Positions 1 to 32,000 of a DNA stretch of 32,000 nucleotides are shown here, in pieces. The translations under genes were made by a program, and so were the position numbers. The DNA comes from Candidatus Heimdallarchaeota archaeon (GTDB taxonomy: Archaea > Asgardarchaeota > Heimdallarchaeia > Heimdallarchaeales > Kariarchaeaceae): contig JASBSB010000008.1 of assembly GCA_030149205.1 (NCBI GenBank), forward strand, positions 30,001 to 62,000, in the 5' to 3' direction. Below the pieces are notes generated by a model. That model was given only the letters and a program-made list of their open reading frames with translations. It did not search any database and had not been told where the DNA came from. Within the stretch, counting starts at the first letter, position 1; each line of letters opens with the position of its first letter.

Positions 1-73
1 TTCAATTTGGAAGAGATGTCCACTTACCCGCTGGCTATTTACTTGAAAAATCTGTTAAATCTTAAATTTCAGA

Positions 74-1045
74 TTAATTTTTGCTCTCTTGTAAGCTTAA
101 ATTCAATTTCACAAACAAGAGAGGTAACAAGTAACCCACAGTTAATGCAAAAATGAGATATCTCAAATATCTTAATAAAAATCCTAAAATTGATAGATCT
201 GGGGCAATTAGAAGAAAAATTGGTTTTAGCCCCTCTAATATTATATAAGCTACAGGAATACCAATTAAGACTTTTATAACTTGATTTCTTATTCCTGTTT
301 TTGGAATAAAATTAATTGAAGACCTTTCTAGCATCAAAGCTGGAATTAGTCCTGAGATCAAACCCATATAAGTTGCAATATCTTCATACTTGAGTTTTGG
401 ACCAAGAATAACCGCTACTCCCGCTACCACTAGAAGTGGAACTAATACCGAACCATACAGTATTAATCTTCTATCAATTGAGATTTTGATGTTATTCAAT
501 TTGTTTTCATATTTTAAGAACACAACAGCGGTTAATATTCCAATAATCCAACCTAAAATAACATCCTCGAGGTAATGTACACCTAAATAAGGTCTTGAAA
601 TGCCTATGAGCAACACCATTAGAACACTGAACACCTTAACCCACCTATTTTGAAATTTAGCGAAAATGTAAGTATAGAATGTTCCTGAAAGCTGGGCATG
701 ACCTGATGGTGTACTATACTGAGTTGCGAGTTTAGCCTTGGCTGCTGTACCAGGGACACCCCATTTCTCTTGGTAGGTATTGTTTGATACATAGGGTCTG
801 GGATTTGCAATGAGGTCCTTCAATACTATGTTTAGAACTGCACCAATGAAAAGTAAGAGAATAGTTTTGTAAGCCAGTTTCTTATCAATACACCAATAGA
901 TAATCAAAACCAATGCAAAATATCCTACGATTGATCCTATTGTTGTCATTGAAATAAAAAAATTTGTTATGGGTTGGGTTCCAGAGGAGTGTCTGAAGTT
1001 ATAGAAGAATTGTAATATTTCTGTTGAAAAGGGTAAGACGACCAT
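74..1045 (-). CDS. PAP2-family membrane phosphatase
   Basis: PAP2 motifs KDLIANPRP, PSGHAQ and SRPYLGVHYLEDV plus several TM helices. The start codon is uncertain. Confidence 0.9.
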   Translation of the reverse strand: MVVLPFSTEILQFFYNFRHSSGTQPITNFFISMTTIGSIVGYFALVLIIYWCIDKKLAYKTILLLFIGAVLNIVLKDLIANPRPYVSNNTYQEKWGVPGTAAKAKLATQYSTPSGHAQLSGTFYTYIFAKFQNRWVKVFSVLMVLLIGISRPYLGVHYLEDVILGWIIGILTAVVFLKYENKLNNIKISIDRRLILYGSVLVPLLVVAGVAVILGPKLKYEDIATYMGLISGLIPALMLERSSINFIPKTGIRNQVIKVLIGIPVAYIILEGLKPIFLLIAPDLSILGFLLRYLRYLIFALTVGYLLPLLFVKLNLSLQESKN

Positions 1046-1285
1046 AAATTCTCTAATGAATTTTAATAAAATAAAGGTTTTGTAGCAAATTCTCCAGAAG
1101 TATCAGTTAAATGGGAATATTACTTAAAATAATTTATCCAAGTATGACGGTGAAAATAACAAAAACTTGAAAAGAATAAAATTAATATTTTCTGAATTAA
1201 TTAAAAATAAAATTATAAATTAGTTACTTCCTTGATCAATTATTGATTATTGTTGATTTTCGATAATGCATGGAATTTCGTTATT

Positions 1286-2035
1286 TCAATTTAAGGAGAT
1301 ATCAGTACAGATAACTGATTCTGGTACAATTGAGACATCCTTAAAAGATGAGATCGATTTGTCAAACCCTTTTTCTAAAAACAATTCAATTGTTGTTTTT
1401 CCAGTTAGTACAGGAATGAACCTGATATCAGCGCTGGTGCAAGAATATGCATCAAAGATGCTATCACCAAAACCCACAACATGATCTCTGTCTGTTTCAC
1501 TCTTTTCTAATCCTTTCAAGAAGGGTTCTGGATCTGGCTTTCCTCGTGAAATCTCATCCCCGCTCACAATTTCATCGATGTACTGAAGCAATCCAGCTTT
1601 TCTTAACAGTGTGAAAACAAGATCTTTGTAGGTGGAACTAATTACCACAGTTTTTACATTGTTATTTTTACAATCCATAAGGAATTTGGTTACACCTTGG
1701 TAAGGTTTAACATGTAGAAGCAACCCCTCAAGATACTCTTCTTTCTCATTTGCAGCTTTATAAACCTCCTCAGGTGTAAGATTTTGAAGAAAAGATTGAA
1801 TGATATCATTAGGTGTCCTACCCATTAAATGTTCCAAATCTGATGATTTCACATCTTTCCCTAGTCTCTTTAATATCCACTGAAACGATTCAATATGTAA
1901 ATCTAATGTGTCAATTAAGGTTCCATCTAAATCCATTAGCACAGCTTGAACATCAGAAAAACACAAATTGTGTTTAGTAAGTAGTATATTTGGAATACTA
2001 AGAAATTGTATCTTCGAATATTTAACACTAAACAA
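1286..2035 (-). CDS. HAD-superfamily phosphatase (beta-phosphoglucomutase/phosphoglycolate phosphatase-like)
   Basis: Motif I DLDGTLIDT, KPDPEP and GDSIFD. The true start is probably downstream of 2035. Confidence 0.9.
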   Translation of the reverse strand: MFSVKYSKIQFLSIPNILLTKHNLCFSDVQAVLMDLDGTLIDTLDLHIESFQWILKRLGKDVKSSDLEHLMGRTPNDIIQSFLQNLTPEEVYKAANEKEEYLEGLLLHVKPYQGVTKFLMDCKNNNVKTVVISSTYKDLVFTLLRKAGLLQYIDEIVSGDEISRGKPDPEPFLKGLEKSETDRDHVVGFGDSIFDAYSCTSADIRFIPVLTGKTTIELFLEKGFDKSISSFKDVSIVPESVICTDISLN

Positions 2036-2102
2036 TTAAAAGTAAATTAGATAAATTTATTCATGATTAATTGATAACTAAATAGGTCTCATTTTAAAGA
2101 AT

Positions 2103-3014
2103 TCAAATTTTTGATTTTCTTAATCTAACGATAATGGGGGCAGCTAACGCTAACACACCTAAACTAATCATTGTTACAACATTGATACCCAAAAATCCTG
2201 CGTTGGTAATGTTTGGAACAATAACTTGGGTCCTAACAAAGCTAGCCCATGCACCAAATGGAGTTAGTTTATATGATTTTGTTGCGCTCACATATGTGTT
2301 GCTAATACTATTAAGGGAAAAGTCAAGCCGCTGAAATCCTCCATCGGTTTTGTTATAAGCAACATTAACACCTGCTTGAACCTTTGTAAGATTAAGACCA
2401 GTAAAAGCAGCAAAGGTTGGATTTGAAGTAGTTAAATTCAAACTTCCAAGATTAAATTTATCAAGATTAACATTCGCAGATAGCACGAACATTGTGTTGT
2501 TGTTTGTAGAGCTTATACTAAGGGAAGGGATTGCAATTGATGTGTTCACACTGTTTGTCAGGAATTGTGTAAGTAGACCACCCAACAGATTGCTGATAGA
2601 TTGAAGATAAGCAAAATAATCAGAATGTGATGGAACAGATTTGGGGAGTAGAAGAGGAAGACTTCCATTTGGACCTACAATGCTCTGTCCTGCCAGACTC
2701 ATTGTTGACATCTTGTAGGTCTGATTAGTTGCGGTTAATACTGTCCCATTAGTTGCAATTGAGCTATAGCTAACTGTATTATCAGTAACGTTTGTAAATA
2801 TGACGACAGTGGTTCGATTACTATCAGGGAGAACAGATGCTAAATTAGTTGAGTTTCCAGTTAAAGTGGTTCCTATATCATCAATCCAGTATTTATAGAC
2901 AGTCCCAATTTTGGTGTTCCATACATACCCTGTGGATTGACCAGCTGCGTAATTCATTGACAAGATCATGAAAACCACAAACATAGCTACTCCAAATTTA
3001 CGATAAAATTTCAT
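2103..3014 (-). CDS. Exported, C-terminally membrane-anchored surface (glyco)protein of unknown function
   Basis: N-terminal signal peptide, S/T/N-rich body with about 12 N-x-S/T sequons, C-terminal TM helix followed by RLRKSKI. Confidence 0.75.
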   Translation of the reverse strand: MKFYRKFGVAMFVVFMILSMNYAAGQSTGYVWNTKIGTVYKYWIDDIGTTLTGNSTNLASVLPDSNRTTVVIFTNVTDNTVSYSSIATNGTVLTATNQTYKMSTMSLAGQSIVGPNGSLPLLLPKSVPSHSDYFAYLQSISNLLGGLLTQFLTNSVNTSIAIPSLSISSTNNNTMFVLSANVNLDKFNLGSLNLTTSNPTFAAFTGLNLTKVQAGVNVAYNKTDGGFQRLDFSLNSISNTYVSATKSYKLTPFGAWASFVRTQVIVPNITNAGFLGINVVTMISLGVLALAAPIIVRLRKSKI

Positions 3015-3151
3015 ACCTTAATTTCTATAATTAAGTATATTAACCTATACTTTCAGTAACTAAGGAACAGGTATTCTATCTTTGGAGTTAGTGTGTAAGT
3101 AGAATTTTCTTAAGTTTAGTATTGCCTTATAACTGAATTTTAACCAGAACT

Positions 3152-3574
3152 TCATTGCAAAATTGATTTGAAGTCAGAAGATAATTTTTCATGTATCGAT
3201 TGTAGCTCTTCTTTAGAAGGAGTCCTTATATTCTTGGGATGTAACTCTCCACCATGATTAATCGGGACTAAATGGATATGAACGTGATTGACAGCAAAAC
3301 CTTCAACCACCATACCGACTCTTTTTGACTTCATACTTGATCTTAACTTCAGCCCCAATGATTTTGCAGTGTCCATAATCTTGTTGTACTCATTCACATT
3401 CATATCAAATAGATCACCATGATGTTCTTTTGGAATAAGTAGACTGTGACCAGTCTGTACTGGGTTGATATCAAGAAAGAGAAGGTACTTATCGTTCTCC
3501 CAAATCTTAAAAGAAGGAATTTCCCCCTCAACTATCTTGCAAAATACACAATCAGTCATAATTAAGGTTCTCAA
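3152..3574 (-). CDS. HIT-family nucleotide hydrolase
   Basis: DCVFCKI N-terminus, FLDINP, GHSLLIPK and the HVHIH histidine triad. Confidence 0.95.
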   Translation of the reverse strand: MRTLIMTDCVFCKIVEGEIPSFKIWENDKYLLFLDINPVQTGHSLLIPKEHHGDLFDMNVNEYNKIMDTAKSLGLKLRSSMKSKRVGMVVEGFAVNHVHIHLVPINHGGELHPKNIRTPSKEELQSIHEKLSSDFKSILQ

Positions 3575-3859
3575 GGGTCATTTTTAATGTGTTTGGAACT
3601 ACCTTGAATATTTAGCCATCATTCAGAAGGCATTAATCCATTTATCCTCAATAGAACTTGCTATGGTCATGAATTGTGTTCCCATTACAAGGTATTAATC
3701 TATTTTTTCAATCAGATCGCTTCAGAGAGTAGATGAACTTAGAGGGGCATTTGATTTAAGATTAATAATTCACAATTCTAAGGTATATACTTTGTTTTAT
3801 GATGGAGATAATCATACAATCATAAAAGGATTTAATTGTAAAAAATAATATTCAAATTA

Positions 3860-4480
3860 TTGAGAGATGCAATAGCTCTTTACCTAGAATATGAATCCAA
3901 GATGCAAAGAGAGAATCTTTTTGAATTGCTGTCCAAGGAATACACTATCTATTCAGCTTTGTACCCAGGGTCATATATTCATATTTCACCTTCTTTTTAT
4001 TTCCCTGAGGTTGTTTATATTGACTTAGACAACAAATCAGCAAAGTTTTTTGCCGATCCAAGTTTCCTTGACTTAATTCTTGATAAAAAAACATATGTTG
4101 ACCGTCCAATAATTCGTTTTCATCATTCAGACTATACTAAGACCCTACCAGAACAAATGGGATACTTTGACCTCTTAATTTCACAGTATGCAGGGTTTGT
4201 CTCTCAACCGTGTAAACCCTATCTTAGGATTGGAGGGATTCTTGTGGCAAATAATTCCCATGGGGATGCTGGTGTTGCATATTTGGATCCTGACTACAAA
4301 TTGATTGGAGTTATAATTAAACGCCCTAAAGGGTTTGTCCACTCAACCAGTAACTTAGAGGAATATTTTATCCCAAAAAAGAAATTTGCTAACTTGACTA
4401 AGAAGTATTTACAATCCATTAATCGGGGGTTAGGGTACAAAAAGACTGCAACTCATTATATCTTTCAAAGGGAAAGTTAG
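3860..4480 (+). CDS. Conserved hypothetical protein, possibly class I SAM-dependent methyltransferase fold
   Basis: LYPGS motif-I-like segment, IDLD acidic strand end, FDLLIS and YLRIGGIL segments resemble Rossmann methyltransferases. Confidence 0.45.
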   Translation: MRDAIALYLEYESKMQRENLFELLSKEYTIYSALYPGSYIHISPSFYFPEVVYIDLDNKSAKFFADPSFLDLILDKKTYVDRPIIRFHHSDYTKTLPEQMGYFDLLISQYAGFVSQPCKPYLRIGGILVANNSHGDAGVAYLDPDYKLIGVIIKRPKGFVHSTSNLEEYFIPKKKFANLTKKYLQSINRGLGYKKTATHYIFQRES

Positions 4481-4785
4481 ACATCATTTGTGATCTCCTC
4501 AGTCCGTAAGGTCACATAATGCTGATTAATATTAATCCTTATGATATATTATTAACAGCTTTTCTTAATTCACTAGATACCATTTATCCTCATATGACAA
4601 TGTTTTGTTAAAATCTCTGTTTAAAGTATGACTTTAGTCCTTTTTAATTTTCGTCGATGCATTCTAGGTTTACCCGAAGCAACTAAATTCGGAATTTTAT
4701 CTGTTTGAAGTTGTTTCTTAATAATCCGACAGGCAATCTAGGGAAATTATTTATCAAGACTTCAATTTTTGTTATGACAATAAGT

Positions 4786-5304
4786 TTATATTTCAGACAT
4801 CCAATTTTTAAGCTTTAGATCAACTGATTCCCCCTGTTGATCTAGAGAGACTAATTCCAGGTCACATTCTCGAAATTCAATAGATTTCGATTTTGAAGAT
4901 TTAAACCATAATTCTATGGCTTTTCTATCACTAGGTACCAATTTTTTTGGCAGATTTTCAAAGGTGAACCATCGTAGTTCACCTTCAGTCGATGATTCAA
5001 CCAGATTATTATCAACGGTAGATGAAAAAAAGTTTACTAAAAAATGATCGTGGCGAGTATTATTCAGGCTGACCACCTCATTTACAATTAAAAACAAATT
5101 TAAATTCTTTAACTCAAGAATCCCAGTCTCCTCTTTAGTTTCCCTTATTATTGCCTCTGATAAGCGCTCTCCAAATTCTACCTTACCCCCAGGGAGAGCC
5201 CATTGATTTTTGTATGGCCCGTTTGTTCTTTTCAAAAGTAAAACAAAGGTCTCATTCAATTGATGGTATTCAATTAAATTTACAACTATATTAACTATCT
5301 TCAT
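4786..5304 (-). CDS. Nudix hydrolase (MutT-like)
   Basis: Nudix box [26 protein letters not shown] at 5304 (MKIVNIVV) preferred; it overlaps the upstream ORF by 14 nt. Confidence 0.9.
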
Positions 5305-5689
5305 TATACCCAACAATCCACTTTTGGTAGAGTTCAAAGGGAATATCCTCTTTCAACAGAACCTCTAAGTCCTCTTTAAATATCTCTAAATTTTCCTCTA
5401 ACTCATCTAATGGTATCTGATCCTCTGGGATTTCCATTAATTTCATAATGTCATCTCCATCAATGTGAAAAATTGGATCAATTATTTTCGTTTTTTGTAG
5501 AATCCTGTCAATTAGATCTACAAAATATTGATCTTCTAATTTTACCCAAAAGCTGTCATCCTCACAATAGATGTTGTATACCTTGTTTTTGTTCTTTTTT
5601 CGTGTTTTGTAGATGTAATTCACGGTTTCTAAAATGAATCTGTTGTACTTTATTTCTAAATTATCCACAGTTAAAGTAGATTTTTTCAA
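5291..5689 (-). CDS. Hypothetical acidic soluble protein
   Basis: 132-aa ORF overlapping the Nudix start. No motif recognised. Confidence 0.6.
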
Positions 5690-5821
5690 ATTTATTATAT
5701 TTGTTTGATTCAGTAATGAATTGATTAATAATGGTTAATCAAATCCAAAACTTTGAATTAAAATAATTTTTATAAATAAATTCCATAGGGATTTAGCAAC
5801 AAGAAAGCTCCTAAACCGCTA

Positions 5822-7153
5822 CTAGTTTATTCCTCGATTTTGAATAATTCTCAATCGTCGTCGCTTAGTCAATCTGGAAATAAATAACATCAGATGACCA
5901 ATTGTCCAGATGTAAATAAGTAATAGGAGGAAATACCCAATATTTCTTACAATAAATATATCAGCCAGAAAGAAAACAAACTCAAAAACATATCCTAAAG
6001 AAACAAATGCCACGTAAATAAAAACAACAATGCCTAGGATGGTAAAATATAGCAAAGCACCTAAAACCATTATATAGGTAAAGCGCTGTGCTATTGGTAA
6101 AGAAGAATTGAATATCCCCAGTTTGCGTAACTCTACCTCCAGACTTCCCATTAATTTTTCAATGACTCCTCTATTCGATGTGCTTTCGGGTACAGGGTTG
6201 TTTATTGATTTCTCTAATTGTTTCCAACCTGTTTTTCCTTTATATTTTAACAAAAAATTTATGATAAGATATAATTCAATCACTAAAAAAAACCAAAGGA
6301 TGTTTTTAAATCCGTTGTTAATAATGTTTGAGTACAAGAGGGTTGAAACTGGGGTTATTGGCTGTACTACCTCTACTGCCCCGACAATAAAATAGCACCC
6401 AAGTAACACAATTGGGTTCAGCAAATATTTTCGATCACCTTTTAAATTTGCTCTGAAAAAGATTTCTAAAACAAAACTCAAAAATAATGTGAAGGATAAT
6501 GGTGTGGCAAATTCTAAAAGATTCACGAGAATTGATTTTGCGGTATCAAACTGTGGAGGATAAAATATTATTGCTGCTAACTGAATTAATAATAACAATC
6601 CATAAAATATTCTAAGTTCAAATCGCAATACTGGAATTTTTGGGTCCGGAATTTTTGGGTCCTGAGGGGTTTTACTTACAATTTCAACTGGTTTGACAAC
6701 AGTCCTCTTTGGCTGTTTCTTCTCCAGCTCATATTTGTAAAGACCGTACACTTTGTTCAATAAATTAATTATATAAAATTGGAAAATTATGAAACCTAAA
6801 ATAAAATAACCTTGTACAAATCTTGCATACATAAAATAAGCTATGAAGAAAATTGGATAAATTGGAAAAAACAAAACTAAAATTCCAACAAATAAATAGA
6901 GAGAAAAAAGAACCATTAGAAATAACAAAAAATTATGATTTTTTTCAGAATATTTTCTTACTAATATTTCTAAAAGAAGAGCTAGAATTAAAGATAAAAA
7001 TATTGGGGTGAGATTAAAGAGAATACTAAGCCATATCGATTGACCAGGGATAAATTGAGGCATATATATCCCAACACTAAGAATTTGGAAAAAGATTAAA
7101 ATTGAATAAAATAATCGGATTTGAGTGATAAATTCTAGGTCTTTCAGCTTCAA
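5822..7153 (-). CDS. Multi-pass membrane protein with internally duplicated TM module (tandem paralog 1)
   Basis: RLFYSILIFFQI...TPIFLSLILALLLEILVR recurs as RIFYGLLLLIQL...TPLSFTLFLSFVLEIFFR. Confidence 0.75.
   Translation of the reverse strand: MKLKDLEFITQIRLFYSILIFFQILSVGIYMPQFIPGQSIWLSILFNLTPIFLSLILALLLEILVRKYSEKNHNFLLFLMVLFSLYLFVGILVLFFPIYPIFFIAYFMYARFVQGYFILGFIIFQFYIINLLNKVYGLYKYELEKKQPKRTVVKPVEIVSKTPQDPKIPDPKIPVLRFELRIFYGLLLLIQLAAIIFYPPQFDTAKSILVNLLEFATPLSFTLFLSFVLEIFFRANLKGDRKYLLNPIVLLGCYFIVGAVEVVQPITPVSTLLYSNIINNGFKNILWFFLVIELYLIINFLLKYKGKTGWKQLEKSINNPVPESTSNRGVIEKLMGSLEVELRKLGIFNSSLPIAQRFTYIMVLGALLYFTILGIVVFIYVAFVSLGYVFEFVFFLADIFIVRNIGYFLLLLIYIWTIGHLMLFISRLTKRRRLRIIQNRGIN
6633..6662. 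repeat. Perfect 15-bp tandem duplication (ggaatttttgggtcc x2) encoding DPKIP-DPKIP
   Basis: Read directly at 6633-6647 and 6648-6662. Confidence 0.95.
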
Positions 7154-7250
7154 CTATACTAAAGCTTAGTTATAAAATATAAATATTTCTAATTTACAAG
7201 TGTTACAAAAACAAAATATTAGCTACATTAGTCATGAAAAATATACTACA

Positions 7251-8417
7251 TTAAATTTTTGAATGTTTGTAACCACAAACTGAACAAGAAAATGAATTTA
7301 ATTTCATGCCACAATTTTCACAAAAATTACGGGTTTGAATTTGATTCGTTTTATCTTTGCCTATTTGTATCCCTGATTTAGTTAGATCTAATGGGTTTTG
7401 GGGGTGAGATAGTAAATTACTTGAACCTCTTGGTAATTCTTCTGGATATGTAACATTTGAATCGAGATAAGTATCAATTTCGAACTCTAGGATCACTGTA
7501 ATCTTCATGGCTATGTAAACAAAATAACTAATTCCTAAAATCAGAGGTAAAAAATATACCATTGTTAGAGGTCCTGGATTAAATTGTAGAACATCTATGA
7601 GGTATCCAAATATAAACAAAAGGAACAAAACATTCATTACTTTAAAGAACTGGATTGCAAAATGGACACGTTTCTTTATACCATATACTATCAACTCTAT
7701 AAACGGAACATACAACACAATGATAATTAAAAGTATCATTTCAAAAGAGATACTCTGTCCGGTTCCACCCAATGCTGCAGCGAATGCAAAGGCTAACGCC
7801 AAGAGAAGTAAAATAAAGGCTAAAATAAGGTAATAGCTGATTCGAAAAAATAAAATTGGATATCTTATTGTCCTTTCATAGACCCCGGGAAGAACTTGAA
7901 TTGTTCCACCCGTATTTCTAAACATGCCTAAAAATCTATACAAGGAATAGGAGTAGTTTGAAAGTGATGCTTCGGTTTTTGTCATATTTGATGAAGCAGG
8001 AATTTGGTTGGGTTTTACTAATATGAGTAGGATCGTAAAAATGAACATTGCACCTAAAATAAGTGGAAATACAAATCTGTTGTTTGAGATAACCTGAGAA
8101 TAGATAAGGATTTTGAAGATTGTATTGGGATTAATAAATGACCATAACCCTACCAAATCATAACACAAAAGCACTGTTATGATGACATTATACCAATTAA
8201 TTTTATTTGTCAAAATATTTCTCACTGAAATTTCAAGTAATATTGCTACCAATAATGAAATTAAAAGCGGTATAAAGGTTAACATAACATTTGTTGTACT
8301 TAAAAATCTTGAGGAGATGTCTCTTATAAGGCTATTAGTCCCAATTAAATTAAAAGCTATATTAATAATGTATAATACACGGATATAAGCCGCTATTTGC
8401 TGAGTTTTGGTAAACAT
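7251..8417 (-). CDS. Multi-pass membrane protein with C-terminal zinc ribbon (tandem paralog 2)
   Basis: YIRVLYIINI...PLLISLLVAILLEI module and terminal CENC-x8-CSVC. Confidence 0.75.
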   Translation of the reverse strand: MFTKTQQIAAYIRVLYIINIAFNLIGTNSLIRDISSRFLSTTNVMLTFIPLLISLLVAILLEISVRNILTNKINWYNVIITVLLCYDLVGLWSFINPNTIFKILIYSQVISNNRFVFPLILGAMFIFTILLILVKPNQIPASSNMTKTEASLSNYSYSLYRFLGMFRNTGGTIQVLPGVYERTIRYPILFFRISYYLILAFILLLLALAFAFAAALGGTGQSISFEMILLIIIVLYVPFIELIVYGIKKRVHFAIQFFKVMNVLFLLFIFGYLIDVLQFNPGPLTMVYFLPLILGISYFVYIAMKITVILEFEIDTYLDSNVTYPEELPRGSSNLLSHPQNPLDLTKSGIQIGKDKTNQIQTRNFCENCGMKLNSFSCSVCGYKHSKI

Positions 8418-8810
8418 CAGGCTGAAATTACTTACTATTTTATAAACTTAACCTAATTCAAATATTTAAAAATTATATTGAATTAGAAGTTTTTTACATA
8501 AACAATTTTATCAATATTCATTCTTCGAAACCTCTGGATGTGTGAAGATGATTGATTTGATTCAATATGAACTCTTTGGATGAATTTTATCTTTAAATAA
8601 AAAGGGGTAATTTATTCCTAAAAAGCTTGAAATGAAATTTATTTTTTGGAGAAGCAAATAAGAGAGATGATAGATTAAGCTGGGAAATTACACTCATAAT
8701 ATTACAATCAGAGGTTAAGGGTAATTCCTAATTTTATTCCAACGAATCCCTGCTCTGTTCTAAAGAACTTTATTTTACCTTTAAATGTATTCAAAAAATA
8801 AGTACAAAAT

Positions 8811-9917
8811 TTAATTGAAATTAGATTGATAGTATTCAGTTGTTGATCTAAGATTGTGTTGACCCGGTATTTCTTCTAATTTTAATATTTTAGTAAAGGT
8901 TATTGTCTTATAAAGCACAACTAAAGGGAGTATCGATGTTAGAACTAAATTAATAATTCCTGAAATCAACCCATTCTGATCATACTGGATGTACCACCAT
9001 CTTGTATTCGTTATAAATTGACTTAGAAGAAAGAGAAATATTGAGCCACTAAGCAATTTAAGAAATTGAATAGTCAAATGCTTTTTATGTTTAACTCCAA
9101 AAATCAAAATCTCAATTGTTGCTATTCCAAGTAAAACAAATGGAACCCAAGCCAAGGTCATAACGATTATTATTATTATCATCACATAAATTATAGGGTC
9201 AAAATTTGAATAGATATAATTGAAAATTACATTGCCTCTCCAGTCCATATGGCCAGCCAGAATTAGCAATGCTAAAAAGTAAGCTCCACTTAAAAAAACC
9301 AAGGCTATATACGCAAATAATCTAAAAAGCAATATAAAGTTGACAATAGAATCATTATAGCTAAGATTTGATGAAATTGAATTATTAGAGAGTGTTCTCG
9401 TAAGTCTTTTGGCTACGCTGACTAAATTAGTAAGCCTACCCTTCAAACGTGTAGTTGAAATCATTGAGAGCGATACACTATTGTTTATTAAAAAATAGAA
9501 ATATAGAACTCTAGCATTGAAAAGGAAGAAAAGAATTTGCAGAAAAATACAAAATTGCTTATTTATAAGAATTATATAGGGTATGGTTAGTGTAGCCAAA
9601 TAATTCAGCCAAATTGGATGGAAAGAAAAGAAATAGATCAAACCAATTATATTTATTGATATTAAGACAACTTCGATGAACAACATCAAAAAGGTGAATC
9701 CTCTAATAACCAATTGAATCATCAGTTCTAAGAACACAGCAAGAAATATTGAAAACAGAAATGGGTATAGAGCATTGTCCCAAGGAAAGGTCAATTTAAA
9801 ATTTGAGTGAAAAAACCAACTATAAATTGGAGTACTCATGTGAGCCAAGATGTTAAGAATATAAATTGCCCTCACGTAACCAATAATCTGTTCTAACTCT
9901 TGAAACATCTCATACAA
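8811..9917 (-). CDS. Multi-pass membrane protein (tandem paralog 3)
   Basis: YVRAIYILNI...PFLFSIFLAVFLEL and IEILIFGVKHKKHLTIQFLK align with paralog 2 (IELIVYGIKKRVHFAIQFFK). Confidence 0.75.
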   Translation of the reverse strand: MYEMFQELEQIIGYVRAIYILNILAHMSTPIYSWFFHSNFKLTFPWDNALYPFLFSIFLAVFLELMIQLVIRGFTFLMLFIEVVLISINIIGLIYFFSFHPIWLNYLATLTIPYIILINKQFCIFLQILFFLFNARVLYFYFLINNSVSLSMISTTRLKGRLTNLVSVAKRLTRTLSNNSISSNLSYNDSIVNFILLFRLFAYIALVFLSGAYFLALLILAGHMDWRGNVIFNYIYSNFDPIIYVMIIIIIVMTLAWVPFVLLGIATIEILIFGVKHKKHLTIQFLKLLSGSIFLFLLSQFITNTRWWYIQYDQNGLISGIINLVLTSILPLVVLYKTITFTKILKLEEIPGQHNLRSTTEYYQSNFN

Positions 9918-9991
9918 TTTATTTTCAGAAGTTAATAAATATTTCCAATTCCATTAAACATATCTCAGAAAACTGAGGTTAATGAAAGTTT

Positions 9992-10942
9992 CTAATATAG
10001 AGAGAACCTCAAATCCTGTCCCGTTAACTCTTCTATAACATGAATGAGGTAATAATAAGTTGAGGTAAGCAAAGAATTTTGCACACCTGATTTTAGCATA
10101 TTATTAATCCTGATTACTCTATGAAGCAATCCACAAACCATAAAAAAGTCTAAATTTTCAAATTCATAGGTGGTTTTAGCGTGCTCATTATACATCTTAA
10201 GATAATTTGATATTATATGGATTGGTTGATCAACACTGATAGAAGTTAGAGCAAAACTTAGGTCATAACGAATATCCCCGATCTCTGCACCCTCATAGTC
10301 AATAGGAACCTGGGATTCTTCCCTCACTAAAATGTTAAGGGGGTGATAATCTCCGTGAAGAAAATGTAAAGAACCAGTAATCTGCAGATTATAATTTGAA
10401 TTTAACCAGCTCATCACATCAGAGGTCTGTTTTTTTGAGCGGGATTGCTTAATTTCCTTTGACAGTCTTTTTATGAGTGTTTTTGCAAAGTTAGATGGAT
10501 GTTTTTGAATATAATTGATATTTGTTCGTGGGAATAATTCCTTCCAATCTAATCCATGAAGAATTGTTAAATTTTTTAAATACTGGTGTAAATCGTGCTC
10601 TGTGAACTTCCCGCTCCTAAAATATCTCTCACCCAAAGTTCCTTCTGGAAAATACTCCAATAATAGAAACTGCGGTTTTTTCGGTTCAAAATAGTAAACT
10701 TTGGGGACTGGATATCCAACCTGATTTAATTTTGAATAGATCAAGTTTTCGTAATTTGGGTCATGATACTTATTTCCATAAAATCTAAGTACAATGGGAT
10801 GTTTCGTTGTCTGAACCAAATAGGTAGGAACTGATATTCCCCCCTCAAGTTGTTTGAAACTCATAAAATCCCCTAATTCGTTCTGCCGTAATGCATTTTT
10901 TATTTTTTCATCAATTACAAACAATAAATCATTAGTAAACAT
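9992..10942 (-). CDS. Aminoglycoside phosphotransferase/choline kinase-like (APH family) protein
   Basis: GG-x-S P-loop, VLRFY, PVPKVY, Brenner motif HGDYHPLNIL and IDYE. Confidence 0.85.
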   Translation of the reverse strand: MFTNDLLFVIDEKIKNALRQNELGDFMSFKQLEGGISVPTYLVQTTKHPIVLRFYGNKYHDPNYENLIYSKLNQVGYPVPKVYYFEPKKPQFLLLEYFPEGTLGERYFRSGKFTEHDLHQYLKNLTILHGLDWKELFPRTNINYIQKHPSNFAKTLIKRLSKEIKQSRSKKQTSDVMSWLNSNYNLQITGSLHFLHGDYHPLNILVREESQVPIDYEGAEIGDIRYDLSFALTSISVDQPIHIISNYLKMYNEHAKTTYEFENLDFFMVCGLLHRVIRINNMLKSGVQNSLLTSTYYYLIHVIEELTGQDLRFSLY

Positions 10943-11176
10943 ACAGAATAAAAGTTAACTTCCATGAGAATAGAAACACGTGACAGTGTTTGGATATCGT
11001 GTACCAATTAAACGATATTTTTTATAAAACATCTCCTTATCACACTATCTTAATGTATTTCAAAAAACGCCAGAAGATTCAGTTTACATTTAAATTTACT
11101 ATTCAAGTATTGAAACGATTTGTTTTCTCTAAGATGATTGCAATCTACTACTTCATCCAGTCTAAAATAATAAGGT

Positions 11177-11683
11177 TCAAGATTCGCTTTTATCTTCTTT
11201 GGCTTTGCTTGATTTTCTCGAAGATTTTGAGACTGATTTGATCCCCATCGCATCATAATCAGGGAAAAATAAGACAAGGAGGAGAAGGCCTGCCAATAAA
11301 AATTCTGAGAAAAAAATCAATAACAACCATAATTGATTAAAGAACTGATTAAAGTTTGCGAAAAAATTTCTTGAGCTGTTAAATAAGGATGGATTTATGT
11401 TTATTATAAATGTCATTAACATTAAAATTAGGGAAGAGTTTCTAAACACCTCAATAATTGGTTGCTTTATGTCTAATTTTTGTGAAAAAATTAAACCAAA
11501 AACATACAAGAAAGAAACACCTATCAATGAGCCTAGGATAAATAGTGATATCCGAGCATAAAAGACAGAATTATTATTGAAACTCATGCCAAAGGCAACA
11601 AGAAATGATAACCCAATCCAAAAATAGGTTAGATTGTTCATTAATTCAAAAAATTTATCTAGAGTTGTTCTAAACATTGACAT
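11177..11683 (-). CDS. Hypothetical membrane protein (about 4 TM)
   Basis: 168-aa hydrophobic ORF with charged tail and a TTTATA box about 25-30 nt upstream. Confidence 0.65.
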   Translation of the reverse strand: MSMFRTTLDKFFELMNNLTYFWIGLSFLVAFGMSFNNNSVFYARISLFILGSLIGVSFLYVFGLIFSQKLDIKQPIIEVFRNSSLILMLMTFIININPSLFNSSRNFFANFNQFFNQLWLLLIFFSEFLLAGLLLLVLFFPDYDAMGIKSVSKSSRKSSKAKEDKSES

Positions 11684-11917
11684 ATTAACTTGACATACCC
11701 AGACAGAATATAAATATTTCGAGAAAAAATATAGTTTTTTATTTTAAAATCAACTTAATGTGATTAAATCTAAATAGAGGAGCTTTGATGGTAAAGAGCA
11801 AGATGAAATCAAAAAAATAAGAATTTCAATTTTATATGGTAATGCAGTTAGAAACCATTGGAAGCTAAGAAACATTTGAAAGAAATTCTAATGATATAGA
11901 TCACATAATCTTTTTGA

Positions 11918-12403
11918 TTAAGTCACTCGCTGAGATGTTAGGTTAGCATTCTCTCTTTGGAATAAGAAAAGGATGAATTCAGACCAATAATACATCAGAA
12001 TCCCAAACAAGAATAATCCTATAGTCGTAAGAGACATAAACACCAAATATGAAAATAATAGCTGAATAAATTCTAAACCTACTTGAAATAATATAGAAGA
12101 GCCAATATCAATGATAGATAGACCCAAGTATAGTATAATAGCATTTAATAATATTATTTCAAAAGAAATTCTTAATATATTTATTAGTTTCTCAGATTCA
12201 CTAATCACCTTAAACAACACAAATAAGAATACAAAGAGCAATCCAACCCAAAAAGAGAATATTGAGACTTGAGAAATACCGTATTCCAATTGATAGATCC
12301 TAAAGAAATATCCTAGAGAGAGGGAGAATATAATTGAAGTTGTTAACAAAACAAATACAAAGAGGTTCGAGAGCTTTCTATTGAATATTTTTTCGAATTT
12401 CAT
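11918..12403 (-). CDS. Hypothetical membrane protein (about 4 TM)
   Basis: 161-aa hydrophobic ORF with ATG start. Confidence 0.6.
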   Translation of the reverse strand: MKFEKIFNRKLSNLFVFVLLTTSIIFSLSLGYFFRIYQLEYGISQVSIFSFWVGLLFVFLFVLFKVISESEKLINILRISFEIILLNAIILYLGLSIIDIGSSILFQVGLEFIQLLFSYLVFMSLTTIGLFLFGILMYYWSEFILFLFQRENANLTSQRVT

Positions 12404-12706
12404 TTAATCACACTTATTAATTAGAAACCTAGTTTAAAAACAGAATCACTCAAAGGGCAAAATCTGTTTAAAATTAAATGAAGCAGAAAATTTACTTTGA
12501 AAGAAGATAGTAACTGTGAATCAATTAGTCAGAATAAAGAAAAAGAAATTGGGATTTGCAACTAAATTACAATTCCAATCTATCTATTAACTAAGGCTTC
12601 CCTGTGAATTCTCCCTCTGAGAGGAATATTAATTAGTCAAAATATGATGATAAATATAATGACAGCAATATAGAAATTTTTTAAAGATTAATTTCCAATC
12701 GAGGTT

Positions 12707-13075
12707 ATGCCTCTAGTATTGGTTTATGGAACCTTAAAAAGGGGATTACATAACCATAAAGTCTATCTATCTCCACTTCAACCGGTTTTTGATGGTGTGG
12801 TGAGGATTCCTGCAAAAATGTATACAAATGGGAGATATCCTATGCTGATCCCAGATCCAGAGCTTAACTCATTTTTTATTGAAATTTACGAAGTAACACC
12901 TCAAAAGCGAACAGAGTTAGATTCTTTGGAATTTCCATTCAACTATTTCAGGACAACAATTACATTTGACGAGTTTTCTCAACCAGTGGAGGTTTACTAT
13001 TACAAAGAACAAGTTCCACCTGAGTCATTTTATCCCTTTATCGGGGAGAACTGGAAACCAACTGAAGATTGGTAA
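12707..13075 (+). CDS. Gamma-glutamylcyclotransferase (AIG2-like) family protein
   Basis: VLVYGTLKRGLHNH, YPML, EIYEV and LDSLE motifs. Confidence 0.9.
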   Translation: MPLVLVYGTLKRGLHNHKVYLSPLQPVFDGVVRIPAKMYTNGRYPMLIPDPELNSFFIEIYEVTPQKRTELDSLEFPFNYFRTTITFDEFSQPVEVYYYKEQVPPESFYPFIGENWKPTEDW

Positions 13076-13192
13076 ATTGACTAGTATAGACTGTTGTTGA
13101 GATATCCCAAAATTGGGCTTAAATTTCTTAAAGAATGTAACCTTTACAGAATCGTATAGATAACTTCTTTTTATTAAAAATAGAAGTCTCAC

Positions 13193-13810
13193 ATGGAGAA
13201 CCAACTTTGGGTCTTTCTGACAACCTTTGGGATAATTTTTCTTGCGGAGATCGGAGATAAAACTAACCTTGTTGCCATAAGTCTCAGTGCTGAGTCTGAA
13301 TTTCCAAAATGGGTATTGCTTGGAGGAGCTTTAGGATTAGGTTTTATTTCGGGTATTGGAGTTCTCTTCGCGGTTATTTTAGGTGATATGGTTAATGTGA
13401 AGTTTATTCCATTAATTTCAGGTTCATTGTTCCTTCTTCTTGGAATTTGGGAGTTAAAAGAGTATTTTTCAAATCACAAAAATGAACAAGATGAAAGGGA
13501 GAATACTGAGGATTTAGGTTCACAGGTGGTACAGACTTCAAGACTCAGAACTGTGTTACGTTCATTCAGTCTGATAGGCTTGGCAGAATTTGGGGACAAA
13601 AGTCAACTGTTTCTTATTACAAGCGCTCTATCATTGAATCCATTTTTCGTATTGCTAGGTGGTATTCTAGGTCTTTTCTCTGTTCTCACCTTATCAGTAA
13701 TCTTTGGCAAGGAACTCCAAAAAAGAATTCCACGACATAAACTCGAGTTAATAGTTGCAGTCTTATTTTTACTAAGTGGTCTGTTAATCCTCTCAGAATT
13801 TAGATTTTAA
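13193..13810 (+). CDS. TMEM165/GDT1 (UPF0016) family Ca2+/Mn2+ transporter
   Basis: Two E-x-G-D-K motifs (AEIGDKT, AEFGDKSQ) in duplicated 3-TM halves. Confidence 0.92.
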   Translation: MENQLWVFLTTFGIIFLAEIGDKTNLVAISLSAESEFPKWVLLGGALGLGFISGIGVLFAVILGDMVNVKFIPLISGSLFLLLGIWELKEYFSNHKNEQDERENTEDLGSQVVQTSRLRTVLRSFSLIGLAEFGDKSQLFLITSALSLNPFFVLLGGILGLFSVLTLSVIFGKELQKRIPRHKLELIVAVLFLLSGLLILSEFRF

Positions 13811-13935
13811 TAGTTGTGAAATTATATTCAATTCAAGGATTCTATAAATTTGCGTATAATTCATGCTATACGTAGAAAGTTACGGTTAAACATATTTTGA
13901 AAATTAATTAAACTTGTAGGTCACATATTATTAAT

Positions 13936-16698
13936 TTATGGTGTCGAGGGTTTATTTATTCTTCGGATCGCAAAAACAGTCAGTGCAATTAAACCAATTG
14001 AAATGAAGATCGATCCTGAGGCAAGGACCTGCCTGTTATCAAAGAATGCTTTACTGATCTGAGACGCCACCACATTGACCTTTAAGGTAGCAATATGAAC
14101 ATCAACTGAATTAGATAGTGGGCTTGCTCCTTCAGAATTGAATGCTTGAACCCAGTATGTGTAATTTTGCCCCCTCGTAAGATTTACATCTCGATACTGA
14201 AGTGAAGTTACATTACCAACGATATTCAAAGATTGATTAACAACTACGTACTGATATACGAGATAATACAGAACAGGTCTACCACCATCGTATGTGGGAG
14301 CACTCCAACTCAAGAGCACCTGTGTCCCATTTACTTTAGCTGTTAATGGTAAAGGTGGACTGGGTGCTGTGGTGGTTATGACAGATTTGAGCTCTGAAGT
14401 GCTGCTCTGACCCAGTATAGTAACAGCTGTCACGAAATAGGTGTAATTTACACCTTTTGCGATTGAATAATCTCTATAATTTGTTCCAGAGTTATTAAAT
14501 CCAATAAGATGTGCATTACCTGAGAGTCCTCTATAAATATTATATTTGAGTATAGGATAGCCTCCAGTATCATTAGGACTATTCCATTTTATGAGTACAT
14601 GGTTTGAAAATAACTCTAGAGTAACATTGGTTGGCGTGGATGAGGCCCTACCAGGTTTTAGGTTGATAGAAGATGAATTCATCCCATAACCTTTTGAATT
14701 ATAAGCAGAGACCTTGTATTGATAGGTAATCCCGTTCACCAGGTTTGTATCTTTATAGGAAATTCCAGTTATATTTGAAATTCTGTAAAAATTAACTGAG
14801 TTGTTACTTCGGAATATTGTGTAACCTTGAATTACAAAACCTCCGTCATCAAAAGGAGTCAACCAACTGACTACATTTGCTTTATCACTTACTACACCAG
14901 ATATACTTCTTGGGGCACTGGGAACTCCTCCAACCACTAATGAACTAATTTTTGAAGCCAAACCTTCACCTTGATTATTGGTTGCACTTACCTTATAGTA
15001 GGCGTGATCCTTGTTTGTTACACCGTTATCAGTGTAATTTAGTAAACTGGTATTTCCTATCCACACAAATGAGTTAGGATCGGAGATTGAGCGATAGACT
15101 GAGTAGTGTAATATGGGATAACTGTTATCAAATGGTTTAGACCATGATAGGTACACTAAATTATTCGCTGATTGAATATCAATTATTTGGGGAGCATAAG
15201 GTGTGTTTGCTACCTTGAGTTTTATTTCATTAGAATACCCACTTTCATATTTCTGATTCAGAGAGGTAACTACATAGAAATAGGTCTTCAAATTAACAAC
15301 AGATGAGTCTACAAATGATAATGATGAAATATTTGTTGCAATTTTTGTGTAGGAACTTCCAGAAGTTATAGATCTATAAACATTGTACCCAACAAATGTA
15401 AATCCCCCATCTGTTGCGGGTGAAGTCCAGTTCAATATTACAGTGTTATTAGATGCAAATCCAATCAATGAGGAAATCGTGGGTGGGGCACCTGTTGAAA
15501 AAGTGGACACCATGGTAGAAAAAGTTGACTCTTGGAATGAGTTGTATGCCGTAATTTTATAATAATAGGTTTTACCATTAATTACATCGAGGTCAATATA
15601 CCCTGTTTTTGTCGTGTTCTCACCTATCTTAACAAATGTCCCACTTGCGCTGTCAGACCTATAAACACCATACTTTGTGAGAGGTTTTCCACCAGTTAAT
15701 GATGGGGGGTCCCAAGAAAGTGTGATCTTATTTAACCCCCCAACCGCAGACGGGTTTAATGGCTCAGTAATCGTCCCAGATGGAACAGCTGAGAATTCTT
15801 TAGAATAAATTGATTCTCCAAGGCTATTGATTGCAGTGACAACAAAATAGTATGTTTGACCGTTGGTTAATCCAGAAATAATTGCACTGGCTGAAGTAAC
15901 AGTTGAACTTAAGGTATATCCTAAACCAGAGGTAGATGAGGAATAAACCTTATATTGAGTAATCGGAGAACCTCCATCCCTTGGGGGTTTCCATGATATT
16001 CCGATGGTAGAATCTGAAGAATTTGTGGTAAATACGGATGGGGGTTGGGGCTTTACTGTAGAGAAAGTCAAACTAGAATAACCTCTTGAGGTATGATATG
16101 AGGTGAAATCATCTGCTGTTGTAGAAACTGCCCACATAATATCAATTTTGACATTAGGAGTAATTTTGTAATCCTGAGAATCGCCAGTATCTAATAATCT
16201 GCTAAACTCAAGAAGAGTTGTAGAAGAGTTTGCCGAGCCTCCATAAGATAGGATGTTCTCCACACTGTCCTTTGCATGAGATACAGCTCCTGTCCCGATG
16301 TTATCTTGAATGTAAGCCCCTGTGGCATCTACATAGCCAATATAGATGTCAGCTCCTGCCATTTTCGTTGAAGGATTTGCATTTAGCCCTATTGATACAT
16401 AACCTGCAACCTTTGCAGCCATTGCAAGATATATAACTGACTGATTTAAAGCATAATAGACATAAAATGAAGAGGCGGAGTCTATTAAAGCAAATCCATC
16501 ATATTCCCCTGGAGAAATAATTCCGTCATGAATTACCTCAGATGAACTAACAGCAGAGGGTACATAAACTGTTTCAGTTGGATTTATATTAGCTAAGCCA
16601 GTCTGATCTATATAGATCCCAGATTGAACTACCAATAAAAATATTAGAATAAAAATCAAGTGAAATTTTTTTGACATATTACCAAAAATTCGGGTCAT
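13936..16698 (-). CDS. Surface protein: signal peptide + DOMON domain + 7 fibronectin type III repeats + C-terminal TM anchor
   Basis: KMAGADIYIGY (Met codon 16360-16362), EFSRLLDTGD, SYHTSRG (His codon 16093-16095), then seven W..P..DGG...Y...Y.Y.V.A.N repeats. Confidence 0.9.
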   Translation of the reverse strand: MTRIFGNMSKKFHLIFILIFLLVVQSGIYIDQTGLANINPTETVYVPSAVSSSEVIHDGIISPGEYDGFALIDSASSFYVYYALNQSVIYLAMAAKVAGYVSIGLNANPSTKMAGADIYIGYVDATGAYIQDNIGTGAVSHAKDSVENILSYGGSANSSTTLLEFSRLLDTGDSQDYKITPNVKIDIMWAVSTTADDFTSYHTSRGYSSLTFSTVKPQPPSVFTTNSSDSTIGISWKPPRDGGSPITQYKVYSSSTSGLGYTLSSTVTSASAIISGLTNGQTYYFVVTAINSLGESIYSKEFSAVPSGTITEPLNPSAVGGLNKITLSWDPPSLTGGKPLTKYGVYRSDSASGTFVKIGENTTKTGYIDLDVINGKTYYYKITAYNSFQESTFSTMVSTFSTGAPPTISSLIGFASNNTVILNWTSPATDGGFTFVGYNVYRSITSGSSYTKIATNISSLSFVDSSVVNLKTYFYVVTSLNQKYESGYSNEIKLKVANTPYAPQIIDIQSANNLVYLSWSKPFDNSYPILHYSVYRSISDPNSFVWIGNTSLLNYTDNGVTNKDHAYYKVSATNNQGEGLASKISSLVVGGVPSAPRSISGVVSDKANVVSWLTPFDDGGFVIQGYTIFRSNNSVNFYRISNITGISYKDTNLVNGITYQYKVSAYNSKGYGMNSSSINLKPGRASSTPTNVTLELFSNHVLIKWNSPNDTGGYPILKYNIYRGLSGNAHLIGFNNSGTNYRDYSIAKGVNYTYFVTAVTILGQSSTSELKSVITTTAPSPPLPLTAKVNGTQVLLSWSAPTYDGGRPVLYYLVYQYVVVNQSLNIVGNVTSLQYRDVNLTRGQNYTYWVQAFNSEGASPLSNSVDVHIATLKVNVVASQISKAFFDNRQVLASGSIFISIGLIALTVFAIRRINKPSTP

Positions 16699-16811
16699 TT
16701 AGTAAATTATTGTTTTCTAAATTTAAATGATTGAGATTGTGCAATTTTTTTATATAAAAAGTATAGTTAATTTTAAGCATTAGTCCATTTCAATATGTAT
16801 AAATAAATTTT

Positions 16812-18362
16812 TTATCTGTTATTTTTCAATTTATATCTTTTTTTTGCTATTAAATGGATTATAAATATCGGGATGAGAAAGTTGATAAGATCTATCTCAG
16901 CTGGTGAAGCGGTTGATCCTGATTTAGAGGGTAGACTTTTAAAAGGCGAAGTTTGAAGAAATGAGGTAAATCTAATCTGTCTTTTCCAGAGGTTTTCTGA
17001 TCTAAGATTAATTAGTGTTTCAATAATTTGTTGAATTAGATTATTAAATTTTGTGTTGTTCAGATCTAAGTTTGTTTTAACATTGAACAGCAGCTTTAAT
17101 ACACCAGATAGCCCTTCTCCCAATGAGAGATCAAAAACGTTTTGAGGTAAAATGCTGTTTTTTAATAAAATTAGTTCCTTTGAGTTATACCTACCTTGAA
17201 TTAATTCATTCAGTACAAACCAGCTAATGATATCTTTAGTCTTAGTTTTTTGCGCCTCCTGCAACATCTGCCAAAGATTAAGAAGAACCCATAAGACACC
17301 TATGGTTCCCTTATTAAAGCTATCATGCTGAACATATTCCACATTTCTATCCAAGAATCCCATAAAAGTCGAATTCTCCTTCAACGAACTGAAGAGATAA
17401 TTTACGCCCTTAATTATAGAATTATCAAATTCAGAGCTATTTAAGATTAATTTAGACTCATATAGCCCATAAAGTATTCCAGCAACCCCTTCATCGTAAC
17501 CAATTTTGGTGACGGAACCATTTATCTCTGTTTTCCAACTTCCATCCGCTTCCTGGGTTTGAACGAGGAATGTTAACATTTTTTTACTGAAATTAAGGAT
17601 AGTTGAATTATTTAGGAGTTTTGCTACCTTTATAAACAGAGGAATCATTCCAGAAATCCCCCACTCATATGAGGTCTTAATCGGCATTGTCGTGTCTTCA
17701 ATGTAATACCATGGAATAATATTAAATGATTGGCCTGATAATTCAATTGAAATTGCAACAGAGAGTAACCAGTTCATGATTGAATTCATTTGAGAGAGAG
17801 AGTCTGGGTTTGGATTTTTCAAATAACGTTGATATATCAAGTCAAGTATTCCAGCACTCCCGTATTTTAGATCAGTAATAGGAATACCATAAGGATCATT
17901 AGGAAGGAAATAAGCATATCCCCAATGTGGTATTGTACTTGAATTCAAAGCTTCATTAAAAAGCTCGTTAATACCTTTATCAACGTACTCTAACCATATA
18001 TCAGCTCCATTGGACCAACTTAAAATAGTTTTTAATATTCCTGCAGCCCCATATTTTTTCCCAGGGTATACGGTGTTTTCTCCAGAATACTTACCCCATG
18101 CAGGAACTTTTACTCCCTGAAATTCTATCTGAGAACTCCAAATCTTTTCCAAGGTTGAGTTTATAACGTCACGTAGAACAGAAGAATTCAGACCATGATG
18201 ATAAAATTGAATTAATGTATCAGTGATTCCAGCCGCTCCAAGTTCATATCCATAGTAAGTTTCTGTATCATAATCTGGAAGTGATGGAAGTTGGGCATAT
18301 GTTGAGTGATTTATGAGACTCAACAATAACAATAATATCAAGCTCTGTGAAGGGATTTTCAT
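16812..18362 (-). CDS. Exported, membrane-anchored LanC-like alpha/alpha toroid lacking zinc ligands
   Basis: Seven GxxG helix-cap repeats (GAAG, GAAG, GSAG, GISG, GVAG, GTIG, GLSG), signal peptide, C-terminal TM + KKRYK, no Cys in the protein. Confidence 0.75.
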   Translation of the reverse strand: MKIPSQSLILLLLLSLINHSTYAQLPSLPDYDTETYYGYELGAAGITDTLIQFYHHGLNSSVLRDVINSTLEKIWSSQIEFQGVKVPAWGKYSGENTVYPGKKYGAAGILKTILSWSNGADIWLEYVDKGINELFNEALNSSTIPHWGYAYFLPNDPYGIPITDLKYGSAGILDLIYQRYLKNPNPDSLSQMNSIMNWLLSVAISIELSGQSFNIIPWYYIEDTTMPIKTSYEWGISGMIPLFIKVAKLLNNSTILNFSKKMLTFLVQTQEADGSWKTEINGSVTKIGYDEGVAGILYGLYESKLILNSSEFDNSIIKGVNYLFSSLKENSTFMGFLDRNVEYVQHDSFNKGTIGVLWVLLNLWQMLQEAQKTKTKDIISWFVLNELIQGRYNSKELILLKNSILPQNVFDLSLGEGLSGVLKLLFNVKTNLDLNNTKFNNLIQQIIETLINLRSENLWKRQIRFTSFLQTSPFKSLPSKSGSTASPAEIDLINFLIPIFIIHLIAKKRYKLKNNR

Positions 18363-18380
18363 AATTACTTTCTCACTAAC

Positions 18381-18962
18381 CTAACCTTGTGGGATCAAAA
18401 ATCCAAGACCAAAGGTCTCAAGTATTGAGTGACCATACACATATTTTCCACCTGTGCCTGCAATAATTGCAGTTAGTGCAGCGCCAATTATTATTGGAAT
18501 AAGGTATAGAATGGGTAATATGATATGTTTTCTGTCAAAAATATGAGCGTGATACCTCCATCCAACATATGTCTTCAATATTAGAGGGGTTAATAATACA
18601 AATAAAGTGTAGATTGATAATCTAACTTTGTATTCTAGCAAGGTGTTTTCGATAGCGGGTGATACTCCACCTGCAGATTGAAAACCTGTATAACCAGCAA
18701 TCCCATATCCTAATATTCCCAAGATTAAAAGTATGTAACTTGAAAATTCAAATCTCCTTACATATCTTAAAGATAAATCCCATGTATCTTGAGAGATCAT
18801 TTCCCTCTTCAATAGAATATCTACTAATACTTTTATTCCGAATGCTGTAGCACCAGCTGCGAAGCTCATTAATATCCCTACTATTGGGAAATGAATCACT
18901 GCTGCATGACTTGATGCAAAGAACTCAGTCATCATATTTACAAAATCATCAATTATAGTCAT
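18381..18962 (-). CDS. DUF2231-like 4-TM membrane protein
   Basis: HAAVIHFPI N-terminal motif and GGKYVYG C-terminal motif as recalled for DUF2231. Confidence 0.7.
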   Translation of the reverse strand: MTIIDDFVNMMTEFFASSHAAVIHFPIVGILMSFAAGATAFGIKVLVDILLKREMISQDTWDLSLRYVRRFEFSSYILLILGILGYGIAGYTGFQSAGGVSPAIENTLLEYKVRLSIYTLFVLLTPLILKTYVGWRYHAHIFDRKHIILPILYLIPIIIGAALTAIIAGTGGKYVYGHSILETFGLGFLIPQG

Positions 18963-18963
18963 A

Positions 18964-19896
18964 TTAGAGTTCCTCCTTTTTGATCAGATAAACTGAAATG
19001 GTAATAACAGTGAAAAACAAAATTGAGCCTATCATCAATCCCACAGATACATTATAGAACAAGTAAATATCAACATTATATTTTAAAGGCTCTGAAGCTA
19101 TTGAGGTGATAGATGTATTAATTGCTCCACCATATTTCAACGAAGATAACGCAAATTTTGCATATGACAATGAACTATCTGGTCGATGATGAACTTGACT
19201 AGCAAAGTACATACTAACATTGTAATTTGGTGAAAATTTAACATCTGAACCCTCTTTATCATTTGTGACTAAAGCACGTTTGGCTTCTATTACATATCCA
19301 AGAACTTTTCCTGAGGTATCGTTTAATAAGACCTCCTCCCAATATAGATCCTGTATTTTGTCTTGAACAATAAATGGGGGTTCAGTTCCAATTGGTGTTG
19401 TATCACCTAATACCTTAGTTTTATCTGCAGATCCAAAAACCCACATGTCATCGCCGATAGACATTGGCTTCATATCTGAAGATTTAAAGTTCTCAGGATC
19501 TGTACTGTTGTCTGCATCCCATTGTATTGCAATCCAAGGTATGTTTTCATCGAATGCAATCCTAAAATAAACAAAGTTTTGATCAAATACAGAGGAAATT
19601 GAGCCTGAAACACCAAAAGCTTCTATGTTAATTTTTGGCACTTTCTCCCAAGCAGCTGAAATTTGATTATCCCCCACAACAATGAGAGGTAGATTTTTCT
19701 GTGATGAAGAAGAATCAAATTGTGATGTCATATTATACGATAACAATTCTCCTGATACCTGGGGTGCATTAAGGTAAATAGATTTTTGAGGTGCGTTCGC
19801 TCCTTCAGCTACTTGCGGTACACCTAATATCAGAAGAAAGATAAAGCTAGTTGTTAATAATTTAAATCTTAAGTCTTTCATAAAAGTTCCTCTCAT
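18964..19896 (-). CDS. Exported DOMON-like protein with C-terminal TM anchor
   Basis: Signal peptide, YFRIAF..WIAIQW, PMSIGDDMWVFG, IEAKRALVTND and ASQVHH. Start is 19896 or 19881. Confidence 0.65.
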   Translation of the reverse strand: MRGTFMKDLRFKLLTTSFIFLLILGVPQVAEGANAPQKSIYLNAPQVSGELLSYNMTSQFDSSSSQKNLPLIVVGDNQISAAWEKVPKINIEAFGVSGSISSVFDQNFVYFRIAFDENIPWIAIQWDADNSTDPENFKSSDMKPMSIGDDMWVFGSADKTKVLGDTTPIGTEPPFIVQDKIQDLYWEEVLLNDTSGKVLGYVIEAKRALVTNDKEGSDVKFSPNYNVSMYFASQVHHRPDSSLSYAKFALSSLKYGGAINTSITSIASEPLKYNVDIYLFYNVSVGLMIGSILFFTVITISVYLIKKEEL

Positions 19897-22616
19897 TTCA
19901 GTTTGGTTATTACGTATATTCCTGCTCCAAAGACTCCAATAATTATGAAGATATTTGAGGTTGTCATAATTGCAGAGATGTCAAAATTGTCATAGTATAT
20001 CGTCTTATAGTTTGACACTGTGGTCACTTGGATAGTTTCGACATTGACTTTCTGTGGAGTTCCTGTAACAATATCTGACCTTTGACTGAGTCCTATTTGA
20101 TTCTTTGCAATGATGTGATAAGAATAAGAAACATTATTTTTAACATTATAGTCAATAAAATAAAATTCAGTAGTATTAGCATAATTTGTAAATGAGCCAT
20201 TTCCCTCTGCTCGATACACCAGATATAACTGAGCAACAGATTTGTTTGACTGAGGTGGTAACCAACTGAGAACTATAATTTTGTCTCCAGCTAAAATACT
20301 TAATGATTCTGGCTTATCTGGTATTGAAGATGTTAGAACACCTACGTAGGCAGATCGATCCCCTTTCCCAGCTTCATTTACAACCATTATAGAGTAGTAA
20401 TAAGTTTCATCAAAAATTATATCTGAGTCCGTATAGTTTAATTGACTTGTCTTTCCAATTAATATTGGGGGAGAATCTTTTACAAAGGTTCTATAGATTT
20501 CATATGATAAGTTAGAAGACCCTCCAGTATCAACCGAAGATTCCCATTTAATAACGTTCGAAACTCCAGTAAAAACACCTGTTAAGTTAGTAACATTTGA
20601 GGGCAAGCCAATCAACTTGATGTAGGTTACAGGACTAGTTGTTCCGTATCCATTTTTGTTAACAGATATAACATAATAGTAGTAATTTGTTCCTGGTGTC
20701 ACATTTTTATCTAGAAAATAACGAAGTTGGGTAGTTTTTGTCTTTGAGAATGAGGAATTATCAGTAGATCGATAAATATTGTAATGGGTAATTGCCGCTC
20801 CACCATCATCCTTAGGAGCTTTCCAAGTGAGACCAATACTCGAAATATATGATTTTACAGTTAAATTTTGAACTTGCCCAGGGGTCGTTGAAGGAGATCC
20901 GGTAATTTGGAAGGAGTATCCACTCTCTCCAACGCTATTATTTGCAGTTATTTGATAAACATATGTCTGTCCATTCTTTAATCCAGTGTCATTGTACGAA
21001 TTAGTACTTGTAATCTTTACTAAAGAAAATGTGCCACTTTGGGCGTCCATTTTATAAACGGTGTAATTTAGTACTGTATATCCTCTACCATCTGCTGGAT
21101 TCCAAGATATGTAAACAAATGAATCACCCTCTGTTTTTGTCAAGTTTGTGGGTGGAAGAGGAGTATTAGCGATTGTGACCCTTTGCACAGCTGATTTCTT
21201 GCTTTCACCCGCTTGATTTATCGAAGTTATATAATAATAGTAAGTGAATGAATTTAAGACTCCATTATCCAGAAAGCCAGTTTGTGAAGAATTTGTCCCT
21301 ATATTGACGAAATTAACATTATCTGAACTTCTATATATCTTGTACTGTGTAATTGGATACCCTCCATCAGTGACCGGTTTTGTCCATGAAAGATTTGCAG
21401 AATTATCACCATTTATAATTGAAAGAAACCTTGGTTCTGAAGAAACACCAATGGGAGTGACTGAAACAGTCGTTGATTTGAGACTCTCATTATATATGTT
21501 TTCTGATGTTATATAATAATAATAAGTAAACCCATTTAGAACAGGAGTATCTGTGAATGAAGTGGATTGAGTTGTTCCAATCTTAAGAAAAGGTCCACTT
21601 AGATTCATGGATTTATACACATTGTAATGTATAGGAATACCTCCTGTACTCGTTGGTGTTAACCAGTTTATAGTAACCTGTTCAGAGGTGTAGGAGGCAG
21701 ATACACTTCTCGGTTCAGTAATCAAACCCAGAGGTAATGCCACAATAACATTTGAATCTCCACTCTCACCATTGTTATTCACCGCAGTTACCTTGTAGTA
21801 GTAAATTACCCCGGTTGTAACTGTGGTGTCAACATATGAAGTCGAAGTAGAGGTGCCTACCTGAACATAGGAGGAACCATTGTTATCTGATCTATAAATT
21901 TTGTAGTTAATTAGAGGAGAACCTCCATCTCCTGCTGGCGGTGTCCAAGAGAGTGATACACTAGTCTCTGTGACTGATTTAGTTAATGTCGAAGGCGCTG
22001 CAGGTGGTCCTATAAAGACATATCCCCCACTTACCTTGCCAGCTATGGTATGTTCTATGCTGATATCGTCACTACTTGCATGTAATGCCCAAACCATTGT
22101 AACTAGTTTACCAGGAATGAGTACTTTGTCTGCTACAGAATCACCTGTATTTAGATTCCTTGAAAATTCTAGAATTGTTCGGGTACTAGATTCACTAGCT
22201 GCAAAAAGGTTTATGTTTTGAATACCGTCTGGTGGAGGGACTACTTTACCTATTCCAAATGCATCAAAAATGTAGGCTTGATTTAATGTGGCATCAAACC
22301 CTCCAGTAATCATATCATATCCTGACATTGCACCAGTACCCTCATATCCAACAGATATCCATCCTTTTGCGTCCATTTCCAGAGCCATAAAAATTTCTCC
22401 CCTTATGATATTATAGTACATTTTTACGTAGGGAGAAGTTTTCATGACAAGTGAGTGAGTATATTCATTTGTTCCAATAACACCATCAATAGAAATAGCA
22501 TCGGTTGAAATTTCTGTGGTCGGTTTGAATTCAACCCCAGTTAGCTGTATATTATTCATACCTAGTAGAAGAATGAAAATTATGCCAAAACTTACGAAGA
22601 TAGATTTCTTCATCAT
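19893..22616 (-). CDS. Surface protein: signal peptide + DOMON domain + 7 fibronectin type III repeats + C-terminal TM anchor (paralog of 13936-16698)
   Basis: GAMSGYDMITG (Met codon 22326-22328), EFSRNLNTGD, IEHTIAG (His codon 22050-22052), seven FN3 repeats. Start moved to MMKKS at 22616, just downstream of a TATA box. Confidence 0.9.
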   Translation of the reverse strand: MMKKSIFVSFGIIFILLLGMNNIQLTGVEFKPTTEISTDAISIDGVIGTNEYTHSLVMKTSPYVKMYYNIIRGEIFMALEMDAKGWISVGYEGTGAMSGYDMITGGFDATLNQAYIFDAFGIGKVVPPPDGIQNINLFAASESSTRTILEFSRNLNTGDSVADKVLIPGKLVTMVWALHASSDDISIEHTIAGKVSGGYVFIGPPAAPSTLTKSVTETSVSLSWTPPAGDGGSPLINYKIYRSDNNGSSYVQVGTSTSTSYVDTTVTTGVIYYYKVTAVNNNGESGDSNVIVALPLGLITEPRSVSASYTSEQVTINWLTPTSTGGIPIHYNVYKSMNLSGPFLKIGTTQSTSFTDTPVLNGFTYYYYITSENIYNESLKSTTVSVTPIGVSSEPRFLSIINGDNSANLSWTKPVTDGGYPITQYKIYRSSDNVNFVNIGTNSSQTGFLDNGVLNSFTYYYYITSINQAGESKKSAVQRVTIANTPLPPTNLTKTEGDSFVYISWNPADGRGYTVLNYTVYKMDAQSGTFSLVKITSTNSYNDTGLKNGQTYVYQITANNSVGESGYSFQITGSPSTTPGQVQNLTVKSYISSIGLTWKAPKDDGGAAITHYNIYRSTDNSSFSKTKTTQLRYFLDKNVTPGTNYYYYVISVNKNGYGTTSPVTYIKLIGLPSNVTNLTGVFTGVSNVIKWESSVDTGGSSNLSYEIYRTFVKDSPPILIGKTSQLNYTDSDIIFDETYYYSIMVVNEAGKGDRSAYVGVLTSSIPDKPESLSILAGDKIIVLSWLPPQSNKSVAQLYLVYRAEGNGSFTNYANTTEFYFIDYNVKNNVSYSYHIIAKNQIGLSQRSDIVTGTPQKVNVETIQVTTVSNYKTIYYDNFDISAIMTTSNIFIIIGVFGAGIYVITKLK

Positions 22617-22634
22617 TAGTGAAATTTGATATAG

Positions 22635-22646
22635 TAAGTATATTAA
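22635..22646 (-). promoter_or_regulatory. Putative TATA-containing promoter core (TTAATATACTTA) of the DOMON/FN3 operon
   Basis: Lies 19-30 nt upstream of the start at 22616. An identical 12-mer is at 3032-3043 upstream of the gene starting at 3014. Confidence 0.55.
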
Positions 22647-23013
22647 TATATGCAATAAAACAAGAACTACCCTCATATTGTGCAATAATTTTCTCAACAT
22701 AATACTATGACAAACTTGTGTGCTATTTTTCTGGTTAAAATGGGGATTTTTCCGAAATCAATATAATATGCGTTTTAATAAAACACATAATTAATAAAAA
22801 TTTTCCATTATTAAAACATCAAATTGTCTATTTAAGTGAAGTTTGAAAACTTTGATAGTGTACAACCAGGTAATAAGAAAAAAAATATCCTCTTAATTAG
22901 ACATGAGTAACTTTAAAATATTGAATTCAAATCTATAAATTGAAAATTTATTGATTCTGAATCTTCGATAAGTAGTTATTCAACTAGGAGTAAAGAAAGA
23001 TGAGGTTGAAAAA

Positions 23014-23160
23014 ATGAGTAGTAGACCTAAACCAAAAAAGTTAGATGATGACTTTGATGACGATGACTTCGATGATGATGACTTCGAAGATGAAGATGAT
23101 GAAGATTTCGACGATGACTTCGATGACGATGACTTCGAAGATGAAGATGATGAAGATTAG
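23014..23160 (+). CDS. Unannotated 48-aa hyper-acidic microprotein MSSRPKPKKLDDDFDDDDFDDDDFEDEDDEDFDDDFDDDDFEDEDDED
   Basis: Hand translation: ATG 23014, TAG 23158-23160, SD GAGGT at 23002-23006. Synonymous GAT/GAC and TTT/TTC variation preserves Asp and Phe. Confidence 0.75.
   Translation: MSSRPKPKKLDDDFDDDDFDDDDFEDEDDEDFDDDFDDDDFEDEDDED
23059..23157 (+). repeat. 48-bp direct repeat with 51-bp period (1 mismatch) inside the acidic ORF
   Basis: 23059-23106 versus 23110-23157, differing only at GAT/GAC (23076 vs 23127). Confidence 0.9.
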
Positions 23161-23171
23161 GAGGTGAAAGA

Positions 23172-23267
23172 ATGACAGTTAAGAAAAGCACCAAGAAAAC
23201 AGAATCAAAAGACAGCGGAAAGATGAATGAAAGCAAAAAAGGTAAAGCAAAGAAGGGTAAAAAATAA
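23172..23267 (+). CDS. Unannotated 31-aa Lys-rich microprotein MTVKKSTKKTESKDSGKMNESKKGKAKKGKK
   Basis: Hand translation: GGAGGTGA SD at 23160-23167 overlapping the previous stop, ATG 23172, TAA 23265-23267. Confidence 0.75.
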   Translation: MTVKKSTKKTESKDSGKMNESKKGKAKKGKK

Positions 23268-23281
23268 CCTTTACTGACCCA

Positions 23282-24001
23282 CTAACTTTCAATTAACATC
23301 TGCCTTTTTAGAGCATTATACACTTTAAAGATTAATTTACCAGAAGAAGTTTTATCTCTGGCCTTAAGGGTTTTGCCCTCAACCAATCCTAATTTTCGTA
23401 AGGTCTTAATGTGACTATTTACTGTGGATTGGGTCAAGTTTGTATATTTTGCAATTTCTTTCTCTCCTACCTGAGGTTCTATGAACTCCAAAACCTTAAG
23501 GTGGGGGAGGGTAATTCGGTGACTTTGAGTATTAAAAACCTGAAATTGTTTTTCAAAACCTGGCTTTCGAACCAACTCATAACACTTAAGGGTTTGACCA
23601 GTTATAACCCTATACAACTGAGAAGTCAAATGTACAGCCTGCTGGATCACAAAACGAAGATACCTCTCCCCGTATGTGCAATCAAATACAATCTGCGAAC
23701 CCTCCTTTATATTTGACACAAGATTCAGTGCTATCTCGAATGGTTCTTCCTCTAACTGAACATATGAGCATTGCAAACTCTGAACCGGTATTTCCAATTT
23801 TGAATAATGGGTCGATGTTTCCTCTATGTTAACATTTAATTCTGCTCTGGACTCAGATAAATCTTCATCTGAGACCACTATAACAAGTGAAACATTAGTA
23901 AACTTCAACATCGACATTATTTGTTTAATTAATCCTCGTCCTGTTTTCGAGGAACAGACAAAAATTGTGTCTACTTCTTGTGACAAGAGTGAAGGGTCCA
24001 C
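23282..24001 (-). CDS. CARF-like Rossmann domain + winged-HTH transcriptional regulator (Csa3-like architecture)
   Basis: IVFDCTYGERYL resembles the CARF v.dxTgGxK/R motif. C-terminal EKEIAKYTNLTQSTVNSHIKTLRKLGLV is a wHTH. Confidence 0.65.
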   Translation of the reverse strand: MDPSLLSQEVDTIFVCSSKTGRGLIKQIMSMLKFTNVSLVIVVSDEDLSESRAELNVNIEETSTHYSKLEIPVQSLQCSYVQLEEEPFEIALNLVSNIKEGSQIVFDCTYGERYLRFVIQQAVHLTSQLYRVITGQTLKCYELVRKPGFEKQFQVFNTQSHRITLPHLKVLEFIEPQVGEKEIAKYTNLTQSTVNSHIKTLRKLGLVEGKTLKARDKTSSGKLIFKVYNALKRQMLIES

Positions 24002-24079
24002 ACTTAATCACATGTGATATCCTTTTTATCTCTTCCTTACAATGCTCTGTCTAATATTGAGTTTAATTCATCAAATTTA

Positions 24080-25021
24080 TTATCTTTTTAGTTCTTTAAC
24101 TACCCTGAAGATCTTGTTGGAATCTGTTAACAACGCAAATTGAGTATAATTGTTTAACTCGTCCTGAATATTCTCATCAAGAATCTTCATCTGATAGACA
24201 TTTGCTGCGATTTTACTTCCTATCGCGGCTGAGTGTTTAAGATTTTTGTCCTTGATGAGTCTAACAGATCCAGCGGTATCAAAGGTTTCAACAGTTTTTA
24301 TGTGTGAATGCTTTTGTAAGTATCTCTTGCATTGTTTTAGAGCCTGAGGATGTGAATAAATGGTTTCGATTTCATCAATTGAATTTATGGAGTGGTGAAC
24401 AATCAACATATGGCGCACAAAAAATAACAGTTTCCCAACTACAATGAGATCCAGATCTTGGAGTGCCTCGCTAAATCCAACAACCTTTCCAGCTGTTGTG
24501 TTATTAAAAGGGAGCAAAACACAATCCACTTCATTCTCAACTAGTAGGTTAACAGCGACTGAGAAGCTTTCAGATTTGACAGGTGTTGCATTTGGAAAAT
24601 TTTCAAGAATCGCCAAATGACTAAAGGCACCTAATTCCCCTTGAAACCCAATTTTCAGACGTGATTTACTAGGCAGATACAGATAAAACGGATCCAAGAG
24701 ATTAAACTTGGCATTTGGAACTTCTTGATTTTCTCTCGCAGTCAAAAGTGTCACCTGTGATTCTACTGACTCATGAATTATAAGTTCATACAGACTTCTT
24801 GCCAATCTGGGATTAAGACCTATCTCTTTGGCCTGTTGTTCAACTCTTTCAAAAACTGTAGCTTCTTGTAGGAAATTTTTTATGTTAAGGTTTTTCTTTA
24901 ACTTTACTTCGCCAATCTTACTTACCGCTGTAATTCGTTCTGCAACTAGTTTTAAAATTTGTTGGTCAATCGTCGTGATTTTTTTTCTAAGGTCATCAAT
25001 TTCGTTTGAAAATAAGCACAC
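24080..25021 (-). CDS. pheA: Chorismate mutase / prephenate dehydratase fusion lacking ACT domain
   Basis: AroQ part IDDLRKKITTIDQQILKLVAER; PDT part GFQGELGAFSH, LPFNNTTAG, IYSHPQALKQC, DTAGS, NYTQF. Start uncertain (GTG at 25021 versus ORF caller 25132). Confidence 0.85.
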   Translation of the reverse strand: MCLFSNEIDDLRKKITTIDQQILKLVAERITAVSKIGEVKLKKNLNIKNFLQEATVFERVEQQAKEIGLNPRLARSLYELIIHESVESQVTLLTARENQEVPNAKFNLLDPFYLYLPSKSRLKIGFQGELGAFSHLAILENFPNATPVKSESFSVAVNLLVENEVDCVLLPFNNTTAGKVVGFSEALQDLDLIVVGKLLFFVRHMLIVHHSINSIDEIETIYSHPQALKQCKRYLQKHSHIKTVETFDTAGSVRLIKDKNLKHSAAIGSKIAANVYQMKILDENIQDELNNYTQFALLTDSNKIFRVVKELKR

Positions 25022-25131
25022 CTCAATCTTAACTTTAAGATATGGCTCAAAAGAGTTTCTAGAATCCAGTATGTTGTTGAAACAAAAAAACAAAGATTTT
25101 TGGTTGCAATAAAACTTCGCAAACCAAAGCA

Positions 25132-25139
25132 TTTATATA
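25132..25139 (+). promoter_or_regulatory. Putative TATA box (TTTATATA) for the DUF2892-MarR unit
   Basis: TTTATATA preceded by a purine-rich run and followed immediately by the operator-like array. Confidence 0.5.
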
Positions 25140-25143
25140 TTTA

Positions 25144-25200
25144 ATGTATATACATAACTTGCATACAAATAAAATGTATATGCAAATACGGTATATACAT
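25144..25200. promoter_or_regulatory. Four phased operator-like palindromes (consensus ATGTATATACAT, 15-bp period), probable MarR sites
   Basis: 25144 ATGTATATACAT, 25159 TTGCATACAAAT, 25174 ATGTATATGCAA, 25189 CGGTATATACAT. Confidence 0.7.
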
Positions 25201-25223
25201 ATTTGTGTGAGGTGAAACAAAAA

Positions 25224-25448
25224 ATGGTTACAATAAACGTTGGAACAACTGATAAATATATTAGATACGTATTAGGCGTCATACTTATCGCCTTAGGAAT
25301 TTACTACATCGCTGTAGGATCTACTGTTTTAGGATGGGTTTTGGTGGTTGTCTCATTGATTCCACTGGTTACAGCAGCTTTCTCAACATGTCCAATCTAT
25401 TCCATGTTAGGAATTAGCACATGTTCGGTCAAGAGTAACAAAGCATAA
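25224..25448 (+). CDS. DUF2892 (YgaP-like) small membrane protein
   Basis: NVGTTDKYIRYVLG...CPIYSMLGISTC, with SD GAGGTG at 25209-25214 before ATG 25224. Confidence 0.9.
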   Translation: MVTINVGTTDKYIRYVLGVILIALGIYYIAVGSTVLGWVLVVVSLIPLVTAAFSTCPIYSMLGISTCSVKSNKA

Positions 25449-25472
25449 TTACACAATTCACAGTGATTCAAT

Positions 25473-25958
25473 ATGAGTTCGGTAAACATGTTGGCTCTTG
25501 TTGAGGCTTGCATGTGTACAAATGTTAGAAAATTGTCAAGAATTATCACAAGATTGTACGATAAATATTTGAAACCCTCAGGGATTAATATTAATCAACT
25601 TGGAATATTGCTTACAGTTCAAGGTCTCCAGGATAGTTTAGGAAACTCTCCCACGGTAAGTGAAGTAGCAGATCGAATGGTGATGGAAAGTTCTACTCTT
25701 TCAAGGGCAATAGCAGTTTTAATGCAAAATGAGTTAGTTGAATTGGAAGAAAATGAGCTTAATCGTACTCAAAAACATGTGATTACAACAGAACTTGGAA
25801 AGAAAAAAATTTTAGAAGCTTATTCATACTGGAATGAAATTCAAGAACAGATTCGAGATGATCTAGGCAAGGAAAAGTTTGACAACATGATTTTTCTTCT
25901 AACACAACTAGAAGACCTGATTCGTACCAAAAAGTATGATGAGAACCTTACTTCATAA
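25473..25958 (+). CDS. MarR-family transcriptional regulator with N-terminal CxC
   Basis: CMCTNVRKLSRIITRLYDKYLKPSGININQLGIL, HTH SEVADRMVMESSTLSRAI, ITTELGKK. Confidence 0.9.
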   Translation: MSSVNMLALVEACMCTNVRKLSRIITRLYDKYLKPSGININQLGILLTVQGLQDSLGNSPTVSEVADRMVMESSTLSRAIAVLMQNELVELEENELNRTQKHVITTELGKKKILEAYSYWNEIQEQIRDDLGKEKFDNMIFLLTQLEDLIRTKKYDENLTS

Positions 25959-26107
25959 CCAAGATCAATGAAAACTTATTAACGATTAATATATATCAAT
26001 TAAATTTACAAATCTTCCATCAATTTTTGTTAGAAATCAAATTGAATCTGAACACATAACATTTCCTAAACCTTCTATAATTTAAAAGGGAAAAGTATGT
26101 TTTTAGT

Positions 26108-26896
26108 ATGATAGCAATAGATTTGACTGGGCATACAGCTCTTGTTGGAGGTGGATCAAAGGGATTAGGATTTGCTTCAGCATATAAAATTGCTCAAGCC
26201 GGGGGGGAAGTTATCCTAGTTTCTCGGAATGAGGAAAACCTTAGAAATGCCATAGAGAAATTACCAAAATCCGAGGGTCAATCTCATTCTTACTTGTTAG
26301 CTGACTACTCTAAACCAAGAATGCTTGGGGAAAAATTGGACAGTGTAGATCGAATAGACGAGGTGGATATCTTAGTCAACAACACTGGTGGCCCACCACC
26401 GGGGATGTTGCTGGATAGCACATTAGCAGAGTTGTTAGAGGCTGTTGAAACCCTGCTGTTCTCATCACATGTCGCAACTCAGAGAGTTATTCCAAATATG
26501 AAGAGGAAGGGGTATGGAAGAATCATAAACGTTACTTCCTTAAGTGTAAAAGAACCAGTGCGGAATTTAGGGCTTTCAAATTCAATACGAGCTGCAGTTT
26601 CTAACTGGGCGAAGACTTTAGCTATGGAAATAAACGAGCCTAACATCACAATAAACAACGTACTTCCAGGTTATACCTTGACTGAGCGATTAGAGAGTCT
26701 TTTTGAAAACCAAGCCAAGCAATCTAATCTGACCAGATCAGAAATTGCAAAATCTATAGAAACCCAGATTCCTTTGGGTAGGTTAGGAGAACCAGAAGAA
26801 TTTGCAAATGCAGTGGTTTTTCTGGCATCACCGCTATCAAGTTATATTAATGGTGTTAACCTACCCGTGGATGGTGGCTTTATTAAATCCCTATAA
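26108..26896 (+). CDS. Short-chain dehydrogenase/reductase (FabG-like, atypical active site)
   Basis: GGSKGLG, DILVNNTGGP, NNVLPG, PLGRLGEPEE. The YxxxK position is occupied by SNSIR. Confidence 0.9.
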   Translation: MIAIDLTGHTALVGGGSKGLGFASAYKIAQAGGEVILVSRNEENLRNAIEKLPKSEGQSHSYLLADYSKPRMLGEKLDSVDRIDEVDILVNNTGGPPPGMLLDSTLAELLEAVETLLFSSHVATQRVIPNMKRKGYGRIINVTSLSVKEPVRNLGLSNSIRAAVSNWAKTLAMEINEPNITINNVLPGYTLTERLESLFENQAKQSNLTRSEIAKSIETQIPLGRLGEPEEFANAVVFLASPLSSYINGVNLPVDGGFIKSL

Positions 26897-26923
26897 CTGA
26901 ATAATTTAAACAAGAAGATTAAA

Positions 26924-28222
26924 TTAATCTGCCGGAATGTTGAAACTCTGTTCACGTGTAAATGATAGCTTATTAGACCTTAGAGAAACAATAAGCATAA
27001 TGAGAAAGATTAGACTGATGAGAATAATGGAGAATGAAAAAGGAAGATGGTCTGCAATCCCAAAAAGGTACCCAGCGATAATAGGAGCAAATATTCGAAC
27101 CAAGGATGCAAAACTTTGATTTAAGCCCATTCCAGTTCCTTGGAGTTTCTCGGGAATTGCCTCTGATATGAGTTCGAGTGCAGATGGGTTAAGAAAGGCA
27201 TAACCCATTGAGAGTGGAACAATTACCAAGAAAAGACCTATGTAAATATTAACAACAAAAATCAAGGTAAAGCCAATTAGAAACAATGCTGTCCCCAGAA
27301 GTACTAACATTTCAGAATTCCATTTTTCAGATAACTTTTTGTATAACAGAAACTGAGTTAGAGCCATACCAAAACCATATGCTGAGAAAAGGAACCCTAG
27401 TTGCAGTTCAGAAAGTTTGAGTATTTGTGACCCATAAAGCGAAAATGCGGTGATGAAGTTACTCATACTCATAACTGAAAGGCCAAAGATAAGAATGAAT
27501 GTGACAGCACTTTTTGAGGCAAGAACTTTTTTAAATGAATCCAGGGAAATTGAGACCAATGGGGGTTCAAGTTCAAATTCAATTGGTAGTATTTCGGTTT
27601 CATCAACATCCGTTGTATTATTTAGTCCTTTTTTGGGAACAGATTCAGGGAGATAAAATATAGCTCCAACTAGGTTGAATAATGCCATTGTACTTGCGAA
27701 AAGGGCTGGAACTAAAAAAGCATAATGAGGTGAAATTTTAAACTGAAAGAGCAAACCACCAATAGCAGGACCAGCAGTTATACCAACACCCAATGAGGCA
27801 TTAAGAACCCCAAAGTTGCTTCCTCTGTGTTCAGCAGTAGTAATATCAGCCACATATGCATTTGCTGTGCTCAGGGTGGCCGAAGTAGCTATACCAGTTA
27901 TCGCTCTTGAAACATAAAGAAGTGGGAGAGAATCAACAAAACCGAAAATTAAAAAACCGATAAGAGTTCCGGTCAATCCAGAAAGTATGATAGGCTTTCG
28001 ACCTATCCTATCCGAAAGCGCCCCCCACAAAGGTGCAAAAATGAATTGAAAAAAAGCATAAATTGAGATTACCAATCCATATTGTATCGGTGTTGCGTGT
28101 AATGAATCAGTCAGATAGGGTAAAAGTGGGAAAATTATGCCAAAGCTTGCATTATCAATAAACAATGAAAATGCTAGAATATAGAGCTGTTTGTTTATTG
28201 ATTCATCCGTTTTTGCTGTCAA
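26924..28222 (-). CDS. MFS transporter (DHA1/TetA-like efflux)
   Basis: GALSDRIGRKPIIL motif A, SRAITG, GPAIGG, 12 TM pattern. Confidence 0.92.
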   Translation of the reverse strand: MTAKTDESINKQLYILAFSLFIDNASFGIIFPLLPYLTDSLHATPIQYGLVISIYAFFQFIFAPLWGALSDRIGRKPIILSGLTGTLIGFLIFGFVDSLPLLYVSRAITGIATSATLSTANAYVADITTAEHRGSNFGVLNASLGVGITAGPAIGGLLFQFKISPHYAFLVPALFASTMALFNLVGAIFYLPESVPKKGLNNTTDVDETEILPIEFELEPPLVSISLDSFKKVLASKSAVTFILIFGLSVMSMSNFITAFSLYGSQILKLSELQLGFLFSAYGFGMALTQFLLYKKLSEKWNSEMLVLLGTALFLIGFTLIFVVNIYIGLFLVIVPLSMGYAFLNPSALELISEAIPEKLQGTGMGLNQSFASLVRIFAPIIAGYLFGIADHLPFSFSIILISLIFLIMLIVSLRSNKLSFTREQSFNIPAD

Positions 28223-28341
28223 GCCGATAATAGTAACAATTTGGCATAAATAAGTATTTTGCTAAACCTATTTCAAATGAATATCGTCGTTGAAAATTAC
28301 AGAACATTATCTTACATTTCTAATAAGCTATCCCCTAAAAA

Positions 28342-28488
28342 TTATTCTTCCTCATCATCCTTTCGCATAGGGATTTTTCCCTCTAATTTAGAAGCGATAT
28401 CTGAAATATCCTTCGTCCCCTCCTCTTGACCCTTCTTTTTGATCTCTTCTAATACATCATCTGGTAAATGTGGTTTTTCATCTGACAT
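28342..28488 (-). CDS. Unannotated 48-aa charged small protein MSDEKPHLPDDVLEEIKKKGQEEGTKDISDIASKLEGKIPMRKDDEEE
   Basis: Hand translation: ATG 28488, TAA 28344-28342, with AAAAG-TTTATA (BRE/TATA-like) at 28519-28529 on the minus strand. Confidence 0.65.
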   Translation of the reverse strand: MSDEKPHLPDDVLEEIKKKGQEEGTKDISDIASKLEGKIPMRKDDEEE

Positions 28489-28635
28489 GGTAATCAAGAA
28501 AAATTCAATTCAAAAGAATATAAACTTTTAGGGGAAACTATGCAGTACAATCAAATCTGAACGATTGACTTAACATTGTTTAAAATTAAAATTATTTAAT
28601 TTATTAATGGTAGTTTGACACACAGTTAATTTAAT

Positions 28636-31179
28636 TCAAAAGATAGTTTTCAAAACTCTGATGGGCATTCGAATATAGGCTGACCAATATTCTTCTCCCA
28701 TATAAGCCATTAAAACAATTCCAAAATAAAATATAAGGGCTGGATTCATTAAACGATCAACATCGAAAACTAAAATATTGAAAAACCAAACAACCGATCC
28801 TAATATAACAATTCTCAGTATATCAATAATGTTGACCTTGGGATCATAAATAACTGTTCTTGCTATCTTGTTTGAATGACTAACATATTTTAATAACAGA
28901 CCGCTCAAAACAATTGATCCTGTTAAGATCGCCATAGAAACAAAGAAGAAAAACTCAGATCTAAAGTTTTGCTTAAAATATAACCTAGTTAGCAATTGAG
29001 TAATAAATACACCAATACTGATGAGAGTTCCAACACTCAGAGATTTTAATTGGTGAGAATAATGCCTGGCTCGTTTAGTAACGTGGTTTACGTTGGTTCC
29101 AAGTGCATATGCTATAATACGGGAAATTACAAAAGTTACGAACAGTGAAAATGCGATTAGAATTGTATTTTTGGCAAAATTGTTCAAAAACACTAAATTT
29201 GGGTCTGAAATAAAATTAAAGATTTTAAGGTCAACGAACCCTAGAGAGAGTCCTAGTGTACTAAAGAAGGAGAATACCTCTACTCCTTGAACAGCATGTG
29301 AAGGAGGGTCCCTTGGGAGTTCAGGATAAAGAAAAATGTTGGATTTGACGATTTCCAGATTTAAAAGTGAGATAGTTCCAAGTATACTCATCCAGAGTAG
29401 AAATCCATAATTCTTAAATAACTCAGTTGTATCATGAGCAACTTGGAGATATATAGTAAGGAAAATTCCTACAAGCAATATGACATTAATCCCGTTTACT
29501 ATTAGATGTTTGAAAGCTAAAATCATATCTTCACTTTCAGTTAAATCATCTTGAGATGAGCCTGTTGAATGGGAGTTTGATGTGTTCTTGTTATTTGCCT
29601 CCACACTAAAATTTTTGAGATTCAGAAAGTCTTTGATATCAAATTTTGAATTTGGTTTGAGTATACATGCTATAACCAAAAATGAAGCAGATATCAACCA
29701 AATTATTCTTATTGGATCTTTTCCAAACACTAATTTTGCCATCCATTCAAGAAAAATAAATTGATAAATGAACAAAAACACAGAGCTTATTAAAAACACA
29801 ACATATTTTAAACTTAAAGGTTCAGCTCTTGTTTTAGAAGATATCAGAGTTCTAAAGTTCGCTTGGATTGTAGCGCCGAGTCTTAGATTCAAGGAGCCGT
29901 TTGGGTTAAACGGAATCAGCGCTAAAATTAAAAGTGGTAGTAAGAATGGGTCATAATACTTGTATAGACCTCTACCAATGATTCCATGAGCGATAAAGAA
30001 GAAGAGAGCTATGAACCTATAGTAATGTTGAGGATTAATTTCTAAATATCTATAGGCTGAAAAGGCACTCCATGAAATAACAAACAGAGTAAGGAAAAAC
30101 AACACAAGTGAGGAAACTATTATCGAAAGAACTTGAGCAAGGAATAGATCACCTGAAGCAACAGCAGAACCAACAATCGTAACTGAGATTCCTGCATTAG
30201 AGGGATTTCTGAGTGAGGCAATTGTTGGTACCCCTTTCTGAGTACCTCCTGCAAGGAATAAACGGTAAACATATGATGTAGGGTCGTATAGAATAAAGGG
30301 AATTGATAATAACAAGCTATAAATTATGAACTCAATAAAAAACATAATCCCTCTAAGCCACCCATATCTTCTTACTAATAACATCAAAATTGGCATAGCA
30401 ATTAAGAGAGGAAATTGTTTTGTCAAAAATGCCATTCCCAAGAAAAATATGGCAAGAGAATCATTATGCCTCATGAAGAACCATACAGAAATTAGAAACA
30501 GAAGGGTCATTTGCGGGGTGTTAAACCCATAGAAAATTTGGTAAACCAAGTTTACTGGTAAAACACTATGAAAAAGAGCAACAATCAAAGCGATAATGTT
30601 TCCTGTTACTCGTTTTGCTAGAAGATATACCATTACAGAAATCAAAGAGTATGAAATGACGTTTGAATAGACTAAGGATTCAACAGCCCCCATGTTGAAA
30701 AACAGAGACCCTACTGATATAAAAAATATATAGAACGGGCCATAAACGTAACCGTGCATTTGATCTGGAAGAATTGGTGCAGTATTCCCGCCAGTAAACG
30801 GATTCCAACCTCTTACAAAATTCTGAACATAGGGGATATAATAATAATTAAAGTCATAGAATCCCTCCACCTGAATGTTTTGATTTGGAGCCCATCCAAG
30901 TAAGCTAGTAACCCAGTAAAGTTCAGGGTGATTATTTATAAAATTGAAAGGTTTATTTGTATAAGCATAACCACCGACACCGCCAACAGTTTGTAGAAAA
31001 TAATTAAATGCAATAAAGCTAAACCAGTAGGTTACGCTAAATATTAAAATCGAAAATATTAGGTCAGTAAGCCTATCCTGTCTTTGTTCACTCTTCGGTT
31101 TTTGATCAAATGGTCTTTCCTTAACGTATTCTATGATGGTTGAGATGGTTGAGTTTTTTACAACATCTTTCTTATCCAC
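28636..31179 (-). CDS. Large polytopic membrane protein with GT-C (GT87/PIG-M-like) glycosyltransferase N-terminal half
   Basis: Loop FYDFNYYY...WNPF...YVYGPF, then FLGMAFLTKQFP, followed by many further TM helices. Confidence 0.6.
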   Translation of the reverse strand: MDKKDVVKNSTISTIIEYVKERPFDQKPKSEQRQDRLTDLIFSILIFSVTYWFSFIAFNYFLQTVGGVGGYAYTNKPFNFINNHPELYWVTSLLGWAPNQNIQVEGFYDFNYYYIPYVQNFVRGWNPFTGGNTAPILPDQMHGYVYGPFYIFFISVGSLFFNMGAVESLVYSNVISYSLISVMVYLLAKRVTGNIIALIVALFHSVLPVNLVYQIFYGFNTPQMTLLFLISVWFFMRHNDSLAIFFLGMAFLTKQFPLLIAMPILMLLVRRYGWLRGIMFFIEFIIYSLLLSIPFILYDPTSYVYRLFLAGGTQKGVPTIASLRNPSNAGISVTIVGSAVASGDLFLAQVLSIIVSSLVLFFLTLFVISWSAFSAYRYLEINPQHYYRFIALFFFIAHGIIGRGLYKYYDPFLLPLLILALIPFNPNGSLNLRLGATIQANFRTLISSKTRAEPLSLKYVVFLISSVFLFIYQFIFLEWMAKLVFGKDPIRIIWLISASFLVIACILKPNSKFDIKDFLNLKNFSVEANNKNTSNSHSTGSSQDDLTESEDMILAFKHLIVNGINVILLVGIFLTIYLQVAHDTTELFKNYGFLLWMSILGTISLLNLEIVKSNIFLYPELPRDPPSHAVQGVEVFSFFSTLGLSLGFVDLKIFNFISDPNLVFLNNFAKNTILIAFSLFVTFVISRIIAYALGTNVNHVTKRARHYSHQLKSLSVGTLISIGVFITQLLTRLYFKQNFRSEFFFFVSMAILTGSIVLSGLLLKYVSHSNKIARTVIYDPKVNIIDILRIVILGSVVWFFNILVFDVDRLMNPALIFYFGIVLMAYMGEEYWSAYIRMPIRVLKTIF

Positions 31180-31266
31180 ACGTCAGGATAAACCAACACA
31201 TATTAAATTATTTCTAAAACATAAGAAATAAAGCTAAGTCTCTCAATAACTAGTCGATTTGAATCC

Positions 31267-31656
31267 TTATTGCAATCGAGACATGAATTCATTTTCATTT
31301 ACAATAAATCTTGTGTGAGTTCCTGAACCTATGACATACCCCTGATATCTTGCTGTCACCTCGAATTCCAATTTCTTTCGATCTTGACTCAAAAGTTTTG
31401 CAAAAACCTCAACTTCTTCACCAATTCCAACCGCCTTTAAATGATCAACACAAATTCGGGTTCCAACGGTACCATATCCTTCTGGGAGAAATGGGATCAC
31501 AGAATTCATTGCCACTTGCTCCATAAAGAGAATCATGCTTGGAGTAGCTAAAACTTCAACTGTCCCAGACCCCAGGGTTCTTGCAGTATGATTCATTGAA
31601 ATTTTGTAAAGAATATGATGCTGTATCTCTTCCGGGAGAACAATATTCATAGGCAA
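31267..31656 (-). CDS. Hotdog-fold thioesterase (fluoroacetyl-CoA thioesterase FlK-like)
   Basis: LGSG..VLATPSMILFME and TVGTRICVDHLKA carry the Thr/Glu/His set; IGSGTHTRF. Confidence 0.9.
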   Translation of the reverse strand: MPMNIVLPEEIQHHILYKISMNHTARTLGSGTVEVLATPSMILFMEQVAMNSVIPFLPEGYGTVGTRICVDHLKAVGIGEEVEVFAKLLSQDRKKLEFEVTARYQGYVIGSGTHTRFIVNENEFMSRLQ

Positions 31657-31762
31657 AGGTAAACCAAGAGAATTTATTCTTTATGGAGAAATAAGTTCTG
31701 AATCTAACAAGTTTTTGTGATAATTTAGAAAGGATTATAGTAGAACATTAAACTTAACCGTG

Positions 31763-32000
31763 ATGAAGAAATCAACAATGGGGTTGATTGCTTTGATCCT
31801 ATACTTCCTTATAACATGGAGTGTCCTCTTAGCAACAAACCCCTTAAATAATACTGGTAATTTTTACAGAGAAGAAATTCAAGGTGTCTCATACTTTGGC
31901 GATCAGGGATTTCAGTTTTCTAGTGTTTCGAACATTTACATAAAAAGCTACACAATACAAGGTTCAGGAGAAAACAAGACAATAAAGTTTTTACTAATTG
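31763..32000 (+). CDS. Exported or membrane protein, N-terminal fragment truncated by the window end
   Basis: Hand translation: MKKSTMGLIALILYFLITWSVLLATNPLNNTGNF..., open to base 32000. Confidence 0.65.
   Translation, partial: MKKSTMGLIALILYFLITWSVLLATNPLNNTGNFYREEIQGVSYFGDQGFQFSSVSNIYIKSYTIQGSGENKTIKFLLI

What the first reader, a model, noticed from the sequence alone, without database searches (positions are those of the whole stretch)
13936..22616. Five-gene cell-surface cluster resembling an extracellular heme-b redox relay (DOMON/FN3 x2, DOMON, DUF2231, LanC-like)
Seen: five co-directional genes, the first four tightly coupled (4-nt overlap at 19893-19896, 1-nt gap, 18-nt gap, then 113 nt). 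Four have a signal peptide plus C-terminal TM anchor, and three have DOMON-like domains with Met and His at the expected positions. Established: heme-binding DOMON domains, such as the cellobiose dehydrogenase cytochrome domain, bind b-type heme through Met/His, and eukaryotic DOMON domains are often fused to cytochrome b561. Inference: distal DOMON heads on FN3 stalks, a membrane-proximal DOMON and a 4-TM protein could form a b-type, non-CxxCH electron or heme path across the envelope. I know of no description of this gene set in archaea.
Basis: partly seen in the sequence, partly recalled or inferred. Interest (0 to 1): 0.85.

Follow-up and report, generated by a model that had tools for sequence, protein, structure and literature searches.

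The report
Asgard surface haem-type DOMON redox cluster
An uncultured Asgard archaeon (Heimdallarchaeia) encodes a five-gene cell-surface cluster whose three DOMON domains keep the Met/His pair that holds haem b in known relatives. Its core gene pair is a variant of modules that in sister lineages contain a true cytochrome b or are fused to the respiratory oxidase, so it is most likely an undescribed electron-transfer device on the outside of the cell.

Summary
Five co-directional minus-strand genes have exactly the stated junctions: two ~900-aa DOMON + 7xFN3 + C-terminal-anchor proteins (g1, g5), a 310-aa anchored protein (g2), a 193-aa 4-TM protein (g3) and an exported LanC-like toroid (g4).

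- **g2:** it is a divergent DOMON. Met145 and His237 are two of only five invariant residues in 62 diverse relatives. They align with the invariant Met/His of the g1/g5 DOMONs.
- **g3:** it falls below the Pfam DUF2231 threshold but is DUF2231-like by fold. Its invariant HxxxxH motif lies on the predicted outer face.
- **Comparative result:** a g2-family gene is directly followed by a 4-TM partner in 22 of 23 informative loci. The partner is g3-like in 12 and a PF01292 'prokaryotic cytochrome b561' in 10. In a sister family a g3-like domain is fused to oxidase subunit III, behind a DOMON gene.
- **Host:** it makes haem precursors and has three haem-copper oxidases, but no CcmB was found.
- **g4:** it lacks every zinc ligand and is not a lanthionine cyclase.

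The electron-relay reading is therefore partly supported. The cofactor of g3, the role of g4 and transfer along the stalks remain unshown. The scan had noted related modules on other DNA (e1-5444813, e1-5416141), which I re-derived independently. The family appears confined to Heimdallarchaeia.

The parts
19893..22616 (-). g1: signal peptide, DOMON head (putative haem-b ligands M125/H217 in the 935-aa ORF numbering), seven FN3 repeats, C-terminal TM anchor. The longest ORF extends to 22700, but 22616 is the likely start.
   Evidence: Pfam DOMON 64.4 bits and fn3 142.6 bits. FN3 periodicity and TM segments. Met/His invariant in orthologues. TATA-like box upstream of 22616.
18964..19896 (-). g2: signal peptide, divergent DOMON-superfamily domain (about residues 70-255) with invariant M145 and H237, C-terminal TM anchor. 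This is the membrane-proximal DOMON.
18381..18962 (-). g3: 193-aa four-TM protein, DUF2231-like, with an invariant H19-x4-H24 motif at the outer end of TM1, K112, and H178 in close orthologues. It is the membrane partner of g2.
   Evidence: AF2 pLDDT 89.9 with four long helices. Its nearest AFDB clusters are DUF2231 proteins, including fusions with cytochrome c and YHS domains. Pfam DUF2231 gives 12.8 bits here and 21.6-24 bits in relatives. Conservation. Complex prediction with g2: score 0.56 against best control 0.00, rated weak support.
16812..18362 (-). g4: exported, C-terminally anchored LanC-like (alpha/alpha) toroid that has no Cys and lacks the zinc ligands.
   Evidence: Pfam LANC_like 54.6 bits. 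The profile aligns to LANCL2 with the CHG zinc motifs replaced by KYG. No invariant Cys or His exists; the invariant residues are aromatic and acidic. The gene is adjacent to g2-g3 in L027, L028 and L029 and lies nearby in L044.
13936..16698 (-). g5: paralogue of g1 with signal peptide, DOMON head (M113/H202), seven FN3 repeats and a C-terminal TM anchor. It probably has its own promoter.
   Evidence: Pfam DOMON 63.6 bits and fn3 149.4 bits. Repeats and TM. g1-like and g5-like orthologue groups are both kept in another family (L027). A TTTATATA box lies in the 113-nt spacer.

Best explanation
The cluster encodes an extracytoplasmic electron-transfer system based on haem-b DOMON domains, in an Asgard archaeon of the Heimdallarchaeia (Kariarchaeaceae-like). 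No CcmB was found in this genome, so it may lack c-type cytochromes. The core is a two-gene membrane module. g2 is a DOMON held at the membrane by a C-terminal helix, with its haem iron held by Met145 and His237. g3 is a DUF2231-like four-helix membrane protein whose conserved HxxxxH motif faces outward, where it can dock g2 and perhaps hold a metal or haem. This module is interchangeable with a DOMON plus multi-His cytochrome b module, and it is related to a DOMON plus g3-like::CoxC module built into terminal-oxidase operons of sister lineages. It therefore most likely links the membrane respiratory chain (quinol or oxidase side) with redox partners outside the membrane. The two paralogous stalk proteins (g1, g5) place further Met/His DOMON heads on seven FN3 repeats. 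They probably act as mobile outer carriers that exchange electrons between the membrane-proximal DOMON and extracellular donors or acceptors. The LanC-like toroid is a conserved accessory and is not a lanthionine cyclase. Shown: the domain architecture, Met/His invariance, the gene linkage and partner swapping, and the host's capacity for haem precursors and oxidases. Inferred: haem binding, g2-g3 complex formation, the direction of electron flow, the role of the stalks and the role of g4.
For: 1. Haem-type DOMON signature.
- Met and His are invariant in 12 DOMONs of four architectures and in 62 diverse g2 relatives, where only five residues are invariant.
- They align between g2 and g1/g5.
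- Their spacing of 89-92 residues compares with 93 in CG8399 (PMC10691727) and 98 in CDH (the latter from memory).
- PMC10691727 states that this pair is kept in haem-binding DOMONs and absent from sugar-binding DOMONs and DBH.

2. Partner logic.
- A g2-family gene is directly followed by a 4-TM gene in 22 of 23 informative loci: g3-like in 12 and PF01292 cytochrome b in 10. The PF01292 partners score 38-55 bits against a cut-off of 30.1 and have five invariant His.
- The two partner types are not homologous (hhalign 0.6%), so this is non-orthologous displacement within one functional slot.

3. Fusion evidence.
- In the sister family the gene order is cydAB-DOMON-(g3-like::COX3)-COX2-COX1.
- In another family a classical DOMON is followed by a g3 orthologue (L064, L065).

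4. Wider redox context.
- AFDB DUF2231 relatives are fused to cytochrome c and YHS domains.
- The same genome has a DOMON followed by a 4Fe-4S protein and an NrfD-like protein.

5. Host capacity.
- Three COX1 genes and ALAD are present. No CcmB was found.

6. Stalk proteins and clade.
- Stalked DOMON proteins flank the pair in the window, L027, L028 (fragment), L029, L037 and L057.
- Independent literature proposes electron-transferring DOMON proteins next to cox genes in this clade.
Against: - No haem binding has been measured, and the residue-level equivalence to the CDH ligands rests on profile alignment and spacing, not on a superposition.
- g3 has no His on the predicted inner face. Its third His (H178) is replaced by Glu or Gly in wider relatives, so it may be only a docking subunit.
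- A single haem on a long FN3 stalk cannot conduct along the stalk. It needs a swinging-arm mechanism for which there is no evidence.
- No haem exporter is recognisable in this genome.
- g2 and g3 were not found in the three same-genus genomes, which are 82-89% complete, so the system is dispensable.
- The LanC-like gene also exists as solo paralogues and has no place in the mechanism.
- The g2 model has only moderate confidence (pLDDT 61).
Confidence: 0.5

Rival explanations
1. Glycan-binding surface and adhesion cluster. The DOMON/CBM9-like heads bind carbohydrates on prey, partners or the cell's own glycocalyx. The FN3 stalks are spacers. The LanC-like toroid is a six-hairpin glycosidase or lyase-like enzyme acting on the bound glycan. 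g3 is an unrelated small membrane protein.
For: Foldseek ranks CBM9 first for the g2 model (E 2.6e-5). The LanC-like profile also touches GH88, GH76 mannanases and pectate lyase. Precomputed Pfam hits of its homologues include PF07470 and PF03663. The invariant residues of g4 are mostly Trp, Tyr and Asp. The stalk proteins carry 20-22 N-glycosylation sequons.
Confidence: 0.15
2. Haem or iron acquisition relay, analogous to the NEAT/Isd system. The distal DOMON heads capture haem, pass it to the membrane-proximal DOMON g2, and g3 takes it into or across the membrane.
For: The layout resembles Isd in having distal and proximal haem-binding domains plus a small membrane protein. The Met/His sites argue for haem binding. 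One relative's locus carries CcmA/CcmB-type haem-handling ABC genes.
Against: The host has a haem-precursor pathway gene (ALAD). The g3 slot is filled elsewhere by a redox cytochrome b and by a CoxC fusion, neither of which is a transporter. No ABC importer lies in the window. Six-coordinate Met/His haem is typical of electron carriers rather than of transfer proteins (general knowledge).
Confidence: 0.1
3. The five genes are not one functional unit. Only g2-g3 form a module. g1 and g5 are general envelope or adhesion proteins, and g4 is an unrelated surface protein that lies nearby because exported-protein genes cluster.
For: g5 probably has its own promoter in the 113-nt spacer. The LanC-like gene has solo paralogues in the same and in related genomes. 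The sister-family g2-cytochrome b loci lack both stalk proteins and a LanC-like gene within about 10 kb. The gene order differs between genomes.
Against: Stalked DOMON proteins accompany the pair in six loci from five genomes of two families, in different orders and orientations. That argues for selection on proximity. The g2-g3-g4 order is kept in four loci, and g4 is also near g2-g3 in the distant L044. The stalk heads share the same Met/His signature.
Confidence: 0.2

Closest known systems
Eukaryotic CYBDOM proteins (DOMON fused to cytochrome b561: Arabidopsis HYP1/CRR, animal SDR2/FRRS1, insect CG8399)
   Same: An extracytoplasmic DOMON with conserved Met/His (putative haem b) is coupled to a helical membrane redox partner. 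AFDB neighbours of the g2 model include ferric-chelate reductase and cytochrome b561-DOMON proteins.
   Different: Here the DOMON and the membrane protein are separate, translationally coupled genes. The membrane partner is DUF2231-like (four TM helices, His only on the outer face) or, in relatives, the prokaryotic PF01292 cytochrome b. Neither is homologous to eukaryotic cytochrome b561. Stalked extra DOMONs and a LanC-like protein are added.
DOMON proteins beside coxABC in Hodarchaeales and Kariarchaeaceae (Appler et al. 2024, bioRxiv 10.1101/2024.07.04.601786)
   Same: Same clade, the same DOMON type (invariant Met/His) and a g3-like membrane domain. I re-found this operon as L061-L063, with the g3-like domain fused to COX3.
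   Different: The window's cluster is not next to any oxidase; the genome's own cox operons lack both a DOMON and a g3-like domain. It uses a divergent DOMON subfamily (g2) and adds two 7xFN3 stalk proteins and a LanC-like protein.
Cytochrome domain of fungal cellobiose dehydrogenase (haem b, Met/His)
   Different: There is no flavin dehydrogenase domain and no LPMO in the cluster. The carrier is anchored to the membrane or mounted on FN3 stalks rather than joined by a short linker. No sequence-level match was found.
Haem-b gamma subunits of ethylbenzene dehydrogenase and nitrite oxidoreductase (EB_dh family, NxrC)
   Different: No molybdoenzyme alpha/beta subunits are nearby. From memory, EBDH uses Met/Lys ligation, whereas g2 keeps Met/His.
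LanC / LANCL lanthionine cyclases and glutathione transferases
   Same: Seven-repeat GxxG (alpha/alpha) toroid. Pfam LANC_like 54.6 bits. The profile hits LANCL2, LANCL1 and NisC.
   Different: g4 is exported and membrane-anchored. It has no Cys at all, and the two CHG zinc motifs read KYG. It therefore cannot use the zinc-thiolate chemistry that defines the family.

Membership tests
DOMON (Pfam PF03351), g1 and g5 | Match to the family HMM above the curated cut-off | tested here: met
   64.4 and 63.6 bits against a cut-off of 32.7, covering profile positions 5-123 of 124.
Haem-b-binding DOMON subgroup (CDH cytochrome, AIR12, CYBDOM) | Conserved Met and His axial ligands about 90-100 residues apart | tested here: met
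   Met and His are invariant in 12 DOMONs and in 62 g2 relatives. They align between g2 and g1/g5. Spacing is 89-92 residues. The criterion comes from PMC10691727. Equivalence to the CDH ligands was not checked by superposition.
Haem-b-binding DOMON subgroup | Bound b-type haem | not testable with these tools
   This needs spectroscopy of expressed domains.
DOMON superfamily, g2 | HMM match or DOMON beta-sandwich fold | tested here: met
DUF2231 (Pfam PF09990), g3 | Match to the family HMM above the curated cut-off | tested here: not met
   12.8 bits against a cut-off of 26.4. Relatives reach 21.6 and 24.0 bits over the full model. The nearest AFDB fold clusters are DUF2231 proteins (probability 1.0, TM 0.5-0.7). 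I therefore call it DUF2231-like rather than a member.
Prokaryotic cytochrome b561 (PF01292), g3 | Homology and four haem-ligating His on both membrane faces | tested here: not met
   hhalign of the g3 profile against the PF01292 partners of g2 relatives gives probability 0.6%. g3's invariant His all lie on one predicted face.
LanC-like lanthionine cyclase (PF05147), g4 | Match to the family HMM above the cut-off | tested here: met
   54.6 bits against a cut-off of 23.2.
LanC-like lanthionine cyclase, g4 | Cys-Cys-His zinc site (CHG motifs) | tested here: not met
   g4 has zero Cys. In the alignment to LANCL2 both CHG motifs are KYG. No Cys or His is invariant in 10 homologues.
Eukaryotic CYBDOM | DOMON fused to a eukaryote-type cytochrome b561 core (PF03188) | tested here: not met
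   No PF03188 hit appeared in any of the five proteins. DOMON and the membrane protein are separate genes. The resemblance is functional, not membership.
Multihaem cytochrome c conduits (Mtr/Omc type) | CxxCH haem-c motifs | tested here: not met
   None of the five proteins has a CxxCH motif or any Cys. No CcmB was found in the genome.

The most novel reading that the evidence does not exclude
Heimdallarchaeia, the archaeal lineage closest to eukaryotes, may have replaced cytochrome c with membrane-anchored and stalk-mounted haem-b DOMON carriers. On this reading the cluster is an outward-reaching electron conduit: a DUF2231-like membrane dock, a proximal DOMON and two DOMONs on stalks tens of nanometres long. 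It would let the cell exchange electrons with minerals, oxygen-derived species or partner cells. The prokaryotic DOMON plus membrane-partner module would then be the functional forerunner or analogue of eukaryotic CYBDOM ferric reductases.
Probability: 0.22. Interest if true: 0.85.

Novelty: new variant of a known kind. Interest (0 to 1): 0.62.

Why it matters
If the DOMON domains carry haem b, this is a cytochrome-c-free way of wiring the outside of an archaeal cell. It occurs in the Asgard lineages now argued to respire oxygen and to be closest to eukaryotes. It would also give the large DUF2231 family its first functional context, as a membrane partner of extracytoplasmic redox domains that can be exchanged with cytochrome b and fused to oxidase subunit III. 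It would define a new DOMON subfamily, seen so far only in Heimdallarchaeia, with only 81 cluster representatives among 1.84 billion. It points to an exported, zinc-free branch of the LanC fold. Finally, it offers a prokaryotic counterpart to eukaryotic DOMON-cytochrome b561 reductases that can be tested with simple haem spectroscopy.

Tried and rejected
- **PDB sequence searches.** Searches with the g1 DOMON, the g2 profile and a 12-DOMON profile gave nothing significant. I therefore could not read off the CDH ligand positions residue by residue.
- **Complex prediction, g2 (66-310) + g3 with one haem riding along.** Score 0.56 (runs 0.56, 0.56, 0.63) against a best control of 0.00. Runs agree in at least 64% of contacts and partner pLDDT is at least 83. 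The tool rates this as weak support: the mark was reached by 58 of 80 solved complexes and 2 of 110 mismatched pairs, but a score of 0.60 or under was seen in only 7 of those 80 and in both mismatches that passed. My own alignments and the small molecule make these counts rough. I do not count it as evidence.
- **Protein Atlas search with g4.** No usable hit.
- **Expression.** No RNA holder is listed for the stretch. Only DNA runs from sediment and hydrothermal-vent metagenomes hold it, so co-transcription could not be examined.
- **RNA genes.** Rfam and tRNA scans of the window were empty.
- **CcmAB link.** CcmAB-type genes and a redoxin sit beside g2-g3 in one relative (L044), but no CcmB was found in this genome, which is 93.5% complete. 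I do not treat that link as general.
- **g3 as a diverged PF01292 cytochrome b.** Rejected by hhalign (probability 0.6%).
- **g4 as a lanthipeptide or glutathione enzyme.** Rejected because the zinc ligands are missing and the protein is exported.
Full report
**What is in the sequence**

One search lists five consecutive ORFs on the minus strand:
- g1: 19893-22700
- g2: 18964-19896
- g3: 18381-18962
- g4: 16812-18362
- g5: 13936-16698

g1 and g2 share an ATGA stop/start overlap. One nucleotide separates g2 from g3, 18 nt separate g3 from g4, and 113 nt separate g4 from g5.

The 113-nt spacer is AT-rich and has a TTTATATA box about 45 nt before the g5 start. g5 may therefore have its own promoter.

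It yields a normal signal peptide, matches where orthologues begin, and has a TATA-like box 25-35 nt upstream.

**Pfam results**

| Gene | Family | Score (bits) | Cut-off (bits) |
|---|---|---|---|
| g1 | DOMON + fn3 | 64.4 (DOMON) | 32.7 |
| g5 | DOMON + fn3 | 63.6 (DOMON) | 32.7 |
| g4 | LANC_like | 54.6 | 23.2 |
| g3 | DUF2231 | 12.8 | 26.4 |
| g2 | none | - | - |

Other features:
- Each stalk protein has seven FN3 repeats at about 93-residue spacing.
- g1, g2, g4 and g5 each have an N-terminal signal-like segment and one C-terminal TM helix.
- g3 has four TM helices.
- None of the five proteins contains a cysteine. That is 0 in 2,846 residues, against 0.49% in the other ORFs of the window (P about 7e-7). 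No CxxCH motif is present.

**Host**

Sources name homologues of g3, g4 and g2 as Candidatus Kariarchaeaceae or Candidatus Hodarchaeales archaeon. The genome is therefore an Asgard archaeon of the Heimdallarchaeia. It has 3.3 Mb in 12 contigs and is 93.5% complete.

It carries three COX1 genes and ALAD. No CcmB was found. DNA runs from sediment and hydrothermal-vent metagenomes hold the stretch.

**The three DOMON-type domains**

*g1/g5 heads.* They are bona fide DOMONs by HMM. In an alignment of six or seven orthologous heads, and in a wider set of 12 DOMONs, a Met and a His are invariant. The wider set includes oxidase-operon DOMONs from sister lineages.

*g2 is a divergent DOMON.* The evidence is:
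- Profile-profile alignment to the g1/g5 heads gives 91% probability and places g2 M145 and H237 on the heads' Met and His.
- 18 of 62 relatives hit PF03351 on their own.
- In those 62 relatives, with mean column identity of 16%, only W83, W121, M145, R207 and H237 are invariant.

*Ligand spacing.* The Met-His spacing is 89-92 residues. It is 93 in insect CG8399, and 98 in CDH by my memory of M65/H163.

*Literature criterion.* PMC10691727 states that this Met/His pair ligates haem b in CDH. It is universally kept in CYBDOM DOMONs and is not conserved in sugar-binding DOMONs or in DBH. On this criterion all three domains are of the haem type. Haem binding itself is untested.

**The membrane protein g3**

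Thirteen close homologues share invariant H19 and H24 (GHPAVIHFPI, at the start of TM1) and H178 (YGHSIL, after TM4).

The AF2 model is confident (pLDDT 89.9) and shows four long helices. By the positive-inside rule the N-terminus, the TM2-TM3 loop and the C-terminus face outward. This places all three His on the outer face; this topology is an inference.

The nearest AFDB fold clusters are DUF2231 proteins. Some of these are fused to cytochrome c or YHS domains. Relatives of g3 reach 21.6-24 bits on the DUF2231 HMM over its full length. g3 therefore lies just outside that family.

Across a wider set that includes oxidase fusions, only H19, H24, F25, G82, G93, K112 and G171 are invariant. H178 becomes Glu or Gly.

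There is thus no sign of the two-faced, four-His arrangement of a transmembrane cytochrome b. The cofactor of g3, if any, is open.

**Comparative genomics: the decisive part**

*Rarity and distribution.* The g2 family has only 81 representatives at E<=1e-3 among 1.84 billion cluster representatives. Among 400 sampled Asgard genomes it occurs in 23. These lie in three families: the window's own (5 of 11), a second family of the same order (2 of 3), and a sister family of the same class (15 of 22). It was found in none of the other families.

*Gene neighbours of g2.* Wherever enough flank exists, a g2-family gene is directly followed by a four-TM gene. This holds in 22 of 23 informative loci.

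| Partner | Loci | Where |
|---|---|---|
| g3-like | 12 | window, L027, L028, L029, L035, L036, L037, L044, L055, L056, L074, G005:C131 |
| PF01292 'prokaryotic cytochrome b561' (38-55 bits, cut-off 30.1; five invariant His) | 10 | L048-L054, L057, second module of L035, the P0040 locus |
| none (a tandem DOMON-g2 protein) | 1 | L075 |

g3 and these cytochromes b are not homologous (hhalign probability 0.6%). One functional slot is therefore filled by two unrelated membrane proteins, one of which is an established haem-b electron carrier.

*Fusion and further pairings.*
- In the sister family the gene order is cydA-cydB-DOMON-(g3-like::COX3 fusion)-COX2-COX1 (L061-L063).
- In another family a classical DOMON is followed by a g3 orthologue (L064, L065).
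- Appler et al. [quoted passage not shown]
- Two unchecked notes of this scan on other genomes (e1-5444813, e1-5416141) describe the oxidase-fusion and the stalk-DOMON/anchored-DOMON/cytochrome-b layouts. I reproduced both on my own loci.

*More redox context.*
- The window's genome holds a further DOMON gene followed by a 4Fe-4S protein and an NrfD-type membrane protein.
- A DUF2231 relative in another Asgard family sits beside an HdrD-like protein.
- One g2-g3 pair is followed by a UbiE-type methyltransferase.

**The outer genes**

Stalked DOMON-FN3 proteins accompany the pair in six loci from five genomes of two families, in varying order and orientation. The loci are the window, L027 (both g1-like and g5-like), L028 (fragment), L029, L037 and L057 (a 1,935-aa protein). 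The g1-type and g5-type paralogues are both retained across families, so they are not redundant copies.

The LanC-like gene keeps the g2-g3-g4 order in four loci and lies near g2-g3 in the distant L044. It also has solo paralogues.

Its profile aligns to LANCL2, LANCL1 and NisC with the two CHG zinc motifs replaced by KYG. No Cys or His is invariant. The conserved set is aromatic and acidic. Weak similarity extends to GH88, GH76 and pectate lyase toroids.

It is an exported six-hairpin toroid of unknown activity and certainly not a zinc-dependent cyclase.

**Interpretation**

The best-supported reading is an extracytoplasmic haem-b DOMON electron-transfer system.

- *Core:* g2 plus g3 form the membrane module. 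Gene coupling across 12 loci supports a physical complex. The complex prediction gave only weak support (see Tried and rejected).
- *Function by analogy:* the cytochrome-b and oxidase-fusion variants suggest the module connects the respiratory chain with redox partners outside the membrane.
- *Stalks:* g1 and g5 would extend the reach. Because a single haem per stalk cannot conduct along FN3 repeats, any relay would need stalk flexibility, as with the mobile cytochrome domain of cellobiose dehydrogenase. This step is inference.
- *Unknowns:* the direction of flow, the external partner, the cofactor of g3, haem export and the function of g4.

I put about 0.7 on haem-b DOMONs and 0.5 on the overall redox-module reading. 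A true outward conduit to extracellular partners gets 0.2-0.3.

Three rivals are scored lower:
- A glycan-binding or adhesion cluster with a glycosidase-like toroid.
- A haem-uptake relay.
- Only g2-g3 form a unit.

None of them explains both the Met/His invariance and the cytochrome-b/oxidase partner pattern.

**Novelty**

DOMON-based electron transfer is known from CDH and CYBDOM, and it has been proposed next to cox genes in these archaea. I found none of the following described in the searchable literature:
- the g2 subfamily;
- its obligatory pairing with a DUF2231-like protein, interchangeable with cytochrome b;
- the stalk-mounted DOMON paralogues;
- the exported zinc-free LanC-like partner.

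I class it as a new variant of a known kind.

Noticed in passing
L061 (G071:C1:42000-56000), also L062 and L063: In a sister Heimdallarchaeia family the oxidase operon reads cydA-cydB-DOMON (263 aa, PF03351 94.5 bits)-[g3-like four-TM domain fused to COX3, 477 aa]-COX2-COX1. This gives a fusion link between the g3 family and the terminal oxidase.
   Followed up: partly
G000:C8:267000-279000 (L073: 5084-8795): The window's own genome has a weak-DOMON protein (416 aa) directly followed by a 4Fe-4S dicluster protein and an NrfD-type membrane protein. It looks like an ACIII/Psr-like quinol module with a DOMON as its outward carrier.
   Followed up: partly
L044 (ENA ERZ23486248 scaffold_34): 5001-12261: A distant g2-g3 pair is flanked by a redoxin/SCO1-like gene, CcmB plus an ABC ATPase (haem-export type), an S26-like peptidase and a LanC-like gene. 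The window's genome has no CcmB hit, so the link is not general.
   Followed up: partly
window 13936-22616: All five cluster proteins together contain no cysteine (0 in 2,846 aa), while the other window ORFs have 0.49%. They carry many N-glycosylation sequons (20, 6, 0, 11 and 22).
   Followed up: yes
L035 (G004:C50:8000-19891): One genome carries both module types back to back. A weak g2 paralogue followed by a PF01292 cytochrome b lies on the minus strand, and g2 followed by g3 and a 320-aa Ig-like protein lies on the plus strand.
   Followed up: partly
L068 (G327:C95): 3621-5318: In another Asgard family a DUF2231 protein (24.0 bits, just under the cut-off) sits next to an HdrD-like CCG + 4Fe-4S protein. 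It could be standing in for the HdrE cytochrome b anchor.
   Followed up: no
L074 (JGI 3300037483 contig): 10001-12697: A g2-g3 pair is followed directly by a UbiE/MenG-type quinone methyltransferase gene.
   Followed up: no
L027 (G014:C129): 8375-11140: The g1-like stalk gene is split into 572-aa and 328-aa ORFs. This may be a frameshift, an assembly error or a decaying copy.
   Followed up: no
G001-G003 (same genus as the window's genome): g2 and g3 were not found in the three same-genus genomes (82-89% complete), although they occur in other genera and families. The distribution is patchy.
   Followed up: partly

Follow-up and report, generated by a model that had tools for sequence, protein, structure and literature searches.

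Acid/base pairs are characteristic of the disordered proteins of eukaryotes, as seen in histone chaperones, DSS1, and the tails of translation factors. The DSS1/Sem1 protein (PF05160) is a small acidic, aromatic-containing, DNA-mimicking adaptor, and we know of no Lys-rich partner gene adjacent to that of DSS1. Among translation factors, the acidic/aromatic boxes of eIF5 and eIF2B-epsilon bind the lysine boxes of eIF2-beta, and eIF3j has an acidic Trp motif. The recognition of short poly-Lys tracts by D/E tracts with embedded aromatics is widespread in eukaryotic translation factors, and to our knowledge the archaeal counterparts of these factors do not have such tails. In the acidic C-terminal tips of SSB proteins, which include D-D-D-I-P-F of bacterial SSB and the tip of phage T7 gp2.5, a run of Asp closed by Phe acts as a DNA mimic that binds in basic or OB-fold pockets. 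MgtL is an acidic leader peptide that exploits intrinsic ribosome destabilization. Runs of Asp and Glu near the N-terminus are a described trigger of this destabilization (PMC9718836, PMC12673854). Csa3 is a CARF-wHTH transcription factor of archaeal CRISPR loci, which binds cyclic tetra-adenylate (PMC8699464, PMC4012209).

The locus analyzed here consists of two adjacent micro-genes for oppositely charged peptides, and it is located in a stretch of archaeal DNA 32,000 nucleotides long, which is further called the window. The genome had been described as Asgard-like in the original prediction, and it is indeed Asgard; G008, a relative from the same family, is a Candidatus Heimdallarchaeota MAG. 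The features of the two micro-genes are as follows.

22930–22956, no strand assigned: 12-nt inverted repeat (92% complementary, 3-nt spacer), a candidate promoter/operator
23002–23006, plus strand: Shine–Dalgarno (SD) sequence GAGGT of the acidic ORF, 7 nt upstream of the ATG
23014–23160, plus strand: ORF of the acidic, polyanionic micro-protein, 48 aa
23059–23158, plus strand: 51-nt in-frame tandem duplication in the acidic ORF, two copies with 97% matches
23160–23167, plus strand: SD sequence GGAGGTGA of the Lys-rich ORF, a perfect 8-nt match, which ends 4 nt before the ATG
23172–23267, plus strand: ORF of the Lys-rich micro-protein, 31 aa with 13 K and 3 D+E, net charge +10
23305–23309, plus strand: T5 run, a candidate archaeal termination signal of the bicistron, predicted from the sequence

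The acidic peptide contains 26 D and 6 E (32 D/E, 67%), 3 K, and 1 R, which gives a net charge of −28. Its basic N-terminus (residues 1–10) is followed by blocks of D/E, each of which is closed by one of six Phe residues (positions 14, 19, 24, 32, 36, and 41). About two-thirds of the acidic tract is made up by the 51-nt duplication. The Lys-rich ORF starts 11 nt beyond the stop codon of the acidic ORF, and its peptide opens with M-T-V-K-K, while most relatives open with MAKKK. The coordinates and residue counts of both ORFs, their net charges, and the presence of an SD sequence before each of them are the same as had been originally predicted, including the overlap of GGAGGTGA with the G of the TAG stop codon of the acidic ORF (23158–23160). 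This arrangement of signals makes it likely that translation of the Lys-rich ORF is coupled to that of the acidic ORF. In the left arm of the candidate inverted repeat there is a TATA-like CTATAAAT, located about 75 nt upstream of the acidic ATG. Such inverted repeats are frequent in AT-rich DNA. A scan for sigma-70 promoters and hairpin terminators, the models of which are not applicable to archaea, returned nothing useful. The T5 run sits within the 3′ end of the convergent neighboring gene, and in G008 a T9 run is located immediately 3′ of the Lys-rich ORF.

To find how unusual the two ORFs are, the whole 3.3-Mb genome was used as the background. The data showed that the acidic ORF is the sole one with a D+E fraction of at least 0.45 among 29,018 ORFs (at least 25 aa, six frames). 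Only two ORFs of 25–60 aa genome-wide have a K fraction of at least 0.38, and one of them is the 31-aa Lys-rich ORF; for any given site, about 3e-5 such ORFs would be expected to start in the next 100 nt downstream. The sequence GGAGGTGA occurs 88 times in the genome, and eight of these occurrences are followed by an ATG and an ORF of at least 30 aa, compared to one or two for each of two control words. Because the composition of the acidic ORF is unique, its Lys-rich neighbor is rare, and GGAGGTGA is linked to ORF starts, chance can be excluded. The use of TTC in five of the six Phe codons of the acidic ORF, versus 28% genome-wide, was discarded as evidence, because the 51-nt duplication makes the codons of this ORF non-independent.

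Neither peptide could be placed in a known family by sequence. Pfam had no family for either of them; for the acidic peptide this held up to an E value of 10, as it did for seven of its relatives. When either peptide was used as a protein query against 40 relatives, it matched only itself, and no homologue of the acidic peptide was present among 4,215 candidates from a collection of 5.8 billion proteins. Both window peptides were absent from an exact look-up in a 15-billion-protein collection, where one of ten looked-up sequences of the class described below was present; an exact look-up of the Lys-rich peptide of locus L063 gave no called gene. The ESM Atlas returned only unnamed clusters (0.79–0.84), and a literature search found no paper describing acidic-aromatic/Lys-rich micro-protein pairs. 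Searching by sequence gave no homologues, while searching by composition and pattern gave the conserved pairs described below.

Two independent pattern searches, one for acidic-aromatic ORFs and the other for MAKKK...KK-stop, were run with reversed controls on 400 genomes of the phylum. Matches to the acidic-aromatic pattern came from 57 of these genomes and matches to the Lys-rich pattern from 61, while the reversed controls gave almost none. In 13 genomes the matches to the two patterns share a strand, keep one order, and are no more than about 200 nt apart. When this genome (G000), G008, G055, G074, and L063 are added, the pair is present in at least 18 Asgard genomes from four families. 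The class is delimited by an acidic partner that is a stand-alone ORF of about 26–83 aa, in which D/E make up at least 45% and F, Y, or W recur at regular intervals, and by a Lys-rich partner of 19–31 aa that lies 11–125 nt downstream on the same strand. The window contains the acidic-aromatic ORF, the downstream Lys-rich ORF, and the SD sequence of each, and its pair represents the Phe type in this Asgard-wide, unannotated class. Sequences of such low complexity do not allow a proof of homology between the Phe/Tyr type and the Trp type.

The individual members of the class have a similar layout. In G008, which belongs to another genus of the same family, a 50-aa acidic ORF with spaced Tyr is followed by GGAGG and a 26-aa Lys-rich ORF. 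In L063, with a GC content of 49%, a 30-aa Lys-rich ORF stands behind GGAGGT, and the contig ends within the acidic ORF, which has spaced Phe; an acidic counterpart of the Tyr or Phe kind is located at L029:2752–2901 on the minus strand. The second SD sequence lies over the first stop codon both in the window and in L063, and in many relatives the ORFs are 68–125 nt apart with a separate SD sequence each. In family f31 the orthologous acidic ORFs are preceded by GAGGTGA in the same place as GAGGT in the window. Within genus g79 identity is 91% for the acidic ORF, which has no gap columns, and 86% for the Lys-rich ORF, compared to 62% identity and 18 gap columns in the spacer between them and 59% identity in the downstream region. 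The acidic ORF of this genus has 54 synonymous versus 20 non-synonymous differences, and the SD sites are kept; the ORFs of g79 thus evolve as coding sequences. No frame-breaking indels were found in relatives, where both ORFs are open with their SD sequences and charge pattern kept, and in every pair the acidic ORF comes first, in agreement with the proposed linkage of the two genes. Of the four outcomes that the original prediction had given as refuting it, three were checked and none was observed.

The pairing is also not the only form in which these peptides occur. The Lys-rich peptide is found without the acidic partner in nine genomes of family f12 and also in family f20, and the acidic peptide alone adjoins a cyclophilin gene in four f20 genomes and a PNP_UDP_1 phosphorylase gene in f31. 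In L039 a basic half and an acidic-Phe half form a single 81-aa protein. The distribution within the family of this genome is patchy, with the pair in one of the 11 other genomes. Neither the regulator described below nor the acidic pattern was found in three same-genus genomes, which are 82–89% complete and very distant (their PheA proteins are 33–38% identical).

The pair is convergent to one larger gene, which was assigned from Foldseek, Pfam, and the CARF signature.

23282–24001, minus strand: Csa3-like CARF-wHTH regulator, 239 aa

The AF2 model of this protein (pLDDT 74.8) was compared with known structures using Foldseek. The top matches were the Csa3 structures 2wte, 6wxq, and 6w11, aligned full-length (226–232 alignment columns) with E values from 2e-8 to 1.5e-5 and 15–17% identity, and other CARF proteins came next. 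The model has an N-terminal CARF Rossmann-like domain and a C-terminal winged HTH domain, without an effector domain, as is the case for Csa3. Pfam HTH_5 was matched at residues 182–208, while Csa3_N gave no match. The CARF signature combines the motif [DN]x[ST]xxx[RK] behind strand 4 with a polar residue behind strand 1 (PMC4012209), and the regulator has D107-C-T109-Y-G-E-R113 after the strand 103–107 and S17/S18 after the strand 11–17. Residues D107 and G111 are invariant among eight regulator homologues. As modeled, the regulator has the Csa3 fold and carries the CARF signature. It is like Csa3 in its full-length two-domain fold, its strand-4 signature, and its equal size, and unlike Csa3 in its low sequence identity, in the missing Csa3_N match, in its position away from cas genes (typically type I-A), and in its conservation beside a micro-protein pair.

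The adjacency of regulator and pair is recurrent. Among the five close regulator homologues for which DNA was available, three have the pair alongside in the same convergent layout with unrelated flanks, and the other two have no adjoining pair (P0004 was left out of this tally). The regulator of G008 is 33% identical to that of the window, and the pair is convergent on it; the flanking genes encode a NosD beta-helix protein and a TPR protein in G008 versus an FN3/DOMON protein and PheA here. In L063 the Lys-rich ORF is convergent to the regulator homologue P0006. There is no pair alongside the distant regulator homologues of family f20 (L017–L019 and L026), and most pairs in other lineages do not have such a regulator beside them. 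The convergent, rather than divergent, orientation argues against regulation of the pair by this protein. No operator common to the promoters of G000 and G008 was found, as shared 9–12-mers were no commoner than in shuffles, and the branching inside the six-member clade of the regulator tree was not resolved.

The window itself contains no cas genes; it encodes surface proteins, PheA, transporters, and a dehydrogenase, and it is not a defense island. Elsewhere the genome carries Cas6, a RAMP protein, a Cas10 palm2 domain with GGDD, two Cas1 genes, and several CRISPR arrays. Contigs C4 and C8 carry the detected cas genes (Cas1, Cas6, RAMP, and Cas10-like), and the closest CRISPR array, on C9, is about 60 kb away. 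The type III CRISPR-Cas system of this genome is a possible source of a cyclic oligoadenylate signal.

When compared with the known systems, the pair is similar to prothymosin-alpha and linker histone H1 in that a very acidic disordered protein has a Lys-rich partner, and by analogy charge-driven binding without a fixed structure could be expected. The Asgard peptides are 5–10 times smaller and encoded side by side in one operon, and the acidic one has regularly spaced aromatics, which prothymosin does not have. Neither peptide has a Pfam match to prothymosin or H1, and the likeness is one of composition only; the original prediction, which also named the RNA polymerase delta subunit, had correctly called this analogy and not homology, as no Pfam-level homology to any of the three was found. 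The interpretation made there is partly supported, and its functional part, which proposed a toxin/antidote pair, a coacervate, or an acidic chaperone or mimic for a Lys-rich partner that binds nucleic acids, stays an analogy. The wide Asgard class, with partners that can also stand alone, and the Csa3-like sensor next to the pair were not part of that prediction. The tails of Asgard tailed histones share the size and Lys content of the Lys-rich peptide (bioRxiv 10.64898/2026.07.02.735847). The idea that this peptide is a histone tail was dropped, because no histone-fold gene was found in this genome by PF00808 or PF00125.

The acidic peptide is like DSS1/Sem1 in being small, stand-alone, disordered, and D/E-rich with conserved aromatics, and both come from the eukaryote/Asgard part of the tree. 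On the other hand, it is far more acidic and repetitive, has Phe instead of Trp, and gave no match to the PF05160 profile even at E 10. The peptides described here are free-standing, while the eIF motifs are parts of large proteins, and there is no translation-factor link in the window. The window peptide looks like six SSB tips in a row, although an SSB tip occurs once per chain, as the tail of a folded protein, and the neighborhood encodes no SSB. It shares with MgtL a short ORF with an early acidic run directly upstream of another ORF, but no sizeable regulated gene follows (the 31-aa ORF, the T5 run, and the convergent gene), and the peptide sequence is conserved.

The genes are real and conserved, their pairing and order are conserved, and the adjacency of the regulator is recurrent. 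To explain these observations we favor, tentatively and at a little less than even chance for all its parts jointly, a real operon whose two intrinsically disordered products form a disordered polyanion/polycation complex under the control of the CARF-wHTH protein and cyclic oligoadenylate. The two peptides would be made together from one operon and would associate through their charges without taking on a fixed structure. Nucleic acid or another polyanion would be the binding target of the Lys-rich peptide, and the acidic peptide, which resembles a nucleic-acid backbone with aromatic "bases", would compete for this binding, buffer it, or chaperone it. The Csa3-like protein would possibly control the operon in response to cyclic oligoadenylate from type III CRISPR-Cas. 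The charges of the peptides, −28 and +10, are unbalanced at 1:1, which argues against simple mutual binding.

A wider form of the favored reading, which we regard as unlikely, is that the pair is a second-messenger output. The Csa3-like sensor, replaced elsewhere by other ligand-sensing DNA-binding proteins, would induce a polycation together with its polyanionic, DNA-like chaperone, and these would reversibly condense or release nucleic acid or form a coacervate. If true, the closest prokaryotic relatives of eukaryotes would have a CARF-controlled response of a new kind, and the pair would be a free-standing forerunner of the acidic-aromatic/poly-lysine recognition in eukaryotic chromatin and translation factors.

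It is somewhat unlikely that the peptides, while real, have no mutual action and are separate adaptors for larger partners, which became neighbors through co-expression only. The acidic-aromatic peptide would then behave like DSS1/Sem1, eIF3j, and eIF5 and dock to basic surfaces, and the Lys-rich one would bind to ribosomes, RNA, or the nucleoid. Such independence is consistent with the occurrence of both kinds alone in conserved housekeeping neighborhoods (acidic in f20 and f31; Lys-rich in f12 and f20), with a charge stoichiometry far off 1:1, and with the inter-gene spacing of 11 to 125 nt, from which it follows that tight coupling is not universal. However, the constant order and the repeated adjacency in four families suggest more than co-expression, the fusion of both halves in L039 suggests that the two parts act together, and the acidic peptide has no profile match to DSS1/Sem1 or any other family.

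An inducible defense or dormancy output, in which the CARF-wHTH protein induces a toxic polycation, condensing nucleic acid or harming membranes, along with a polyanion as its antidote, appears decidedly unlikely. The CARF sensor alongside the pair in three lineages with unrelated flanks, the Cas10 with the GGDD motif, and the patchy distribution within the family could all suggest such a role. They are countered by the gene content of the window, which is not that of a defense island, and by the stable housekeeping synteny and cross-genus conservation elsewhere, unlike those of accessory defense genes. There is also no toxin or antitoxin domain in Pfam, and the small size and low complexity of both peptides preclude folding. 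This does not correspond to a type II toxin–antitoxin pair, which has a toxin of known fold and an autoregulated antitoxin with a DNA-binding domain.

That the acidic ORF acts in cis, with ribosome destabilization sensing Mg2+, polyamine, or translation status through access to the SD sequence of the Lys-rich ORF, is very unlikely. The D/E run from residue 11 on, as well as the second SD sequence over the first stop in the window and in L063, is what would be expected of such a sensor. There is, however, only a 31-aa ORF downstream and then the convergent gene, and thus no sizeable gene to regulate, and in many relatives the ORFs are 68–125 nt apart with their own SD sequences. Conservation at the amino-acid level extends to the aromatic spacing and the peptide sequence, neither of which a mere acidic run would need.

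Finally, it is barely credible that there is no gene pair, but a GAY-rich microsatellite-like repeat and an A-rich stretch open by chance, or a non-coding RNA, since the low-complexity DNA with its recent duplication, the lack of detectable sequence homologues, and weak C/D-box snoRNA-like matches (17–23 bits versus cut-offs of 40–60, caused by the UGAUGA words that Asp codons create) are opposed by the same two-ORF and SD layout in DNA unalignable with this region, the coding-type evolution in relatives, the low adjacency probability, the absence of any Rfam family at gathering score, and an RNA fold no better than that of shuffles (z = −0.49).

If the favored reading of a real, conserved acid/base operon holds, Asgard archaea carry a conserved and almost wholly unannotated class of micro-proteins, the members of which come as an acid/base pair and belong to the most highly charged of all known gene products. 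Genes of this kind systematically escape homology searches and length cut-offs, and only composition and pattern searches detected them here. The CARF link, if true, would give cyclic-oligoadenylate signaling a target outside nucleases and cas genes. The free-standing versions of these acid/base partners in the sister group of eukaryotes would provide a simple system, accessible with synthetic peptides, for studying the origin of that chemistry.

The original prediction had described two short ORFs, one acidic and one lysine-rich, each preceded by a Shine–Dalgarno (SD) site. Recomputation of coordinates, composition, charge and SD sites showed both ORFs exactly as claimed. The window covers positions 30001–62000 of contig C9, and in it the pair adjoins the gene of a Csa3-like CARF-wHTH protein, here called the regulator:

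23014–23160, plus strand: acidic ORF, 48 aa; 26 Asp, 6 Glu, 6 Phe; net charge −28
23172–23267, plus strand: basic ORF, 31 aa; 13 Lys; net charge +10
23282–24001, minus strand: regulator, 239 aa, with a C-terminal wHTH

The phenylalanines of the acidic ORF are located at positions 14, 19, 24, 32, 36 and 41, its residues 1–10 are basic, and a 51-nt in-frame tandem duplication with 97% matches makes up most of its acidic tract. GAGGT is located 7 nt upstream of its ATG, and GGAGGTGA, a perfect complement of the anti-SD, overlaps its stop codon, with 4 nt between this site and the ATG of the basic ORF. With this layout, translation of the second ORF would be coupled to that of the first.

The source genome (3.3 Mb, 12 contigs, 93.5% complete, about 35% GC) was used to assess chance occurrence. 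Among its 29,018 six-frame ORFs of at least 25 aa, the acidic ORF is the sole one with at least 45% Asp/Glu, the remaining acidic tracts being tails of larger proteins. Only two ORFs of 25–60 aa have at least 38% Lys, and for any given site the probability of finding the start of such an ORF in the next 100 nt downstream is about 3e-5. SD use in this genome is limited; of the 88 occurrences of GGAGGTGA, 8, including that of the basic ORF, stand before an ATG that opens an ORF of 30 aa or more, as compared to 1–2 for two control words. The pair region matched no Rfam family at the gathering score, and its RNA fold was no better than that of shuffled sequences (z = −0.49). A C/D-box-like RNA was rejected, as the matches were weak and accounted for by GAUGA words. 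As a separate observation, long Asp/Glu-rich C-terminal tails (loci L069–L072) are found in the following proteins, of which the last has spaced Phe in its tail, as in the acidic micro-protein:

C4:668152-668685: eL32
C8:198876-199451: uL24
C7:165445-165966: glycine-cleavage H protein
C2:256937-257341: small Zn-ribbon protein

When the pair region was aligned across five genomes of genus g79, the acidic ORF was 91% identical with no gap columns and the basic ORF 86% identical, versus 62% identity with 18 gap columns in the spacer and 59% identity downstream. The acidic ORF had 54 synonymous and 20 non-synonymous differences, and GAGGTGA was kept before the acidic ORFs of relatives from family f31. 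The contrast between ORFs and spacer, the synonymous excess and the kept GAGGTGA therefore indicate protein-coding genes under purifying selection. The check on relatives suggested in the original prediction, for kept ORFs, SD sites and charge pattern in intact frames, was borne out, with the pair linked.

Sequence searches with the peptides found no homologues, as expected because the peptides are of such low complexity. Genomes nominally of the same genus are very distant from the source genome (PheA identity 33–38%). The first relative of the pair was reached via a 33% identical regulator homologue in G008, a Candidatus Heimdallarchaeota MAG of the same family and another genus; this kinship places the source genome among the Asgard archaea. 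In G008 an acidic ORF (50 aa, spaced Tyr) is followed by GGAGG, a Lys-rich ORF (26 aa) and a T9 run, all directly convergent on the regulator; the other flanks are unrelated (NosD beta-helix and TPR proteins versus an FN3/DOMON protein and PheA in the source genome). HMMER, run in full against 1.84 billion representative proteins, found only six close regulator-family members, and the pair is present at three of the five with DNA: the source genome, G008 and contig L063 (GC 49%). In L063 a 30-aa Lys-rich ORF behind GGAGGT is convergent on the regulator, and upstream of it the contig end truncates an acidic ORF whose Phe residues are spaced; L061 and L062 are without the pair. These data show that the pair recurs beside the CARF-wHTH sensor though the other neighbours turned over completely. 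Elsewhere in the window, two paralogous surface proteins of about 920–935 aa with DOMON and several FN3 domains (13936–16698 and 19893–22700, both minus strand) enclose three minus-strand genes (16812–18362, 18381–18962 and 18964–19896) for a LanC-like protein and two proteins without Pfam match; this group may be a cell-surface modification cluster.

The AF2 model of the regulator (pLDDT 74.8) matched Csa3 structures over its full length (2wte, 6wxq, 6w11; E 2e-8), followed by CARF domains of Cad1, Csx1, Csm6 and Cam1. After strand 4 the regulator has the CARF signature [DN]x[ST]xxx[RK] (PMC4012209), in the form D107-x-T109-x-x-x-R113, and D107 and G111 are invariant across eight homologues. 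Csa3 proteins are transcription factors binding cA4 (PMC8699464). Unlike typical Csa3, this regulator has no cas neighbours, the 32-kb window being free of cas genes. The genome has two Cas1 genes and several CRISPR arrays, and its contig C8 carries:

C8 about 15.8–19.4 kb (L065): type III-like CRISPR locus, Cas10 adjoining RAMP and Cas6 genes
C8:8098-8823: Cas1 gene
C8:7-1957 and C8:9224-12300: CRISPR arrays

The Cas10 palm2 protein of this locus has GGDD, and therefore a cyclic-oligoadenylate source is plausible. It is unusually small (496 aa) and also has a weak mCpol-like match.

The phylum was searched with two patterns across 400 of its genomes. The first, a degenerate one for two Asp-Asp-Asp-aromatic units, matched in 57 genomes, with almost nothing for the reversed control; most fetched matches were stand-alone ORFs (27–83 aa) in which W, F or Y recurs at intervals, and several share a short Gly-Pro and Lys/Arg N-terminus with the acidic ORF studied here. 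An independent pattern, starting with MAKKK and ending with two Lys and a stop, matched in 61 genomes with clean controls. Both coincided in 13 genomes, on the same strand, acidic first, at most about 200 nt apart. With the source genome, G008, G055 (of the same taxonomic order as the source genome), G074 and L063 included, the number of cases rises to at least 18, spread over families f1, f2, f5 and f31, the last having Trp-type pairs with a basic orphan protein as neighbour. In a collection of 15 billion proteins one of ten pair-class peptides was present, the acidic one of G008, as a "hypothetical protein". The two genes are real, and the pair is conserved in a fixed order. The observation in the original prediction is confirmed and its interpretation partly supported, the functional readings being analogies only. 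In G055 the gene divergent to the pair encodes a protein of 234 aa in which there is a PARP-type DNA-nick-sensing zinc finger (L073:366-1070, minus strand). A locus of G340 fetched for a weak wHTH match contained, by chance, a further acidic ORF (32 aa, spaced Trp; L023:261-359, plus strand).

The partners also occur apart. Acidic ORFs without Lys-rich partner adjoin cyclophilin in f20 and a phosphorylase gene in f31, and Lys-rich ORFs are alone in nine f12 genomes. These nine, out of 15 genomes in genus g24 (L078–L086), have a conserved stand-alone 22–26-aa peptide starting MAKKK; a GGTGA-like site precedes it, and the 420 nt upstream contain no acidic ORF. A single 81-aa protein of G129 (L039:1480-1722, minus strand), with an Ala/Lys/Pro-repeat basic half and an acidic half with spaced Phe, is possibly a fused form of the pair. 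The f31 basic orphan (about 270–285 aa, no Pfam match) is divergent from an acidic micro-ORF at two different loci; two paralogues tested were 34% identical, and it is possibly a dedicated partner or regulator. Its copies are:

L060:351-1190, minus strand
L058:368-1180, minus strand
L054:1836-2651, plus strand
L059:295-1149, minus strand

The peptides have no match in Pfam, including DSS1/Sem1, and cannot be assigned to a family. Prothymosin/H1, DSS1, the acidic-aromatic and lysine boxes of eIF5/eIF2-beta and SSB acidic tips serve only as functional analogies. Searches of the source genome with PF00808 and PF00125 detected no histone-fold gene, which at 93.5% completeness is not proof of absence; this is unusual for an Asgard archaeon.

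As the likeliest mechanism, we propose that the two peptides would form a disordered charge-driven complex, in which the Lys-rich peptide may bind nucleic acid or another polyanion, and the acidic aromatic-studded peptide may mimic nucleic acid and buffer or displace it; the CARF-wHTH sensor would respond to cyclic oligoadenylate and thereby control the operon. Counted against this mechanism are the unequal charges (−28 versus +10), the convergent regulator gene, the finding of no operator common to the promoters of the source genome and G008, and the many pairs elsewhere without adjacent regulator. That the peptides are independent adaptors, found apart in some families and in fixed order in others, is a minority reading of some weight. 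An inducible toxin/antidote pair is unlikely, and a cis-acting ribosome-destabilisation sensor (PMC9718836, PMC12673854) is more doubtful still. A non-coding repeat, with the tandem duplication on its side and the synonymous excess against it, is very improbable.

Full-text literature searches found no paper on Asgard archaea with DSS1 or Sem1, and those on small Asgard proteins of acidic or lysine-rich type turned up no description of such a pair. Within the literature searched the pair is therefore undescribed, and the new element is the Phe/Tyr-type pair adjoining a Csa3-like sensor.
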